A stretch of 64,000 nucleotides of DNA from Clostridia bacterium. Lineage in GTDB: Bacteria; Bacillota; Clostridia; Oscillospirales; CAG-272. A program made the position numbers and the translations under genes. Within the stretch, counting starts at the first letter, position 1; each line of letters starts with the position of its first letter. A model generated the notes under the pieces. That model ran no database searches. It was not told where the DNA came from and saw only the letters and a list, made by a program, of their open reading frames with translations. Positions 1 through 64,000 of the stretch are shown here, one piece after another. Location of the stretch: positions 10,059 to 74,058 of the forward strand of contig JAFTOC010000068.1 in assembly GCA_017451585.1 (NCBI GenBank), written 5' to 3'.

Positions 1-23
1 CCGGATTCCAAATTTCAGATGGG

Positions 24-431
24 ATGGGATACGCATATAGAATCGAAGCGAAAGATCTGCCCGCAGAAGCATTCGGCAATGGCACCTACAGAAAAAATCT
101 AACCCTCGTTTGGACTGTGGACGATGCGTTGCACGACACTGTATTGTTAGCCTCTTTGCAGGGTGACGGTTACGGCTACATCGTGGAAAACGACGATGGT
201 GGATATGCTCTGCACAATCCGTATTTCGACTCCTATTCGGTTGTTCACAATGGAGAATACATCGCTTTCAGCGACGTGTCCGAAGAGGACGCGGCGGCAA
301 AGCTGGAGGTCGACCTCTGGCCTTGGATCGTGGGTGGCGTCAGCGTTGCTCTGCTGGCGACCTTTGGTATCGTCGGAATCGTATATCGACTGAAAAAGAT
401 CAAGGAATCCCCAAACGAAATGGACGCGTAA
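24..431 (+). CDS. hypothetical membrane-anchored protein, possibly 5'-truncated by the window edge
   Basis: 135-aa ORF. The frame stays open back to base 3. C-terminal hydrophobic helix WIVGGVSVALLATFGIVGIVY is followed by basic RLKKIK, and a hairpin follows the stop. Confidence 0.5.
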   Translation: MGYAYRIEAKDLPAEAFGNGTYRKNLTLVWTVDDALHDTVLLASLQGDGYGYIVENDDGGYALHNPYFDSYSVVHNGEYIAFSDVSEEDAAAKLEVDLWPWIVGGVSVALLATFGIVGIVYRLKKIKESPNEMDA

Positions 432-434
432 AAG

Positions 435-485
435 AATCCCCAATAACGTAGCACTAACGCTGCGACGTTGGGGATTGGCTTTTGC
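435..485 (+). terminator. hairpin terminator candidate after the first ORF
   Basis: Stem aatccccaa / ttggggatt with a 24-nt loop, followed by ggcttttgc. Confidence 0.5.
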
Positions 486-511
486 AGAAATTCTCGTCGT
501 AATGCACAAAT

Positions 512-596
512 GCACGAGCGGGAGGAGCAAGCCCCTCCCCTACGGGGTTGGTGCGAATTCCGCAATCCGTTGTAGGGGCTGGCGCCCTCGTAAGGA
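512..596. repeat. GC-rich intergenic repeat (GCGGGAGCAAGCCCC..CCCTACG family)
   Basis: gcgggaggagcaagcccctcccctacgg here closely matches cggcgggagcaagcccccgccctacgac at 41445-41472 and its inverted copy at 41373-41399. Confidence 0.6.
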
Positions 597-692
597 GCGT
601 AGCGACGGAATAGCGGAGCGTCCGGCCCGCGCCGCCTAAGGCGGCATCGAACGTCTACCGCCAACTTAAACTCTGTGCAAGTTGATCATACG

Positions 693-728
693 AAAACAAA
701 CCCTCTTTTCCAAAGAAGGGTTTGTTTT
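693..728. terminator. bidirectional intrinsic terminator
   Basis: Perfect 12-bp stem aaaacaaaccct / agggtttgtttt with A-run and T-run flanks, immediately downstream of the minus-strand gene ending at 732. Confidence 0.8.
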
Positions 729-731
729 CGG

Positions 732-1049
732 TTATACCACCATCACGACAACCGCGAAAGCGATCTGCAGGATCAAGAACAACGGCACGGTAACGGTAAA
801 CTTCAGGTGCTTGGTCTTATGACGGAAGATCTGCATTCCGAGAAACGCGCCCAGCGCGCCGTAGAGGGCGGCGACCGTCAGCAGATTTGCCTCGGGGATC
901 CGCCACTCCTTGTTTTTAGCGTACCGTTTGTCCAGACCGTACATGGCGAAAGCGATCAGATTGATCACGCCGAGGACGATGAGTACGACGAGGGCGTGCG
1001 CCTTCAGAAAGCTGCCTACGGCACCGAGAAACAGCAGGATGTTTTCCAT
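732..1049 (-). CDS. DUF1294-family small membrane protein
   Basis: 105 aa with three hydrophobic helices. The DKRYAKNKEWRIPE motif is typical of DUF1294. Sits 3 nt after the trpS stop. Confidence 0.7.
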   Translation of the reverse strand: MENILLFLGAVGSFLKAHALVVLIVLGVINLIAFAMYGLDKRYAKNKEWRIPEANLLTVAALYGALGAFLGMQIFRHKTKHLKFTVTVPLFLILQIAFAVVVMVV

Positions 1050-1052
1050 CGC

Positions 1053-2063
1053 TTACACCTGCACGAATCCCAGCTTTTTGTAGACCTTGCGCATGGTCTT
1101 CTTGGAGCGGTAGGCGGCAACCTCCGCGCCCTTTTTCATAATGGACTCCAGATAAGCCTTGTCTGCCATCAGACGGTTGAACTCCGCCTGCACGGGAGCG
1201 AGAGAGTCAGCGACGGTTTCACCCACCGCCAGCTTGAAGTCGCCGTAGCCGCGCCCTGCAAACTCCGCTTCGATCTGCTCGTGGGTCTTGCCGGTGAAGC
1301 AGGCGTAGATATTCATCAGATTGTTGATGCCGTCCTTGCCCTCGGCAAAGCGCACCACGGTATCGGAATCGGTGACCGCCCGCTTGAACTTGCGGATGAT
1401 GTCGTCCTTTTTGTCGAGGATGGCAACGTAGCCGTTGGCGTTTTCGTCCGACTTGCTCATCTTGCGGGTAGGATCGGACAGTGACATGATCTTGGCGCCA
1501 GTTTTGGGAATGAAACCCTCGGGGATCTTGAAGGTATCGCCGTAGATGCCGTTGAAGCGTTCCGCCACGTTTCGCGCCAGCTCGATGTGCTGCTTCTGAT
1601 CCACACCCACGGGCACCAGATCGGTCTGATACAGCAGGATGTCCGCCGCCATCAGCGAAGGATAGGTGAACAGACCCGCGTTGATATTGTCGGCGTGCTT
1701 GGCGGATTTGTCCTTAAACTGAGTCATTCTGCCCAGTTCACCGAACTGGGTATAGCAATCCAGCACCCAGCCCAGCTCGGCGTGAGCGGGATTGTGAGAC
1801 TGGACGAACAGCGTGGATTTTTCGGGGTCGATGCCTGCGGCGATATAGACCGCCAGGGTCTCGTAGGTGCGGCGGCGCAGCTCTGCGGGTACCTGACGAA
1901 CCGTGATGGCGTGCATATCCACTACGCAGTAGATACAATCGTATTCGTCCGCCAGAGCGACCCAGTTCTTGATAGCGCCCAGATAGTTGCCGATGGTCAG
2001 CAGTCCGCTGGGCTGCACGCCTGAGAAAATGACCTTTTTCGCTTCGGTCTGATTGTTTTCCAT
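1053..2063 (-). CDS. trpS: tryptophan--tRNA ligase
   Basis: Class I aaRS motifs are present: SGVQPSGLLTIGNYLG (HIGH-like region) and KMSKS. Start chosen at MENNQ (ATG 2063) behind agaagg; the longer ORF start at 2096 lies inside the T-box terminator. Confidence 0.95.
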   Translation of the reverse strand: MENNQTEAKKVIFSGVQPSGLLTIGNYLGAIKNWVALADEYDCIYCVVDMHAITVRQVPAELRRRTYETLAVYIAAGIDPEKSTLFVQSHNPAHAELGWVLDCYTQFGELGRMTQFKDKSAKHADNINAGLFTYPSLMAADILLYQTDLVPVGVDQKQHIELARNVAERFNGIYGDTFKIPEGFIPKTGAKIMSLSDPTRKMSKSDENANGYVAILDKKDDIIRKFKRAVTDSDTVVRFAEGKDGINNLMNIYACFTGKTHEQIEAEFAGRGYGDFKLAVGETVADSLAPVQAEFNRLMADKAYLESIMKKGAEVAAYRSKKTMRKVYKKLGFVQV

Positions 2064-2096
2064 AAAAATTACCTTCTTTCGTATCATTCCGTACAA

Positions 2097-2300
2097 AACA
2101 AAAATCGCCCCTGACGAGAGTCAAGGACGGAGTGATCCGCGGTGCCACCTTGGTTCGGGACGGAAAGTCCCGCGCTTTTGCACGGAAAGTGCTGTTTTTT
2201 ATAAACCTCCGGCGTCCCAGCGGAGTTCCCGCTTCGGTCTGCCGGCTCTCACCCTCCAGGCTCGCTTTGAGACCTTCACGCTCCAACGCCCTCATCGGTA
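2097..2300 (-). promoter_or_regulatory. T-box leader (tRNA-sensing transcription attenuator) of trpS
   Basis: The minus strand reads AACCAAGGTGGCACCGCGGA, matching the conserved T-box sequence. A hairpin and GCGATTTTTGTTTT tail follow just before the trpS RBS. A CUGGG stretch containing UGG lies in the upstream stem region where a Trp specifier would sit. Confidence 0.8.
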
Positions 2301-2306
2301 TACACA

Positions 2307-2335
2307 AGTGTAACACAAAGCGGCGGGATTGTCAA
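2307..2335 (-). promoter_or_regulatory. sigma-70-type promoter for the trpS leader
   Basis: Minus strand TTGACA-17 nt-TACACT. Confidence 0.6.
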
Positions 2336-2439
2336 GTCCCTGCGGACATTTTTTGCCCCTTCATTCAAAATAATTTTACAGAGTTCATCTCCTCTTTTCG
2401 GAAAAAGCGGCGAAAAGATATTGAAAAAACGGCGAAACT

Positions 2440-3315
2440 GTGGTAAAATATATGGTACCCTACGAAAGAGAGGACAATCCATTGCAAATCGAATACGATC
2501 CTTACGAAGAGAAAAAGAAACACGGCCCCGTTTTCAGAGTGATCAAGGGGATCGGCATCCTCCTGATGATAGCATTCTTCGGTCTGCTGTTCTTCCGAAT
2601 GTGCATCAAAGAAGATCCTTCCGAAGCCAAAGCCTTCCTTTGGACCGACAACACCGTAAAGGCGTATGAGGTCTGGAAGACCGACGAGAATCGCCAGTGG
2701 AAGAACTTTGCCTATACCCAGGAGAGCAGCTACCGCATCTACGACGAGGAGACCCGCACCAGCACCTCCTACAGCTACGACACCTTCTCCTGTCGGGAAA
2801 ATACCTATTCCGGAGACGGCTCCGCTCCCGAGAATAAAAAAGCGTACATCCACTACGGTCAGTTCCATACGTCCAATCCCGTTTATATCCCCTCTGCAGG
2901 CGAGCTGCAGATCACCATTCGCATCAACGACGAGGGAATGGAGGAGCTGATGGAAACCTACGGTCTGGAATCGGAGCCGGCAGGCGAGGCGTTCGTGTTC
3001 GCGATCTACGACGGCACCAATTACTATACCGATTACAGCTTCACCACCGCCGAGCGGTTTACCTACACCTACCGCCGTCTTACCTTCTCCGGGATCGACT
3101 ACACCACCGCCCACGAGCTGGAGCTGATGATCTACTACGCCGGAGACGGCACCGTCGATCTGACTAACCCCTACGAATATCTCACCGTCTATCTGTCCGA
3201 CATTCCCGTGACGAAATACGACATGGACGACGCCAAACCCTTTGAGGTCACGAAAAATCTGCAAGAACCCCCGTACGTGGTCATGAAAAACGGGACGGAA
3301 GAGGAATCATTATGA
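2440..3315 (+). CDS. hypothetical membrane protein (single N-terminal TM helix)
   Basis: 291-aa ORF with TM segment GIGILLMIAFFGLLFF. The rest is Tyr/Thr/Glu-rich and soluble-looking. Its stop overlaps the next start (ATGA). Confidence 0.65.
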   Translation: MVKYMVPYEREDNPLQIEYDPYEEKKKHGPVFRVIKGIGILLMIAFFGLLFFRMCIKEDPSEAKAFLWTDNTVKAYEVWKTDENRQWKNFAYTQESSYRIYDEETRTSTSYSYDTFSCRENTYSGDGSAPENKKAYIHYGQFHTSNPVYIPSAGELQITIRINDEGMEELMETYGLESEPAGEAFVFAIYDGTNYYTDYSFTTAERFTYTYRRLTFSGIDYTTAHELELMIYYAGDGTVDLTNPYEYLTVYLSDIPVTKYDMDDAKPFEVTKNLQEPPYVVMKNGTEEESL

Positions 3316-3971
3316 CATCCACTGAAAAAGACACCATCATTGCATACCGTTGCCCCCGCTGTGGCGCGGGCGTGCTGAGCGTTCCCGGCATCTTTTCGCT
3401 GACCGGCGACCTCCTGAAGCTCAAATGCGCCTGTGGCGAGAGCGAGCTGAATATTGAGCGGCAGTCCGACGGCAAGCTCCGTCTGGCGGTACCCTGCATC
3501 GTGTGCGCAAAGCCCCACGTCTTCGTGTTGGCTCAAAACAGTTTTTCCCGGCGCACCGGCGGAGTGTTTCGACTTCCCTGCCCTTATACGGGGCTGGATC
3601 TCTGCTTCGTGGGCGGCAAGGACGCCGTTCAGGACGCCATTCAGGAAGCGGACGACGATCTCCTTGCTCTGATGCGGGAGGCGGGTCTTGAGGACATCGA
3701 ACAGCTCCACGCCGGCGACGAGATGTTGGAAGCCCGCGAGCAGGATCCGCAGGTCGCCGATATCGTCCGCTATGCGCTCCGCGAACTGGACGATGAGGGC
3801 AAGATCACCTGCAACTGCCAAAACAACGCTATTGCCGACTACAAATTCCGTCTTCACGACGGAGAAGTCACCGTCTGGTGCGAAGAATGCGGTGCATCCG
3901 TGACGCTCCCGCTGGCAGGTGTGACCATGGCGGAAGATTTTCTGCAAAGAGATTCGCTGGAACTCAGTTGA
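3312..3971 (+). CDS. hypothetical Cys-rich (zinc-ribbon-like) protein
   Basis: 219 aa with CPRC..CAC and C-terminal CNC..WCEECG pairs. Translationally coupled to the preceding gene. Confidence 0.65.
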   Translation: MTSTEKDTIIAYRCPRCGAGVLSVPGIFSLTGDLLKLKCACGESELNIERQSDGKLRLAVPCIVCAKPHVFVLAQNSFSRRTGGVFRLPCPYTGLDLCFVGGKDAVQDAIQEADDDLLALMREAGLEDIEQLHAGDEMLEAREQDPQVADIVRYALRELDDEGKITCNCQNNAIADYKFRLHDGEVTVWCEECGASVTLPLAGVTMAEDFLQRDSLELS

Positions 3972-3975
3972 ATCC

Positions 3976-4005
3976 GATCCTCGGTTTTACCGAGGATCTT
4001 TTTTT
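3976..4005 (+). terminator. intrinsic terminator
   Basis: gatcctcgg-tttta-ccgaggatc followed by ttttttt, 5 nt after the stop. Confidence 0.9.
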
Positions 4006-4098
4006 CGTCGGAGGTTGGAACACTTCGGGGCGATCCCGATATACTGGTAAAGGAGAGGAGAGATCCTCTCACTGATAAAATTCAAGGAGATCTAAAAT

Positions 4099-4278
4099 AT
4101 GAGCTGCTTCTGTAACCTGTTTGAAAATTCCACCGTATGGCTGATCATCATCGCGCTGATCCTGCTGTTCTTCTTCTGCAACAACGATGGCTACGGCACT
4201 TATAACAACAACGGTTGCGGTTGCAACAGCTGCGGCAACTACAACAATAACAACGGCTGCGGCTGTGGCTGCAACTAA
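4099..4278 (+). CDS. small Cys/Gly/Asn-rich membrane peptide (59 aa; tiny-TM / YjcZ-like class)
   Basis: Too short for the ORF track. AAGGAGA lies 8 nt upstream of the ATG. Translation by hand: MSCFCNLFENSTVWLIIIALILLFFFCNNDGYGTYNNNGCGCNSCGNYNNNNGCGCGCN. A terminator follows. Confidence 0.6.
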   Translation: MSCFCNLFENSTVWLIIIALILLFFFCNNDGYGTYNNNGCGCNSCGNYNNNNGCGCGCN

Positions 4279-4322
4279 GTAAGCGGGGCGTTGCCCCTGC
4301 ATCGCCCCATCTGCATCACTCA

Positions 4323-4351
4323 AAAACTCCGACGGAAACGTCGGAGTTTTT
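4323..4351. terminator. bidirectional intrinsic terminator
   Basis: aaaactccgacg-gaaa-cgtcggagttttt, lying between convergent genes. Confidence 0.85.
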
Positions 4352-4358
4352 CTATTCA

Positions 4359-5360
4359 TTAATCCATTCGGAACTTGGCGTTGCCGGAGGCGGTATCGAT
4401 CTCCACTTTCATGGAGCCGTCGCCGTAAATCGCGTAGTCCCCCTGGTAGCGAACCGCGAAATCGAAGATCAGATCGCCAGACGCGCTGTCCATCTCTGCC
4501 GTCAGACCCGGAAAATCGGACGGGAGGATAACGGTCAGGTCGCCGGACGCGCTGTCCATCTCGATACTGCGGGCGGGGGCGGTCAGATGCAGCTCGATAT
4601 TCCCCGAGGCGGTATCTGCGTCCAGTGATCCGAGACTGCCGCTGTAAAAGAAGCTGCCCGACGCCGTGTCGCACTCGACCGTTCCGCTGACCGTGCAATC
4701 GGTAAACGATTGCTTGGCGCTGGCACCGCTGATCTCCATCCGATCTGCTGTCAGACTCGTGCCGTACAGATCGCCGGAGGCAGTATTCAGTTCGATGGTA
4801 TTTGCCGCGACGTTATTCAGCTTCACGGTACCCGATGCGGTATCCACCTCCAACAGACGGGCGTGCAGATCGCCTGCCGTCACGTTGGCAGAAGCGACCC
4901 GTATCCTTACCGTTCCAAGCTGTTCAACCAAGGATGCAGGGATGGTCAGCGTCAACGATTTTTGGGGATAGTCCAAACCGAAGACCGACAACAGAAGCCC
5001 TTCTCTTTTGCCGCAACGGATCATCAGCGTTCCGTTTTCTACCTTCCAGCAGACCCTGTCCTTCTCCTCGACGGTGCCGTCGGCGGTCTCGGTCAGCTCT
5101 ATGGAAGAGCCTTTCCCTACTTTGACCGTCACGCTACCCGCGCCCCAACCGAGATCGATATTCGTGATCCCGTCTGCAGACAGGGTAGTATTCCCCACAG
5201 AATAACTGTCATCCTCGGCATATATACCGTTTGTGAACAGATTACCCAACAAGCCATCCAACCAGCCGTTCTGATCAAGGACTACGGCACTCACCAGCAG
5301 TCCTCCCAACAGCAAGCAAACGACGGCGTTGACGACAATCGTCAATACGGGACGTTTCAT
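4359..5360 (-). CDS. DUF4097-family beta-strand-repeat protein (putative adhesin-like), N-terminal TM anchor
   Basis: Repeated D[TS]ASG[DNST] strands (DTASGNAKF, DSASGDL, DTASGNIEL and others). Start at MKRPVLTIVV (ATG 5360), which overlaps the upstream stop as ATGA. Confidence 0.8.
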   Translation of the reverse strand: MKRPVLTIVVNAVVCLLLGGLLVSAVVLDQNGWLDGLLGNLFTNGIYAEDDSYSVGNTTLSADGITNIDLGWGAGSVTVKVGKGSSIELTETADGTVEEKDRVCWKVENGTLMIRCGKREGLLLSVFGLDYPQKSLTLTIPASLVEQLGTVRIRVASANVTAGDLHARLLEVDTASGTVKLNNVAANTIELNTASGDLYGTSLTADRMEISGASAKQSFTDCTVSGTVECDTASGSFFYSGSLGSLDADTASGNIELHLTAPARSIEMDSASGDLTVILPSDFPGLTAEMDSASGDLIFDFAVRYQGDYAIYGDGSMKVEIDTASGNAKFRMD

Positions 5361-6247
5361 CGTACATCCTCCTCTCCTCTGTTGTGACCGATCCAAAAGC
5401 AGGCGCGAATAATCCGATTGACGCAACCGTCCATGGGCCATATCAGCCAGGTGTAGATCCAGCCGCCCGTCCAAAAGCTGATCCCCAGGTATACGCCCAG
5501 CGTTACCAGCAATACTACGATGCGGATAGGTTTATAGATGCCCATCAGTTCCTCGGGCACCTCACTGCGGCGAGCAGACGCCTGCTCCTCTATCTCGGCG
5601 GGAGGGCGCGTTCCCTTGAAGCCGGTACTGCAAACGATCAGCACCACCGAAACCGCCCAGACCGCAAACATCAGAGAGACCGCAAGGGCTTCGGAAAACC
5701 GTTCCAACAGGATGGTCGGCACCAGCCCCCAAACGCATCCGCCCACGCCGAGTCCCAGAAGAAGCTTCCCTTTCGCGTTGTTCCAAGGCAGGCAAAAGCC
5801 TGAGGCGACGATCATGGCGGTCGCCAGACCGCAGACTACGAACAAGAGCGACGCGCCAACCGACTCGGGAATCCCCGCGATGGTCAGAATCGGCCCTACG
5901 GGCGAGACAATATAGAGCGCCACCGCCAGCGCGATCAGCAAGCGTTGAACCGTTTTGCCCTTGCGCACCTGCTGTGCCGAATAGGTGACGGTTGCAGGCG
6001 CGGAATCAGCCAAAGGTGCAGACTGAGCGCCCTCCCGTGTTTTTCCGAACAGCTCGTCAATATCGCCTATGCTGTCCACCGTTCTACGGACGGCTTCGGC
6101 TTCGGAGATCCCCTCCGCCAAAAGGTCGTCGTATTTTGCCGTCAGATTTTCGACGATCTCGGTCTTAGCCGCCAGCGCCGCAGGCGTATTGGGCGTATCT
6201 GCAAAGACTTCGTCTACGGCGGCATAGAGTTTTTCATATCTATCCAT
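5357..6247 (-). CDS. DUF1700 / permease-prefix-type membrane protein (usual PadR partner)
   Basis: N-terminal helical domain MDRYEKLYAAVDEVF..EAEAVRRTVDSIGDIDELF followed by multiple TM helices. Overlaps the padR stop by 8 nt. Confidence 0.7.
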   Translation of the reverse strand: MDRYEKLYAAVDEVFADTPNTPAALAAKTEIVENLTAKYDDLLAEGISEAEAVRRTVDSIGDIDELFGKTREGAQSAPLADSAPATVTYSAQQVRKGKTVQRLLIALAVALYIVSPVGPILTIAGIPESVGASLLFVVCGLATAMIVASGFCLPWNNAKGKLLLGLGVGGCVWGLVPTILLERFSEALAVSLMFAVWAVSVVLIVCSTGFKGTRPPAEIEEQASARRSEVPEELMGIYKPIRIVVLLVTLGVYLGISFWTGGWIYTWLIWPMDGCVNRIIRACFWIGHNRGEEDVR

Positions 6248-6584
6248 TCTCGTTAGCTCCCTTCAAAATGATGCGATCCAAAAGATCCCGCGCGGCGATC
6301 CAGGCTCTGCGCTGAGCCGCAAGAGCTTCCCTGCCCGTCTCGGTAATGCGGTAGTACCGCCGACGCGCGCCCCGTTCTTCACTTCCCCAATAAGAGGAAA
6401 TGTAGCCTGCCTCCTCCATTCGTCGGAAGGCGCAGTAGAGCGTGGCTTCCTTCAGCTCGTATTCTCCCCCCGACAGGCGGGAGATCCCTTTGTTGATCTC
6501 ATAGCCGTAGCTGTCTCCCTTCTCAAGGAGCGACAGTATAACAGTTTCGGTGTTCCCTCGCAGTAGATCGGATGTAACGATCAT
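6240..6584 (-). CDS. PadR-family transcriptional regulator
   Basis: Winged-helix signature LLRGNTETVILSLLEKGDSYGYEI...RRYYRITETG. Confidence 0.9.
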   Translation of the reverse strand: MIVTSDLLRGNTETVILSLLEKGDSYGYEINKGISRLSGGEYELKEATLYCAFRRMEEAGYISSYWGSEERGARRRYYRITETGREALAAQRRAWIAARDLLDRIILKGANENG

Positions 6585-6619
6585 CGGCTTTCCTCCCTTC
6601 GCCGGCTCTTTGTGTTTGC

Positions 6620-6648
6620 ATTATAGCACACGATACCTCGCCTGTCAA
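6620..6648 (-). promoter_or_regulatory. consensus sigma-70 promoter of the padR operon
   Basis: Minus strand TTGACA-17 nt-TATAAT. Confidence 0.7.
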
Positions 6649-6682
6649 GGTATTTCGAAAAAATAATGCAAAAATTTTCGGA

Positions 6683-6715
6683 CACAAAGAAAAGGGAGGC
6701 AATCGCTTGCCTCCC
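6683..6715 (-). terminator. intrinsic terminator of the Na/Pi gene
   Basis: gggaggcaa-gcga-ttgcctccc followed by ttttctttg on the minus strand. Confidence 0.8.
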
Positions 6716-6732
6716 TTGGGGATGATAGAATA

Positions 6733-8481
6733 TTACAGACGGTACTCCGCTTTGCACCGTTCGAATTCGTCGTGGAAGCCGGTTCCGGAGCCTTCTTTGA
6801 CGGCTGCGAGATATTCGTGGGTGTCGAAGCTACCCTGCTCGGACTCGATGATGGCTACGGCAATGTTGGAGCAATGGTCGGAGATGCGCTCGTAGTTGGT
6901 CAGCAGATCGGACAGAACGAAGCCCAGCTCGATGGTGCAGTAGCCGTTCTTCAGGCGGGCGATGTGACGGTTCTTGATGTCGGCGATCAGCAGATCGATG
7001 ACCTGCTCCAGCGGCTCTACGCGGGCTGCCAGCGCGGAATCGTTCTTGTCGTACGCTTCTTCGGTGCGGGCAAGGATCTCGTTCAGCGCACGGCGGAGAA
7101 CGGCGATCTCACGGTTCGCCTCGTCGGAGAAGGAGATCTGCTTTTCGTGCATCTCCTTAGCAACGCCCATCAGATTGACGGCGTGGTCTCCCAAGCGTTC
7201 AAAGTTACCGATGGTGTGAAGCATCCGGGATACCTGACGGCTGTCGGCGTCGGAGATCTCCTTGGTGGCGATCTTCACCAGGTAGGAGCCCAGCTTATCC
7301 TCGTATTTATCCAGCCGATCTTCTCCCGCTAAAACCGCATCACAGCGCGCCGAGGTATATTGCTCCATCAGAGCGAAGGAATCGTTCAGCGTAGCGAACG
7401 CCACGTGGCTCATCTCAACGGTCTTAGCGTTGCACTCGGAAACGGCGATAGAGGGGGTGTTGAGCAGACGCTCATCCAAAAAGCTTGCTTCTTCAGCCTT
7501 CTTACCCTTCTCCTTGATGATGATATACGCCAGCTTCTCCAGCAATTTAGTGAAAGGAAGCAGCAGAAGAGTGGTGAGGATATTGAAGATGGAGTGGATG
7601 ATAGCGATCCACGCTGCGTTAATGGGCTGATCGATGAAGGAGAAGTCTACGATCAGGTGCACGATATAGAAGAGCGACAGCCATACTGCAGTGCCGATCA
7701 AGTTAAAGGAGATATGTACGATGCTGACGCGCTTGGCATTTCGATTTACTCCCACCGAGGAGATCAGCGCGGTGATACAGGTACCGATGTTCTGACCCAT
7801 GATAATCGGAATGGCGTTTCCAAAGGTGATGGCACCGGTTGCAGTCAGCGATTGCAGGATACCCACCGAGGCGGAGGAGGATTGAATGATAGCGGTAAAG
7901 ACTGCGCCTACCAGTACGCCCAACAGAGGATTGGAGAAGAGAGTGAACACCTTGGCGAAAGCGGGGCTGTCCTTCAAAGGCTCTACCGCGCCGCTCATCA
8001 GTTCCATACCGTTCATCAGAACGGCAAAGCCCAGCAGAATCGAGCCGATAGATTTCTTTTTATTGCTCTTTGCCATCATCATCAGACCGATACCCAGCAG
8101 AGCCAGCAAAGGAGCAAAGGAGGAAGGCTTGAGCATTTGGATCCAGAAGGAATCGCCCTCGATGCCGGTCATCGAAATCAACCACGCAGTAACGGTAGTG
8201 CCGATGTTGGAGCCCATAATGACACCAATGGATTGTCCAAGCTGCATGATGCCCGAGTTGACCAAACCCACCAGCATAACGGTAACGGCAGAGGACGATT
8301 GGATGATAGCGGTCACGCCCACACCCAAGAGAAGCGCTTTGAAACGGTTGGAGGTCATTTTCCGAAGCAGTTCTTCCAGTTTACTGCCGGCAAGCTGTTC
8401 GAGACCTGAGGACATTACGTTCATACCGAACAGGAAGAAGGCAAGTCCGCCGAGCAATGTAAAGACGTCAAAAATTTCCAT
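6733..8481 (-). CDS. Na/Pi cotransporter family protein with C-terminal PhoU-like domain (paralog 1)
   Basis: Duplicated QSSSA motifs (IIQSSSAVTVMLVGL, IIQSSSASVGILQ) and C-terminal helical PhoU-like repeats. AAGGAG RBS. Confidence 0.9.
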   Translation of the reverse strand: MEIFDVFTLLGGLAFFLFGMNVMSSGLEQLAGSKLEELLRKMTSNRFKALLLGVGVTAIIQSSSAVTVMLVGLVNSGIMQLGQSIGVIMGSNIGTTVTAWLISMTGIEGDSFWIQMLKPSSFAPLLALLGIGLMMMAKSNKKKSIGSILLGFAVLMNGMELMSGAVEPLKDSPAFAKVFTLFSNPLLGVLVGAVFTAIIQSSSASVGILQSLTATGAITFGNAIPIIMGQNIGTCITALISSVGVNRNAKRVSIVHISFNLIGTAVWLSLFYIVHLIVDFSFIDQPINAAWIAIIHSIFNILTTLLLLPFTKLLEKLAYIIIKEKGKKAEEASFLDERLLNTPSIAVSECNAKTVEMSHVAFATLNDSFALMEQYTSARCDAVLAGEDRLDKYEDKLGSYLVKIATKEISDADSRQVSRMLHTIGNFERLGDHAVNLMGVAKEMHEKQISFSDEANREIAVLRRALNEILARTEEAYDKNDSALAARVEPLEQVIDLLIADIKNRHIARLKNGYCTIELGFVLSDLLTNYERISDHCSNIAVAIIESEQGSFDTHEYLAAVKEGSGTGFHDEFERCKAEYRL

Positions 8482-8547
8482 AATAACTCCTTAAATTGAC
8501 ATATTTTTTACAATTTTGACACATCTGTTACGATTATAGCGGCGTTA

Positions 8548-8589
8548 TGTAAAATCAGGAAGCAACCTTAGATTAAATCTATGTAAAAT
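8548..8589 (-). promoter_or_regulatory. TGTAAAAT (TTTACA on the gene strand) motifs upstream of paralog 1
   Basis: Two copies at 8548 and 8582. aaatctatgtaaaat is shared with the upstream region of paralog 2. Confidence 0.35.
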
Positions 8590-8714
8590 GTTAAAGATAT
8601 CGTACATCAAACAGATCCACCCACATTTGATGGGTGGATCTGTTTGAATCGTTCCAATGCCGTGATCAGACCGTCAGCAAAAGAACAAATATATTTCTCA
8701 TATACTCCCGGGCA

Positions 8715-10499
8715 TCAGAGCTTATAGACGGCAATACACTTTTGGTATTCATTTTCAAAATCGACGTCGCCGTGCTTGACACCGGAGAGATACTCGTGGG
8801 TATCAAAGCTTCCCTGCTCGGATTCGATCACTGCAACGGCAATGTTGGAGCAGTGATCGGAAATGCGCTCGTAATTGGTCAGCAGATCGGAGAGCACGAA
8901 GCCCAGCTCAATAGTACAGTATCCGTTCTTCAGACGGGCGATGTGACGGTTCTTGATGTCGGCGATCAGATGGTCAATGACCTGCTCCAGCGGCTCGACT
9001 TTGGCGGCAAGCGCTACGCTGTTCTGATCGTACGCCTCCTCGGTACGGGCAAGAATGTCCGCCAGCGCGCTCTGCACGACGGCGATCTCGCGGTTCGCTT
9101 CGTCGGAGAAGGAGATCTGCTTTTCGTGCATCTCCTCTGCTACCTTCATCAGATTGACGGCATGGTCGCCCAGGCGCTCGAAATTGCCGATGGTGTGCAG
9201 CATTCTCGATACCTGACCGCTGTCGGCATCGGAGATCTCCTTGGCAGAAACCTTGATCAGGAAAGAACCCAGCTTATCTTCATACTTATCCAGTTGATCC
9301 TCGCCCGCAAGCACTTTTTCGCAGCGTTCGGGAGAGTAATCGGAGAGCAGCTGAATCGACTCGCGGAGCGTGGAGCAAGCAATAGCGTTCATCTCCATTG
9401 TCTTGGCGTTACATTCGGAAACTGCAATAGAGGGGGTGTTGAGAAGTCGCTCGTCCAAAAAGACCTCTTCTTCCGTTTCGGGGGAAGCCTTGTCCCTGAT
9501 GAAAAAGCGACCCAATTTTTCCAACTGCTTGGTAAAAGGAAGCAACATCACGGTGTTCAGCACATTAAATACGGTGTGCACGATCGCAATGGTCACGGGC
9601 GTGACATATACACCCTCTCGCATGAAAGGGAAATCAACGAAAATCATCAAACCGTAGAACACCAGCGACCAAACTACGGTACCAATGACCTTAATAGCCA
9701 CGTGTACTACTGCTACGCGGGTAGCGTCCTTCTTGGTAGCACCCAGTGCAGAGATCAGCGCGGTGATACAGGTACCGATGTTCTGACCCATAATGATCGG
9801 GATCGCGGCACCGTAGGGGATTGCAACGGAGATAGACAGTGCCTGCAAAATACCGACCGACGCAGAGGAGGACTGAATGATGGCGGTCAGGACAGTACCG
9901 ACCAAAATACCTACGACAGGATTGGAGAAGGCGATCAACAGATCCGCAAACCACTGCTGTTCACTGAGGAACTCCACCGAATCGCTCATAGTATCCATAC
10001 CCGCCATCAACACTGCAAAACCGATGAGGATGGTAGCTACAGACTTCTTGCGGTTGCTCTTGGACAGCATAATGATGGCAATACCGATCAGCGCCAGAAT
10101 AGGCGTAAAGGAGGAGGGTTTGAGCATCTTGAGCGCAAACTCTGCCACGGGGTTCATTTCACTGCCACCCAGCTCCACGCTGGTCAGCGACAGGATCCAC
10201 GCGGTGACGGTAGTACCGATGTTGGCACCCAAAATAACGCCGATGGTCTGTCCCAGCACCATAACGCCCGAGTTGACCAGACCCACCAGCATAACGGTAG
10301 TGGCAGAGGAAGACTGAATGACGGCAGTGATTCCTAAACCCAAAAGCATTGCTTTTACTTTGTTAGAGGTCATTCCGCGGAGAATCTGCTCCAGCTTACT
10401 GCCTGCCAGCGATTCCAGACCGTTCGACATCACGTTCATTCCGTACAGGAAGAAAGCAAGACCGCCCAACAGTGCAATTACGTTAAAAATCCAATCCAT
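8715..10499 (-). CDS. Na/Pi cotransporter family protein with C-terminal PhoU-like domain (paralog 2)
   Basis: Same architecture as 6733-8481. The C-terminal ~200 aa are nearly identical to paralog 1, while the N-terminal transporter part is more diverged. Confidence 0.9.
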   Translation of the reverse strand: MDWIFNVIALLGGLAFFLYGMNVMSNGLESLAGSKLEQILRGMTSNKVKAMLLGLGITAVIQSSSATTVMLVGLVNSGVMVLGQTIGVILGANIGTTVTAWILSLTSVELGGSEMNPVAEFALKMLKPSSFTPILALIGIAIIMLSKSNRKKSVATILIGFAVLMAGMDTMSDSVEFLSEQQWFADLLIAFSNPVVGILVGTVLTAIIQSSSASVGILQALSISVAIPYGAAIPIIMGQNIGTCITALISALGATKKDATRVAVVHVAIKVIGTVVWSLVFYGLMIFVDFPFMREGVYVTPVTIAIVHTVFNVLNTVMLLPFTKQLEKLGRFFIRDKASPETEEEVFLDERLLNTPSIAVSECNAKTMEMNAIACSTLRESIQLLSDYSPERCEKVLAGEDQLDKYEDKLGSFLIKVSAKEISDADSGQVSRMLHTIGNFERLGDHAVNLMKVAEEMHEKQISFSDEANREIAVVQSALADILARTEEAYDQNSVALAAKVEPLEQVIDHLIADIKNRHIARLKNGYCTIELGFVLSDLLTNYERISDHCSNIAVAVIESEQGSFDTHEYLSGVKHGDVDFENEYQKCIAVYKL

Positions 10500-10562
10500 T
10501 GTTAGCTCCTTAATCAGAACATCAGAATTTTGTACATCCTATTATTCAGTATATCAAATCTA

Positions 10563-10637
10563 TGTAAAATCCAATAGAGCGACTTTGTAAAATCAATGTA
10601 AAATTGTAAAATAATTTTACAAATTTGATTGTAAAAT
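10563..10637 (-). promoter_or_regulatory. array of TGTAAAAT motifs (Pho-box-like TTTACA direct repeats on the gene strand)
   Basis: Copies start at 10563, 10586, 10597, 10605 and 10630, plus one inverted copy at 10615. The pair at 10586/10597 is spaced 11 nt. Confidence 0.45.
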
Positions 10638-10638
10638 A

Positions 10639-10680
10639 CACCTGCCCGTCGGCACGGCTCTGCCGCACGACGGGCAGGTG
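10639..10680 (-). terminator. hairpin terminator downstream of the phosphohexomutase gene
   Basis: 13-bp GC-rich stem cacctgcccgtcg / cgacgggcaggtg with a moderately T-rich tail. Confidence 0.6.
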
Positions 10681-10684
10681 TGGG

Positions 10685-12406
10685 TTATTTAGTCCATTCG
10701 GAAACGCTTGCCTTGAAGGCTTCCATGGTGGAAGCGCAGCAGTTCTTGCACTTGCCGTTGACCAGCAGATAGAGCTTGATCTTAGGCTCGGTGCCGGAAG
10801 GACGGATGACTACCACGTTGCCGCCCTCGGTCATAAAGTAGAGGACGTTGGAGATCGGCAGTCCGGTGGGCTTCTTCTCGCCGGTAAGCAGATCGGTGAT
10901 GGTCTCAGTCTTGTAATCCCGCATCTCGACGACCTTTCTGCCACCCAACTCGGTAGGAGGGTTATTCCGGATGCTCTCCATCAGCGCCTGCATCTTTGCC
11001 TGACCGTCCAGACCCTTCATGGTCACGTTGACGGTTCCCTCGGCATAGTAACCGAACTTCTCGTACATGGCGATCAGTGCGTCGTAGAGGGTCATACCCT
11101 GCTTCTTGTAGTAAGCCGCCATTTCTGCGATGAGCATGGATGCTACCACGGCGTCCTTATCCCGGGCGTAGGTACCCTTCAGATAGCCGTAGGACTCCTC
11201 AAAGCCGAAGAGATAGTGTCCGTCGCCCACGTCGTCGTGGTTCTTGATGACCTCGCCGATGAACTTAAAGCCGGTGAGGACGTTGTAGATGTCCACGCCG
11301 TGAGACTGACAGATCTTGGTCGCCAGCTCGGTGGTGACGATGGTCTTGACCGCGTAGGGTCCCTCGGGCATGGTGCCGGTGTTCTCATAGGCGGTGAGGA
11401 TATAGTCCAGCAGAAGCGCACCCACCTGATTGCCGGTCATGCAGACGAACTCGCCCTCGGAGTTCCGCGCCATAATGCCGCAACGGTCGGCGTCGGGGTC
11501 GGTGGCGATGACCAGGTCGGAGCCCACCTTCTTCGCCAGCTCTGCGCCCAGCGCAAGGCTCTCGGGGTATTCCGGGTTAGGAGATGCCACCGAGGGGAAG
11601 TTGCCGTCCAGCACCATCTGCTGCCAAACGGTGTAAAGGTGTTTCACACCGCACAGGCGGAGCACTTCGGGAACCAGTCGGTAGCCGGTGCCGTGAAGAG
11701 GCGTGTAGACGATCTTCAGCTCGTCTGCAACGGCGGGAATGGCGTTCATGTCTACCCGCTGTGCGGTGACGTTGGCGATGAAGGCGTCGTCGATCTCGGC
11801 GCCCACGATCTCGATCCTGCCGTCGGCAACGGCTTCGTCAAAATCCGCACGCTTGACGCCGGTGAGCAGGTCGGTGGCGGCGATATACGAGGAAACCAAG
11901 TCAGCCTGCTCCAGAGAAAGCTGTGCGCCATCCTCCCAGTAAGCTTTGTAGCCGTTATACTCCTTGGGATTGTGGGACGCGGTGATGTTCACACCGCCGA
12001 TGCAGTGCAGCTCGCGGATGGCGAAGGACAGCACGGGCGTAGGACGGAGCGCGTCAAAGAAATAGACCTTGATGCCGTTTGCCGCCAGTACCTCGGCGGT
12101 GATTCTGGCAAAAAGCTCGCTGTTGTTGCGGGAGTCTCTGCCGATAACCACACCCCGCTCCGCCGCGCCCTCGCGGAGGATCAGGTTGGCAAAGCCCTGG
12201 GTGGCGTGGGCAACGGTATAGGGATTCATGGCGTTGGTGCCCGCCATCATGGTGCCGCGCAGACCGCCAGTGCCGAAGGCAAGCAGTCCGATAAAGCGGA
12301 ATTTGATCTCCTCTTCGTTGTCCTTGATAGCAAGCAATTCGGCTTTGGTCGCCTCGTCGATGAGGTCGGAGGAAAGCCAGCTCTCGTAAGTTTCTCTGTA
12401 ATTCAT
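10685..12406 (-). CDS. phospho-sugar mutase (phosphoglucomutase/phosphomannomutase family)
   Basis: Active-site loop ITASHNPKEYNGYK, metal-binding ATDPDADR, 573 aa. Confidence 0.9.
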   Translation of the reverse strand: MNYRETYESWLSSDLIDEATKAELLAIKDNEEEIKFRFIGLLAFGTGGLRGTMMAGTNAMNPYTVAHATQGFANLILREGAAERGVVIGRDSRNNSELFARITAEVLAANGIKVYFFDALRPTPVLSFAIRELHCIGGVNITASHNPKEYNGYKAYWEDGAQLSLEQADLVSSYIAATDLLTGVKRADFDEAVADGRIEIVGAEIDDAFIANVTAQRVDMNAIPAVADELKIVYTPLHGTGYRLVPEVLRLCGVKHLYTVWQQMVLDGNFPSVASPNPEYPESLALGAELAKKVGSDLVIATDPDADRCGIMARNSEGEFVCMTGNQVGALLLDYILTAYENTGTMPEGPYAVKTIVTTELATKICQSHGVDIYNVLTGFKFIGEVIKNHDDVGDGHYLFGFEESYGYLKGTYARDKDAVVASMLIAEMAAYYKKQGMTLYDALIAMYEKFGYYAEGTVNVTMKGLDGQAKMQALMESIRNNPPTELGGRKVVEMRDYKTETITDLLTGEKKPTGLPISNVLYFMTEGGNVVVIRPSGTEPKIKLYLLVNGKCKNCCASTMEAFKASVSEWTK

Positions 12407-12451
12407 TGGTATACCCTCTCTGATAGAATGTGATTTGCTTTGGGTGATGAT

Positions 12452-12700
12452 TTATTCTGCCGCCTCGCGAAGTGCCTTTGCAAGCTGATCGGGACAGGAC
12501 GTGCCTCTGCCGCGACAATCAATGCCCGACAGCTTTGCAATAGCGTCCTCCACCTTCATACCGGTGACCAGAGCCGCAACGCCCTGAGTATTGCCGTGGC
12601 AACCGCCCACGAAGGCGCAGGAGGTGATCACGCCGTCCTCCACCTCGATATGGATCTCGCGGGAGCACACTCCGCTGGTTTTGTAACTGATCTGTTTCAT
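12452..12700 (-). CDS. TSCPD-domain small protein (TIGR03905-like)
   Basis: 82 aa ending in GTSCPDQLAKAL, with conserved Cys residues. Confidence 0.75.
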   Translation of the reverse strand: MKQISYKTSGVCSREIHIEVEDGVITSCAFVGGCHGNTQGVAALVTGMKVEDAIAKLSGIDCRGRGTSCPDQLAKALREAAE

Positions 12701-12739
12701 TTTCTTAATCCTTTCCGGCAGGAAGCCTGCCCGGTAATT

Positions 12740-13621
12740 TTAATACAGTAATTCTCTTTCTGCCTCGGCGGGCAGGATCAGCTCGGGATAAAATCCCGTC
12801 ACGGTGGAACGGGACCATCCAAGCTCCAAATAATAGGTCAGCGCCGTGACGTCGGCGTTTTGCACCCGTAGCGTCAGCTCGTAGGTAACGGCTTCCGCGC
12901 CCGGCAGGGTTCGGCACCCCTCCGGTCGGGCGCCGAAGGCTTGACAGGCAAACAGCAGCTCCCACAGTTGTTCTTCTCCGGGAACCACCCGCAGCTTCAG
13001 GCGGTCTGCACCGACCAATCTGCAGGGAGATGCGGACAGGAGCGCGAAACGGATATGCTCCTCCTCCGAAAGCTCCAGATGGCAGACCAAAACGGTAAAG
13101 AGACCGTAACGGTCGATGAGCTGTACGAAGCGGTTCATCACGCCGTCCCTGGCGCTCTCTATGGGAAGCACGCAGAAATCATAGCGTCCTTCCGCGGTAC
13201 CCTCGCAGGCGTCGGAATAGTCTTCCGCATCGGTTGCCTCTCCGCCTCCCAGCAGATCGGTAACGCTGTGCAGAACCCGTCCTGCGTAGGGATTTTGAAA
13301 ATAGGCAATGACGGGATGGGCGGATCGGTAGAGCGGAACGCCCTGCCCGGAATCTTGATCGGACAGCGCACGGCACAGCTCCAAGCGGGTCAGCAAAGAC
13401 GTGGCACGGAGCATCGTATCGGCTGGCGTACGCCCTTCCTGTCGCTCCTCAAATTCGCTGTACAGAGTGGTGAGCGTCTGCTCCTGCTCCTCGCCGCCCT
13501 CCATCCGCTTGCGCAGACACTCTGCCAGATCGGCAAGATGGGAGCGCCGAAGCTTCAACACGTCGGCAAGCAGACGGTCGGCGTCCGCGAGATTCTCGGC
13601 AATGACGGTCAGCTCATCCAT
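12740..13621 (-). CDS. hypothetical protein, weakly prephenate-dehydratase/ACT-like
   Basis: 293 aa. The segment YDFCVLPIESARDGVMNRF resembles the PDT motif (VPIENS..G.V), but this is not a confident match. Starts 3 nt after the htpG stop. Confidence 0.4.
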   Translation of the reverse strand: MDELTVIAENLADADRLLADVLKLRRSHLADLAECLRKRMEGGEEQEQTLTTLYSEFEERQEGRTPADTMLRATSLLTRLELCRALSDQDSGQGVPLYRSAHPVIAYFQNPYAGRVLHSVTDLLGGGEATDAEDYSDACEGTAEGRYDFCVLPIESARDGVMNRFVQLIDRYGLFTVLVCHLELSEEEHIRFALLSASPCRLVGADRLKLRVVPGEEQLWELLFACQAFGARPEGCRTLPGAEAVTYELTLRVQNADVTALTYYLELGWSRSTVTGFYPELILPAEAERELLY

Positions 13622-13624
13622 GGC

Positions 13625-15484
13625 TTACAGGTTCTCCAAAGCGCCTGCCAAGGTCTGATAGCTCTGCTTCAGGAAGGACTTCAACTCCTCAGCGGTGAGC
13701 TGTCTTTGCGCCAGCAGGGACAGCGACCAGATCTGCATCGCCGCGCTCTCGCGGGCGCCATTGTCGCTGACCTCTGCCAGCTTGCGGATCAGCGGAGAGT
13801 TAGCGTTGAGCACCAGCGTCGCCTCGGTCATGGCGGGCATCGCAAAGGACTCGCCTCGGCTGTAGTAGCGCATCATGTCCTCGTAACGTCTGGACTGCTC
13901 GGACAGATTGAGCAGTGCGGGAATGCTCTCGTCGGCAAGGGATTCGAAGGTGACCTTCAATTTGTCGTTGCCGCTGACCTTTTTGAAAAGTTCCTCGAGT
14001 GCGGCGTTCTCCACGACCTCGCCGTCGCCCTTCAGTGCGTCGGCAATGTCGGCATCAATGCGGAGGAATTTGCATTTTTTGCTGTCCTCGATGAGTCCCA
14101 TGTACTGCATTTCCAGCGGACCGCTGAGCAGATAGACGCGGATCCCTCTCTCTTCAAAGAGAGAAACGTACTGCGCCTGAGAGACCTTATCGGTAGCGTA
14201 GTAGAGCTTGCCCTCGTGGGTCTCTTTCGCCGCTTCCAGCGCCTCGTCCACAGTCTCGTACTTGCCGTCCTCGGTGAGGGGGAGCAGGAGGGAGGAAGCC
14301 ACGCGGTCATAGAATTTGCGGTCTCTGAGACAGCCGTATTCCACGAAGAGCTTGATATCATTCCAAAAGCCCTCGTACTTCTCGCGCTCGGTATTGAACA
14401 GCGAGTTCAGCTTATCCGCTACCTTCTTGACGATGTGTGCAGAGATCTTGGAAACGTAACCGCTGTTTTGCAAATAGGAGCGAGAGACGTTCAGGGGTAG
14501 CTCGGGGCAATCCAGCACTCCGCGAAGCATCAGAAGGTACTCGGGAATGACCTCCTTGATGTTGTCGGCAACGAAGACCTGATTGTAGTAGAGCTTGACC
14601 TGTCCTTCCATGTTGTCGTATTCACTGCGCAGGGGCGGGAAATAGAGGATGCCCTTGAAATTCAGCGGATAATCGGCGTTCAGGTGGATCCAGAAGAGAG
14701 GTTCGCGGAAATCGCCGAAGACCTGACGGTAGAAGGCTTTGTACTCCTCGTCGGTACACTCGGAGGCAAGACGCATCCACAGCGGCTGGGTGTCGTTGAC
14801 GGGCTCGGGGGGCAGAGGATTGCCTTCCTCGTCCTTTTTCGGCTCGCTGCCGTCTTCGAAGAAGATGGCAACCGGCATGAAGGCGCAGTATTTGTCCAGC
14901 ACCGCGCGGACGTTTGCCGATTCCAGATACTCCTTCCCTTCCTCGGACAGGTGCATAACTACGGAAGTACCGCGAGAGCGATCCTCCGCGCCCTCCAAGG
15001 TATAGGAGCCCGCCTCGTCGCAGGTCCAGTGAACCGCAGGCGCGTCGGTATAAGACTTCGACCACACCTCTACGGTGTCGGCGACCATAAACGCCGAGTA
15101 GAAGCCCAGACCGAAGTGACCGATGATACCGCTCTTATCGTCGCCCTTTTCGTATTTTTCAATAAACTCCATCGCGCCCGACAGAGCGATGTTGCAGATG
15201 TACTTTTCCAGCTCCTCTGCCGACATACCGATGCCGTTATCGGTGACGGTCAGCGTCTTCTCGTCCTTGTCCAGCGTGACGGTGATCTTGTACGCCTCGT
15301 CGTCCTCTTCAAACTGCCCGAGGGAGGCAAGCCGTTTGAGCTTGGTCACCGCGTCACAGGCGTTGGAGACGATCTCACGCAGGAAGATCTCCTTTTCGGA
15401 GTAGAGCCATTTTTTGATGACGGGGAAAATGTGCTCGGTCTCGACCGAGATCCCGCCGTTTTTTGGGGTGAATTCGTTTTGCAT
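13625..15484 (-). CDS. htpG: molecular chaperone HtpG (Hsp90 family)
   Basis: GHKL ATPase N-terminus EKEIFLREIVSNACDA..DNGIGM..GHFGLGFYS. Start taken at MQNEF. Confidence 0.9.
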   Translation of the reverse strand: MQNEFTPKNGGISVETEHIFPVIKKWLYSEKEIFLREIVSNACDAVTKLKRLASLGQFEEDDEAYKITVTLDKDEKTLTVTDNGIGMSAEELEKYICNIALSGAMEFIEKYEKGDDKSGIIGHFGLGFYSAFMVADTVEVWSKSYTDAPAVHWTCDEAGSYTLEGAEDRSRGTSVVMHLSEEGKEYLESANVRAVLDKYCAFMPVAIFFEDGSEPKKDEEGNPLPPEPVNDTQPLWMRLASECTDEEYKAFYRQVFGDFREPLFWIHLNADYPLNFKGILYFPPLRSEYDNMEGQVKLYYNQVFVADNIKEVIPEYLLMLRGVLDCPELPLNVSRSYLQNSGYVSKISAHIVKKVADKLNSLFNTEREKYEGFWNDIKLFVEYGCLRDRKFYDRVASSLLLPLTEDGKYETVDEALEAAKETHEGKLYYATDKVSQAQYVSLFEERGIRVYLLSGPLEMQYMGLIEDSKKCKFLRIDADIADALKGDGEVVENAALEELFKKVSGNDKLKVTFESLADESIPALLNLSEQSRRYEDMMRYYSRGESFAMPAMTEATLVLNANSPLIRKLAEVSDNGARESAAMQIWSLSLLAQRQLTAEELKSFLKQSYQTLAGALENL

Positions 15485-15596
15485 ATTCTTTATACCTTTC
15501 CGACGACAAAATTTCTTTACGGGGATGTCCAAACTTTACCGTCGTCTATCACGGACTGCATTGCAGACTTCGTCTGCAAACAAATATCCATTTTTT

Positions 15597-15625
15597 ATTG
15601 TACCCCATTTTGATCCGTTTGTCAA
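15597..15625 (-). promoter_or_regulatory. consensus sigma-70 promoter upstream of htpG
   Basis: Minus strand TTGACA-17 nt-TACAAT. Confidence 0.65.
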
Positions 15626-15835
15626 TCACCCGCGCGGAAGATTTACAAAAAATATGCAGTCATTTGACCCGTCGCCAGTTTCGGACGCCGACGCCGATCT
15701 TGCATATACTGGAAGCAGATGAACTTTTTGTAAATTCACCTGCAGATGTTTAAGCTTCCCTCTCCCGTGGAAAAACTATGGACAGAAGGCAACTGCCCCA
15801 AAATCATGAACGTACCTTTGAAAGGATGATCCATT

Positions 15836-16294
15836 ATGACCGTCAAACGCGGCGATATATATTACGCAGATCTCTCCCCCGTAGTAGGCTCAGAGCAAGG
15901 CGGACTCCGGCCCGTACTTATTATTCAGAATGACGTGGGCAACCGCTACTCCCCGACGGTAATCGCCGCCGCCATCACCAGCAGGCTGACTAAATCCCGT
16001 CTGCCTACGCACATCGACGTTGCCCGCTCCGCCACCGTGGACGGTGAATCGCTGGGGCTGGCAAGAGACTCGGTGATCCTGCTGGAGCAAATCCGTACTC
16101 TGGATAAGCGTCGGCTGAGAGAAAAAATGGGACATCTGGACGAGCGGCTGATGCAACAGGTCAACGACGCCATCGTAGTTTCCTTCGGGCTGATGCCCGA
16201 TGGCAAGCATCATCCGACCACCGAGACGCATCCGCCGCAGGTAGCCGTCGCGGCGGAGCTTCGTCCGCCCGAAGATCCCAAGACCTTCGGCTGA
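15836..16294 (+). CDS. mazF: MazF/PemK-family endoribonuclease toxin with a ~35-aa C-terminal extension
   Basis: [42 protein letters not shown] is the canonical MazF/EndoA core. Confidence 0.85.
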
Positions 16295-16295
16295 G

Positions 16296-16341
16296 ACCGA
16301 TTTCCCGAAAAATCGTCGGTTTTTCGGGAAATCGGTATTTT
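16296..16341 (+). terminator. intrinsic terminator after mazF
   Basis: accgatttcccgaaaaa / tttttcgggaaatcggt stem followed by atttt. Confidence 0.85.
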
Positions 16342-16419
16342 CCCCTTGCATTTTCCGCACAAATGCGCTACAATAAGGTATACTTGTACATTGTATGCGG
16401 AAAAGGAGGGATTCAGAAC

Positions 16420-16989
16420 GTGCTGATCGTCAGTACCGATACGGTTTTTGCCGAAGCTTTGCAGATCACGTTGCGTCAAGCAGGGATCAACACCGTTATC
16501 GCAAACTCCCTCCCCGCTCGTCCCGATGAAGACGAGCCGCTGATCGTAGATCTGGACTGCATTCCGCCCACCCTCCGTTTGCCCCCGTCTGCCGTGACCT
16601 TCTCCCGCTCTCCTGATCGAAACGCCGATTTCGTGCGTCCTTTTCTGCTGAGGGAGCTGACCGCACGCCTTCTTGCCGATGCCGATGCTACCGCCGCGCG
16701 CTCCCGAAAGTCGGACGCGCCCTTCCTGCGACTGACCGGGGACGGCGTTCTCCTGCAGGGCAGACCCGTAGCGCTCAGCCCTGCCGAGCGCACTCTGCTG
16801 GCTCTGCTGATGGAGACACCCGGTAAGTGCGTACCCACCAAGGTCATCGACGGTTTATGGGAGGAAAAAGGCGGTAATACCACCGCCGTCTACATCCGTT
16901 ATCTGCGCAAAAAGCTGGACGAGCCTACGGGGCTTCGTCTGATCCGAACCGTTCGCGGAAGGGGGTATTGCTTGTGTCTGCCCGAGTAA
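16420..16989 (+). CDS. atypical response-regulator-like protein with OmpR/PhoB winged-helix output domain
   Basis: The C-terminus LSPAERTLLALLME..VYIRYLRKKLD..IRTVRGRGY is a Trans_reg_C motif set, and the N-terminal receiver looks shortened or degenerate. GTG start behind AAGGAGGG is preferred over the ORF-track start at 16363. Confidence 0.7.
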   Translation: MLIVSTDTVFAEALQITLRQAGINTVIANSLPARPDEDEPLIVDLDCIPPTLRLPPSAVTFSRSPDRNADFVRPFLLRELTARLLADADATAARSRKSDAPFLRLTGDGVLLQGRPVALSPAERTLLALLMETPGKCVPTKVIDGLWEEKGGNTTAVYIRYLRKKLDEPTGLRLIRTVRGRGYCLCLPE

Positions 16990-18254
16990 ACGGTGCCGTC
17001 TACCCCCGCTACACACTGATCACTCACGTCCGTCTGATCGATCCCCCCACCCATCAAAATGAGGACTGCGATCTGCTGTTAATTCGGGAAAGTGCCTCGA
17101 CCCCCACTCAGATCGCAAGCATCGGCGTCGGTCTGAAGCCTCCCGCCGACGCTCCCGTCACCCGTGTTCGCGGAACCGGGCTATACGCCTGCCGTAGCTT
17201 CGTAGATCTGCATATGCACGTCTGCGAGCCGGGCGCGATGTATAAAGAGGACCTTCGCACTGCTACCGTTGCCGCCGCATCGGGCGGTTTTGGCGACGTG
17301 CTGGCGATCCCCTCCCCCTCCGTGATCTGGAACGAGGAAGAAACGCTGGATTACATCCGCTCCAATGCCGCGGCGGCAGGACGCATTCCCGTGCGCGTTG
17401 CCGCTCACCTGACCCGAGGCGGTGCGGGCAAGGAGCTGTGCGATATAGACGCGCTTCTTCTGCACGGTGCAGCCGCATTCTACGACGACGGCGTTGCTTC
17501 TCCCGCCCTGCTCTACGCCGCCATGGAGCGACTGAGCCGATCGGATACGCTTCTGCTTTTGCGCGCTCGCACCGCCGGCGTGACCAACGCCGCCGCCCCC
17601 TTGAAGGCGGCTCGCGCTGCCGAAGCCGCCGCCGTGGCGTCCGCCCTTTCGATGGCGGAGATCACAGGCTGCCGTCTGCATCTGACCGTGATCTCCACCG
17701 GGCTGTCGGTGGATCTGATCCGTGCCGCCAAAGCCCGCGGCGTACGGGTCACTTGTGACACGGCCCCCCAATATTTCGCCCTGACCCGCGCCGATCTGCT
17801 CTACTACGGAAACCTGGCAAAGGTGGATCCACCCCTGTGCTCTGTCGCAGATCGGGATGCCATCATCGCAGGACTTGCCGACGGAACCATCGATTGCATC
17901 GTCAGCGATCACACGCCCGAAACTGCGGCAGACAAACGCAAAGCCGCCGCAGACGCTCCTGCGGGAATGATCGGTCTGCAGACCGTTTTCGCGCTGGGAA
18001 TGCGGGAATTGGTGATCCCCGGCAGGCTGGATCTTTATCGGCTGATCGAGTTGCTTTCGCAAAATCCCGCCCGCATTCTGGGGCTTCCCGACGCGGTCAC
18101 CGTAGGAAGAGAAGCCAAGATTACCCTGCTGGATCTTTCCCGTGAATACACCCTCACCTCCGCGCTGCTGGACAGCAGATCTCAAAACTGTCCCTGGATG
18201 GGGCAGACGTTTCAAGGGATCGTCAAACGGAATTTTTCCCGTAATGCTGAATAA
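16974..18254 (+). CDS. dihydroorotase-family amidohydrolase
   Basis: DLHMHVCEPG and IVSDHTPE motifs of the cyclic amidohydrolase fold. Start is uncertain (TTG 16968 or GTG 16974) and overlaps the regulator gene. Confidence 0.75.
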   Translation: MSARVNGAVYPRYTLITHVRLIDPPTHQNEDCDLLLIRESASTPTQIASIGVGLKPPADAPVTRVRGTGLYACRSFVDLHMHVCEPGAMYKEDLRTATVAAASGGFGDVLAIPSPSVIWNEEETLDYIRSNAAAAGRIPVRVAAHLTRGGAGKELCDIDALLLHGAAAFYDDGVASPALLYAAMERLSRSDTLLLLRARTAGVTNAAAPLKAARAAEAAAVASALSMAEITGCRLHLTVISTGLSVDLIRAAKARGVRVTCDTAPQYFALTRADLLYYGNLAKVDPPLCSVADRDAIIAGLADGTIDCIVSDHTPETAADKRKAAADAPAGMIGLQTVFALGMRELVIPGRLDLYRLIELLSQNPARILGLPDAVTVGREAKITLLDLSREYTLTSALLDSRSQNCPWMGQTFQGIVKRNFSRNAE

Positions 18255-18300
18255 ATCAAAAACCGAAAGGCTGATATCCCGTCAAAGTCGGATTTAATTG

Positions 18301-18343
18301 AAACAAGCACACATCGTCTTGGTAGACAAATGTGTGCTTGTTT
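18301..18343 (+). terminator. hairpin terminator after the amidohydrolase gene
   Basis: aaacaagcacacat / atgtgtgcttgttt 14-bp stem. Confidence 0.6.
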
Positions 18344-18413
18344 CGTGGTGTAAGGACTATAAAAAGATATTTCAGCGGTTTTGCGTATGAATTTGAACTT
18401 TCACAGTTTTTTA

Positions 18414-18583
18414 GTGATGTATCGGCTTCGCCGAAGTGATGTAGTGCTGACGCACAGTGATGTATTGCTCCTTCGTCGCAATGTGATGTGATGTTTGCCC
18501 GCTACGCCGTCAGGCGTAACATCACTCACGCAGTGAACATCACTGCCGAAGGCTGCATCACTTGCCCGCAAGGGCAAACATCG
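18414..18583. repeat. GTGATGT heptamer array: five direct copies followed by three to four inverted copies (ACATCAC)
   Basis: GTGATGT at 18414, 18436, 18457, 18483 and 18488. ACATCAC at 18519 and 18537, GCATCAC at 18555, and a partial copy at 18578. The spacers are themselves mini-hairpins (tcggcttcgccga, gtgctgacgcac, ttgcccgcaagggcaa). Confidence 0.8.
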
Positions 18584-18586
18584 TTG

Positions 18587-18618
18587 AAAAAAGCACTTGC
18601 TTTCACAAGTGCTTTTTT
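18587..18618. terminator. bidirectional intrinsic terminator
   Basis: aaaaaagcacttg-ctttca-caagtgctttttt. Confidence 0.85.
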
Positions 18619-18710
18619 CTGAAAGTAGTGACCTATTTTAATACGAAATGCACCCCCCTCGGATAAATCGTTAAAAGGTGTGCCTTTCGTTAAAAGGTGC
18701 AACACACCGC

Positions 18711-19901
18711 TTATTGGTCTGTGTTGTTTTCCGTTCGCTCAGCAGTGGTTTTGTCGTCCTTAATAAAAATCATAACACCATCCATAGCGTATAGATTCAT
18801 TGACAGACGCATTCCATCATATACCGTTTTGAAGTTTGCAACATAGAGACCGTAGTCGAGTTGTCTGCATGGTTTCACTTCATATACTCTGTAAAACTCA
18901 TTTGTTGCTACACCATTTTTGAGAGTTGCTACGCCAAGAATATCAGTTTCCTCACTGCCTGCTTTTCTGATAAAGATTTTATCAAATCGGAAGTCAAAGC
19001 TGTAGATCTCATCATTGGGTTTGATGATAAGAGGATATACTTTGATTTCTGTGGGCAAGTCCGATAGACTGTTGGGAACATCGATAAAGAATGAGACGTA
19101 TTCGGTATAGGTTTTCCCTTCACGCTCTGTAAACACTTGCTTGTAGTGGATTTCTTGTACACGCTGAGTGTTAGAAAAGCAATTAGGAATCTGTGTTAGT
19201 ATTTCGGTCAAAATTGCATCGATAGTACTGATAACATAATCATGTATCTCTTTGATTTTATCCAAAGCGTTTTCTGCCGGATAGTTGACCTCCCCGTATG
19301 AAAAAGCATTGAGTTGGAACACATCAGCATTTCCAATCAAGATGCTATTCTTGACCGTAATTAACACAGTTTTGATGTGTTTGATGTAATTATCAAATGC
19401 CATTAGGTACTGATATCGCGGGTCATTCTTATTTGTATCCATTAGCTGTAACAGCGTGGCAAACTCAGGCTTTGTTGTCAATTTATTTAAGAGTTTTCGG
19501 AGCAACCCCTTATCTTCTACAGAGTACGCCTCATCACCTAACAATGCAGCATTTACAATTTGGAAGAGTACATCCATGCTTATACGCCCATAGTGAAAAA
19601 ACTCCATGGCGGTTTTTCTCATAAAAACAACATCATCAACTTCGTATCCACCAATGACTAAATTGGTGCGATTTAAATCATTTGAAGTACATCTTCCTTC
19701 ACCCGTTTCATGTGCTTGATGCATAATATTCTGTTCCACCGCTGCCAAGGTTGCCACACGGTGATCGTGAACCTTGGTCAGCATATTATAGGATACACTC
19801 ATATACCCCAAAGTTTCCTGCAGACTTTTAACATATTGCCATGCATCATACACCTTGTGTTCTGCCAAAGCTCTTTCTAATGCACTAATATCTATCGTCA
19901 T
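18711..19901 (-). CDS. hypothetical protein (396 aa), no recognisable domain
   Basis: Long ORF in the AT-rich region. GGGAGGA lies 6 nt before the ATG of MTIDIS. Last gene of the co-directional array. Confidence 0.7.
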   Translation of the reverse strand: MTIDISALERALAEHKVYDAWQYVKSLQETLGYMSVSYNMLTKVHDHRVATLAAVEQNIMHQAHETGEGRCTSNDLNRTNLVIGGYEVDDVVFMRKTAMEFFHYGRISMDVLFQIVNAALLGDEAYSVEDKGLLRKLLNKLTTKPEFATLLQLMDTNKNDPRYQYLMAFDNYIKHIKTVLITVKNSILIGNADVFQLNAFSYGEVNYPAENALDKIKEIHDYVISTIDAILTEILTQIPNCFSNTQRVQEIHYKQVFTEREGKTYTEYVSFFIDVPNSLSDLPTEIKVYPLIIKPNDEIYSFDFRFDKIFIRKAGSEETDILGVATLKNGVATNEFYRVYEVKPCRQLDYGLYVANFKTVYDGMRLSMNLYAMDGVMIFIKDDKTTAERTENNTDQ

Positions 19902-19979
19902 ATTCATCCTCCCATTTTCAATCGAACCGCACATAAGCAACTTCTGTGCATTGGTGCGGCAAATCTAATTCATAACACT

Positions 19980-20837
19980 TCATAGCATACTCTGTAAGCA
20001 CTCAATTTTCTCAATAAATGTGGTATCAAGTTCGTCAAGTAACGCCTGCGCCCACCAAGGAAACTCGTCACGCTGGCAGGCCAGGTACAGCGCGACAACC
20101 ACGCTCACTACATCATCCAACGCTTTCTCTACCGGGTCAAACTCACCGTATTTATCGAGAAAAGCTTTCCCGGCTTCTGCTGACAGAGAGGATAACACAT
20201 TCCGCACATCTGTGTAGGCATAGCCTCTGCCCAGCAGATTGTAGTCAAACATTAGCGCAGAGGACTTGTCCTTGGCTACGACCATGTTCGTATAGTAGAA
20301 GTCATTGTAGGTCAGCGTCCGTCTGGCCTTGCGGAGTCGTTCGTTGATGGCAGCATAATTCTGTTCCAGAAGCACCCACGCTGGTGCGTCTTGGGTTCCT
20401 GTCTTTTCCTTGATGCTGACAATATTTTCGAGAGTAAAGAAGTCGGCTTCGTCATACATGGATTCTCCATGCTGACTGACATAACTATATCCCTGGCTGT
20501 GAAGCTGCTTGTACCATACAGCAATTAGGCGGGTAACCGATGAATCAAACATATCCTCCTCGATACCCAGACGGTAGGTTGAGCTGCAAGTAATGTTCTC
20601 CAGGAGAAGTGCAGAATCAGTGGATGCAATTACTCGGATGGTAGGAATACCGAGAGATGCCAGGAGCCGATAATTCTCCAGTTCCCGCTTGTGTTCTTCT
20701 TTTTGGAAACACTTAATTACATAGGACTTCTCGTTGCTAACGATTCGGGCAACGGTAACACCATCCTTGTCCTGCAAGATAGAGAACCTATCGCAGACGA
20801 TGCCCAGCTTATTCAGTTCATCGTGGATGACGCTCAT
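19980..20837 (-). CDS. aminoglycoside/choline-kinase-type phosphotransferase (APH family)
   Basis: Kinase-like fold: N-terminal SYVIKCF..E lysine region and catalytic-region YNDFYYTNMVV...MFDYN. Confidence 0.7.
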   Translation of the reverse strand: MSVIHDELNKLGIVCDRFSILQDKDGVTVARIVSNEKSYVIKCFQKEEHKRELENYRLLASLGIPTIRVIASTDSALLLENITCSSTYRLGIEEDMFDSSVTRLIAVWYKQLHSQGYSYVSQHGESMYDEADFFTLENIVSIKEKTGTQDAPAWVLLEQNYAAINERLRKARRTLTYNDFYYTNMVVAKDKSSALMFDYNLLGRGYAYTDVRNVLSSLSAEAGKAFLDKYGEFDPVEKALDDVVSVVVALYLACQRDEFPWWAQALLDELDTTFIEKIECLQSML

Positions 20838-20843
20838 AGTAAA

Positions 20844-21236
20844 TTACTCCTTGATCTTCGTTCCGATACACTTATCCTGTCGCCATTGGGGAGCTGGGCC
20901 GTCATCGCCCCAATATTCCTCAACGGATGCAATTTTTCCGTCCACTACACGGATAAAGGAAGTGGCATGGCAGGATATACACCCGTCCTTACTGAACACA
21001 TGGGTAGCTGTGATGATATGAGTATCGGTGATAACAATCTGTTCTACCGCCCCATCCCATTCGCCGGGGTATTCGCAGTTCGCACGGATAAAATCCTCCA
21101 CGGTGAAATGCTCGTTGGTGTTGTGCCAGTTCACCCAGGCATCAGGGTGGAAGTATTCACGGATTGCATCTGCATCCTGCCGCAGAACGGCATCCCAAAA
21201 CTTTTGAATATCCATTCTGTCCTCCACTATCTCCAA
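20844..21236 (-). CDS. SnoaL/NTF2-like fold protein
   Basis: 130 aa with the pattern IQKFWDAVLRQDADAIREYFHPDAWVNW typical of SnoaL-like proteins. Confidence 0.6.
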   Translation of the reverse strand: MEIVEDRMDIQKFWDAVLRQDADAIREYFHPDAWVNWHNTNEHFTVEDFIRANCEYPGEWDGAVEQIVITDTHIITATHVFSKDGCISCHATSFIRVVDGKIASVEEYWGDDGPAPQWRQDKCIGTKIKE

Positions 21237-21241
21237 TGTAT

Positions 21242-21877
21242 TTACGGCTGATACTCTTTCAGTTCTTCCAAAAACTCACTGTAATCTTCTTCTGACCAGA
21301 AGAATGTGAGTTCCTCTGCTGTGTAATCCTTGGGTTCATCGCGCATAAAGTTCTTCCCGCAATTATAGCCAAACCTGTGTGAGACCGCTTCCGCAAACTC
21401 CCGGAAGAACATACCGATACCAGTTATAACATTTCCGTCACAAACAACCCCTTCGTGGGTGAAGTTCTCTTTTTCGATAAACGAAAATACTTCTGCCATC
21501 TGCATAAAGAATCCAGCAGTGAACTTCTTGCCGTTCAATACGCCTGCCTTTGCCAGTAACAAAGGAGCAGAAGAAATTGCCGCAAAAACAACATTTGAGT
21601 TGACTCCGCTTTTCAAGAAGTCAATCAGTCTTTCATCATACAGCGCAGGAAGTGGATTGATCGTTCCCGGCAAAATCACACAGTCATAGTCAGTAATATT
21701 GATATCAGCCATTGTGTTAGTGGGAACGACACGCAGCCCCTCTTCGCTACAATACTCCTTGTTTTCACTTGCAATAAATTCAATCTTTTCTTCAAACCAC
21801 ACCGTCAATGCAGAAGTGAGGCAAGTGATTTCCTGCAAGGAGAAGTTTGGATATAAAATCACCGCAAATTTTCTCAT
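21242..21877 (-). CDS. DJ-1/PfpI-family protein
   Basis: FAVILYPNFSLQEI...YDCVILPG...AAISSAPLLLAKAGVL layout of the class I glutamine-amidotransferase-like fold. Confidence 0.7.
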   Translation of the reverse strand: MRKFAVILYPNFSLQEITCLTSALTVWFEEKIEFIASENKEYCSEEGLRVVPTNTMADINITDYDCVILPGTINPLPALYDERLIDFLKSGVNSNVVFAAISSAPLLLAKAGVLNGKKFTAGFFMQMAEVFSFIEKENFTHEGVVCDGNVITGIGMFFREFAEAVSHRFGYNCGKNFMRDEPKDYTAEELTFFWSEEDYSEFLEELKEYQP

Positions 21878-21894
21878 AATTTTCCTCCAACTAA

Positions 21895-22332
21895 TCAGAG
21901 ATATTCCAGTATGTAGTGCGTATCAGTTTCGCCGGTCTGCATGAATCCTAACTTCTGATAGAGTGCTTTCGCCCGTTGATTCTCTTTGAAACAGCCAATG
22001 CGAATCTTTCTGTCCTGAGCAATGCAAACCTTTTGGAGATACCGCAGAATATCAGAGCCAATACCTTTTCCACGGCACTCCGGGAGCAGGTGAATCTCGA
22101 CCACTTCAAAATAGGGATATTCAAAGTAAAACTGTACGAAACCTGCAAAACAGCCGTCAGTCTCGATCACATTGAACTGCTCGATGTGGAAGAAGTCTCC
22201 ATCAAAGTCGTTCCTTTGATAATCCTCGTCCCAACCCCAAATCTTTTCAACATAGGGACGGACAGACTCGACCTTGAGTGCGTATATCAAATCGTGGTCA
22301 TCGGGTGTTGCAAAACGAATTTTGTAGTCCAT
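21895..22332 (-). CDS. GNAT-family N-acetyltransferase
   Basis: Acetyl-CoA-binding motif ECRGKGIGSDIL and C-terminal ALYQKLGF. Confidence 0.85.
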   Translation of the reverse strand: MDYKIRFATPDDHDLIYALKVESVRPYVEKIWGWDEDYQRNDFDGDFFHIEQFNVIETDGCFAGFVQFYFEYPYFEVVEIHLLPECRGKGIGSDILRYLQKVCIAQDRKIRIGCFKENQRAKALYQKLGFMQTGETDTHYILEYL

Positions 22333-22345
22333 CCTCTATTCCTCC

Positions 22346-22792
22346 TTATTTTAGAGTATATTTCCACTCACTGCCCTCTTGGTAGTAGAAGAATTCGCTT
22401 AAATCATCTTCCGTGAAAACCCGGAGCATATCATTCATATCGAGAGATAGGTTGAGATTGGGTAGATTCTCAATATCTTCCCACCAAACCTGACCTTCAG
22501 AGCTGGAACACAATTCTCCCTCAAAATGGGTTGTCTTATAAAACAGCACCACATATCTGCACTGGTTCTCACACCAATCTTTGATGCCACATAGCTGTGG
22601 GGAACGGATATTAAGCCCGGTTTCTTCCTGCACCTCACGGATTACCGCATCTGTAAAGGATTCTCCCGGCTCCACATGACCACCGGGGAAAGTGACACCC
22701 GGCCAGTCCTGCTTTTTCCGGTCAATCACCACAACCCGGTTGCCGTCGCAGATCATGCACATATTTGTAAATTCGACTTTCTCAAACATCAC
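22346..22792 (-). CDS. NUDIX hydrolase (MutT-like)
   Basis: Nudix box GGHVEPGESFTDAVIREVQEETGL. Confidence 0.9.
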   Translation of the reverse strand: MMFEKVEFTNMCMICDGNRVVVIDRKKQDWPGVTFPGGHVEPGESFTDAVIREVQEETGLNIRSPQLCGIKDWCENQCRYVVLFYKTTHFEGELCSSSEGQVWWEDIENLPNLNLSLDMNDMLRVFTEDDLSEFFYYQEGSEWKYTLK

Positions 22793-22793
22793 A

Positions 22794-23195
22794 TTATCCT
22801 TTCATAAATCCACAGCAACCAATCTCGGCCATTTCATGGAAGCCCATTGACTTGTAAAAAGCAATGGTTTTCAAGGTATTGTCCGTTGCCAGCTCAATCT
22901 GGCGAACATGGCTGTATCTGTCTAAGATGGCTTGCAGGAGCGCAGAGCCGATACCTTTTCGCTGATGCTCCGGGAACACCAAAATGTCCTGAACAAACAC
23001 TATGGTATGCCCATCGCCAACGGCACGAATGATACCAAGAAGCTGATTGCCCTCATATGCTGCAAGAGTCAGCATTGAGTTTTCAAAGCCTTTACGCAGC
23101 ACATCCGGGTGATCGGTATAGGCAGTCCAGCCTACACTCGCATACAGGCGCAGGATTTCCGGCTCGTTGTATGTTTTATATTCTCTAATTTCCAT
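22794..23195 (-). CDS. GNAT-family N-acetyltransferase
   Basis: HQRKGIGSALL and FYKSMGF motifs. Confidence 0.85.
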   Translation of the reverse strand: MEIREYKTYNEPEILRLYASVGWTAYTDHPDVLRKGFENSMLTLAAYEGNQLLGIIRAVGDGHTIVFVQDILVFPEHQRKGIGSALLQAILDRYSHVRQIELATDNTLKTIAFYKSMGFHEMAEIGCCGFMKG

Positions 23196-23271
23196 GTAAG
23201 TAACCTCCGATTTATGTATATTGGGGAATGTTACTTATCTTAGCGCAATCTCATACTTAACCTCTCGTTCA

Positions 23272-23748
23272 TTAAGCCCTGGTGATGAAGTGCCGGGGCG
23301 GTGCATCCAATTCGTATATCGTTTCCTTGATGAAATCCGGGTAGATCGTTAAGTCCACCAGTTGTTCAATCGGCATCCAACCAAGAACCACATTGCAGTT
23401 ATCCTTATGGGACACAAGCTCTCCAACATCGGGAATGTCGGAGCCATCAGCCAGCTCAATCAGATAGTAGAACGCAATATTATGTGCTTGCGTTCCGTTC
23501 CACTCCCAGAAGCATTCCTCTGTCCAGAGCAACTTGCCAACCTTAATGTCAGCACCTGTTTCTTCCTTGTATTCCCGGACAAGGCCATTAACGGTAGTTT
23601 CACCGATCTTTACATGACCACCAGGGAGAGCATATTCGCTGCCATCCCGATCCCGCTGAACCAGTAGCTTGCCATCACGAACAAGCACACCAACAGTACG
23701 AAGATCGCAGATGTACTCGTCTGTTTTGAAAATCCAATCCTTATCCAT
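23272..23748 (-). CDS. NUDIX hydrolase (paralog of 25110-25598)
   Basis: Nudix box GGHVKIGETTVNGLVREYKEETGA. Shares N-terminal IFKTDEY and overall layout with the third NUDIX gene. Confidence 0.9.
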   Translation of the reverse strand: MDKDWIFKTDEYICDLRTVGVLVRDGKLLVQRDRDGSEYALPGGHVKIGETTVNGLVREYKEETGADIKVGKLLWTEECFWEWNGTQAHNIAFYYLIELADGSDIPDVGELVSHKDNCNVVLGWMPIEQLVDLTIYPDFIKETIYELDAPPRHFITRA

Positions 23749-23776
23749 TCCTGCTCAATTCCTTTGTGGTAAAAAG

Positions 23777-24283
23777 TTAAAACAAAACTTCTTCCATGCT
23801 TTTTCTTAAAAAGTGTTCTTTGTGAGGGTCAATGCTCTTATCTGCATAACCCACTATCAATAAAGCCACCGGCTCATATTGGTCTGGGATTTCAAATTCA
23901 GCTTTCATCGTGTCCGGATTCCAGTACATAACCCATATCGATCCAAGGCCCAGGCTTGCTGCTTCCATCATCATGTGAGTCGTGACAATGGTCGCATCTA
24001 TTTCTCCGCTGGTTTTTCCGTCGTACTTTCTTGTCCAGCATTTCGTCTTGTCATAGCAAACAAGAAATGCGGCAGGCACATAATATCTGCTGGGAACAAC
24101 CCGATTCAGCTTTTCTATGTCTGAATCCGAATTGATTAGCTTGATTTTTTGCGGTTGGTAATTGCAGGCCGTAGGTGCGGATATACCTGCTTCGACGATC
24201 TTATTGAGTAGTTCATCCGGAATTGGCTTGTTCTGATAATGTAGGACAGAGTATCGGCTTTTCGATAATTCCAAGAAATCCAT
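23777..24283 (-). CDS. nitroreductase-family protein
   Basis: RYSVLHYQNKPIPDELLNKIVEAGISAPTACNYQP is the canonical nitroreductase N-terminus. Start at MDFLEL sits behind AGGAGG. Confidence 0.85.
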   Translation of the reverse strand: MDFLELSKSRYSVLHYQNKPIPDELLNKIVEAGISAPTACNYQPQKIKLINSDSDIEKLNRVVPSRYYVPAAFLVCYDKTKCWTRKYDGKTSGEIDATIVTTHMMMEAASLGLGSIWVMYWNPDTMKAEFEIPDQYEPVALLIVGYADKSIDPHKEHFLRKSMEEVLF

Positions 24284-24314
24284 ACTTGTACCTCCTGCGT
24301 TAAATATGTTGCCC

Positions 24315-25094
24315 TCATTCAAAACAGCCCAGCAGCTTCAGCAGGCCATCGTCAAATGTCAGATAATCGCTGCCCCTGACCGTTTCCAGATACAAGGCCA
24401 GCAGCTTTTCTTTTGCAGTGTGCATATCCTCATGGGTTCGGCGACCGGGATAGGTTTCCTCCAACCTGTCAAGGAAGGTCTGGGATAAGCTGTTGTATGC
24501 CTTGAACTGGTGCAGCTTCTTTCCCTCCGTCACGGTTTCCACCGACAACAGAAGCTGCCGTGCGTTGCCGAGGGCAATATCCGCAAAGATGAATTGCTCC
24601 CGGAGCAGGGCAATCTCTACATACCGCAGCTCATTGATGAAACGGTAGTGGATGGAATCATCCAGGCCATACCGCTGGGAACGCTCTGCGAACCGCTGTG
24701 CGCCTGCGTTCACGGCTTCCGTGAAGTTCTCTGTCTTAGCAAAGACAATCTTATGCTGCGGTGAGCGGATCGGCAGCTCCGGTGTTGGCATGAAGGATAT
24801 GTCTGCGCTCAGACCGTCCTCGAAATAGACAGACAGCCCCAGGACGGTGCTTGTCCAGGCTCGTTTCTCAATGTGGCAGGCTCCCAGCTCAACAAAGAAC
24901 TGCTGGAGCTGCTGATTGGCGTCTTTCACACAATCCGCATCGTAACAGCCTGCCATCAGATCAATGTCGGAGTAGATGTCAGCAAAGCCAACCGCACCGG
25001 AGCCAATCTGGATCAGTCCTTCAAATGCAGAGCTATCCCGCATGAAGCTGATTATTCTGTTTAGTAACCGTTCTCGGTCTGTTGCTTTGTACAT
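24315..25094 (-). CDS. Pol-beta-superfamily nucleotidyltransferase-domain protein
   Basis: GSGAVGFADIYSDIDL matches the G[SG]-x9-13-DxD NTase motif. The ATG at 25094 behind GAGGTG is preferred over the GTG at 25103. Confidence 0.65.
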   Translation of the reverse strand: MYKATDRERLLNRIISFMRDSSAFEGLIQIGSGAVGFADIYSDIDLMAGCYDADCVKDANQQLQQFFVELGACHIEKRAWTSTVLGLSVYFEDGLSADISFMPTPELPIRSPQHKIVFAKTENFTEAVNAGAQRFAERSQRYGLDDSIHYRFINELRYVEIALLREQFIFADIALGNARQLLLSVETVTEGKKLHQFKAYNSLSQTFLDRLEETYPGRRTHEDMHTAKEKLLALYLETVRGSDYLTFDDGLLKLLGCFE

Positions 25095-25109
25095 CTCTGT
25101 CACCTCATA

Positions 25110-25598
25110 CTACTTATGTACGAAATATGCAATACCCTCTGGCAGAGTAATGATGTGTTGCTTTGCTTCAAAGGGGTACAACTTGATATTGGGCAGCTCT
25201 GCAAGAGGAATCCAACACATATCAAGATTGAACCGGATGTTGCCCATCTCGTCCAGAGCTTTGAATGTCCCTTCCAAGGGGATCTGGGTTTCATCGCAGA
25301 GGGAAACCAAATAGAACATATTGATTTGCTGACAATCCAAACCACTATTTCCCCAGGGGCAGAAATTTTCGCCCACCATCAACAGCCGCTCAATCTTTAT
25401 ATCTGCACTTAATTCTTCTTTGAACTCTCTGACCAGTGTAACATCGGTGGTTTCTCCAAAGGTTACATGACCTCCGGGGAAAGCAAAGCCGTCATCGTTG
25501 GGTACTTTCTGAAGCAGAATTTTCCCATTATGAATCAGCACACCGCCGACACGGTAGGAGAACACAAAATCATCTGTCTTAAAAATGATGTCTTTCAT
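25110..25598 (-). CDS. NUDIX hydrolase (paralog of 23272-23748)
   Basis: Nudix box GGHVTFGETTDVTLVREFKEELSA. Confidence 0.9.
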   Translation of the reverse strand: MKDIIFKTDDFVFSYRVGGVLIHNGKILLQKVPNDDGFAFPGGHVTFGETTDVTLVREFKEELSADIKIERLLMVGENFCPWGNSGLDCQQINMFYLVSLCDETQIPLEGTFKALDEMGNIRFNLDMCWIPLAELPNIKLYPFEAKQHIITLPEGIAYFVHK

Positions 25599-25604
25599 AT
25601 TCTT

Positions 25605-26906
25605 TCACTCCGAAATAAACCGATGTAGCACTCGGTCAAAGTAATAGTATCGCTTGCCCAGCAGCCAGTTGTCGATAGTTCCCTTTGGAGGGATACCGCC
25701 GCAAACATCCAAGATCTCAGCCACCCATCGGCAATCTGCCGTCAGCATGAAATACTCCTTGCACCGCTCGGCCTGTGTGTATGCATCTTGCAGCATCTGT
25801 TTATCACCGTACTGCTCCCATTTGGAGAGGTAAGCCTCAATGATTTCTGCTTTCTGTTGCTCTGAAAGCTGCCGCCGCACCACATGAAGGAAGTGCAGAG
25901 CATCATAAAAAGGATGACCATAGAAAGCCATACCCCAATCATAGAGAACTTCCGCATCCTCCATGATACGCACATTGCCAGGACGAATATCTGCATGGCA
26001 AAGGGCGTTAGGAATGGGGTATTGGCAGAGATGTTCCAGAGCAGATTTCACTTTTGCCAGCTTCGCACTCAGCAGGCTCCGATCTGCTTTAGAAAGCGGA
26101 CGATTCGTTGCTTCAAAAATGTGGTTGACCTGGCGTTCAAAGTCGGCAATCTCAGCGAGTAGCTTTTGTGGGGAACAGTCGATCAGACCATAGGTATTCT
26201 CGCCGGTAGCCTGGGTCTGCTTTTCACCCCAGCTTTCCAGCCAGGATTTATACTGGCCTGCATCACCGCTCTGAAAGCCATGTCCGGGCATTTCCTTTGT
26301 GATGGCAGCGTACCCATCCGGGGAAACTGCCAAAAACACAGGAGTGCCGCCCATGCTGGTCGTAAGCTGCTTTTCTTTGGCAGCGGTGTTCACATATACA
26401 GAGGATGTAATCTTCAGATACATGGCTCCGGCATCCGTAGAAATGCGGAAGATGGTCGATACATAAGCGTTCTTGATCTGCTGAATGGTTTCTTGAACAG
26501 AGTAGTCCATTCCGGTCAGCACAGTCTTTGCCCAATCCAGATATTGCGCCATTCCATGCTTAGCCATCCAGGGCGCAGTTTTACTTTGATTATCATTTCT
26601 GGCAAGAAGCAATGCAGCAGACATATCCGAATCACCTGGGAGCTTGTCTGTCCATGCGAAACCATTATTCAGCTGGGTGCTGCCAACAGGTTCAAACACA
26701 GCAACGCAGTAATCCCCGACAAAATAGATGTACTTTCGATAGACCCGGATGCCGCAATGGTCGAATATCCATTGGTTATCTGGCTCTGGGGATTCAAAGC
26801 CATACCCGGTATTTACTTTTGTTTCGGAGGTCAGCATACGAACCTCCTGCCCACTGAATTCAACGACGAAGCGATCTTCATCCATAACTGCATATAAGAG
26901 CTTCAT
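25605..26906 (-). CDS. APH-type phosphotransferase with a ~170-aa N-terminal extension
   Basis: Catalytic region LCHADIRPGNVRI...LYDWGMAF (HxDxxxxN...D). Start at MKLLYAV sits behind GGAGGG. Confidence 0.75.
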   Translation of the reverse strand: MKLLYAVMDEDRFVVEFSGQEVRMLTSETKVNTGYGFESPEPDNQWIFDHCGIRVYRKYIYFVGDYCVAVFEPVGSTQLNNGFAWTDKLPGDSDMSAALLLARNDNQSKTAPWMAKHGMAQYLDWAKTVLTGMDYSVQETIQQIKNAYVSTIFRISTDAGAMYLKITSSVYVNTAAKEKQLTTSMGGTPVFLAVSPDGYAAITKEMPGHGFQSGDAGQYKSWLESWGEKQTQATGENTYGLIDCSPQKLLAEIADFERQVNHIFEATNRPLSKADRSLLSAKLAKVKSALEHLCQYPIPNALCHADIRPGNVRIMEDAEVLYDWGMAFYGHPFYDALHFLHVVRRQLSEQQKAEIIEAYLSKWEQYGDKQMLQDAYTQAERCKEYFMLTADCRWVAEILDVCGGIPPKGTIDNWLLGKRYYYFDRVLHRFISE

Positions 26907-26957
26907 ACCGACCCTCCAATCCAAAAGGTACCATTATGGTAACCACATCCCAAATGA

Positions 26958-27008
26958 AACAGCAGTGGAAGACTGGCGAAGAGCCAGATCGCCACTGCTG
27001 TTGTTTTT
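26958..27008. terminator. hairpin separating the R-M genes from the enzyme array
   Basis: aacagcagtgg / ccactgctgtt stem with an inner hairpin ctggcgaagagccag. The T-run is on the plus side only. Confidence 0.45.
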
Positions 27009-27636
27009 ATAAAATCGCTTCGCTTAAGTAATCCCGCACACGCTGTTCCAGTTCTTCAGCAGTAAAAGCACAGGGCTGAAGCCGCTCCGCCCAGGCACGA
27101 CCAGGATGCAGACAATCCCAGAAAGGCATCTTACCGCTGTGGCGACCTTTGCCGGGATCGTGGTTGCCAAAACCGTCAAGTACTCGATTCCAGACGGGCT
27201 TGAACCGCTCGATCAACAATGACTCCGTCAGCGGAATCCAAATATCATCAACGGACAAAAACTGGCAATAGAAGTCTTCTAAGCGAAGGTTCGTAGCAGC
27301 ATCTACAGACTTTGCGTGGTCATTGAGCCGTTTGAAAAGTGCAGTTCCAGGGTCAACATCGTCGCCCTGCCCGCCTTTTCTCGCACCATCAGGCACTGCC
27401 TTGCCGACATAGATGGGGCAAGCAAACTGGTCGTTGCGATTAACTTCCGCAAGCGCCTCATACGCAGGAAAATCCCCGACATAATAAAGTGCGTACACTC
27501 CGGCACCGATGAACGGTTCCGGAGGCAGCGGGTAGATGTCAGATTCCAACAGTGCATTTGCAACACTGGCACCCAAGTGCCTTTTATCGAGAGGGTTAAA
27601 AGGTTCAAATACTGGGTAATCAGACTTTTTAGCCAT
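27007..27636 (-). CDS. Eco29kI-like GIY-YIG restriction endonuclease
   Basis: 209 aa. GVYALYYVG...PIYVGKA matches the GIY-YIG core as found in Eco29kI-family enzymes. Overlaps the methyltransferase stop by 8 nt. Confidence 0.7.
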   Translation of the reverse strand: MAKKSDYPVFEPFNPLDKRHLGASVANALLESDIYPLPPEPFIGAGVYALYYVGDFPAYEALAEVNRNDQFACPIYVGKAVPDGARKGGQGDDVDPGTALFKRLNDHAKSVDAATNLRLEDFYCQFLSVDDIWIPLTESLLIERFKPVWNRVLDGFGNHDPGKGRHSGKMPFWDCLHPGRAWAERLQPCAFTAEELEQRVRDYLSEAIL

Positions 27637-28807
27637 TGTCCACCAGTCCTTTCATCTGTGTAATTACGGAATCGCCTACGGCCTTTGCCAGTTTTACAGG
27701 CACAGCGTTTCCGATTTGTCTCATGCTTTCCGTCCAAGATGCACTGAACAAATAGTCATCCGGGAAGGTTTGAATTCTTGCGCTTTCACGGACGGTGTAA
27801 TAACGGACACTACCATCATCGAGTACAACCATGTTTTCGCCACCAGGAACGCCGTGGGCTCCCGCCTTGATGGTTTTTGACGGCTCGTCCAGTTTGCTAC
27901 CGGAATGTCCGGCATATACCCTTGCACCATCACGGAATTCGTGGTTGTTGAACAGCATTGCTTTACTCAGATCGGTGGGATCTGGCAAATCTCCAATAGC
28001 ATCACGAACGGTCTGCCATCTAAGGAGAGGTGTATCCGTATCCTCAACAGCACGACGAATGGAGCGTAACTGCTGTGCCGACAGCGGCATTTCAGCGGGG
28101 CGCTTTATGCTGTGTTCTTCCCAATACTCACCGGTCACCCATTTGGAATAGAGCAATGCTTCCTGGGAATGTGTCGCAGCCGGAAAACTCCAACTCGCAT
28201 TGAAATCACTTCTGAAGCCTACGATAATAACACGATGGCGGGACTGCGGCACGCCGTAATCGGCAGCGTTTAACAGTCGGAACACCACATTGTAAGAAAG
28301 GCCATCATCATGTCCAGCGGTATGGTGTTGTTCCAACAGCGCCAGGTGATCTTCCCAGGTCATGATGTCTTTTTTTACAACTTCGGGATGCTGAAGTTGC
28401 AGGAGGATGTAATTAAAATAGGAGCTAAAGGACTTTCGGAGTAGTCCTTTAACATTCTCGAAAATAAACGCTTGAGGCTGTGTTTCTCGGACGGCTCTCA
28501 CTGCCTCTGGGAACATATCTCGTTTATCATTATATGCTTGGTGCTTACCACCCAGGGAGAACGGCTGACATGGGGGGCCTCCGGCCACAAGCTGAATTTT
28601 GCCGGTGTAACCGTCGTAACTAACAGTGCGAACATCGGTCTGGAACACAGACCAATCTCTTACACCTGGATATCCGTTAGCGATGTTGTGTTTGATATTT
28701 TCACAGGAGTCTTTATCCCACTCAAAAAGTGCCTTGTGAGCGAAACCTGCCTGTTGCAGACCGAGCGCAAGACCGCCCGTTCCGCTGAACAATTCTATCG
28801 ATTTCAT
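27629..28807 (-). CDS. DNA (cytosine-5)-methyltransferase
   Basis: Motifs I (ELFSGTGGL), IV (GGPPCQPFS), VI (ENV), VIII (QSRHRVIIVG) and X (GNAVP) are all present. Confidence 0.95.
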   Translation of the reverse strand: MKSIELFSGTGGLALGLQQAGFAHKALFEWDKDSCENIKHNIANGYPGVRDWSVFQTDVRTVSYDGYTGKIQLVAGGPPCQPFSLGGKHQAYNDKRDMFPEAVRAVRETQPQAFIFENVKGLLRKSFSSYFNYILLQLQHPEVVKKDIMTWEDHLALLEQHHTAGHDDGLSYNVVFRLLNAADYGVPQSRHRVIIVGFRSDFNASWSFPAATHSQEALLYSKWVTGEYWEEHSIKRPAEMPLSAQQLRSIRRAVEDTDTPLLRWQTVRDAIGDLPDPTDLSKAMLFNNHEFRDGARVYAGHSGSKLDEPSKTIKAGAHGVPGGENMVVLDDGSVRYYTVRESARIQTFPDDYLFSASWTESMRQIGNAVPVKLAKAVGDSVITQMKGLVDNG

Positions 28808-28832
28808 ATCGTACCTCTCATTCGCTTTCGGG

Positions 28833-29048
28833 TCAGTTAGGCTTTTCGCCGGGCATCAATTCCATGATGTCAGTTATGTCACAATTCAATGCCGTGCATA
28901 TTTTAATCAAGACATCCGTTGTGATATTATCGCCCTTACCGAGTTTGGCAATAGAAGCTGAACTCACACCGGCAGCAGCTTTTAACGCCTGCCTGTTCAT
29001 ATTTCGGTCTATCAGCAACTTCCATAGTTTGTTGTAACTGATATACAT
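28833..29048 (-). CDS. XRE/Cro-type helix-turn-helix protein (possible controller protein)
   Basis: 71 aa. NRQALKAAAGVSSASIAKLGKGDNITTDVLIKICTALNCDITDIME is a classic HTH_XRE. Lies between the ATPase operon and the R-M genes on the same strand. Confidence 0.85.
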   Translation of the reverse strand: MYISYNKLWKLLIDRNMNRQALKAAAGVSSASIAKLGKGDNITTDVLIKICTALNCDITDIMELMPGEKPN

Positions 29049-29075
29049 CTCATTTCCTCCTAAAGTCTTTGCTTA

Positions 29076-30890
29076 TTAATATACGCCATCCAGGAACCCA
29101 TATCTTCCTTCAAAACGTCCCTTAGTAAAGGTAATAACAGTTGCACCTGCGCTTTCATAGTCCAGATTGGGGATATGCTCAAGGTTCTCAATTACGATCA
29201 TTTGTCCTTCGGCTTGGTTATTCATGAAATACTTAAACAGAGCAGTTCTCATGCTTTCCGGCGCTGCATCATCCACACCTTGATCAAGGCCGAGGAGCGG
29301 CGTGTCAATGATAAGCAATCCAGGATTATACTTCGCGTCGCTACACAGATACTTTCTAAACATCAGGGTAACCACGGTGTTAAGGAACGCTCTGTAACCT
29401 TTGCCATGATTCGTTGACTTTTTGCCACCGTTAACTTCGATGTCGAAATCCGCCAAATTAAACCGTGCCGAGCTAAGGTTTTCGTAGTGGCACTCTTCCA
29501 GGATTTCATGAGCGTACCTATCCATTGCTCTCAGAAATTCTTCATCAAAATATTCCTTCGGGTGATACTTCAATTCAGAAGAATTCTCCGGCGGAAGCTG
29601 ACGCAGATCGGACATCCAGCTTTCTTGGAAGGAATCGATAACACTAACCTCATGCTTCAAACGAATATATACCTGGTATTTTTCGAGTGCGGCTTGCAAT
29701 TCATCCGCCTTGGGACGGAGCTTCTCATTGATAAGAGTCTCAATATCCTCGCGCTTCGCCTGTAGCGCTTTCAATTCAGCCTCAATTTCAGCCAATTCAG
29801 CCTGGACATCGGCTTCAGTTTCACTCAGGCCCTTCATCTGTCCCATGATTCTGGTCAGTTCTGCACGAGCGGATTCAATATAGGAAAGTCGGTTCTGCAC
29901 GGGCATTTTTCCGTCACAGAAGGGACACTTGGCACTATGCGGTACTCCTTGGTACTCAGCTTCACCCTCGACAATGAAGGTCAGTCTATGAACATCCGCA
30001 GTATACTGGCTCCTAAGTGCTTTATATCTGGAGCGTAGCATTGTGCATTCAGCAGCTTTTTCTTCTGTGGCCAGAATTTGGACAAGCAGCTCCTTGCTAT
30101 TGTTTACCGCCTCGGTGATTGCTGCATCGGTCTGCTTAATATCTTCGACGATACGGGCAACTTCCGCTTCAACATCAACACCTTGCACGGCATCCAGCTG
30201 CGCTGCAATGCTTTTACGGCGATCCGCCACTCCAGAGAGCTGCTTGTTTACATATTCCTCGACAGCCTTTCGTCTGGCGACACGGATTTCCTTTTTGGTT
30301 TGCGCATCATTCTCTGCAAAATCACGTCCGGTTACAAGATATAGCAGTGCTGAGAGGAATAATGTTTTCTCAGTATGCTGTTCCGGAACTACAATAGATG
30401 CAGATCTTGCAATGTCATCTTCGGGGATCAACAACATCTGCAGTATGGTGCGCCACGTTAAATGCTTTCTTTCAAAATCACTGTTTTTAGCAATCATCGG
30501 TTCTCCGTCGATTGCAAGTAGCTTAAGCCACACAGAATTCAGAACGGGCTTCTTCTGATTCTTTTTGTAGGTCAGGTCATAGGTACCGCTTTCAATATCC
30601 TCATTGTAGCTGACCACATATACCTGATTTTTACCAATATTACGGCTGAAATCAATCTGACCCTTATCGGTGTTAATTGTCATCGTAACCTTGGAGTAAC
30701 CGGTACTCTCATCAAAGGGGATCTCGCTACTTCCGAAAATAAAGTCGATACACTTAATCACGCAGGTTTTTCCTGTATCGGAATATCCTTGGATAATATT
30801 AAGGCCTTCGCCAAATGACACTACAGCGTCTGACCGTTGATCGCCGTGGGCCACTATTCTTTCAATATAGAACTTTGCCACGCTGATCAC
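29076..30890 (-). CDS. SMC/Rad50-like ABC ATPase with coiled-coil insert and CxxC hook (LmuB / ABC-3C ATPase-like)
   Basis: Walker A GYSDTGKT at aa 35-42. About 230 aa of heptad-rich Ala/Glu/Lys/Gln sequence with CPFC in its middle. C-terminal Walker B/D-loop LLIIDTPLLGLD and IVIENLEH. Confidence 0.75.
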   Translation of the reverse strand: MISVAKFYIERIVAHGDQRSDAVVSFGEGLNIIQGYSDTGKTCVIKCIDFIFGSSEIPFDESTGYSKVTMTINTDKGQIDFSRNIGKNQVYVVSYNEDIESGTYDLTYKKNQKKPVLNSVWLKLLAIDGEPMIAKNSDFERKHLTWRTILQMLLIPEDDIARSASIVVPEQHTEKTLFLSALLYLVTGRDFAENDAQTKKEIRVARRKAVEEYVNKQLSGVADRRKSIAAQLDAVQGVDVEAEVARIVEDIKQTDAAITEAVNNSKELLVQILATEEKAAECTMLRSRYKALRSQYTADVHRLTFIVEGEAEYQGVPHSAKCPFCDGKMPVQNRLSYIESARAELTRIMGQMKGLSETEADVQAELAEIEAELKALQAKREDIETLINEKLRPKADELQAALEKYQVYIRLKHEVSVIDSFQESWMSDLRQLPPENSSELKYHPKEYFDEEFLRAMDRYAHEILEECHYENLSSARFNLADFDIEVNGGKKSTNHGKGYRAFLNTVVTLMFRKYLCSDAKYNPGLLIIDTPLLGLDQGVDDAAPESMRTALFKYFMNNQAEGQMIVIENLEHIPNLDYESAGATVITFTKGRFEGRYGFLDGVY

Positions 30891-31333
30891 CTCCTTAGTG
30901 ATTCCTTTGCTTTTTCACTGATTATCGCGAGCAAGCCAATCTCCGTGCTGTTTCCGAACTTCTGATTTGTCTTGGATGCCATCTCTCTATAAGCACTTGC
31001 ATACTCTGTGCTTTGCTTATTGCAAAAAGCTCGTCCATGCTCAGTAATCTCAAAGCAAAATCCGGCCTTCCTGTGTGTAGCTCGGACCAAACCATCAAGC
31101 ACGAGACTTTTCAATGCTTCGCTCAACACTTCTCGGCGGGATGTAAATTCACTGAAGCTATAGTCGTTCAACCCATGAAGATTGTTCTCCGTTAGGTCAA
31201 AATAGCTGCCGTATATGGCAATAAAATCGTAGGCTGCAATTCTGTCCAAGGTCATATCCTTGCGTTCTACAACTGAAAGCAACAACGCTGACCGAAGAGA
31301 CAATTCAAACGGCGTATTAAATAATCTCGTCAT
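30887..31333 (-). CDS. small helical protein, candidate middle component (LmuC / ABC-3C MC-like)
   Basis: 148 aa. 4-nt overlap with the ATPase gene and 17-nt overlap with the upstream gene. The family assignment rests on size, position and remembered sequence character only. Confidence 0.5.
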   Translation of the reverse strand: MTRLFNTPFELSLRSALLLSVVERKDMTLDRIAAYDFIAIYGSYFDLTENNLHGLNDYSFSEFTSRREVLSEALKSLVLDGLVRATHRKAGFCFEITEHGRAFCNKQSTEYASAYREMASKTNQKFGNSTEIGLLAIISEKAKESLRR

Positions 31334-32015
31334 CGATGTTCACCCACGATTTGATATCACCGTCATTCACCATCATATGGCAAATGCCTTTCTTCTCCAA
31401 ATTGCTGATAAGTCCAACCACGTTCATCAGAGCCGAACCGGACAGAGATGTATTCGTGATTTTTTCAAGAACTGCTTCCAATCTGTCGAATCCGGTAGTA
31501 TGACGGTCGCTAAAGTATGTAGCCTCAATACCTTCATAGGCGTCACTTTTCAGCGCCTTGAACTGTGCTTCACCATCGGCAAATATCTCTCGTACAGACC
31601 GCTGGGCACTTTCAGCTCCGAAATACGCTTTCCTTTGATTTGCGTAATGGCGTCTGAACTCACGCGGAATGGCATCAGGTGAAACCGCCTGCTGAATTCT
31701 CTCGGCATACACCTCACACAAAGCATTGATATAAGGAAGTTCATTGGGATCCAACTCGTCTTGAGGAACAAGCTGCACAGGCAGAATGATTTCCTCACTT
31801 CCCAAATATACAATTCTTCTTTCTCTGTCATAACGTGTCGGAAGAATAGGGGTGAACGGTTTCCCGGTATCATCGCAAGGATCGGAATTCCTATCGCCAT
31901 ACACATTTACAGTCATACTCTCAACATGGTCAGCATGAACGGATTTACTTCCATATTGATTCACTTGTTTAGCAGGAGCAACAGACACTGCTCGCTTTGC
32001 TACTTCTTCTGGCAT
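31317..32015 (-). CDS. candidate LmuA / ABC-3C C-terminal-domain protein without a recognisable effector domain
   Basis: 232 aa. The C-terminal two thirds (INALCEVYAE...KGICHMMVNDGDIKSWV) resemble the conserved C-terminal module of ABC-3C effector proteins as I recall them. The N-terminal ~90 aa carry only the VNQYG..VH.DHVE motif. Confidence 0.5.
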   Translation of the reverse strand: MPEEVAKRAVSVAPAKQVNQYGSKSVHADHVESMTVNVYGDRNSDPCDDTGKPFTPILPTRYDRERRIVYLGSEEIILPVQLVPQDELDPNELPYINALCEVYAERIQQAVSPDAIPREFRRHYANQRKAYFGAESAQRSVREIFADGEAQFKALKSDAYEGIEATYFSDRHTTGFDRLEAVLEKITNTSLSGSALMNVVGLISNLEKKGICHMMVNDGDIKSWVNIDDEII

Positions 32016-32028
32016 AGGTTTCGCCTCC

Positions 32029-32691
32029 TTACAGTTTCAAATTTTCCACATGATCTATGTGAACGGGATGGTCACCGTACTGATTTACAATCGTTTGATG
32101 CACAACAGCCCCAGCTGTATTAGCGGCACCTGATGACTCCTGGTCATCCACGACCTCCGCTTCTACAGTATCTGCTCTGCTCATATCATCAGCCATTGCC
32201 TGCATCGCTTTTCCCCAGGCATCGGCCATTGCCCTTCCCGAAGCAAGTATCTTCTCCGAGAAAACATCATATGGCGTTTTGCCAGTGCCACCCTTAGCGT
32301 CCTTCGGGGCGCTTTTTCTTTTTGTCCCGGCTGCGGTTTTCAGAATGGAAAGGAACAGATCCGCCAACTGTCTTCCTGCATTGAAGCCGTCGATATCGGG
32401 TAGCTGATCCCGGAAACTGTCGCATAGGCTTGCAACCGTCTCGTCAGAGAACTCATGAATAAAAGACACAAAGTTCTCGGTTTCAAGATAAGGGCTGATC
32501 TTTTTTGCAATTCTGGAGATGCCTGTTGAGCCATTGAAGTAAGAACGGTATGTGACCTCAGACTGTTCATCCAACGCACTCTGGCCTTCGTCCGTAACAA
32601 TGACATCAAAGAGGGTTTTCACGAAAGCCCCTTGGTTGCTCGAACCACCGATTATCGGATGCAACGTCTGCACAAAGTCCTTAAATTCCAT
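32029..32691 (-). CDS. hypothetical protein, first gene of the four-gene operon
   Basis: Start at MEFKDF, 9 nt after AAGGAG. No domain recognised. The C-terminal tail VNQYGDHPVHIDHVENLKL repeats a motif found at the N-terminus of the next gene. Confidence 0.6.
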   Translation of the reverse strand: MEFKDFVQTLHPIIGGSSNQGAFVKTLFDVIVTDEGQSALDEQSEVTYRSYFNGSTGISRIAKKISPYLETENFVSFIHEFSDETVASLCDSFRDQLPDIDGFNAGRQLADLFLSILKTAAGTKRKSAPKDAKGGTGKTPYDVFSEKILASGRAMADAWGKAMQAMADDMSRADTVEAEVVDDQESSGAANTAGAVVHQTIVNQYGDHPVHIDHVENLKL

Positions 32692-32713
32692 GTTCTTCAT
32701 CTCCTTGCTGAAA

Positions 32714-32750
32714 CCTATCAAAACCTATCAACGGCTATCTGATCCTATCA
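32714..32750 (-). promoter_or_regulatory. four helically phased 10-bp direct repeats (TGATAGG-nnn on the gene strand)
   Basis: cctatca at 32714, 32724 and 32744, and gctatct at 32734. The period is exactly 10 nt, ending 8 nt upstream of the operon SD. Confidence 0.6.
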
Positions 32751-33132
32751 GCCCAATTTCGTATAATGCTTTCAGAAGCTGACAAAAACAGCTTCTTCGA
32801 CAGGGTAAGCCTTCGAGTCTATAGCTTCATTTTACATTATAGCAGATATTTGTGAATTTTTCTACCTGAATCATAAATTTTCTATCTGTGTTCTCAAACA
32901 AAAAGTCGTATTCGTAAACTTGCCCTTTCGAACCGCCTGATAACGCATCACCTGATCACTGATGGCTCAACGGTATCCGGCGGACAAGTGAATACTGTAG
33001 CTGCCTTTTGAGCGGGTTTGCTGCAATCCGAAACGGAGAACTCCGTTAGGACTGCGGTCGGTTTCCTATACCCATTTTACGGCAGCACCCAGAGTCCTCC
33101 GTTTCGAGAAATCGAAAATCGGAGGACTTTTT

Positions 33133-33651
33133 ATGACAATCAATGACAACCAATACTACATCTTCATCCAGAACGGGAATCGGAAGATCCCTGTCACCAA
33201 GGAAGAGTTCGACTCCTTTTATAAGGAAACAAGCGTATTCCGCCGTCGGCAGATGCGCCAGGGACTCTGCTCCTGCCCCAAGCGTAAGTGGCTCTACTGC
33301 GATACCGACTGCGAGAACTGCCGTTACCGCTTTGACAACTACAGCACCTATTCGATGGATGAAGCTGTTCCCGGTGCGGATGACGATGACGAGGAGATGA
33401 CCAAGCACGATGTCATTTCCGATGGCGCCCCCTGGTTTGCGGATGTTGTGGCTGATGTGGATCAAATGCAGATCCTGCTCAACCGCATCCGTGAAATCAT
33501 GCCGGAAGCCATTCAGATGGGTGAGCTTCGCCTCAAGGGCCAGACCGATGCCGTCATCGCAGAAGCGTTAGGCATCCCGCGTACCACGCTGCTGTCCCGC
33601 CTGAAAAAGCTGAGGAAAGTGCTTGACGAAGAGGTGTCGGACATCCTCTGA
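33133..33651 (+). CDS. sigma-70 region-4-like HTH protein with Cys cluster (phage/ICE type)
   Basis: C-terminal GQTDAVIAEALGIPRTTLLSRLKKLRKVL is a region-4 HTH. The central part reads CSCP..CDTDCENC. Confidence 0.6.
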   Translation: MTINDNQYYIFIQNGNRKIPVTKEEFDSFYKETSVFRRRQMRQGLCSCPKRKWLYCDTDCENCRYRFDNYSTYSMDEAVPGADDDDEEMTKHDVISDGAPWFADVVADVDQMQILLNRIREIMPEAIQMGELRLKGQTDAVIAEALGIPRTTLLSRLKKLRKVLDEEVSDIL

Positions 33652-33759
33652 AAAAATTCTGAAGTTTTTTCAAAAACCTTCGTCAAACGGCGGATGTGCT
33701 GACCAAGTGCCAACTGTAAGGGGCATCCCGATACCGCCCCTTGCAGGAGGTGAAAAAGA

Positions 33760-33972
33760 ATGCACGAGTCCGACAACATCGTGGTGATGACCCCGGAGGA
33801 AGAACTGGTTGACCTGCTCCTGGACTTCATCATCGTATCCGCAAGCCTGGCAAAGAAAGTCAACCGCACCATCAAGCAGAAGCAAATCAAGGAAGGAGGC
33901 ACCGTCAATGGGCAAATTCAGCGAACTGGATCTGGCAATCAAGGATCTGCGCAGCGCCGCAGCCACTATTAA
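33760..33972 (+). CDS. small hypothetical protein (uncertain)
   Basis: Strong AGGAGGTG RBS 7 nt upstream of the ATG. Overlaps the next ORF by 65 nt, so the true 3' end and the reality of the gene are unclear. Confidence 0.35.
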   Translation: MHESDNIVVMTPEEELVDLLLDFIIVSASLAKKVNRTIKQKQIKEGGTVNGQIQRTGSGNQGSAQRRSHY

Positions 33973-34228
33973 TGAAGTGGCAAACACCCTGGCAGAGATG
34001 TTCAGCACCGCGTCGGCTGATGAAGCCCCTGTCGCTGCCACTCCTGCTGAACCCGTACTGACCCTGGAACAGGTCAGAGCCGTACTTGCGGACAAGTCCC
34101 GTATGGGCTTTACCGCTGAAATCCGCTCTCTGCTTCAGAAGTACGGCGCAGCCAAGCTGTCCGGCATCGACCCCGCCAACTACAAGGCACTTGTTGCTGA
34201 TGCGGAGGTGTTGGGCGATGGCAACTAA
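33908..34228 (+). CDS. hypothetical phage-module protein
   Basis: Start at MGKFSEL behind AAGGAAGGAGG. 106 aa. Overlaps the DUF2800 start. Confidence 0.55.
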   Translation: MGKFSELDLAIKDLRSAAATINEVANTLAEMFSTASADEAPVAATPAEPVLTLEQVRAVLADKSRMGFTAEIRSLLQKYGAAKLSGIDPANYKALVADAEVLGDGN

Positions 34229-35345
34229 ACACGCGGTGCTGTCCGCATCCTCATCCGAACGGTGGCTGAACTGCCCACCTTCCGCAAGGCTCTGCGAAGC
34301 CTACGAGGACAAAGGCAGTGATTATGCCGCCGAGGGAACCGATGCCCACACCCTCTGCGAGTACCGGCTGAAACAGGCTCTGCGCATTCCTGCGGAAGAC
34401 CCCATCGAGAGCCTGTCCTGGTACAACGAGGAAATGGAAGAATGCGCCGCCGGGTATGCCGCCTATGTGGTGGAACTTCTGGAGACCGCAAAGCAGCTCT
34501 GCTCCGACCCCGTGGTCATGATTGAGCAGCGGGTTGATTTCTCCCGTTGGGTTCAGGATGGCTTCGGAACTGCCGACTGCATCCTCATTGCCGATGGTGT
34601 CCTCAACATCGTGGACTACAAGCACGGCAAGGGCGTGGAAGTCAGTGCCGAGGGCAACACGCAGCTCACCCTTTACTCCCTGGGTGCTTTGGAAATCTTC
34701 GATGGCATCTACGACATCGACAGGGTCTGCGTCCACATCTTCCAGCCCCGAAAATCCAATGTGGTCTGCTCCATGATGGAAAAAACCGACCTCTATGAAT
34801 GGGCAGATACGGAACTGACCCAGAAAGCGCAACTGGCTTATGCAGGTCAGGGTGACTTCAGCTGCGGTGAATGGTGCCGGTTCTGCAAGGCAAAGGCCGA
34901 ATGTAGAGAACGTGCCGAAGCCAACCTGGCGCTTGCCCGATATGAGTTCCAGTCTCCCGCGCTACTCGATGATGAGGAGATTGCCGACATCCTCGGCAAG
35001 GTCGATGCTCTGACCGCCTGGGCATCCGATGTGAAGGAATACGCTCTTCAGCAGGCAGTCAGCGGTAAGGAATGGACGGGCTGGAAACTGGTCGAGGGTC
35101 GTTCCAACCGCAAGTACACCAACGAGAACGCCGTAGCCGCCACCGTAGAGGGCGCAGGCTTCGACCCGTATGAGCAAAAAGTCCTCGGTGTCACCGCCAT
35201 GCAGAAACTGCTGGGCAAGACCCGCTTTGAGGAACTTCTCGCACCTTACATTGAAAAACCGCAAGGTAAACCGACGCTCGTGCCAGAGAGCGACAAACGT
35301 CCGGCAATGAATACAGCCAAAAACGATTTCATGGAGGAATTTTAA
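34218..35345 (+). CDS. DUF2800-family PD-(D/E)XK nuclease-like protein
   Basis: N-terminus MATKHAVLSASSSERWLNCPPSARL, C-terminal CGEWCRFCKAKAEC, about 375 aa. Confidence 0.75.
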   Translation: MATKHAVLSASSSERWLNCPPSARLCEAYEDKGSDYAAEGTDAHTLCEYRLKQALRIPAEDPIESLSWYNEEMEECAAGYAAYVVELLETAKQLCSDPVVMIEQRVDFSRWVQDGFGTADCILIADGVLNIVDYKHGKGVEVSAEGNTQLTLYSLGALEIFDGIYDIDRVCVHIFQPRKSNVVCSMMEKTDLYEWADTELTQKAQLAYAGQGDFSCGEWCRFCKAKAECRERAEANLALARYEFQSPALLDDEEIADILGKVDALTAWASDVKEYALQQAVSGKEWTGWKLVEGRSNRKYTNENAVAATVEGAGFDPYEQKVLGVTAMQKLLGKTRFEELLAPYIEKPQGKPTLVPESDKRPAMNTAKNDFMEEF

Positions 35346-35346
35346 T

Positions 35347-35901
35347 ATGTCTAACACTGCAAATAGAGTCACCAATCCCATGAAGGTTATCACCGGTCCC
35401 GACACCCGTTGGTCTTATGCCAACGTCTGGGAACCCAAGTCCATCAACGGCGGCGCAGCCAAGTACAGCGTCAGCCTCATCATCCCCAAGTCCGACACCA
35501 AGACGGTTGCTAAGATCAAGGCGGCTATTGAGGCTGCCTACCAGGAGGGTCAGGCCAAGCTGAAGGGCAACGGTCGTTCCGTGCCTCCTCTCGCTGCCAT
35601 TAAGAACCCCCTGCGCGACGGTGATGTCGAGAGACCCGATGACCCCGCCTATGCCAACGCTTACTTTGTCAATGCCAATTCTGCCACCGCTCCCGGTATC
35701 GTTGACGTTGATCGCAACCCCGTGCTGACCCGCTCCGAGGTCTACTCCGGCGTGTATGGCCGTGCCAGCATCAACTTCTACGCCTTCAACTCCAACGGTA
35801 ACAAGGGCATCGCCTGCGGTCTGAACAACCTTCAGCTGATCCGTGCCGGTGAACCCCTGGGTGGTATGGTCGTGCCGGAGAAACCGACATGGCTGGAATA
35901 A
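35347..35901 (+). CDS. DUF2815-family protein (phage ssDNA-binding-like)
   Basis: RWSYANVWEPKS...YSVSLIIPK pattern. This family is the usual neighbour of DUF2800. Confidence 0.7.
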   Translation: MSNTANRVTNPMKVITGPDTRWSYANVWEPKSINGGAAKYSVSLIIPKSDTKTVAKIKAAIEAAYQEGQAKLKGNGRSVPPLAAIKNPLRDGDVERPDDPAYANAYFVNANSATAPGIVDVDRNPVLTRSEVYSGVYGRASINFYAFNSNGNKGIACGLNNLQLIRAGEPLGGMVVPEKPTWLE

Positions 35902-35909
35902 GGAATTTG

Positions 35910-35934
35910 GGCATCCGCAAGGGTGCCTATTTTC
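35910..35934 (+). terminator. hairpin terminator at the deletion-like junction
   Basis: ggcatcc-gcaa-gggtgcc followed by tatttt. Confidence 0.5.
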
Positions 35935-35967
35935 ATATAAAAATATGAATTTTAGGAGGACACGCAA

Positions 35968-36387
35968 ATGAAACAGATCTGGTCCGGCATTCAGATTGCC
36001 TTCACTGCCTTTGGTGGTTTCCTTGGATGGTTCCTGGGCGGTGTGGACGGCTTTCTGTATGCGCTGATTGCCTTTACGGTAATCGACTACATCACCGGCG
36101 TCATGTGCGCCATCACCGATAAGAAGCTCTCCAGTTCCGTTGGCTTCAAGGGTATCTGCAGGAAGGTTCTTATTTTTACCCTCGTGGGCATCGGCAACAT
36201 CGTGGATGTCTATGTCCTCGGCCAGGGCGGTGTACTGCGTACCGCAGTCATCTTCTTCTACCTGTCCAATGAGGGTGTCAGCATCATGGAGAACTCCGCA
36301 CACCTGGGACTGCCTATCCCTGCAAAGCTGAAGGAAGTCCTGGAACAGCTTCACGAGAGAGGAGACAACGGCAATGAATCTGAATAA
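35968..36387 (+). CDS. phage holin (holin_4/toxin-secretion family)
   Basis: Three TM helices. LIAFTVIDYITGV and YLSNEGVSIMEN motifs. Confidence 0.8.
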   Translation: MKQIWSGIQIAFTAFGGFLGWFLGGVDGFLYALIAFTVIDYITGVMCAITDKKLSSSVGFKGICRKVLIFTLVGIGNIVDVYVLGQGGVLRTAVIFFYLSNEGVSIMENSAHLGLPIPAKLKEVLEQLHERGDNGNESE

Positions 36388-37318
36388 GCTGATTCTGACC
36401 GAAAACGCCTGCTATAAGGCGGGTCGCAAAATCACCGTCAAGGGTATCATGGTTCACAGCACAGGGGCGAATAACCCCTGGCTGAAACGCTATGTAGGGC
36501 CCGATGATGGTAAGCTGGACAAGAACCAGTACAACAACCACTGGAACATCTATCATCCCGGCGGTCGTGAGGTCTGCGTCCACGGCTTCATTGGGAAACT
36601 GGCGGACGGTACCGTAGCCACTTATCAGACCCTGCCTTGGGATCACCGTGGCTGGCACGCCGGCGGTTCTGCCAACAACACCCATATCGGTTTTGAAATC
36701 TGTGAGGACGGTCTCTCTGATGCCACCTACTTCGGTAAGGTGTATCAGGAGGCCGTTGAACTTTGTGCCTACCTCTGCAAGCAGTACGGTCTCACCGAGA
36801 AAAATATCATCTGCCACAGCGAGGGCTATAAGCAGGGCATCGCATCCAACCACGGTGACGTCATGCACTGGTTCCCCAAGCACGGCAAGAGCATGGACAC
36901 CTTCCGTGCAGCGGTCAAAGCGCTCCTGGATGCCGATACCGAAAAGGACGAGCCTGCCCAAGAGGAGACTCCTGCGGTCACTTGTCCTGAAAAGCTGACT
37001 TCCGGCTATTACCGTGTGCGTAAGACCTGGAAGGACAGTAAGTCCCAGGTTGGTGCGTACCGTGTGCTGAAGAACGCAAAGAAGGCTGCGGACAAGAACC
37101 CCGGCACCTATGTTTTCTCCAATGACGGTGTTGCTATCTATCCTGCGGAAACCACCGAGGAGACCTACCGCATCCACACGGTGGTCAAGGGTGACACTCT
37201 CTGGGATATTGCAAAGGCATACCTGGGCAACGGCTCCCGTTACCCGGAAATCAAGACCCTCAACAATCTCAAATCCAATGTCATCTACAGCGGTTGGAAG
37301 CTGAAGATCCCCAACTAA
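36374..37318 (+). CDS. N-acetylmuramoyl-L-alanine amidase endolysin with C-terminal LysM
   Basis: Amidase_2 features (GIMVHSTG, HAGGSANNTHIGFEIC, CHSE) and a LysM-like tail HTVVKGDTLWDIAKAYLG..IYSGWKLKIP. Confidence 0.85.
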   Translation: MNLNKLILTENACYKAGRKITVKGIMVHSTGANNPWLKRYVGPDDGKLDKNQYNNHWNIYHPGGREVCVHGFIGKLADGTVATYQTLPWDHRGWHAGGSANNTHIGFEICEDGLSDATYFGKVYQEAVELCAYLCKQYGLTEKNIICHSEGYKQGIASNHGDVMHWFPKHGKSMDTFRAAVKALLDADTEKDEPAQEETPAVTCPEKLTSGYYRVRKTWKDSKSQVGAYRVLKNAKKAADKNPGTYVFSNDGVAIYPAETTEETYRIHTVVKGDTLWDIAKAYLGNGSRYPEIKTLNNLKSNVIYSGWKLKIPN

Positions 37319-37323
37319 CAAGC

Positions 37324-37368
37324 AAGCCCATCGAGGAGATAATTTCTCTTCGGTGGGCTTATTTTTAT
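37324..37368 (+). terminator. intrinsic terminator after the lysis cassette
   Basis: aagcccatcgaggag / ctcttcggtgggctt stem followed by atttttat. Confidence 0.7.
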
Positions 37369-37449
37369 GCTCTTTTTTTCGTCAAAACGGATATCTGCTG
37401 ACCAAGTGCCAACTGAGGAGAGGTCTCCTCGGATTGGAGGATACCCGTC

Positions 37450-37851
37450 ATGACGGATTTGCAGAAAGAACAAATCAAAACCTTGCGTTTACAAGGTATC
37501 GGTTATGTAAAAATCGGAGAAATGCTCGGTATTTCAAATAATACAGTACGCTCATTCTGCCGCCGAAACGGTCTGGGTGATACAGCCAAGAACTCGATTG
37601 CCTGTAAGCACTGCGGTAAGCTGATAAAAATCATCCCCAAGCAAAAACCTCGGAAGTTCTGTTCGGATGCCTGCCGGACTGCCTGGTGGAACAGTCACCC
37701 AGACTGTGTGGATCGGAAAGCGGTTTATGCGTACACCTGCGCCCACTGCGGTAAGCCTTTCACAGCATATGGAAATAAGGAGCGTAAATATTGCAGTCAT
37801 AACTGCTACATCTCCGACCGCTTCGGAGAGGAGCGTGATGCTCGTGACTGA
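37450..37851 (+). CDS. HTH plus zinc-ribbon protein (recombinase-associated regulator)
   Basis: N-terminal HTH LRLQGIGYVKIGEMLGISNNTVRSF, followed by CKHCG..CSDAC and CAHCG..CSHNC. Confidence 0.65.
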   Translation: MTDLQKEQIKTLRLQGIGYVKIGEMLGISNNTVRSFCRRNGLGDTAKNSIACKHCGKLIKIIPKQKPRKFCSDACRTAWWNSHPDCVDRKAVYAYTCAHCGKPFTAYGNKERKYCSHNCYISDRFGEERDARD

Positions 37852-38080
37852 TGATTACCGCACCAGACTGGAACGCTATCTGGCATCTATGCTACAGGCA
37901 AAACGGATGATGTCGATGGGGATTTTAACCCCCGAAGATTACGCCATAATTGATACAATGCAGCGCGAGAAATTTGGAATATCTTCGTGTAGTTTATATC
38001 GCGGGATTGACTTGATATATAGTGGTTTCAGAGGTAATATGTCACACTACGAGGAGGTGACAAAATGCCAAGAGCAATAA
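37838..38080 (+). CDS. small helper protein upstream of the recombinases
   Basis: 80-aa ORF starting at MLVTDDY behind GGAGAGGAG. Overlaps both neighbouring genes. Confidence 0.5.
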   Translation: MLVTDDYRTRLERYLASMLQAKRMMSMGILTPEDYAIIDTMQREKFGISSCSLYRGIDLIYSGFRGNMSHYEEVTKCQEQ

Positions 38081-39366
38081 CCATTGTACCAAAACCACCG
38101 AAACTGGAGCAGAAAAAGCGAGTTGCAGCCTATGCCCGTGTGTCAAGCGGCAAGGATGCCATGCTCCACTCGCTGTCCGCACAGGTCAGCTACTACAGCG
38201 ACCTCATCCAGAATCACGATGACTGGCTCTATGTTGGCGTGTACGCTGATGAAGCCAAGACCGGCACAAAGGAATCCAGAGTAGATTTTCAGAGACTTAT
38301 CGCTGACTGCCGTGCCGGAAAAATCGATATGGTGATTACAAAGTCCATCTCCCGCTTTGCACGAAACACGGTCACACTGCTACAGACCGTCCGTGACTTC
38401 AAAACCTGGGGGGTGGACATTTTCTTTGAGGAGCAGAATATCCACACTATGAGCGGTGACGGTGAACTGATGATGACCATTCTGGCATCCTACGCACAGG
38501 AAGAAAGCCGATCCGCCAGTGAAAACCAAAAATGGCGTATCAAGCGGAACTTCGAGGAAGGGATGCCCTGGAACGGGGCTATGCTCGGATATCGACTGAA
38601 AAACGGCCGGTACGAGATCATTCCAGAAGAAGCAGACCTTGTCCGCCGCATTTATGATGAGTACCTTTCCGGCGAGGGCTACCTTACCATCGCCAAGAGA
38701 CTGAATGAGGATGGCATCCCGTCACGCTTCGGCAAACAATGGGGCCAGTCCGTAATTTCAAAGATACTCAGCAACTACACTTATACGGGAAATCTGATTT
38801 TACAGAAAACCTTCCGTGAGAACCACATTACCAAAAAGACCATCGTCAATAACGGTGAACTGCCCAAGTACCATGCGGAGGATGCCCACGATGCCATTAT
38901 CGACATAGAGACCTTCCAAACGGTGCAGGCAGAGAAAGCACGTCGGGCGGCTCGATTCTTGAAAAAGCCTACACCCAAGAAAGCGTACCCTTTCACAAGC
39001 CTTCTGGTCTGTGACGGCTGCGGAAAGAACTATCGGCGCAAGGTCACGAAAACGGGTCCCGTCTGGGTCTGCGGTACATTCAATTCGATGGGCAAAGCCG
39101 CCTGTGCTTCCAAGCAGATCCCAGAAGAAACCTTGAAGGCAGTGACCGCAGAAGTGCTTGGGCAGGTGAATTTTTCAGAGGAATTACTCCGCGGGCTCAT
39201 AAAGAGCATTCTGGTCTGCAACGGGAATGTGCTGATTTTCCGCTTCTTTGACGGTTCGGAGATCGCACGGACGTGGCAAGACCGCTCACGCCGCCAAAGC
39301 TGGACGGACGAAATGAAAGCAACCGCCCGTCAGAAATCCCTGGAAAGGAGAAACCAGAATGCCTAA
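38065..39366 (+). CDS. large serine recombinase
   Basis: Resolvase catalytic N-terminus VAAYARVSS...DMVITKSISRFARN, a recombinase domain and a Cys zinc ribbon CDGCG..WVCG. Confidence 0.9.
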   Translation: MPRAITIVPKPPKLEQKKRVAAYARVSSGKDAMLHSLSAQVSYYSDLIQNHDDWLYVGVYADEAKTGTKESRVDFQRLIADCRAGKIDMVITKSISRFARNTVTLLQTVRDFKTWGVDIFFEEQNIHTMSGDGELMMTILASYAQEESRSASENQKWRIKRNFEEGMPWNGAMLGYRLKNGRYEIIPEEADLVRRIYDEYLSGEGYLTIAKRLNEDGIPSRFGKQWGQSVISKILSNYTYTGNLILQKTFRENHITKKTIVNNGELPKYHAEDAHDAIIDIETFQTVQAEKARRAARFLKKPTPKKAYPFTSLLVCDGCGKNYRRKVTKTGPVWVCGTFNSMGKAACASKQIPEETLKAVTAEVLGQVNFSEELLRGLIKSILVCNGNVLIFRFFDGSEIARTWQDRSRRQSWTDEMKATARQKSLERRNQNA

Positions 39367-40939
39367 AGTTACAATGATACCCGCAACCATAAACCCGCTG
39401 ACGCATCTGCCTTCGGTGGCTGCACGGAAAAGACGTGTCGCCGGATACGCCCGTGTTTCCACCGACAGCGATGAGCAGTTCACCAGTTATGAAGCCCAGG
39501 TTGATTATTACACCAAATTCATACAGTCCAAACCAGAATGGGAGTTCGTAAAAGTCTATACTGACGAGGGCATTTCCGGCACTAACACCAAGCGCCGTGA
39601 GGGTTTCAAAGAGATGATCACCGATGCCCTGGACGGCAAAATCGATCTCATCGTTACCAAGTCGGTCAGTCGATTTGCGAGAAACACGGTTGACAGCCTG
39701 GTCACCATCCGGAAGCTGAAAGAGAGTGGCGTGGAGTGTTACTTTGAAAAAGAGGGCATCTACACCTTTGACGGCAAGGGCGAACTGCTCATCACCATCA
39801 TGTCCTCTCTGGCACAGGAAGAAAGCCGCAGCATTTCTGAAAACATCACCTGGGGACAGCGCAAGAGTTTCTCCGATGGTAAAGTGCATCTGCCGTACAA
39901 ACGCTTCCTCGGTTATGAAAAGGGTGAGGATGGACGACCTGCGGTTGTCGAAAGCGAAGCAAGGGTCGTGAAGCTGATTTATGGGCTTTTCCTTGAGGGC
40001 AAGACTCAGGCTGGCATTTGCAGGTACCTGGAAGAGTTGGGCATCCCGTCACCGGGCGGCAAAGCAAAATGGAGCAAGACTACGATCACCAGTATCCTTC
40101 AGAACGAAAAATACAAGGGTGATGCGTTGCTCCAGAAGAAATTCACGGTGGACTTTCTGGAAAAGAAAATGAAGCCCAACGAGGGTGAAGTCCCACAGTA
40201 TTATGTGACGGGCAGCCACCCCGCCATCATTGAGCCAGACGAATGGGAGCAGGTGCAGGCAGAGTTCGCCAGACGGAAGACCCTGGGCAAAGCCTACAGC
40301 GGCAAAAGCGTTCTTTCTGCCAAACTGGTCTGCGAGGATTGCGGTGCCTTCTTCGGTCCCAAGGTCTGGCACTCCACCGACCAGTACCGCCGCACCATTT
40401 GGCAGTGCAACGGCAAATTTGCAAACGAGGAACACTGCCACACCCCTGCGTTGGACACCGAAACCATACAGCGGCTTTTCATAAAAGCCTACAATCTGAT
40501 GATGCTGGATCGAGTGCAAATCATTAAGGAAATAGAAACCTGGCGGAAAAAGCTGATGGACTTTGGAACGCTCGATGCTCAAATTGAACAGCTGCTTGAA
40601 GAGACCCAGGTGGTTAGCGAACTGGTCAAGGCGCTTGTCAAGGAAAACGCATCCACTGCACAGTCCCAGGAAGCCTACCTCAAAAAGTACGAAGCCCTCA
40701 CCGAACGGTACGAGAAAGCGGCTGCTGAACTGGAACGGTTGCAGAGCCTACGCACTGCCCGCAGTCAGCAGGATAAGAAAATGGCGCTTTATATCCGCAC
40801 CCTCAAGAAACAGCCGGAAGTGATGCACGACTGGAATGATACCATCTGGACGGTGATGATTGAAAAAGCCATCGTCCATAATGATGGACAGATCACATTT
40901 ATTTTCCAGAACGGTACGGAAATCAAGGTCGGAGCGTAA
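39359..40939 (+). CDS. large serine recombinase (second, 526 aa, coiled-coil C-terminus)
   Basis: VAGYARVSTDSDEQ...DLIVTKSVSRFARNT, CEDCG...WQCN zinc ribbon, C-terminal coiled coil. Confidence 0.9.
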   Translation: MPKVTMIPATINPLTHLPSVAARKRRVAGYARVSTDSDEQFTSYEAQVDYYTKFIQSKPEWEFVKVYTDEGISGTNTKRREGFKEMITDALDGKIDLIVTKSVSRFARNTVDSLVTIRKLKESGVECYFEKEGIYTFDGKGELLITIMSSLAQEESRSISENITWGQRKSFSDGKVHLPYKRFLGYEKGEDGRPAVVESEARVVKLIYGLFLEGKTQAGICRYLEELGIPSPGGKAKWSKTTITSILQNEKYKGDALLQKKFTVDFLEKKMKPNEGEVPQYYVTGSHPAIIEPDEWEQVQAEFARRKTLGKAYSGKSVLSAKLVCEDCGAFFGPKVWHSTDQYRRTIWQCNGKFANEEHCHTPALDTETIQRLFIKAYNLMMLDRVQIIKEIETWRKKLMDFGTLDAQIEQLLEETQVVSELVKALVKENASTAQSQEAYLKKYEALTERYEKAAAELERLQSLRTARSQQDKKMALYIRTLKKQPEVMHDWNDTIWTVMIEKAIVHNDGQITFIFQNGTEIKVGA

Positions 40940-40956
40940 CTGCTCCGGCTTTTTTC
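40930..40956 (+). terminator. intrinsic terminator after the recombinase genes
   Basis: cggagc-gtaact-gctccg followed by gcttttttc. Confidence 0.7.
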
Positions 40957-41132
40957 TTTATCGAGGAATAATTAAAAGATGCACACCCTTTGGCTCAAAA
41001 TGCACACCCCACAGACCTTTTGTTAAATGGTATAGAGGTGTAAAACAAAAAAGGCTCCACGGTGACCATTTCAGAACCACCGTAGAGCCTGTTATCGTTG
41101 AAAGGTTTTGGAAAACCCTTGTAAATGGGGCT

Positions 41133-41192
41133 TTTGCAAAAAGAAACTGGACACCCGCTTCAATACACATTGTATCAAAACTGGTGTCCAGT
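41133..41192 (-). terminator. terminator of tRNA-Leu
   Basis: Minus strand actggacacc / ggtgtccagt stem with a 27-nt loop, followed by ttcttttt. Confidence 0.6.
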
Positions 41193-41194
41193 TA

Positions 41195-41281
41195 TGGTGC
41201 CGGTAACCGGGCTCGAACCGGTACGGGAAAACTCCCACGGGATTTTAAGTCCCGGGCGTCTGCCAATTCCGCCACACCGGC
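41195..41281 (-). tRNA. tRNA-Leu (anticodon UAA), class II long variable arm, CCA encoded
   Basis: Folded by hand. Acceptor GCCGGTG/TACCGGC, anticodon stem-loop CGGGA-CUUAAAA-UCCCG, T arm CCGG-TTCGAGC-CCGG, 87 nt. Confidence 0.9.
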
Positions 41282-41295
41282 GTGTGGACTCGTTC

Positions 41296-41324
41296 ATTGT
41301 AGCACAGTTTGGCTCTTTTGTCAA
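41296..41324 (-). promoter_or_regulatory. consensus sigma-70 promoter of tRNA-Leu
   Basis: Minus strand TTGACA-17 nt-TACAAT, ending about 14 nt before the tRNA 5' end. Confidence 0.7.
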
Positions 41325-41372
41325 TCGGTTTAGGGAAAGTTTTGCGAAAATGCATCGTTATCATCCGGCGGT

Positions 41373-41472
41373 CGTAGGGCGGGGCTTGCTCCCGCCGTTT
41401 GCACGATTATCACAGAATCTCAATTCGCTATAGACGTTCAGAGCGGCGGGAGCAAGCCCCCGCCCTACGACA
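41373..41472. repeat. 27-bp inverted pair of the GCGGGAGCAAGCCCC..CCCTACG repeat
   Basis: gtcgtagggcggggcttgctcccgccg (41373-41399) is inverted relative to cggcgggagcaagcccccgccctacgac (41445-41472). Confidence 0.75.
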
Positions 41473-41518
41473 CATTTTACCCTCATCTTCCTTAGCTATG
41501 CGTCTGTCAGAAAGCGAA

Positions 41519-41736
41519 AAGGCTCCCTCTGGGAGGGAGCTCCCGACGAAGTCGGGTGAGGGAGAAGGCGGCACGTAGGATTTGGTCTAAACTGCAAGTA
41601 CCACAGACGAGAGAAAAGGTGCGAAACCATAATTCCATCGCAGGGTCGCAACCAATAGCAAATTCGTTAGTTGCGCAGGCTCCCTTCGTCGCAGACGCTT
41701 CGCTGTCTGCGCCACCTCCCTCTCGGAGGGAGGCTT
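41519..41736. repeat. composite REP/MITE-like element (GGCTCCCTC-n-GAGGGAGC hairpin family), copy 1
   Basis: Left module aaggctccctctgggagggagctcccgacgaagtcgggtgagggag and right module gttgcgcaggctccc...cctccctctcggagggaggcttt. The same module order is seen at 49937-50070. Confidence 0.75.
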
Positions 41737-41805
41737 TGCGGAAAGCAAAGAAAATTCATCAAGGTGTATTGCGTATCATATCCATTCACAAACGAAGACC
41801 ATACA

Positions 41806-42141
41806 TCATTCTTCGTATTCGTCTAAAACGAACACGTCGCCTTCGCGAATAAATGCAACGCCCAGCGGTGCATCGAGATACTTTATGATGTCACTATCGT
41901 AATTGCAGATCGTATTCAAGTCGAAGATATGGAAGTTATCGGGATTGTCGGTATATTCCTCGTCTTCATCCCCGGCGAAGAATCGCCAGCCGCTATCCGG
42001 GAAGGTCGGATCTCCCTCCTCTCGGTACATATATCCAACCTTCATCCCATCAACCGTGATGCGATTGGAAGCAAGGCAACCGGCATTGCCCTTGGGAGTG
42101 TAGAGTCTCTTGATTTGATCTTTGGAAAGCAGAAAAGCCAT
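41806..42141 (-). CDS. DUF2185 / Imm33-like small protein
   Basis: 111 aa. ITVDGMKVGYMYREE..DSGWRFFAGDE matches my recollection of the DUF2185 core. Confidence 0.55.
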   Translation of the reverse strand: MAFLLSKDQIKRLYTPKGNAGCLASNRITVDGMKVGYMYREEGDPTFPDSGWRFFAGDEDEEYTDNPDNFHIFDLNTICNYDSDIIKYLDAPLGVAFIREGDVFVLDEYEE

Positions 42142-42213
42142 TCGTATATCTCCTTATAAAAGAGTTTTTGAAGGGTTTTAGGGGGACTTTTTTCAAAAAG
42201 TCCCCCTAAATGG

Positions 42214-44757
42214 TTAAACAAGTTCAATCGTCACGATCTTCTTGGCAGGGACGTCGATGGTCAGCACGCCGTCCTCGATGGCGAGGGCTTCCTGACGTTC
42301 CTCGTTGAGATTGGTGCGGTACGCTTCCTTAACGCAACCGCAAAGGGTGGCGCTCAAGGTCTGGGGCTGATCGGTAAGATTGAAGAAGCGGAGGATGGTG
42401 GTATCCCGCTCCTCAGCCTGCTTGCAGGCGGTGACGTGCAGATAGGGATTGTCGAAGGATACGTACCGCTTCGTTGCAGGCACGCTTCTCTTCCGGCACT
42501 CGGTACCAACTGCCAGCACAGCGGGAGCGGCAAAGTCGTAGGCGGTGCGGTACGCCTTGCCTTTACACTCGGTGCAGTAGGGGACGACGGCGTATTCCAG
42601 CGTGTACTCGCCCTTGCACTGTGCCTTAGGCGTGGGGAATACGCCCCAGTCGCCCATTTCCTTTACGCAACGCAGGAGGGTGATGGCGATGGTATTGTGA
42701 CCGTTTCTGAGGATCTCGTACTCACAGATGCCGCGGTTGGCGACGGCAAGCGCTGCGCCGGACGCAGGCTCCATTGCCACGAACGCCTGGGTTTTCTGCA
42801 GATTGGCGGGATTTTCCCAAGTAAAGGTAGGCTCGATGGGACGGGCGGTCAGATCGAACTGACCCTCGGAGAGAGCGTGATCCGCCGCCACGTCGCTGTC
42901 AAACAGCGCACGGATGCGGTGATTCTCGCCGTGATTGACGATGACGCTCTTCACGTCCACACGGTTCACCCCTGCGGTCAGGGTGACGTAGGAGGTAACG
43001 GTAGCGTCGCCGACCAGCTTGGCAACCGTCTTAAAGGTTGCGCTGTAGGGAGTGGTTTCGTAGAGGGTAGTCTCGGCAGACTCGCAGAGGGTGGGCGCGC
43101 CGCCGGCACGGAAGTTGTAGCTTTCACCGTGGTCGGGCTGATCCTCCAAACGGTTCTGATTATAGAAGGTTCTGCCGGTGCGGCGATCGGTCAGGTCGAA
43201 GGCACCGTCGGGACGGAAGGTGACGGTCAGCGCCTCATTTTCCATGCCGTTTTCACGGACGGTGATGGGGCAGTCGATGGTGGGAGCGGTCTCTACCTTC
43301 ACCACCTTATAGACCTGCCAGCCCATGCCCTCGGTGGTCACGGGGAACTCCACTACAAAGCGATCTACGTAGCGGGGCTGACGGAAGCGGTCGCTTGGCA
43401 GAGTGTAGGTGAACTGATTGTCGATGCGCGTAACCTTGGCGGGAACGAGCTTGCCCTCGCCGTCGTAGACGGCGATTGCCTTCGCCGCCTCGTCTCTGCC
43501 AAAGTCTACATTTGCCGTGGCAACGACGGTGGACTTGGCAGGCTCCAGCGACAGCACAAGGATCGCCTTGTCGCCGCCGCAATCAGTATCTACCACGCCC
43601 GCAAGATAGGTAAGCGCCTCTTCGGTGAGCTTGTCGGAAACCTGCTGAGAGGAATCGAAGCGCGCCAGCATGGCGTCGTAGACCTCGTCGCAGGAGCAGG
43701 TGCAGATGGAATCGTGGGGGTGATTCTGCATCAGACGGCGCCAAGCGTAGAGGAAGAAGTCACGGTCGTACTTGCCGCCGGTGATAGCCGCCAGCCGCGC
43801 CGCAGGCTCGGCGAGCCGCTCCAGCGTATGCTGATTCTTCCAGTTGCGGGTCTTGATGTCGATGTGGGTAGATGCGGTGGAGGTGAGCAGACCCCAGCCG
43901 CTGGTGTACTGACCTATGATCTCGCCCTCAAAGGGCGCCAGCTGATCCTTGTATTGACGGATCTCTTCGATGTAATCCTTGAAATTGGACTGCTTTACCT
44001 CGTACTCGTCCTGCACCTCGTTGGCAGTCTTGATGATCTGTACCAGGTTCCGCTGGAGAGGCTGATGATCACAGCCGTTCATACCCAGCAGGTGATCGGT
44101 GACCGCGAACCGCTCCATAGAATGGCACATTCCCAACAGACGGTCGCGGAGCGCGTTCGGATCGGAGGGAAGCTCGTTGGCGTTAGAATACCAATGGGTG
44201 AACAGCACGCCGATGACCTCGCTACCGTCGGGGGCGCGCCACAGCAGCTCGGATTTGGTGATGCCGTTCTGACGGATGATCTGATTGTCACTGCCCACGT
44301 CGTTGAGACCGCGACCGAAGATGGCGTTGTCGATGCCAAAGCCCTGACAGATCTGGGGCGCCTGCCCGATATTACCGAAGGCGTCGGGGAAATAGCCACT
44401 CATCACGGGATCTGCGCCGAAGGCTTTGGACAGCTTGATGCCGTAGAGCATATTGCGGACGTTCGCTTCGCCGCTGGTAAGGAACTCGTCCTGCAGGACG
44501 TACCAAGGGCCGATCTGGATGCGATTTTCACGCACCAGCTTCTGCAGGCGCTCCTTCATGTGGGGGCGGATCTCCAAATAGTCCTCTACGGGGATGAACT
44601 GACCGTCCATGTGGTAGTAGGTGTACTCCTCGGACTTCTCCATCTCCTCGATGATGGCGTCGAACAGCTCCACCAGCTTCATGCGATGGGCTTCAAAGGA
44701 CTGGTACCACTCACGATCCCAGTGGGAGTGAGGAATGATGTGCAGTGTTTTTTTCAT
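42214..44757 (-). CDS. GH38 alpha-mannosidase
   Basis: N-terminus LHIIPHSHWDREWY (GH38 metal site), about 850 aa. Start at MKKTLH sits behind AAAGGAGA. Confidence 0.9.
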   Translation of the reverse strand: MKKTLHIIPHSHWDREWYQSFEAHRMKLVELFDAIIEEMEKSEEYTYYHMDGQFIPVEDYLEIRPHMKERLQKLVRENRIQIGPWYVLQDEFLTSGEANVRNMLYGIKLSKAFGADPVMSGYFPDAFGNIGQAPQICQGFGIDNAIFGRGLNDVGSDNQIIRQNGITKSELLWRAPDGSEVIGVLFTHWYSNANELPSDPNALRDRLLGMCHSMERFAVTDHLLGMNGCDHQPLQRNLVQIIKTANEVQDEYEVKQSNFKDYIEEIRQYKDQLAPFEGEIIGQYTSGWGLLTSTASTHIDIKTRNWKNQHTLERLAEPAARLAAITGGKYDRDFFLYAWRRLMQNHPHDSICTCSCDEVYDAMLARFDSSQQVSDKLTEEALTYLAGVVDTDCGGDKAILVLSLEPAKSTVVATANVDFGRDEAAKAIAVYDGEGKLVPAKVTRIDNQFTYTLPSDRFRQPRYVDRFVVEFPVTTEGMGWQVYKVVKVETAPTIDCPITVRENGMENEALTVTFRPDGAFDLTDRRTGRTFYNQNRLEDQPDHGESYNFRAGGAPTLCESAETTLYETTPYSATFKTVAKLVGDATVTSYVTLTAGVNRVDVKSVIVNHGENHRIRALFDSDVAADHALSEGQFDLTARPIEPTFTWENPANLQKTQAFVAMEPASGAALAVANRGICEYEILRNGHNTIAITLLRCVKEMGDWGVFPTPKAQCKGEYTLEYAVVPYCTECKGKAYRTAYDFAAPAVLAVGTECRKRSVPATKRYVSFDNPYLHVTACKQAEERDTTILRFFNLTDQPQTLSATLCGCVKEAYRTNLNEERQEALAIEDGVLTIDVPAKKIVTIELV

Positions 44758-44948
44758 AGGGGTCTCCTTTTTCCGCAAATTCCGCGGAACATCTCCATAA
44801 AATCGGGCAGATCGGCAATCACAGCCGAAGCCCATCTGATTATCATTGTACACGAAAGCCTCTTCCCTGTCAAGATGTTTTGCGATTTTCGCTCTTTTGA
44901 AAGTTTCCCAACCAATGGTTGGGAGACACATCTGCGCGTTTCAACCCT

Positions 44949-45016
44949 CCATCGGATGGTTTATTGACTTTGCGCGAGTGGCAGGGTACAATAAAATCAA
45001 GATGATCGTCCAAAAT
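44949..45016 (+). promoter_or_regulatory. promoter with flanking palindromic operators (ABC exporter gene)
   Basis: CCATCGGATGG palindrome, then TTGACT-17-TACAAT, then CAAGATGATCGTCCAAAAT. The same architecture recurs at 47716-47783. Confidence 0.65.
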
Positions 45017-45034
45017 TTTACGGAGGTAATGTCT

Positions 45035-46855
45035 ATGAAAACGAAAAAGCCACCCCAAAACAAACCCGCCCACTCGGTAATCAGCAATATTCATTATGTA
45101 CTGTCCATGCTTTGCGAAAAACACAAGGGATTTGTTATCTTTCAACTATTCTTTGCAGTATATAGCTGTTTAGAAAACATTCTGCCTGTACTGTTTCTCA
45201 AAATGGTCATTGATTTGGTGACCGCCGAGGTAGCACTTCCGAACTTTCTCACATGGTCAACGATAATCGCACTCGCTCTGCTGGTACTTTATTTGGTGCG
45301 TAAATGGTACGCTATCAGTCTGAACCCCATTGGAATGGTGAAGGTGAAGTGTGATATGCGTGTTCGGCTTTTGCAGAAAGCCAAAAAAATCGAATACGCC
45401 AAATTCGATCAGACTGATTTTTTCGATCTCTATTCCAGAAGCATTTCCGAAGCCGAAAATCGCAGCATGGACGTGCTTTTCTCCTGCTGTGAATTCATCA
45501 CGGCAGTCTGCTCACTGGCAGGTATTTCGGCGGTGATTCTTTCGCTGAATCCTCTGATGATTCTGATTTCCGCCGCCATGTTGGTAGGGGAAATACTTAT
45601 TGATAACTCTGGAAGCAAGCTCATTTATCAAAAGGATACAGAGCTTCTCCCGATTAATCGGCAAAACAATTATATCAAACGACTTTTCTATCAGAAGCAG
45701 TTTGCCAAGGAAATCAAAATCTTTTCCATTTCCGAAATACTCTTCCGCCGTCAAAAGCGTGTCGCGGATGATCTGATCGAAAGCACCCGAAAATACGGCA
45801 GAAAGTTGATGGGAGTCTATTCGTTAGCGGCATGTTGGGAGGTTTTGTATAATATCGGCATTGACATTTACTGCGCCGCACTCGTCCTGCTGGGACAGAT
45901 CACCTTCGGTGATTTCACCGCGCTGAGAAGCACCGCGCAAAAATTTATTAGTCAGATCGGAAAACTGTTTGACATCATTCCCAATATGAAAAAGCACTCG
46001 CTCTATATCAACGATTTTCGCAAATTTATGGAAGAAGGAACCGAAAAGCAGATGCATTCTCTTCCTGCACCCGACCGCTTTGCCTCTCTCGAACTGCAAA
46101 ACGCTTCCTTCACCTACGAAGGCTCGGGCTTTTCCCTAAAAGACCTGTCGCTGACCATCCATAAAGGAGAAAAAATCGCCATCGTGGGCGAAAACGGGTC
46201 AGGCAAGTCAACGCTGATTAAGATGCTGATGAATCTCTATCATCCCGAAAGCGGTAAAATCTGCTATAACGGCAAATCCTACGACGAATATGACGACGAA
46301 GCCCTACACTCCTCCTTCGGTGCGGTCTTCCAAGACATTCAGAGCTACGATATGACCATCGCTGAATACGTTCTGCTTCGCGAGTACACCGAAGCCGATT
46401 ATCCCCTCGTTTGGGATGCGCTGAAAAAAAGCGGACTCTATGATTTTGTAAAAAAACTCCCCAAGGGACTTGAAACCCATATTTCCACCGAATTTAATCC
46501 CGAGGGCATGGAGCTTTCGGGCGGTCAACTTCAAAAACTCGCCATTGCACGTATCTACGCAGGCGATTACGACTTTATCATCCTTGACGAGCCGACGTCC
46601 GCACTCGATCCCCGCTCCGAGTACGAGTTTAACAAGACGCTGTTTGACATCGCCAAGGACAAAACGGTTATTTTCATTTCCCATCGCCTTTCCACCACCC
46701 GTTTTGCTGACAAGATCTATCTCATGGACGGCGGCAGGATCGTGGAAGCGGGCAGTCACGAGCAACTCATGCACATCGAGAAGGGACATTACCGTGAACT
46801 CTTCGATATGCAGGCTGAATACTACGTGGAAAGTGCAAAATCCCACGCCGCATAG
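45035..46855 (+). CDS. ABC transporter, fused permease/ATP-binding protein (exporter type)
   Basis: Six-TM N-terminal half. Walker A GENGSGKST, signature LSGGQLQK, Walker B FIILDEPTSALD. Confidence 0.9.
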   Translation: MKTKKPPQNKPAHSVISNIHYVLSMLCEKHKGFVIFQLFFAVYSCLENILPVLFLKMVIDLVTAEVALPNFLTWSTIIALALLVLYLVRKWYAISLNPIGMVKVKCDMRVRLLQKAKKIEYAKFDQTDFFDLYSRSISEAENRSMDVLFSCCEFITAVCSLAGISAVILSLNPLMILISAAMLVGEILIDNSGSKLIYQKDTELLPINRQNNYIKRLFYQKQFAKEIKIFSISEILFRRQKRVADDLIESTRKYGRKLMGVYSLAACWEVLYNIGIDIYCAALVLLGQITFGDFTALRSTAQKFISQIGKLFDIIPNMKKHSLYINDFRKFMEEGTEKQMHSLPAPDRFASLELQNASFTYEGSGFSLKDLSLTIHKGEKIAIVGENGSGKSTLIKMLMNLYHPESGKICYNGKSYDEYDDEALHSSFGAVFQDIQSYDMTIAEYVLLREYTEADYPLVWDALKKSGLYDFVKKLPKGLETHISTEFNPEGMELSGGQLQKLAIARIYAGDYDFIILDEPTSALDPRSEYEFNKTLFDIAKDKTVIFISHRLSTTRFADKIYLMDGGRIVEAGSHEQLMHIEKGHYRELFDMQAEYYVESAKSHAA

Positions 46856-46865
46856 TGTCAAAATG

Positions 46866-46894
46866 TTGACAAAACTTGCCGATTTTGCTATAAT
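46866..46894 (+). promoter_or_regulatory. consensus sigma-70 promoter of the first XRE gene
   Basis: TTGACA-17 nt-TATAAT. Confidence 0.7.
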
Positions 46895-46936
46895 GAAGAC
46901 ACAAGCAGATTGTTAGCCGTGTAGGAGGCACTCACT

Positions 46937-47671
46937 ATGAAATCCATCAGCGAAAAAATCCGCGAACTGCGCAAAAATCAAAAGCTCACTCAAGAGGCAC
47001 TGGGTGCCAAGCTTGGCATCTCAGGTCAGGCTGTAGCAAAATGGGAGAAGGGCGAAAGTCTGCCCGATATTCTCCTTCTCCCCGATTTGTGCAAGATTTT
47101 GGATACCACGGCTGACCAGCTTCTTCAAATCGAAAAGCCCAAAAAAGCCATCGGCAAACTGCTTAAGGTTGAAGATCAAAAAGGAATGCGTTTTCAACTG
47201 AAAGGCAAGCGTTATCGTGACGAAAGCCTGAAACTCAGTTATGCCGATGTGATAAAACATCTCAGTATTCTCACCGACGAGGCGACGTTCCGCGTGTTGA
47301 TGGCAATTCCCGTGGATGAGGGTGCGCTGTCCCAAGAGGAAATTTGCACCTCTACCGGGCTTACCGATGCAGAAGTGCGCAAAGCACTTCGGATTCTCCA
47401 AAAACGGGAGTATATTCGGGAAGCTGACACCAATTCGGTAGATATAGAACCGAAATACCAACAGTCCCCCACCGGTGCCGCCGGCATTTATATGATCTTG
47501 GCAGGTCTACGTGTAGACGGATGCTCTTTCGTCGGAGAAAAAAAGCCGCAGCTTCTTATTTCCTCCACAAATGAAACTTCTACCACTACCTTGCTCATTA
47601 CCGATGAAGCCAAACTGCTTGCCACTTCCCCCAATCCCGAAACGGTCACAGTCAATTTCATAGACGATTGA
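46937..47671 (+). CDS. XRE-family HTH regulator with C-terminal winged-helix-like/unknown domain (paralog 1)
   Basis: KIRELRKNQKLTQEALGAKLGISGQAVAKWEKGESLPD. Confidence 0.85.
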   Translation: MKSISEKIRELRKNQKLTQEALGAKLGISGQAVAKWEKGESLPDILLLPDLCKILDTTADQLLQIEKPKKAIGKLLKVEDQKGMRFQLKGKRYRDESLKLSYADVIKHLSILTDEATFRVLMAIPVDEGALSQEEICTSTGLTDAEVRKALRILQKREYIREADTNSVDIEPKYQQSPTGAAGIYMILAGLRVDGCSFVGEKKPQLLISSTNETSTTTLLITDEAKLLATSPNPETVTVNFIDD

Positions 47672-47715
47672 ACCCAACCGCTCTTTGTGCCCCCCCAACC
47701 CACGGTTTCCGTCTC

Positions 47716-47783
47716 CCATCGGATGGTTTATTGACTTGGGCAAGAATTCGTGCTACCATATAGCCAAGATGATCATCCGAAAT
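47716..47783 (+). promoter_or_regulatory. promoter with the same palindromic operators (second XRE gene)
   Basis: CCATCGGATGG, TTGACT-17-TACCAT, CAAGATGATCATCCGAAAT. Confidence 0.65.
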
Positions 47784-47804
47784 CAATGAAACGAGGAAAT
47801 GAAA

Positions 47805-48527
47805 ATGAATCCTATCAATGAAAAAATCCGCGAGTTGCGGAAAAGCAAAAATCTCACCCAGGATGCACTGGGCGCAAAGCTGGGAATCTCCGGGCAGGCC
47901 GTTGCCAAGTGGGAAAAGGGCGAGAGTATGCCCGACATTCTGCTCCTGCCCGATCTGTGTAAGATTTTGGGGACGTCTGCCGATGATCTTTTAGAGGTCG
48001 CCCGTCCCGAAACGGAAGCGGCGGATCTGCTCAGAATCAAGGATCTGAGAGGACTGCTCTTCGAATTAAAGGGCACCGACTATCGGGATGAATGTCTGAA
48101 GCTCAGCCACGAAGACGTTACCGGCTATCTCAGCGTGTTGACCAATCCCATGACCTTTAACGTATTGAAAACGATCCCCTACAAAGGCGACGAATCCATC
48201 ACACGAACGGAAGTCTGCTCGCTGACAGGATATTCCGAAGCCGACGTGGACAAAGTCCTCCGATATCTGCAGAAGAGAGATATGGTCGGCGAAGTGAACG
48301 GGTCTGATGACGATGACGAAATCGTATCCTTTGATACGATAGATGAACCTCACTATACGCAAGGGAACGGAATGCTGGGCATTTATATGGTACTGGCGGG
48401 CTGTATGCGAAGCTATGGTTCTGCCACCAAAGATTCTGTTGTCATCCGCACGTCCCAAGAAGGCGATGAGACGGTCACCACGATTATCAAAACTCACGTA
48501 ACTATTGACGTAAGCGAAACAAACTGA
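47805..48527 (+). CDS. XRE-family HTH regulator (paralog 2)
   Basis: KIRELRKSKNLTQDALGAKLGISGQAVAKWEKGESMPD. Start at MNPINEK aligns with paralog 1 and has better SD spacing than the ATG at 47799. Confidence 0.85.
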   Translation: MNPINEKIRELRKSKNLTQDALGAKLGISGQAVAKWEKGESMPDILLLPDLCKILGTSADDLLEVARPETEAADLLRIKDLRGLLFELKGTDYRDECLKLSHEDVTGYLSVLTNPMTFNVLKTIPYKGDESITRTEVCSLTGYSEADVDKVLRYLQKRDMVGEVNGSDDDDEIVSFDTIDEPHYTQGNGMLGIYMVLAGCMRSYGSATKDSVVIRTSQEGDETVTTIIKTHVTIDVSETN

Positions 48528-48642
48528 TTAGCAGCTCTGAGCACGGCAAGCATTTGCCGTGCTTTTTCTAAAAAGTTTTGGAAGGAGTGTGAGGAAACTT
48601 TATTCAAAAAGTTTCCTCACTCAAAAAACTTTCCCCATCTCC

Positions 48643-48671
48643 TTGACTTTTTTCGGGATTTGCGGTACAAT
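48643..48671 (+). promoter_or_regulatory. sigma-70 promoter of the C-S lyase gene
   Basis: TTGACT-17 nt-TACAAT. Confidence 0.65.
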
Positions 48672-48706
48672 GTAGAAAACACTCACCTTTTGGGAGGACT
48701 GTACCA

Positions 48707-49870
48707 ATGTACGATTTTGACAGAATCATCAACCGCCGCGGCACCGACTGCGTAAAATACGATAACATCATCTCTTCCGGCAGACCCGAGAATACCATTC
48801 CTCTGTTCGTTGCCGATATGGATTTCGCCGTCGCCCCCGAAATCGTGGCGGCACTGCACAAGACCGTGGATCGTGAAATCTACGGCTATCCGATTCGGGG
48901 AAAGGAGTATTTCGAAGCCATTGCGGGCTGGTATCGCCGCCGCTACGACTGGGAGCTTTCCGAGGAGTGGCTCCTGACTACTCCCGGCGTAGTGGACGCA
49001 CTGAATCTTGCCGTCCGCGCTTACACCGAGCCCGGTGATCGGGTACTGATCCTGACGCCCGTTTACGGTCCCTTCGGTGCGGCGGTGAAAAACAACGGCA
49101 GAATCATTGCCGAGTGCCCGCTGACCTATCACGGCGACCGTTACACCGTGGACTATGCCGCTTTTGAGGAAACCGTCGTCCGCGAGGGTGTAAAGCTCTT
49201 CCTCCTCTGCTCGCCCCACAATCCCGTAGGCAGAGTCTGGACGAAGGAGGAGCTGACCCGCATGGGCGAGATCTGTCTTGCCCACGGCGTGACCGTCATT
49301 GCCGACGAGATCCACTCGGATTTCGTCTATCCCGGGCACAAGCATATCAATTTCGCTACCATTTCCCCCGAATTTGCCGCAAACTCGGTGACCTGCACCG
49401 CTCCCAGCAAGACCTTCAACCTGGCAGGACTGTGGAACTCCAATATTCTGATCCCTTCCCCCGTGCTGAGAAAGAAATTTGCCACCGAGATGGCGCGCTC
49501 CAACACGCCCCTGCCCACCGTTTTCGCCTTTGAAGCCTGCAAAGCAGCGTACAACCACGGCGACGCTTGGCTGGACGAGCTTTTGGTATATCTTGCCGAC
49601 AACATCCGGCTGGTACGGGAATTTTTCGCCGCGAACCTTCCCGACGTAAAGTTCACCGAGACCGAGGGCACCTACCTGATGTGGGGCGATTTCTCCGCCT
49701 ACGGCACGCCCGAGGAATTGGAGAAGAAGTTCTTCGACGGCGGCATCTGGCTCAACCGAGACGCCGATTTCAACGTCTCCCCCGCAGGCTTCTACCGCAT
49801 CAACGTGGCAACGCCCCGCGCCGTGCTGAGAGAAGCGCTGGAGCGGATGAAGGCGATTTTGACAGAATAA
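48707..49870 (+). CDS. MalY/PatB-type PLP-dependent C-S lyase (cystathionine beta-lyase-like aminotransferase)
   Basis: N-terminus YDFDRIINRRGTDCVKYD, and the SPHNPVGRVW and APSKTFNLAG (PLP lysine) motifs. Confidence 0.9.
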   Translation: MYDFDRIINRRGTDCVKYDNIISSGRPENTIPLFVADMDFAVAPEIVAALHKTVDREIYGYPIRGKEYFEAIAGWYRRRYDWELSEEWLLTTPGVVDALNLAVRAYTEPGDRVLILTPVYGPFGAAVKNNGRIIAECPLTYHGDRYTVDYAAFEETVVREGVKLFLLCSPHNPVGRVWTKEELTRMGEICLAHGVTVIADEIHSDFVYPGHKHINFATISPEFAANSVTCTAPSKTFNLAGLWNSNILIPSPVLRKKFATEMARSNTPLPTVFAFEACKAAYNHGDAWLDELLVYLADNIRLVREFFAANLPDVKFTETEGTYLMWGDFSAYGTPEELEKKFFDGGIWLNRDADFNVSPAGFYRINVATPRAVLREALERMKAILTE

Positions 49871-49936
49871 ACGCATACTGAAAAAGCCATCTTTCCAAAA
49901 ACACTGTTGGCATCGTGCGCAAGTTCGTACAAACTC

Positions 49937-50070
49937 AAGGCTCCCTCCGAGAGGGAGCTCCCGCGAAGCGGGTGAGGGAGAGTGCGTTACTATCAAATTC
50001 GTGCAAACTTGCTGGTTGCGCAGGCTCCCTCAGTCGCCTTTGGCGACAGCTCCCTCTCGGAGGGAGCCTT
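49937..50070. repeat. composite REP/MITE-like element, copy 2
   Basis: aaggctccctccgagagggagctcccgcgaagcgggtgagggag ... gttgcgcaggctccctcagtcgcctttggcgacagctccctctcggagggagccttt. Confidence 0.75.
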
Positions 50071-50199
50071 TCTATTTGTGCAAATCTACAATCCTTGTTT
50101 TCTGATTAGACTTTTTCGACACGCTGAAAAGAGGTTGCGTCATACAACCTCTTTTGCGTTTCTCAACCCTCAGTAAGTCCCTATTCAACGAATGATTGA

Positions 50200-50228
50200 T
50201 TGACTTTTCCGTTTTTTGCTGTTACAAT
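50200..50228 (+). promoter_or_regulatory. sigma-70 promoter, about 165 nt upstream of the next gene
   Basis: TTGACT-17 nt-TACAAT. Confidence 0.55.
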
Positions 50229-50393
50229 AAAAGCAGAAGAGCGGCAGTCGACGGTCGCTCTCGGGCGGGCAAAAAATTTTTTCAATTTTTCAAAAAAGAC
50301 CCAACCTTTTGCCCGTTTTCGACACTCTATATAGTGAAACCGGTTTCATGGAAGCTTCCGCATTTTACATCGCAGACAGTACAGGAGGTATCT

Positions 50394-51017
50394 ATGGATT
50401 ACAAGCGCAACGCACGTTATTTTTCGAAAACTTTCGCAAGAAATATGCTTATTCTCGCCGTGGCAGGCGTGATCCTCGCCGCAGTGGGAGGATTCGTCTG
50501 GTGGAACGTCTATCTGGGATTTTGGGACATCTTCGTAGAGATCGCTGCCGTGGTCGGCGTGATCCTGGCGGTCAGCGCCATCAGCCAGCGTCCCTCGGAA
50601 AAGGATCTCTTCGAGCAGATCGAAGAGGCCAAAAAACGCTTCCGCGACGAAGCGATGGAAGCCTTCGGTTATCCCGTAAGCGCCGACGACTGCACCCGCA
50701 CCGTTTGGGGATTCGTTCCCGGAAGCGTGGAAAAGATCACCAAGGACGGCAAAACGGTCACCGATCGGGTGGAATTTGCCCTCATTTGGATGAAAAAGGG
50801 CGAGCTGGCGGTTCGGCGGCAGACCTGCGGACTCTTGACAGAGGAGACGGAGATCGCCGAGTTCAGACTCTCTCTGCGAACCCTCTCCGCTACGTTGGAT
50901 CGAGAGGCGGGAGTGCTCACGCTCCAAACGCCCGATGAGACGCTGGTACTGTCGGTGTTCGAGCCCGACTATCAGCTGGAGGAGTTTGTGGACGCAATCA
51001 CCCGGAAGGGGAAATAA
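50394..51017 (+). CDS. hypothetical membrane protein (two TM helices)
   Basis: Start at MDYKRN behind AGGAGG. TM segments LILAVAGVILAAVGGFVWW and VEIAAVVGVILAVSAI. Confidence 0.65.
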   Translation: MDYKRNARYFSKTFARNMLILAVAGVILAAVGGFVWWNVYLGFWDIFVEIAAVVGVILAVSAISQRPSEKDLFEQIEEAKKRFRDEAMEAFGYPVSADDCTRTVWGFVPGSVEKITKDGKTVTDRVEFALIWMKKGELAVRRQTCGLLTEETEIAEFRLSLRTLSATLDREAGVLTLQTPDETLVLSVFEPDYQLEEFVDAITRKGK

Positions 51018-51025
51018 GACAAACA

Positions 51026-51067
51026 GGGGCTGGCTCAAATTTCGCATTTGAGCCAGCCCCTTGTTTC
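51026..51067. terminator. bidirectional intrinsic terminator
   Basis: 15-bp perfect stem ggggctggctcaaat / atttgagccagcccc followed by ttgtttc, between convergent genes. Confidence 0.85.
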
Positions 51068-51071
51068 TATA

Positions 51072-52055
51072 TCAGCAAATCCGCGGCAGACCTTCGCCTA
51101 CCAGCGGTCCGATGCGGCGGATGCCGCCGAGGGCGGTGCGGAGGGTGACGCCCTCTCCTGCCGTTACGGTGCCGATGACGGTGGCATTCTCGCCGTAGGG
51201 GGATGAGCGGACGATCTCCAATGCCGGCTCCGCTTCCTCGGCGGGGAGGAGGGCGATCAGCTTGCCCTCGTTGCCCATATAGAGGGGGGAGAGCCCCAAC
51301 AGTCCGCAGAAGCTCTTGACGGCGGGGGTCATAGGGAGGGCATCCTCTTCCAGTTCAATCTGCACGGACGAGGCTTCGGCAATCTCGGCAAGCACGGTGC
51401 CCAGCCCGCCGCGGGTCACGTCCCGCATGGCGTGGAGGTGGATGCCTGCCGATAAAAGTGCCTGCACCATAGCGGTCAGGGGTGCGGCATCGCTCTCGAT
51501 TTGGTTCTCGATGCCCATGCGCGCCGACAGCAGAGCGGCGTGATGATCGCCCAGCGTGCCCGACAGCAGGACTACGTCCCCAGCCTGTGCCCGGGATGCG
51601 GAGACCTCCACGCCGTCGGGGACAAAGCCCACGCCGGTGGTGTTGATGAAGACCTGACCGCTCCCCTCCACCACCTTGGTGTCGCCGGCGACGATGAGGA
51701 CCCCTGCTTCCCTTGCGGTCGCCGCCATAGAGCAGGCGATGCGGTCGAGGGTGTCGGTGTCGGTGCCGGTTTCGATGATAAAGGCGGCGGTGAGGTAGCG
51801 GGGAGTCGCGCCTCGCATCAGAAGATCGTTCACCGTTCCCGCAACGGCCAGCCGTCCGATGTCGCCGCCTCTGAAAAAGAGGGGGGTGACCACGAAGGAG
51901 TCGGTGGTCAGCGCGATCCTACCGCTCTCGGCAGGGAGCAGGGCGGCGTCCTCCATCCCTGCCAGGATGGGATTTTCGAAATGTTTGGCGAAAACTTCGC
52001 TGATGAGGCGAGCGGTAGAAACGCCTCCCGCGCCCTCGGCAAGTGTGATTTTCAT
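51072..52055 (-). CDS. hypE: hydrogenase maturation protein HypE
   Basis: PurM-like fold. C-terminal ...GEGLPRIC (conserved terminal Cys motif). Start at MKITLAEGAGG. Confidence 0.9.
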   Translation of the reverse strand: MKITLAEGAGGVSTARLISEVFAKHFENPILAGMEDAALLPAESGRIALTTDSFVVTPLFFRGGDIGRLAVAGTVNDLLMRGATPRYLTAAFIIETGTDTDTLDRIACSMAATAREAGVLIVAGDTKVVEGSGQVFINTTGVGFVPDGVEVSASRAQAGDVVLLSGTLGDHHAALLSARMGIENQIESDAAPLTAMVQALLSAGIHLHAMRDVTRGGLGTVLAEIAEASSVQIELEEDALPMTPAVKSFCGLLGLSPLYMGNEGKLIALLPAEEAEPALEIVRSSPYGENATVIGTVTAGEGVTLRTALGGIRRIGPLVGEGLPRIC

Positions 52056-52286
52056 AATTGTTTCCTTAGTGTTTTGTAGTTTATGGGTAAAGTTTGATAA
52101 CAGAGAATTGACAAGTGCTAATCGCTTGACTGAGGCGGGAAGAACCATCTCAGACGCCGAATGATTCGTGTAGTTCGCCGTTGGCGAACTACTGGAGTTG
52201 CTCGAGCGCAACTCCGCCCCCTCTCAAACTCTCCCCCTAACTCCTTGGCTGACGGCAAGTGATGTGATATAGAATGATTTTACCAA

Positions 52287-53318
52287 TTATCTTCTATCGT
52301 TGATATAATGGTGATAGCAAGCCCCTTCCATCGACACCATGCAGGCACCGAAGGGGTTCTCGGGGGTGCAGGCTTTGCCGAACAGGGGGCAATCGGCGGG
52401 TGCACATCTGCCTGCGATGACCTCGCCGCAATGACAGCCTGCGGGCACGTGATCCTCGGTAAGGGCGTCGCTGCCTGCGTCCAGATGGGCGTACTCGTCC
52501 CGCAGGCGCAGTCCGCTGTGGGGGATCGCGCCAAGCCCCCGCCAAGCGGCGGTGCAGGGCTCGAAATAGCGGTTTACCCTGTCCAGGGCCTCACGGTTTC
52601 CTTCTTCAGTGACGGCGGAGGGATAAAAATTGAACAGGCTTGCCTTCCCTGCCGAGCGTGTCAGCGCAAGGATGGCGGCAAGAAGGGAGGGCGCGGTAAA
52701 TCCCGCCACGGCAAAGGGCTTTCCAGTTTCCTCCGCCAGTTCTCTGAAGAGCGCGCTTCCCGTAACGGTTGCCACGTGTCCCGGGGTGATAAAGCCGTCG
52801 ATAGCGTGGTCGCCTGCGCAGAGCGTGCGGATCACGGCGGGCATGGTTTTGAGGGCGGTCAGAAGCTTCAGATTCTTCAGTCCCCGCGCAATGATCTGCT
52901 CCGCAAGGAGTGCGTAGATGGGCGCGGTGGTCTCAAATCCCACCGCCGCAAAGACGAAGGTGGTATCGGGATCGTTTTCTGCCAGCTCCAATGCTTTGAA
53001 TGGGGTGTAGACCATCTCCACCCGCGCGCCCTCTGTGGAGCGCAGGTCACCGTGGCTTCCCTTCACCCGCAGAAGGTCGCCGAAGCTGACCACACAGGTA
53101 CCTTCGGCGGTGGCAAGCTCGATGAGACGGTCGATATAAGCACTCACCGTTACGCAGACGGGACAGCCGGGCCCCGAAATCAGGCGGACGGTCGGCGGCA
53201 GGAGCGAGGGAATGCCGCTCTCCGAAATGGCGGCGGTATGAGTGCCGCAGACCTCCATGAGAGTGAGGGGGCGTCCGCGGTAAGCGGCGATTTCCCGCAC
53301 CAGATCAGCGGTGTTCAT
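52287..53318 (-). CDS. hypD: hydrogenase maturation protein HypD
   Basis: MEVCGTHT, GPGCPVCV and C-terminal Cys-rich CHCGEV..C..CPLFG motifs. Confidence 0.9.
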   Translation of the reverse strand: MNTADLVREIAAYRGRPLTLMEVCGTHTAAISESGIPSLLPPTVRLISGPGCPVCVTVSAYIDRLIELATAEGTCVVSFGDLLRVKGSHGDLRSTEGARVEMVYTPFKALELAENDPDTTFVFAAVGFETTAPIYALLAEQIIARGLKNLKLLTALKTMPAVIRTLCAGDHAIDGFITPGHVATVTGSALFRELAEETGKPFAVAGFTAPSLLAAILALTRSAGKASLFNFYPSAVTEEGNREALDRVNRYFEPCTAAWRGLGAIPHSGLRLRDEYAHLDAGSDALTEDHVPAGCHCGEVIAGRCAPADCPLFGKACTPENPFGACMVSMEGACYHHYINDRR

Positions 53319-53541
53319 CGGTTTGCTCCGTCATTTTTCGCAGTTCTGCGAAGATAGCGTCCATCTCCTCTGCCTCGGTGACGGACAGCTTTTGGATAAT
53401 CAGCCCTGCGTGCACCAGCACGCGGTCATCGGGTGCTACCTGCACCAGATCGGCACGGGCTTCGATTACATTGCCGTCAAAATCCACACGGGCGACGCCG
53501 TCCTTTACGGACAGCACCCGTCCGGGCATTGCTACACACAT
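53305..53541 (-). CDS. hypC: hydrogenase maturation protein HypC
   Basis: Starts MCVAMPG (essential N-terminal Cys), 78 aa. Confidence 0.9.
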   Translation of the reverse strand: MCVAMPGRVLSVKDGVARVDFDGNVIEARADLVQVAPDDRVLVHAGLIIQKLSVTEAEEMDAIFAELRKMTEQTDEHR

Positions 53542-53598
53542 AAAATCCTCCTATTGGATGCCATTTGGGGCGATTGAATTTTGGTCTCAATTGGTAGA

Positions 53599-53643
53599 CC
53601 CTCTCACCCGCTACGCGGGAGCTCTCCCGGAGGGAGAGCCTCC
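53599..53643. repeat. solo left module of the REP/MITE-like family, inverted, between hypF and hypC
   Basis: The reverse complement reads ggaggctctccctccgggagagctcccgcgtagcgggtgagaggg. Confidence 0.65.
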
Positions 53644-53664
53644 GATAGATGGGAGAGCATCACA

Positions 53665-55911
53665 TCATTCCCTTTGCGCGGCAATATACGCCTGCCCCAG
53701 CGCGATTCCCCCGTCTCCGACGGGGACTTTTTCATTTCGGTATACGGTCAGTCCCGCCGCCTCCAATCGCTCCCGACAAAGGCGCAGAAGCAGACGGTTG
53801 GCAAAGACGCCGCCCGACAGAGCAACGTCGGTGCAGTCGCAGACCTTGGCAAAGACGGTCGCCGCCTCACAGACGGCGTTGGCGACAGCTTGATGAAAGC
53901 CCAATGCCAGTGCACCGACGGGCGCGCCTTTTCGCACTCCTTCCCGCAGGGCGAGCAGGAGCAGATCGGATCGCCAAATCTCTCCCTCCAAGGGAAGCGG
54001 AAGAGGAGCGGGATCGCCCTTCCATAGGGTAGCGGTATTTTCCAAGAGGATCGCCGCGCGACCCTCGTAAGTGTTTTTCCGACAGATGCCGAGGATCGCC
54101 GAGGCGGCGTCAAACAGCCGTCCCACAGACGAGGTAGGAATACCAACGCCTGCCTTTACGGCGGCGGTAACCGTCGTTTCCTCGGGCGTCTCGGGGAGCG
54201 CTCCCGCGCCTGCCAAGTGGAAGCGGGCAAGACGGAGGGCATCCTTTGCCCCCTCGTCGCCGCGCGGCATGGGCAGGGGGAGCAGATGCGCCATGCGGCG
54301 ATACTCGCTTCCTTCGCAAAGGAGCAGTTCTCCGCCCCAAACGATGCCGTCTTCGCCGTAGCCGGTGCCGTCGAAGGCAAATCCCAGCACGCGGGAGAGA
54401 CGGTGCTCCGCCATCACCGAAGCGATATGGGCGTGGTGATGCTGTACATAAGCCACGGGCAGACCGCAGACGGTTGCCGCCCTCTCTGCCGCCGCACGGC
54501 TGAAGTAACCGGGGTGCAGGTCGCAGACCGCTCTTACGGGAGTGATCCCCAAGAGCTTCGATAAATGCGTCTGCAGATCCTCCCACACGCGGCGGATCGG
54601 CAGATCGGCAAGGTCGCCGGTGTGCTGGGAGAGATAGACCTGCCCGTCCTTCTGCAGGGCGAATACCGCCTTCAGATCGCCGCCCATAGCGACGGTAGGG
54701 GCATTTGCCGACGGGTCGATGCCGATGGGCAGGGGCGCGTAGCCTCTGGAGCGGCGCAGGAAACAGGGCTTTCCGTTTTCTACGAACAAGAGCGAGTCAT
54801 CCTGCGGCGTAACGATGGGACGGTCGTGAGTAAGGATCGCCGCGCGTCCGCCCAGCCATTCGGCAAGCGGCGCAAATTCGGTAAATATTGGTTCGCCGGA
54901 GCGATTGGCACTGGTCATCACCAGCACGCCCGCCTCGGCTATGAGCATTTGCAGAGGGGTGGAGGGGAGCATCGCACCGATCAGCAGACTCTCGCCCGAT
55001 GCCTCGGGGGGGAAAGTCGTGCCTTTCGGCTCCAGCAGTACGATGGGGCGTGCGGTGGAGGATAGGAGCGCGGCTTCGGTCTCGCTGACCTTTGCCACCG
55101 CCTCTACGGCGGCGAGATCGGCAAACAGGAGCGCGAAGGGCTTCTCTTCCCTGCCCTTGATGGCGCGGAGCGTGCGGATTGCTGCCGCATCGTCGGCAAG
55201 ACAAGCCAGATGAAAGCCGCCGTTATTCTTCACGGCAACGATCTCACCGCTCCGCAAGGCGGCAAGGGCTGCCTCTATTGCCGCGTCGTCACCCGTGACG
55301 GGAGCGGCGGCTCCTGCGGGATAGAAGCTGAGCCGAGGGCCGCAATCCTTGCAGGCGATGGTTTGGGCGTAGCTTCTGCGATCGACAGGGTCGTGGTACT
55401 CCCTCTCGCAGGCGTCGCAGAGGGGAAACTCCTTCATCGTAGTGTCAATGCGGTCGTAAGGGAGCGCAGTCTGGATGGAATAGCGAGGGCCGCAGATCGC
55501 ACAGCTCTGAAAGGGATAGCGATAGCGACGGGAGGTGGGATCGTTCAGCTCCCGTTCGCACTCCGCACACGGCGCGATGTCGGGGGAAACGACGGAGAGC
55601 AGATCGCCCACGTCGCTTTCTGCAATGGTAAAGGCGGCAGGACGCTCCGCCGGAGCGACCTCGGTCAGATCACCGATCTCGGTATTCAGATAGACCGTCC
55701 CCAAGGGAGGAGACGACAAAAGGCACCCGACGAGATCGTCCAGTGCCTCCTTTGTCCCGAAGGCGCGCACTCTGACGCCGCCGCCGATATTTTGCACGCT
55801 GCCCGTTACGCCGCGGGCAATTGCCTCCCCGCGGACGAAGGGGCGGTAGCCCACCCCTTGTACCAGCCCGCGGAGGGTCAGCGTGCGCGTGTAGTGTTTG
55901 AGTTCGTTCAT
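53665..55911 (-). CDS. hypF: carbamoyltransferase HypF
   Basis: Acylphosphatase-like N-terminus VQGVGYRPF, two CxxC-x18-CxxC zinc fingers, YrdC-like and Kae1-like domains, 748 aa. Confidence 0.9.
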   Translation of the reverse strand: MNELKHYTRTLTLRGLVQGVGYRPFVRGEAIARGVTGSVQNIGGGVRVRAFGTKEALDDLVGCLLSSPPLGTVYLNTEIGDLTEVAPAERPAAFTIAESDVGDLLSVVSPDIAPCAECERELNDPTSRRYRYPFQSCAICGPRYSIQTALPYDRIDTTMKEFPLCDACEREYHDPVDRRSYAQTIACKDCGPRLSFYPAGAAAPVTGDDAAIEAALAALRSGEIVAVKNNGGFHLACLADDAAAIRTLRAIKGREEKPFALLFADLAAVEAVAKVSETEAALLSSTARPIVLLEPKGTTFPPEASGESLLIGAMLPSTPLQMLIAEAGVLVMTSANRSGEPIFTEFAPLAEWLGGRAAILTHDRPIVTPQDDSLLFVENGKPCFLRRSRGYAPLPIGIDPSANAPTVAMGGDLKAVFALQKDGQVYLSQHTGDLADLPIRRVWEDLQTHLSKLLGITPVRAVCDLHPGYFSRAAAERAATVCGLPVAYVQHHHAHIASVMAEHRLSRVLGFAFDGTGYGEDGIVWGGELLLCEGSEYRRMAHLLPLPMPRGDEGAKDALRLARFHLAGAGALPETPEETTVTAAVKAGVGIPTSSVGRLFDAASAILGICRKNTYEGRAAILLENTATLWKGDPAPLPLPLEGEIWRSDLLLLALREGVRKGAPVGALALGFHQAVANAVCEAATVFAKVCDCTDVALSGGVFANRLLLRLCRERLEAAGLTVYRNEKVPVGDGGIALGQAYIAAQRE

Positions 55912-57122
55912 TTGGTATAGGTTTCAAGAAGAGGAATCTCGTCTTCGGAAAGACTCTTCTTCGGACAAGCCGCAATGCAATTGCCGCAGAGAACGCAATC
56001 CTCCCGCTTGATCGACCAAGTCTTTGCCGCACGGTCTACCGCAATGGCGGCGGTGGGGCATTTCTTGGCGCACAGTCCGCAAAGCACGCAGGTGTCCATG
56101 TTGATGGCGATGCCGTTTCCGACGGGTGTGTCGGGAGCGGTCGTCTCAGTGGATGCGCTCGGTTCGGGCGCAGTCGGCGCGGGGGCAGGCTCAGCTTTGG
56201 GCTCTGCCGTCTTAGTGTAGACCTGAACGCCGCTGGTATCAATGCCCTCGGTAGTCTTCGACAAGCTATGCTTGTGGCAAACGTCCAGGCAGTTTCCGCA
56301 AACTACGCAGGACTGGCGATTGATCGCCCAGGTTCCCGCCTTGCGATCCACCGCGATGGCGGAGGTGGGACAGCGGCGGACGCAAAGTCCGCAGAGGATG
56401 CAGGTGGACAGATCTACCGTGATCCCTTCGGTTCCCGCAGGCTGTGCGGTGATCGGTGCGGCGGGCGCTTGGACGCTCTCGACTTGGGGCGCGGCGTTTT
56501 TGGTGTAGGTCTCCACTGTAGGATGATCCTTTTCGGGAACCAACGCCAGCGATTTCTTGGGGCAACCGTTGACACAGTTGCCGCACTGCAGGCAGGCGGT
56601 ACGGTCTACCGTCCAAGTGCCTGCGGCACGGTCTACGTTCAGCGCACCGGTAGGACAGCGGCGGGCACAAAGCCCGCAAAGCACGCAGGAGGTCATATCG
56701 ATGACCAGCACGCGGTCGGGCGCGATCGCCTTGCCGTCGGCGGGAGCGGGCGCCAGGGTGTGCACTGCGGGAATGGGGGCTTCCGCCTTGCGGAAGAGCT
56801 CGTTTCGTTTTTCGATGTCCGGAGCGGAATAAGCTCCCTCCATCGTCAGACATTTTTTGGGGCAGTTCAGCACGCAATTGCCGCACTGGACGCAGCTCAT
56901 CCGCTTGATCGTCCAGGACTTGGCGGCGCGGTCTACCGAGATTGCGTCGGCAGGACAGCGACGGTTACACAGACCGCAGAAGATGCAATCGTCAATCTTC
57001 ACTTGCACCGCACCGCGGGTGCGGGGAGCCTGCCGGGCGGGAACGGCGGGATACGCACGGGTCGCCGGCTTGGTAAACAGGTTTTTCAGCGCAAATTTGG
57101 TGAATTTGAAAATTCCGGCCAT
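55908..57122 (-). CDS. EchF-like subunit expanded to an 8x[4Fe-4S] polyferredoxin
   Basis: The N-terminus FKFTKFALKNLFTKPATRAYP resembles NuoI/HycF/EchF. Eight CxxCxxCxxxC[PH] motifs sit in four tandem modules separated by Pro/Ala-rich linkers. Confidence 0.8.
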   Translation of the reverse strand: MAGIFKFTKFALKNLFTKPATRAYPAVPARQAPRTRGAVQVKIDDCIFCGLCNRRCPADAISVDRAAKSWTIKRMSCVQCGNCVLNCPKKCLTMEGAYSAPDIEKRNELFRKAEAPIPAVHTLAPAPADGKAIAPDRVLVIDMTSCVLCGLCARRCPTGALNVDRAAGTWTVDRTACLQCGNCVNGCPKKSLALVPEKDHPTVETYTKNAAPQVESVQAPAAPITAQPAGTEGITVDLSTCILCGLCVRRCPTSAIAVDRKAGTWAINRQSCVVCGNCLDVCHKHSLSKTTEGIDTSGVQVYTKTAEPKAEPAPAPTAPEPSASTETTAPDTPVGNGIAINMDTCVLCGLCAKKCPTAAIAVDRAAKTWSIKREDCVLCGNCIAACPKKSLSEDEIPLLETYTK

Positions 57123-57155
57123 AAATTTGACATTACCTTTCTAAAATTGGGAGCC

Positions 57156-58232
57156 TTACCGCTCGGTACAGCTAATACAAGGGTCTATGGTAAGGATCAG
57201 CAGGGGCACGTCCGCAAACTGCGCACCGGGCAGGATCTTCAGCAGAGAGTAGATATTGCTGAAGGTAGGCGTACGAACGCGGAAACGCTCCAAATTACGG
57301 GTACCGTTTGCCTTCATGTAGTAGAGGGCTTCGCCGCGGGGCTGTTCCACGCGGACGGTTGCCTCGCCCTTAGGGTTGCCCTTGACGGGAATATAGATCT
57401 CACCGTCGGGGATCTTGTCCACCGCCTGACGGATGATGCGGAAGGACTGAAAGATCTCACCGATGCGGACTTCACAGCGAGCCAGCGAATCACAGCCGCT
57501 CGAGGTAATGATATCGAAATCAATGTCGCCGTAGGCGGCATATCCCAGCTTGCGGGTATCCAGCTCGATGCCGCTGGCACGCATCATGGGACCCACCGCG
57601 CCGTACAGGATGGCGTCGGTCTTGGTCAGCGCGCCCACCTCAAACAGACGAGCACGGACGGTGGAATCCTTCAGAAACACCTTGGTCAGCGAGCGAAGCT
57701 CGGATTCCATCTTATCAAACTGTGCCACGAAGCCGGCAAGCATTTCCCGATCCATATCACGGGCAACACCACCGATCAGGTTCACAGAAGAGATGAGTCT
57801 GCCGCCGGTGGAATCCTCCACCATATCGAGGATCTTTTCGCGGATACGCCAGCTTTGCATGAACAGCGCTTCGAAGCCGAAGGCGTCGGCAAGAAGTCCC
57901 AGCCACAAGAGATGGCTGTGGAGTCTCGACAGTTCGCACCAGATGGTGCGCAGATATTTGGCACGGTCGGGGATCTCTACACCGAAAATGCGCTCGGCAC
58001 CCTCGCAGTAGGACATTCCGTGCATATAACTGCAGATACCGCAGATACGCTCGACCACGTACAGATAATCGTTAAAATCCCGCTTGGAGGCAAGATCCTC
58101 CATACCACGGTGGATAAATCCGAAGGAGGGGATCGCCTCCACAACCTTCTCATCCTCCAGCACCAGATCCAGATGGATAGGCTCGGGCAAAACGGGGTGT
58201 TGGGGTCCGAAGGGGACGATCGTTCTTTTCAT
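57156..58232 (-). CDS. echE: group 4 [NiFe] hydrogenase large subunit (EchE / NuoD-like)
   Basis: N-terminal RICGICSYMH and C-terminal DPCISCTER nickel-binding Cys pairs, 358 aa. Confidence 0.9.
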   Translation of the reverse strand: MKRTIVPFGPQHPVLPEPIHLDLVLEDEKVVEAIPSFGFIHRGMEDLASKRDFNDYLYVVERICGICSYMHGMSYCEGAERIFGVEIPDRAKYLRTIWCELSRLHSHLLWLGLLADAFGFEALFMQSWRIREKILDMVEDSTGGRLISSVNLIGGVARDMDREMLAGFVAQFDKMESELRSLTKVFLKDSTVRARLFEVGALTKTDAILYGAVGPMMRASGIELDTRKLGYAAYGDIDFDIITSSGCDSLARCEVRIGEIFQSFRIIRQAVDKIPDGEIYIPVKGNPKGEATVRVEQPRGEALYYMKANGTRNLERFRVRTPTFSNIYSLLKILPGAQFADVPLLILTIDPCISCTER

Positions 58233-58247
58233 TCTGCTTCCCCTCCC

Positions 58248-58583
58248 TTACTTCATCGGATGTCCCTGCACGTGATAGAGCTTCACGCGGGGATCTTCGG
58301 GAATGCCGATGATACGAACGCCGAACAGCTCCGCCATCTCCTGCTCGTAAAGCTGGGCGGCGGGATAGATGCCGCTGATGCTCTCCACCTCGGTATCCTC
58401 GGAAATAACCATCTCCAGATTGATCAGGTGATAGCCCGATGCAATGGAGTAGATCAGTTGATAACCGTCCGAAGTGCGGTTGGCGTGGATCTGCACCAGC
58501 CGGCAGCCTTCGGCGGCGGCTTCTTTCATATATTGCTTCAGCACGGCAGGGCCGATGCTGGCAGTTTCAACTTTGTTGGGCAT
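58248..58583 (-). CDS. echD: EchD / NuoC-like hydrogenase subunit
   Basis: 111 aa from MPNKVE. The AAQLYEQEMAELFGV motif is typical of NuoC-like proteins. Confidence 0.7.
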   Translation of the reverse strand: MPNKVETASIGPAVLKQYMKEAAAEGCRLVQIHANRTSDGYQLIYSIASGYHLINLEMVISEDTEVESISGIYPAAQLYEQEMAELFGVRIIGIPEDPRVKLYHVQGHPMK

Positions 58584-59028
58584 TGCTTTCTCCTTCCGAC
58601 AGCGCGGCAGATGCGGCGGATTTCTTTTCCAGCACGTCCAGCGCCTGCACCAGCCCGTCGATGATCGACTCGGGGCGCGCGGCACAGCCGGGAACGTAAA
58701 CGTCTACGGGGATAGTGGTATCCACACCGCCTTTGATATTATAGCAGTCGCGGAACACGCCGCCGGAGCAAGCGCAGATGCCTACCGCCACCACTACCTT
58801 CGGTTCGGGCATCTGCTCGAAGATCTGACGCACTACCGACTCGTTATGATAGTTAATTCCGCCCGTGATCAGCAGAATGTCCGCATGACGGGGATCGCCG
58901 GTGTTGACAACGCCGAACCGCTCGATGTCGTAGAGCGGAGTCAGACTTGCCAGCACCTCGATGTCACAGCCGTTACAGCTACTGCCGTCGTAATGCATTA
59001 CCCACGGAGATTTTGAAAATTTAGGCAT
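58567..59028 (-). CDS. echC: hydrogenase small subunit (EchC / NuoB-like)
   Basis: SCNGCDIE...PRHADILLITG...CACSGG cluster-binding pattern. Confidence 0.9.
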   Translation of the reverse strand: MPKFSKSPWVMHYDGSSCNGCDIEVLASLTPLYDIERFGVVNTGDPRHADILLITGGINYHNESVVRQIFEQMPEPKVVVAVGICACSGGVFRDCYNIKGGVDTTIPVDVYVPGCAARPESIIDGLVQALDVLEKKSAASAALSEGESNAQQS

Positions 59029-59051
59029 ATGAGTTCATTCCTTTCGGAAAA

Positions 59052-59933
59052 TCAGAAAAGCATCCGGATGATCTCCAGCACCAGCAGATTGCCGCCGCCG
59101 CACACGGCGGTGACGATCCACGCAGAGCGGAGCATATGATTCCACTTCACGCGGGCACTGGTATTGTCGATGAGAACCTCCAGAAACCAGACCAGCAATA
59201 CCGCACCGACCGCAAGCAGACCGCTCCACCATGCCGAGCTGACGAAGAAGAGTGCCACCAGCCCCAGCAGGAAGACGTTTTCATACCAGTGCGCAAGCTC
59301 CACCATTCCCATCAGCACACCCGAAAATTCGGTGGTGACACCCTTGACCAGCTCCTGATGTGCGTGGTGCGAGGTGGACAGATCAAAGGGAGATTTGCGG
59401 AATTTGATGGTCAGAATAAAGAGCAGACCGAGAAACACGCCCGGCAATCTGACGATGGCAGGTTCGTCCGTGTAGAACACGTCCACCCCTCGGAAGGATC
59501 CGTTTGCCATATAGAACCCTACGGCAGTCAGCAGGATCATGGGCTCGTAGGAGAGCATTTGGATCAGCTCCCGCTGTGCGCCCAGCTCGGCGTAGGGAGA
59601 GTTGGTGACGGTCGCCGCCAGCACGAAAAACATACAGGCGGTGGTCAGGACGAAGAAGACCAGCAGAAGGTCAAATCCACCGAAGAAGAGCGCGCCGGTG
59701 CCTATCACCATTGCCAGGAAAGAGGCGACCATCATAAACTGATAGCGGCTGACCGCCAGCACCTGCTTTTTGAAAAGCTTCGCCAGATCGTAAAAGGGCT
59801 GCAACAGAGGGGGACCCATCCGTCCCTGCATACGCGCGGACAGCTTGCGGTCAAGCCCTGCCAGGAAGCCGCCTACCAGCGGTGCCAGCAGAACGTATGC
59901 CAACATAGAGAGTGTGCGATACAGGTATATCAT
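59052..59933 (-). CDS. echB: membrane subunit EchB / NuoH-like
   Basis: GLDRKLSARMQGRMGPPLLQPFYDLAKL motif, multiple TM helices. The start overlaps the upstream stop (TGATG). Confidence 0.85.
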   Translation of the reverse strand: MIYLYRTLSMLAYVLLAPLVGGFLAGLDRKLSARMQGRMGPPLLQPFYDLAKLFKKQVLAVSRYQFMMVASFLAMVIGTGALFFGGFDLLLVFFVLTTACMFFVLAATVTNSPYAELGAQRELIQMLSYEPMILLTAVGFYMANGSFRGVDVFYTDEPAIVRLPGVFLGLLFILTIKFRKSPFDLSTSHHAHQELVKGVTTEFSGVLMGMVELAHWYENVFLLGLVALFFVSSAWWSGLLAVGAVLLVWFLEVLIDNTSARVKWNHMLRSAWIVTAVCGGGNLLVLEIIRMLF

Positions 59934-61873
59934 CAGAACGCACCTCCATAGGTCAGGATAAAGCATACGACGATCACGATCACCGTCGCCCACGAGACGG
60001 GGACATACAGTTTTTGCTCACCGAACAGCTCGGTGAGATACCAGTTGGAAAGATACATCTTCTTGGGCTGACCGTAAGAGTCCTCGTAATGACGGTGGTC
60101 GCCCTCGTTAATGCCCGACATATACAGCGGGCTCTGCTCGACCCGTACCTTTTTCGACAGGATCCTTGCCAGCGCAGGGATCGCGAATACGGCGATCAGA
60201 AGGCAAATCATCACTACGCGGTCGGGGAGCGAGAGGAGCTGATGTGCTCCCGCAAAGCCCAGCTCGCCCAGCATAGGCGTGACGAAACCGTCCGAGAAGA
60301 AGGGGTATGCGGCACAGAGGATGAGCATCAGCAGCATATGACAGCCCAGCGACAGCCATTGAGAATTGGCGGTACGGTCGTCCTCACGGCGGGTACCCGC
60401 AGGCACCGCCAGCAGCTTGATCAGCCATTTCGTCCAATAGACCAGGGTAGTAGCGCTGCCGAAGGCAACGAGGATCACCAGCAGTACGCTGATACCGCCC
60501 GCGTTCAGGAAGGAGGTCAACGCCTCCCATTTAGCGATCAGCATACCGAAGGGGGCAAGGAACATCCCGGCGATGCCGATGATCAGCGCGGAGGCAAGCC
60601 CCGGCTGACGGCGGAACAGACCGTGCATATCCTCAATATTCCGACTGCCGATGGCGTGCTCCACGGCACCCACCGTCTGGAACAGGAGCGCTTTGGATAT
60701 AGCGTGGAAGATCAGCAGGATCACGCCTGCAAAAACCGTCTCTGCAGTGCCAACGCCGGCACAGGCAGTGATCAGACCCAGATTGGATACGGTAGACCAA
60801 GCCAGCACCCGTTTGCCATCGCTGTGGGTGATGGCGATCATGCTGGCGATAAAGAAGGTGAGACCGCCCACGATCTGCACCATGACACCGGTGATCTGTC
60901 CGCCCAAGGCGGGAGACAGACGAAGCAGAAGATACACGCCCGCTTTCACCATCGTTGCGCTATGCAACAGCGCGGAGCTGGGCGTGGGCGCCACCATGGC
61001 ACCCAAAAGCCACTTGGAAAAGGGGATCTGTGCCGACTTGATCAGCGCGGCAAAGGCAAGCAGGAATACCATGATCCCGATAGTGCCAACGGGACGCTTC
61101 AACAGCACTTGCAGATTCACGGAACGCAACGTCAACGCGCAATAAGCGATCGCCGCCGCAAACGCAGCACCGCCCAGCAGGTTCATCCAAAGAGCGCGGA
61201 AGGAATTTCCGATCGCCTTCTCATCCCCGGTATAGCCGATCAGCAGGAAGGATACGATGCTGGTGATCTCCCAGAAGAAATAGATCCAAACCAACGAGCC
61301 GGACAGCACCAGCCCGAACATTGCGCCCAGGAAAACGTAAAGCATCGCAAAAAAGAAGGGTCTGCGGTCGCGAAGCTCGGTATGATGGTGATGATAATCC
61401 TTCATATAGCCCAGGGCGTAGATACAAATGAGTCCGCCCACCACGGCGATGAGCAGGCACATCAGCAGAGAGAGCCGATCCAGATAGATCACTCCCGCGC
61501 TTTCGTGGATCTTGCCGGACAGCTCCAGCCAGCCCATCAGCCCCATCTGCGCCATCGACAGAAGCGCACCGAGGAACCGTTTATGCTTGACCGACAGCCA
61601 AATCACCACGCACATCAGGAGAAACTCCACGCCCAGCATGGCGTAGCCGATGTAGGGGACGATTGCCTCGGTGAGGAGTCCGCCATCTGCGGGAAGGCTG
61701 AGCGCGGTCTGTCCCTTCATATACCAAAGTGCGGCAAGGGTGAGGGCGATTGCCATGATCAAACCGCTGCTGCCGTAGGTCAGCACCTTCCGAACGCGGT
61801 CGGAGCGGATCAGGAATTGCGCGATCGCTATTATAAATGGGAGAAGAATCAAAAGTATGATCCAAAGTTCCAT
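59933..61873 (-). CDS. echA: membrane antiporter-like subunit EchA / NuoL-like
   Basis: 646 aa, about 16 TM helices, proton-conducting-membrane-transporter pattern (WEITSIVSFLLIGY, SALLHSATMVKAGVYLLLR). Confidence 0.85.
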   Translation of the reverse strand: MELWIILLILLPFIIAIAQFLIRSDRVRKVLTYGSSGLIMAIALTLAALWYMKGQTALSLPADGGLLTEAIVPYIGYAMLGVEFLLMCVVIWLSVKHKRFLGALLSMAQMGLMGWLELSGKIHESAGVIYLDRLSLLMCLLIAVVGGLICIYALGYMKDYHHHHTELRDRRPFFFAMLYVFLGAMFGLVLSGSLVWIYFFWEITSIVSFLLIGYTGDEKAIGNSFRALWMNLLGGAAFAAAIAYCALTLRSVNLQVLLKRPVGTIGIMVFLLAFAALIKSAQIPFSKWLLGAMVAPTPSSALLHSATMVKAGVYLLLRLSPALGGQITGVMVQIVGGLTFFIASMIAITHSDGKRVLAWSTVSNLGLITACAGVGTAETVFAGVILLIFHAISKALLFQTVGAVEHAIGSRNIEDMHGLFRRQPGLASALIIGIAGMFLAPFGMLIAKWEALTSFLNAGGISVLLVILVAFGSATTLVYWTKWLIKLLAVPAGTRREDDRTANSQWLSLGCHMLLMLILCAAYPFFSDGFVTPMLGELGFAGAHQLLSLPDRVVMICLLIAVFAIPALARILSKKVRVEQSPLYMSGINEGDHRHYEDSYGQPKKMYLSNWYLTELFGEQKLYVPVSWATVIVIVVCFILTYGGAF

Positions 61874-61967
61874 GTTCGTTGTCCTTTTTAGAGTCCTTTG
61901 ATGATTGAAGATCTTCTTTCGAAAAAAAGTGCGATCATTCGTCGAAAAAGAAGATCATACGACATCT

Positions 61968-61996
61968 ATTGTAGCACAAAACGTGCGAAAAAGCAA
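61968..61996 (-). promoter_or_regulatory. candidate promoter of the ech operon
   Basis: Minus strand TTGCTT-17 nt-TACAAT, about 95 nt upstream of the echA ATG. Confidence 0.5.
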
Positions 61997-62141
61997 GTCC
62001 TATCTTTTGGAGAGCGGCACAAAATAATCAAAAAGCGCCCCGTATTTTTGGTCGGAGTGCGGAAAAGCCGTTTTTCGGGCGGCAGGCGCTCGGGCATACG
62101 CATGATTTTGCAGATCTGCACGACGAAATTTAATTTCGCTA

Positions 62142-62170
62142 TTGCATTTTGCGGAAGAATGTGCTATAAT
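62142..62170 (+). promoter_or_regulatory. sigma-70 promoter driving the structured leader
   Basis: TTGCAT-17 nt-TATAAT. Confidence 0.6.
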
Positions 62171-62176
62171 GAAAGT

Positions 62177-62335
62177 GCCAAACAAACTGCATAACTGTGC
62201 ACCAAAGTGTGTATTTTTATTTTTGATAAAAATGCACGCTCATTTCTACACGCTTTGGTGGATTCAGTTTGTTTGGCGACAACCGAGCTGCGTTTTTTGT
62301 GCGTCAGCTTCGGCTGACGCACTTTTTATTTTTTG
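62177..62335 (+). ncRNA. candidate structured leader / small RNA ending in an intrinsic terminator
   Basis: 13-bp outer stem 62177-62189 / 62265-62277 and 12-bp inner stem 62200-62211 / 62249-62260. Terminator gtgcgtcagc-ttcg-gctgacgcac plus T-run at 62299-62335 abuts the SD of the next gene. Confidence 0.45.
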
Positions 62336-62346
62336 GAGGTATTATT

Positions 62347-62661
62347 ATGTTTCAAGATCCGAGTCGTCAACTCAAAATGCTGGCAAAACTCCTGTGCGCC
62401 CTCGGCTCTATCGGCTCACTGTTATCCGGAATAGCCTTGCTCTTTCAAGGAGCCGGCGGAATGGTGATCGGCTTTTTCATCCTGACCTTCGGACTGTCAA
62501 CGTCCTGGATCTTTTCGCTCATCCTGTACGGAATCGGTAAAACGCTTCAGCAGACCGAGTGGATCGCAGAAGATACGAAACGGATAGAAGCATACGCCCG
62601 TTCGTCCATCCTGAATGCGTTCCGTTCGCAACAGGATGCCTCCTCTAACGCATCCGAATAA
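62347..62661 (+). CDS. small hypothetical membrane protein (two TM helices)
   Basis: Start at MFQDPS behind GGAGG, 104 aa. Confidence 0.6.
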   Translation: MFQDPSRQLKMLAKLLCALGSIGSLLSGIALLFQGAGGMVIGFFILTFGLSTSWIFSLILYGIGKTLQQTEWIAEDTKRIEAYARSSILNAFRSQQDASSNASE

Positions 62662-62681
62662 TCTTTTCCTTCTTACAGCAA

Positions 62682-62715
62682 AACGCCGACGTGCATTCGT
62701 CGGCGTTCTTTGTTT
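62682..62715 (+). terminator. intrinsic terminator
   Basis: aacgccgacg-tgcat-cgtcggcgtt followed by ctttgtttg. Confidence 0.8.
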
Positions 62716-62821
62716 GCGGAAACTTGTTTGCGTTTTTACAGGAAGGTGCTGTAAAAAAGTGCCTTTTCAAAAGTTTTTGGAGATTCCAAAGGGGCTGTAA
62801 AAAAAGTCTTTTGCCAACTCA

Positions 62822-62846
62822 AAGGCTCCCTCTGGGAGGGAGCCTT
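62822..62846. repeat. solo hairpin of the REP/MITE-like family
   Basis: aaggctccctctgggagggagcctt. Confidence 0.65.
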
Positions 62847-62993
62847 GATATAACCGAAAAAACCATTGCTATAGTGAAAATTTCACTTTTGCAATGGCTT
62901 TTTCTTTTATTTTCTTTTCTTATTGCCCTTATGCGGCGATTCCTTTTTTTTACAGCACCTTTGGCGGAGTTTGAGGCGGAGCCTCAATCGCAT

Positions 62994-64000
62994 TTATTCT
63001 CCCATGATCTGCTTGTCGATGGCGGCGGCGGCGGTTTTGCCTGCGCCCATGGCAAGGATTACGGTAGCGGCACCGGTAACGGCGTCGCCGCCGGCGTAAA
63101 CGCCGGGCTTAGTGGTGGCACCGGTCTCCTCGGTGACGATGATACCGCCCCAGCGGTTGACCTCCAGACCTGCGGTGGTGTCCTTGATCAGGGGGTTGGG
63201 GGAGGTGCCGATGGACATGATCACGCAGTCCACGTCCAGCACGAACTCACTGCCGGGGATCTCGATGGGGGAACGTCTGCCCGATGCGTCGGGCTCGCCC
63301 AGCTCCATCTTGATGCACTTCATGCCGATCACCGAGCCGTTCTTGGGATCGCGCTTGTCATCGGGGTTGTTGTAGCCGAGAATTTCCACAGGATTGTTCA
63401 GAAGGCGGAATTGGATGCCCTCTTCCATTGCGTGCTCAACCTCTTCCTTACGGGCGGGAAGCTCCTCCAGAGAACGGCGGTAAACGATGGAGACCTCTTC
63501 GGCACCCAGTCTCAGCGCGGTACGGGCAGCATCCATTGCTACGTTGCCGCCGCCAACGACTGCTACCTTCTTGGCACGCAGAATGGGGGTGGTGGCATCG
63601 TCACGGTACGCCTTCATCAGATTGTTACGGGTCAAAAACTCGTTGGCGGAGTATACGCCCTTCAGCGACTCGCCGGGGATCCGCATGAAGCGGGGCAGAC
63701 CTGCGCCCGAGCCTACGAATACTGCCTCAAAGCCGTACTCCTCCATCAGCTCGTCAATGGTCAGGGTCTTGCCGATGACCATGTTGGTCTCGACCTTGAC
63801 GCCCAGCGTCTTCAGAGTGTCCACTTCCTTCTGCACGATTGCCTTGGGCAGACGGAATTCGGGAATGCCGTACACCAGCACGCCGCCTGCCAGGTGGAAC
63901 GCCTCGAATACGGTGACGTCGTAGCCCTTCTTGGCAAGGTCGCCTGCGCAGGTAAGTCCTGCGGGGCCGGAGCCGACTACGGCTACCTTATGTCCGTTGG
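62994..64000 (-). CDS. glutamate synthase small-subunit-family FAD/NAD(P) oxidoreductase (GltD/NfnB-like), 5' end outside the window
   Basis: The frame continues past the listed Met to the window end (..VAVVGSGPAGLTCAGDLAKKGYDVTVFEA..). Second Rossmann motif VAVVGGGNVAMDAART and C-terminal GVYAGGDAVTGAATVI. Confidence 0.85.
   Translation of the reverse strand, partial: NGHKVAVVGSGPAGLTCAGDLAKKGYDVTVFEAFHLAGGVLVYGIPEFRLPKAIVQKEVDTLKTLGVKVETNMVIGKTLTIDELMEEYGFEAVFVGSGAGLPRFMRIPGESLKGVYSANEFLTRNNLMKAYRDDATTPILRAKKVAVVGGGNVAMDAARTALRLGAEEVSIVYRRSLEELPARKEEVEHAMEEGIQFRLLNNPVEILGYNNPDDKRDPKNGSVIGMKCIKMELGEPDASGRRSPIEIPGSEFVLDVDCVIMSIGTSPNPLIKDTTAGLEVNRWGGIIVTEETGATTKPGVYAGGDAVTGAATVILAMGAGKTAAAAIDKQIMGE

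Follow-up and report, generated by a model that had tools for sequence, protein, structure and literature searches.

Type II (short) Lamassu/DdmABC systems combine an SMC/Rad50-like LmuB of about 600 aa, which carries a Walker A motif, a CxxC hook set in a coiled coil and a Walker B motif of the form hhhhD[QSTE], with a small LmuC of the MC2 family and an LmuA whose C-terminal domain is of the CTD6 type, all encoded in a tightly coupled operon that lies in a mobile-element defence island. The 'short' LmuB is defined by its length and by this form of Walker B (10.1101/2025.04.02.646746), and in solved Lamassu complexes the C-terminal domain of LmuA is an oligomerisation domain that is freed on DNA sensing (10.1101/2025.03.14.643221, 10.1101/2025.04.02.646746). 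The locus described here, found in a 64,000-nucleotide stretch of DNA from a Clostridia bacterium (the window), shares these components and this layout, but differs in that LmuA, one gene in type II Lamassu, corresponds to two genes here, and the presumed effector body stands on a protein of its own, ending in a motif that recurs near the N-terminus of the CTD6 protein.

The operon and its surroundings

Four genes, G1 to G4, follow each other on the minus strand; G1 and G2 are 13 nt apart, G2 and G3 overlap by 17 nt and G3 and G4 by 4 nt, exactly as a preliminary description made from the letters had given them. G4 (29076..30890, 604 aa) matches the PADLOC LmuB model PDLC03867 over its full length (8.8e-244), as well as AAA_23 of Pfam. 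Its Walker A (GYSDTGKT, aa 35-42), its only CxxC, the zinc-hook CPFC (aa 322-325), and its Walker B (LLIIDTP, aa 525-531) are the motifs noted before, and the coiled-coil region proposed between the Walker motifs gives weak Rad50/SMC matches. Both length and Walker B agree with a short Rad50/SMC-like LmuB. A housekeeping ATPase was considered and rejected, the RecN, SbcC/Rad50 and SMC models scoring 14-18 bits against cut-offs of 400-730. G3 (30887..31333, minus strand, 148 aa) is matched over its full length by Pfam MC2 (PF20288, 6.1e-43) and PADLOC LmuC (PDLC03875, 2.6e-50), identifying it as LmuC, the ABC-3C middle component 2. The order CTD6-MC2-LmuB recurs in practically all related loci whose sequence extends far enough (about 120 loci). 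With LmuB, LmuC/MC2 and LmuA-CTD6 all matched at curated thresholds, the profiles place the locus as a genuine short, zinc-hook type II Lamassu (ABC-3C) operon, as first proposed; two findings named beforehand as speaking against that assignment, a housekeeping ATPase and genes that do not co-occur, are answered by the low scores and by the recurrence of CTD6-MC2-LmuB across loci.

Upstream of G1 lies an intergenic region of about 440 nt, in which a consensus scan finds 15 promoter-like sites against 9.1 +/- 2.8 expected. Three of them, each with 10/12 matches and one with an extended TG, cluster at 32829..32897 (minus strand), which is the likely promoter region of the operon. The operon has a GC content of 0.459 and the 18-33 kb region one of 0.463, versus 0.55 in either flank, and the genes directly after the operon, all on the minus strand, encode an HTH protein, a C5 methyltransferase and an Eco29kI endonuclease, in line with the AT-rich island beside a restriction-modification system noticed earlier. 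The HTH_26 / Cro-C1-type regulator (28833..29048, 71 aa; Pfam HTH_26, 1.2e-17) starts 27 nt downstream of the LmuB gene, and relatives with 52-92% identity directly follow the ATPase gene in nearly all related loci, those with AAA_13 systems included; it is a candidate part of the Lamassu system, of the restriction-modification module or of the element backbone. The type II restriction-modification system (27007..28807; PADLOC MTase_II/REase_II) consists of the C5 DNA methyltransferase (27629-28807; Pfam DNA_methylase, 2.5e-60) and the Eco29kI-family endonuclease (27007-27636; RE_Eco29kI, 8.6e-70). Other restriction-modification types fill the same place in other related loci, and it is a variable neighbour outside Lamassu. 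The operon is cargo in a recurrent slot of a phage-like integrative element, with the restriction-modification system adjoining, a context that bears out the defence-island setting initially suggested.

LmuA encoded as two polypeptides

The open reading frame of G1, taken from its first TTG, covers 32029-32721. The true start codon is an ATG at position 32691, with AAGGAG 9 nt upstream and all homologues beginning MEFKDF, which supports the length of 220 aa given at the outset (32029..32691, minus strand) for a protein made of an N-terminal domain (N1), a linker and a tail. The same initial reading held that G1 matches nothing known; in fact, residues 11-138 match positions 1-136 of the PADLOC LmuA model PDLC03857 (E=1.2e-16), and 173 homologues of several architectures were found. 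G2 (31317..32015, minus strand, 232 aa; homologues many, 225-241 aa, 47-98% identity) is composed of a head, a short linker and CTD6. Its residues 92-224 (31344..31742) match Pfam CTD6 (PF20282, 1e-30) and residues 49-228 match positions 145-326 of the same LmuA model (3e-62), in agreement with an ABC-3C/LmuA C-terminal module over the last two thirds; the first 48 or so residues have no domain match, consistent with the absence of a recognisable effector fold at that end. The AF2 model of whole G2 reaches a pLDDT of 47.6.

G1 and G2 thus match the two halves of one model. Joined end to end, they are colinear with a fused LmuA of 359 aa (P0023), at 71% identity over 356 columns, the sole difference being an insertion of about 95 aa that comprises the acidic linker, a 25-aa tail, the stop, ribosome-binding site and start, and a 24-aa head. 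By these alignments LmuA is encoded here as two polypeptides, G2 being the docking half and G1 the N-terminal half, set apart in its own gene, of an LmuA family already known and modelled by PADLOC as one fused protein. Hence, of the earlier suggestion that the effector sits on a separate, undescribed protein, 'separate' stands and 'undescribed' holds only in part.

The presumed effector body, N1 (G1 aa 1-125, 32317..32691, minus strand), is predicted by AF2 as a compact eight-helix bundle (pLDDT 94-98 over residues 1-122). No match was found among PDB structures (best E 0.23, TM <=0.2) and no family in Pfam or NCBIfam; phrog_6948 (no assigned function) is matched, and the sole matches in BFVD are uncharacterised gut Siphoviridae proteins. 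N1 shows no TM-like segment (max KD19 0.8), no hydrophobic helix as in Bell/HeLo pore-formers, no recognisable toxic fold and no conserved catalytic constellation, its conserved positions being mostly hydrophobic. It is a new fold, different from the Cap4, Mrr, PDDEXK, Sir2, HNH, lipase, protease, FMO and SMEK effectors described for Lamassu. Beyond it, the linker (aa 126-195, 32107..32316, minus strand) consists of a helix of low confidence and, after it, a disordered acidic stretch (EAEVVDD..SSGAA), with an AF2 pLDDT of 40-64.

It should be noted that the name 'effector' rests on the position of G1 and not on an activity, given the lack of toxic fold, catalytic residues and hydrophobic helix in N1, and since winged-helix (wHTH, Trans_reg_C) DNA-binding domains occupy the same slot at other loci. 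G1 could instead be a subunit for sensing, specificity or regulation. As a module binding phage proteins or DNA, for instance, it might trigger or tune the machine formed by LmuB, LmuC and CTD6, or it might be a titrated inhibitor, growth arrest coming from something else. The non-enzymatic look of N1, its lack of a PDB relative, the wHTH bodies and the high variability of bodies in the slot, as is often seen in sensors facing phage diversity, are all compatible with such a role. We consider it unlikely, however, since every characterised Lamassu has its effector N-terminal to the C-terminal domain and LmuB as sensor, the N-domain of LmuA makes no contacts in the resting complex, and no other conserved candidate effector is present in the operon, the restriction-modification neighbours varying between loci.

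Head and tail motifs and their pairing across loci

Both halves carry one motif, VNQYG..VH.DHVE, at the facing ends. The class A tail, VVHQTIVNQYGDHPVHIDHVENLKL, forms the extreme C-terminus of G1 (aa 196-220, 32032..32106, minus strand), and the class A head, QVNQYGSKSVHADHVESMTVNVYG, lies at aa 17-40 of G2 (31896..31967, minus strand) and includes a second partial copy, VNVYG, 19 residues past VNQYG. Over 16 non-redundant tails the consensus of class A is VVHQTiVNQYGDHPVHIDHVeNLKL. Local alignment of the window's tail with its head scores 63 (z=9.8), equalled in 0/5000 shuffles. Mean pairwise identity among homologues is 0.73-0.75 in the tail, 0.51-0.60 in N1 and 0.35-0.40 in the linker, and 0.62 in the head versus 0.35 in the residues ahead of it; judged by these identities, the motifs are conserved beyond their linkers and about as well as folded domains. 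They span 20-27 aa at the very termini, next to a disordered acidic linker; N, Q, G and H make up 0.32-0.50 of their residues, with V/I and G/NG turns in between. The G1 tail comes out disordered in the AF2 model (pLDDT <50), which is uninformative because disorder is expected of the monomer.

Concerning the pairing, 126 related loci were compared. Tail A precedes head A in 42 loci (32 non-redundant), tail B precedes head B in 25 (21 non-redundant) and class C is represented by one matched pair (L119), raw counts that overstate independent events because many of the loci stem from related gut metagenomes. No tail/head class mismatch, and no A/B pair, occurs among the 126. Alignment scores are 66-76 within classes and 26, equal to background, across them, and the split gene pairs are collinear with gaps of 5-15 nt. 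Bodies and tails do not follow each other: among N1 bodies, the one most similar to that of the window (L116, 89% identity) has tail B beside a head-B partner, whereas bodies at 54-56% identity carry tail A, and one tail is common to several unrelated bodies. The matching extends to a second ATPase system, the PADLOC candidate PDC-S06, which is absent from the window itself but occupies the identical slot in the same element family with the same N1 body and tail/head classes. Its ATPase is of another family (AAA_13, PF13166, about 760 aa), it lacks MC2 and CTD6, and the head, A or B and always matching the neighbour's tail, sits on an unrelated protein of 211-216 aa. Head and tail classes of neighbouring genes are thus matched in these alignments, the independent evidence being the three classes, the two receptor families and the incongruence of body and tail. 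That one conserved motif closes the first half and opens the second, co-varying between adjacent genes across loci, goes beyond the preliminary description.

These data contradict the reading of the split as decay, in which a fused lmuA was broken up by a frameshift, a nonsense mutation or a duplication at the junction, leaving the motif as a functionless relic. Broken copies do occur, the upstream gene being cut in two in L005 and carrying a frameshift in L008, and truncated tail variants exist (P0017, P0019). Yet fused LmuA proteins wholly lack the motif, which is hence not a duplicated ancestral linker; G2 is preceded by a GGAGG ribosome-binding site and starts with an ATG of its own; the split form is kept down to about 45% identity in dozens of species; and the motifs outconserve their linkers, fall into three co-varying classes and are reused by another ATPase system. 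Such a relic is very improbable.

A constitutive tether explains the pairing equally well and is a reading with a real chance of being right. Head and tail would dock once made, for example as paired beta-hairpins, so that G1-G2 acts as a one-piece LmuA that is sequestered and released together and becomes active through CTD6 oligomerisation alone; having two genes would serve cassette-like exchange of bodies, with no signalling or amplification. N1, N2 and wHTH bodies are each found elsewhere fused directly to CTD6, and this coexistence of fused and split forms suggests functional equivalence; moreover, one tail on many bodies resembles a plug-and-socket adaptor, the coupling principle of the effector-associated domains (EADs) of NTP-dependent conflict systems (Kaur et al. 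2020). On the other hand, a heterodimeric dock has no need for like peptides, in-register stacking would predict just such near-identical N/Q/G/H-rich motifs of 20-25 aa on free ends next to disordered linkers, and the motif is too short for a globular homotypic domain such as an EAD; these points are not decisive.

Proposed mechanism and comparison with known systems

The explanation we tentatively put forward, as plausible though short of an even chance, is a Lamassu abortive-infection system with a split LmuA, in which G2 templates an oligomer of G1 through amyloid-like signalling. By analogy with solved Lamassu complexes, from which sequestration and release are taken, the LmuB dimer and LmuC would keep the CTD6 of G2 sequestered and monomeric. 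On sensing ends or replication structures of phage or plasmid DNA, LmuB would release G2, and CTD6, like the C-terminal domain in those complexes, would oligomerise, the step that would cluster the heads. The stacked heads may then form a beta-sheet nucleus, which would draw in free G1 and template its matching tails; N1 domains would thereby assemble into an active oligomer, arresting or killing the cell. Both the cross-beta templating and the toxicity of N1 are our inferences. One activated complex could engage many effector molecules, because in this proposal G1 is not stoichiometrically bound. The logic would be that of NWD2/HET-S, Bell/NLR (BASS) and Bab/Agp amyloid signalling, placed downstream of an SMC-like DNA sensor.

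As a sequence pattern, the shared motif pair is a genomic signature of BASS/HET-s-type amyloid signalling or of EAD-like coupling. The operational criteria for BASS are short, N/Q/G/H-rich motifs at the termini of proteins from collinear, abutting genes, and the motifs here show each of these; a Bab/Agp motif pair has been shown by experiment to signal in antiphage defence. In HET-S/NWD2, the Bell/NLR pairs (BASS1-10) and E. coli Bab/Agp (BASS11), as here, a motif of about 20-25 aa behind a flexible linker sits at the effector C-terminus and at the receptor or activator N-terminus, the genes are collinear neighbours that almost abut, several motif families exist, each matched within its pair, and the pairs occur in an immune or abortive-infection context, on a prophage-like element. 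Those pairs differ in that the receptor is an NLR or TPR protein rather than a Lamassu CTD6 or AAA_13-associated protein, and in their Bell/HeLo-type effector, absent here; the likeness is known from sequences. In gut Firmicutes, the hosts here, the Bell/NLR architecture was rare or absent according to a 2020 survey. So far, a two-gene split with a shared motif is known only from amyloid-signalling immune gene pairs, and in the literature no report was found of a paired motif in Lamassu.

EADs (PMC7159879) likewise place one copy on a core and one on an adjacent effector, adjacent copies being most alike, with effectors elsewhere fused to the core and the adaptor common to unrelated core systems; they are small, globular and mostly alpha-helical, in contrast to the beta-prone terminal peptide of 20-27 residues described here. 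Finally, the published 'effector-less' Lamassu clade O has a short LmuA, roughly the C-terminal domain only, with intact LmuB and LmuC in many species. That clade is termed effector-less, whereas at this locus the N-terminal body comes from an upstream gene whose motif matches, and a split LmuA may explain the clade.

Operon layout and the division of LmuA

The operon consists of four minus-strand genes, referred to as G1 to G4: G1 (32029-32721 counted from the first TTG), G2 (31317-32015, 232 aa, head and CTD6), G3 (30887-31333, 148 aa, LmuC) and G4 (29076-30890, 604 aa, LmuB). The ORF coordinates agree with the preliminary description, which listed four co-directional genes with a 13-nt gap between G1 and G2, a 17-nt overlap between G2 and G3 and a 4-nt overlap between G3 and G4, as well as a 220-aa product for the first gene. 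This length corresponds to the ATG at 32691, which is taken as the true G1 start because an AAGGAG is found 9 nt upstream and MEFKDF is the beginning of all homologues.

Profile matches leave no doubt that, by its LmuB, LmuC and CTD, the operon belongs to Lamassu type II / ABC-3C; Lamassu as a whole is present in roughly 10-15% of prokaryotic genomes. G4 is covered end to end (residues 5-604) by the PADLOC LmuB model PDLC03867 (8.8e-244) and also matches Pfam AAA_23. G3 matches Pfam MC2 (PF20288, ABC-3C middle component 2) at 6.1e-43 and 146.6 bits for a cut-off of 26.9, and PADLOC LmuC at 2.6e-50; its location between lmuA and lmuB is kept across loci. G2 matches PADLOC LmuA at 3.2e-62, with residues 92-224 corresponding to Pfam CTD6 (PF20282, 1e-30, 107 bits, cut-off 26.4). 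The Lamassu/ABC-3C assignment made earlier is hence borne out by LmuB, MC2/LmuC and CTD6 matches above curated cut-offs, and CTD6, which belongs to the CTD1-12 set of LmuA C-terminal domains, is the conserved ABC-3C/LmuA module that had been suspected in the C-terminal part of the second gene. The ATPase motifs are also located where they had been placed, namely Walker A GYSDTGKT at aa 35-42, a single CxxC (CPFC) at aa 322-325 and Walker B LLIIDTP at aa 525-531. Its 604 aa, its Walker B of the hhhhDT type and its single zinc hook agree with a placement of LmuB in the 'short' Lamassu class as defined by Haudiquet et al. A housekeeping identity of the ATPase (RecN, SbcC-Rad50 or SMC) was also considered. 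The NCBIfam models score G4 at 14.2 bits for RecN (cut-off 407.9), 18.1 for Rad50 (700) and 15.3 for SMC (729); with 14-18 bits against cut-offs of 400-730 this alternative therefore fails, and the neighbours are MC2 and CTD6 genes, not DNA repair genes.

With respect to Lamassu type II / ABC-3C, one canonical feature is missing here, i.e. the N-terminal effector on the same LmuA polypeptide. G2 has only 48 aa N-terminal to its CTD, made up of the head (the N-terminal motif of the CTD6 protein) and a linker, and the N-terminal body is found on G1, parted from G2 by a stop codon, the 13-nt gap and a separate RBS for G2. Both genes match the PADLOC LmuA model PDLC03857, G1 (residues 11-138) at its positions 1-136 and G2 (residues 49-228) at its positions 145-326, and are therefore halves of one known LmuA family. 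Consequently, the first gene no longer "matches nothing", as had been stated, and of the earlier proposal that the effector sits on a separate, undescribed protein, the separation on G1 stands and "undescribed" is only partly right.

When G1 and G2 are joined and aligned to P0023, a fused LmuA of the 359-aa type, both are colinear with 71% identity over 356 columns, interrupted by a single insertion of ~95 aa that corresponds to G1 167-220 plus G2 1-~52. The insertion contains, in order, an acidic linker (EAEVVDD..SSGAA), the 25-aa C-terminal tail of G1 (VVHQTIVNQYGDHPVHIDHVENLKL), the stop, a GGAGG RBS and ATG, and the head of G2 (QVNQYGSKSVHADHVESMTVNVYG). In the alignment to P0023 and the fused forms, the motif is absent from fused LmuA proteins. 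A programmed frameshift or read-through is rejected by the clean TAA stop, the 13-nt gap and the GGAGG RBS and ATG that G2 has of its own; a split intein, by the fact that the two peptides are alike, just ~25 aa long and devoid of intein junction residues; and a relic of duplication at the junction, by the fused forms that do not contain the motif.

The homologues of G1 fall into several length classes: 355-360-aa proteins in which N1, the helical N-terminal domain of G1, is fused to CTD6; stand-alone proteins of 220-235 aa, down to ~45% identity; and proteins with another tail or an additional middle domain. Those of G2 are mostly 'short' CTD6 proteins of 225-241 aa with 47-98% identity. These alignments, together with the pairing described below, give good support to a split whose termini match and co-vary. 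A few related loci show a broken upstream effector gene beside an apparently intact CTD6-MC2-LmuB set: in L005 (5959-6986) it is divided into ORFs of 253 and 77 aa, and in L008 (39-1151) the tail is out of frame, which may represent occasional decay or sequencing error. A further set of proteins of 313-314 aa (P0098, P0096-P0105) combines N1 with another C-terminal half that ends in ..DDWDDGEF and has no tail motif.

Head and tail pairing across loci

In the window, local alignment of the G1 tail (aa 196-220) to the G2 head (aa 17-40) scores 63 with z=9.8, which none of 5000 shuffles reaches. Amyloid signalling motif pairs are defined as a motif of 15 aa or more that a C-terminus and an N-terminus encoded by adjacent, collinear genes have in common; tail and head conform to this, with their genes 13 nt apart. 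Concerning its conservation, 126 loci were available, 115 from the CTD6 alignment and 11 obtained by exact protein look-up. Short CTD6 proteins bear one of several heads, and the ORF upstream, typically 5-15 nt away, ends in the matching tail. Head A (VNQYGD..H.DH..NL) always follows tail A, in 42 loci (32 non-redundant), and head B (IQQTGq.N.NVTN..GGNV) always follows tail B (IQQQTNVVQNG..N.N.TNNGT.N), in 25 loci (21 non-redundant), with no A/B mismatch among them. The few exceptions to pairing are contig ends, the frameshift in L008 and a regex miss in L064, which is actually A/A. A third class is matched in L119, where the head contains ..TNIQEYKENNFNIEGSEVSF.. and the tail ..TNIGTQTVNNFDIKDSKVTF... 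Within a class, tail-to-head scores are 66-76; between classes the score is 26. In the same set of loci, no tail-bearing neighbour is found beside the long, fused CTD6 proteins.

Identity values indicate where selection would act: 0.73-0.75 in the tail, 0.51-0.60 in N1 and 0.35-0.40 in the linker, and on the other side 0.62 in the head and 0.35 in the residues preceding it. By this measure the motifs are strongly constrained. The nearest N1 body to that of the window (89% identity, L116-L118) bears tail B, and N1 bodies at 54-56% bear tail A, so that tails have been exchanged independently of bodies. The tail occurs on N1, on N2 (KIPHLCGG.., ~230 aa), on a Trans_reg_C winged helix and on a middle module, M, of ~170 aa, as derived from clustering of upstream proteins at 80% coverage (single-linkage had merged everything through shared modules). 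Bodies are also found fused straight to CTD6, i.e. N1 in P0023, N2 in L010 and L069 and the winged helix in P0170. An exhaustive tail profile search gave 46 matches, all real ones being C-terminal tails on N1, N2, the winged helix or M; P0239 (ankyrin repeats) and P0249 (Ig-like repeats) were discarded as tail carriers since their multi-stretch matches are chance resemblance. A homologue search with the 50-aa tail alone returned seven short fragments.

The motif is reused outside the CTD6 setting. The closest relatives of G1 (P0015, P0061, P0036 and P0045) adjoin not a CTD6 protein but one of 211-216 aa, followed by a ~760-aa AAA_13 ATPase that corresponds to the PADLOC candidate PDC-S06. This partner is unrelated to the CTD6 protein, and it carries head A (TTVNQYGDKSVHIDTVKHM) beside a tail A effector and head B (LQQTGTNNVAVANQPGATVNF) beside a tail B effector. 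The three-gene unit of tailed N1 effector, head-bearing protein and ATPase is located at 6001-9519 in L116, 5001-8644 in L122, 5001-8640 in L124 and 4114-8246 in L126. PDC-S06 is listed in PADLOC as a single-gene candidate, and these loci suggest that it works with two partner genes, one of which, the head-bearing protein, belongs to no known family.

Taken together, the pairing, the incongruence between bodies and tails, the reuse with AAA_13, the several bodies and the constraint exclude a pseudogene or a relic duplication. The comparisons show what, on sequence grounds, is a functional, modular and homotypic coupling between the two LmuA halves.

Several further features of the motif should be mentioned. 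The head of G2 (31896-31967, aa 17-40) includes a second partial copy of the core, VNVYG, 19 residues past VNQYG; many class A heads have the same pattern (..NL.VEVNVFG), which recalls the way rungs are repeated in HET-s-type motifs. In the G1 homologues P0017 and P0019 (225 aa) the tail is cut short with a frame change (..VNQYGENCVHRCSASYL), making them natural tail-truncated variants. CTD6 proteins are also frequent on plasmids, where they bear the annotation 'ABC-three component system protein'; the host genera are Escherichia, Burkholderia, Klebsiella, Streptomyces and Enterococcus. The first ~50 residues of G2 are not spanned by any of the plasmid CTD6 matches (H3-H17), and the head therefore appears restricted to a clade of gut Firmicutes.

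The N1 body and the genomic setting

In the AF2 monomer model of G1, N1 (residues 1-122) forms an eight-helix bundle with pLDDT 94-98, followed by a linker of low confidence and a disordered tail. Foldseek with the confident model finds no relative in the PDB (best E 0.23); its BFVD matches are limited to gut Siphoviridae proteins, all uncharacterised. Neither Pfam nor NCBIfam has a family that matches N1, and PHROGs yields families of 'unknown function' only. Its conserved positions are mostly hydrophobic, and it shows no TM-like segment or hydrophobic N-terminal helix (maximum KD19 0.8). A weak PADLOC match of G1 to HamA/DUF1837 (E=3.6e-4) is not supported, as the N1 model finds no Hachiman protein in the PDB. 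N1 is called a putative effector body on account of the place it takes in the LmuA architecture. It constitutes a new fold, and N1 and the further bodies N2 and M are newly defined protein parts.

Modelling is less informative for the other half. Neither the LmuB sequence nor the CTD6 profile yields a useful match among PDB chains, and the AF2 model of G2 (31317-32015), built from a 25-sequence alignment, reaches a pLDDT of 47.6, compared with 94-98 for N1. This low value fits the published idea that the free LmuA CTD may be unfolded without its partners, and may equally reflect the shallow alignment. The conserved head/tail unit, of 20-27 residues, has no confident fold in AF2.

The operon is located in the cargo region of a phage-like integrative element. 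Diverging from it on the plus strand, a phage-like module (33133-40939) encodes a sigma-like protein (phrog_13787), a DUF2800 PD-(D/E)XK protein, an Enc34-type ssDNA-binding protein, a holin, an amidase-LysM lysin and two tandem large serine recombinases of 433 and 526 aa, a length pair also found in L124. The opposite side holds an HTH_26 gene, which is conserved, a restriction-modification system of the Eco29kI type and several enzymes in a row that modify small molecules. Operon GC is 45.9%, within a stretch of 46% at window positions 18-33 kb between flanks of 55%, so that the AT-rich island beside a restriction-modification system noted previously is confirmed. Related elements share a common backbone, with a slot that holds either this Lamassu or an AAA_13 system, then the HTH gene, then varying restriction-modification systems. 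The genomic context, with a neighbouring restriction-modification system and a mobile-element cargo slot, supports a predicted role of the operon in anti-phage/plasmid defence, which would act by abortive infection and depend on the LmuB ATPase.

The HTH_26 gene (Cro/C1-type, 67-71 aa across loci) is found at 28833-29048 on the minus strand in the window, and at 9537-9740 in L116, 4552-4755 in L119 and 8659-8862 in L122. In nearly all related loci it comes next after the ATPase gene, with 52-92% identity, exceeding the defence genes in conservation, and it also follows the unrelated AAA_13 systems, the restriction-modification genes beyond it being variable. It could be a shared regulator, a restriction-modification controller protein or a gene that marks the edge of the cargo slot. 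Further along, a low-GC co-directional run on the minus strand (18711-26924) encodes two APH-type phosphotransferases, three NUDIX hydrolases, a GNAT acetyltransferase, a DJ-1/PfpI protein, a nitroreductase, a weak adenylyltransferase-like protein and a 409-aa protein without family, which may form a drug- or metabolite-modifying cassette.

A possible signalling step and its relation to known systems

The activation logic of Lamassu, i.e. LmuA release and oligomerisation, was solved only recently. According to two 2025 preprints (10.1101/2025.03.14.643221 and 10.1101/2025.04.02.646746), the LmuB dimer and LmuC hold the LmuA CTD, a domain for oligomerisation, and the N-terminal domain of LmuA is free of contacts in the resting complex; release is triggered by DNA ends or replication structures, upon which free LmuA oligomerises and its N-terminal effector becomes active. 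By transfer from these structures, G2 would be the piece that is sequestered and then released, and its oligomerisation would bring the heads together. We favour a model in which the clustered G2 heads would then, in an activation-dependent manner, promote beta-stacking or templating of the G1 tails. The main rival, with which the sequence data agree equally well, is a constitutive tether, in which the matched peptides simply re-join the two LmuA halves. A stronger form of the templating model, which we consider less likely than not, is that an SMC-like DNA sensor relays its alarm by prion-like templating of the amyloid type: once released, the oligomer of head-CTD6 proteins would nucleate a cross-beta structure and convert the tails of free effectors, giving an irreversible, amplifying switch through a portable head/tail plug common to two unrelated ABC-ATPase systems, Lamassu-CTD6 and AAA_13/PDC-S06, and to several bodies on mobile elements of gut Firmicutes. 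If true, amyloid signalling would no longer be confined to NLR/TPR receptors or to the taxa surveyed to date. If the structure is cross-beta, a mechanism of fungal NLRs and of one E. coli system would also operate downstream of an SMC-type DNA sensor in bacteria that are common in the gut of humans and animals, and the motif would be an interchangeable connector between sensors and effectors.

For annotation, Lamassu loci of this kind should be described as four genes instead of three, the first being currently called hypothetical. A recent survey (Haudiquet et al.) reported a sizeable Lamassu clade ('clade O') seemingly without effector. It is plausible that the short head-CTD6 proteins match this clade and that the upstream gene is the missing effector; the present locus shows where the effector may have moved, namely to an upstream gene re-attached through a matched peptide, and the 'effector-less' clade would then be explained. 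A literature search on Lamassu and amyloid, BASS and antiphage, and LmuA and split returned no report of this arrangement.

Among known systems, BASS and FASS have a comparable architecture. As in these, the effector carries the motif at its very C-terminal end and the activator at its N-terminus, and the two genes are collinear neighbours with almost no space between them. The motif lies behind a flexible linker, measures 20-27 aa, has a high content of N, Q, G and H along with V/I and G turns, and exists in several families, each matched inside its pair. In sequence terms, the head/tail pair displays the operational characters of fungal and bacterial amyloid signalling motifs, and for one such pair, BASS11 in Bab/Agp, transmission of an antiphage death signal has been shown by experiment. 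The two arrangements also differ. The known partner is an NLR (NB-ARC/NACHT) or TPR (Agp) protein, whereas here it is the CTD6 protein or the 211-216-aa protein beside an AAA_13 ATPase. Known effectors carry Bell/HeLo-like domains that target membranes, or other death domains such as TIR and CHAT, whereas N1 has no Pfam family, PDB fold or hydrophobic N-terminal helix. Finally, the host belongs to the Firmicutes, in which the 2020 survey found no Bell domains and NLR-like architectures to be rare or absent. The arrangement also resembles that of EADs (Kaur et al. 2020, PMC7159879), with one copy on the core and one on the adjacent effector, neighbours being most alike and the same effectors being fused to the core elsewhere; however, EADs are globular domains of small size, alpha or alpha+beta in fold, whereas the shared element here is a peptide of 20-27 residues.
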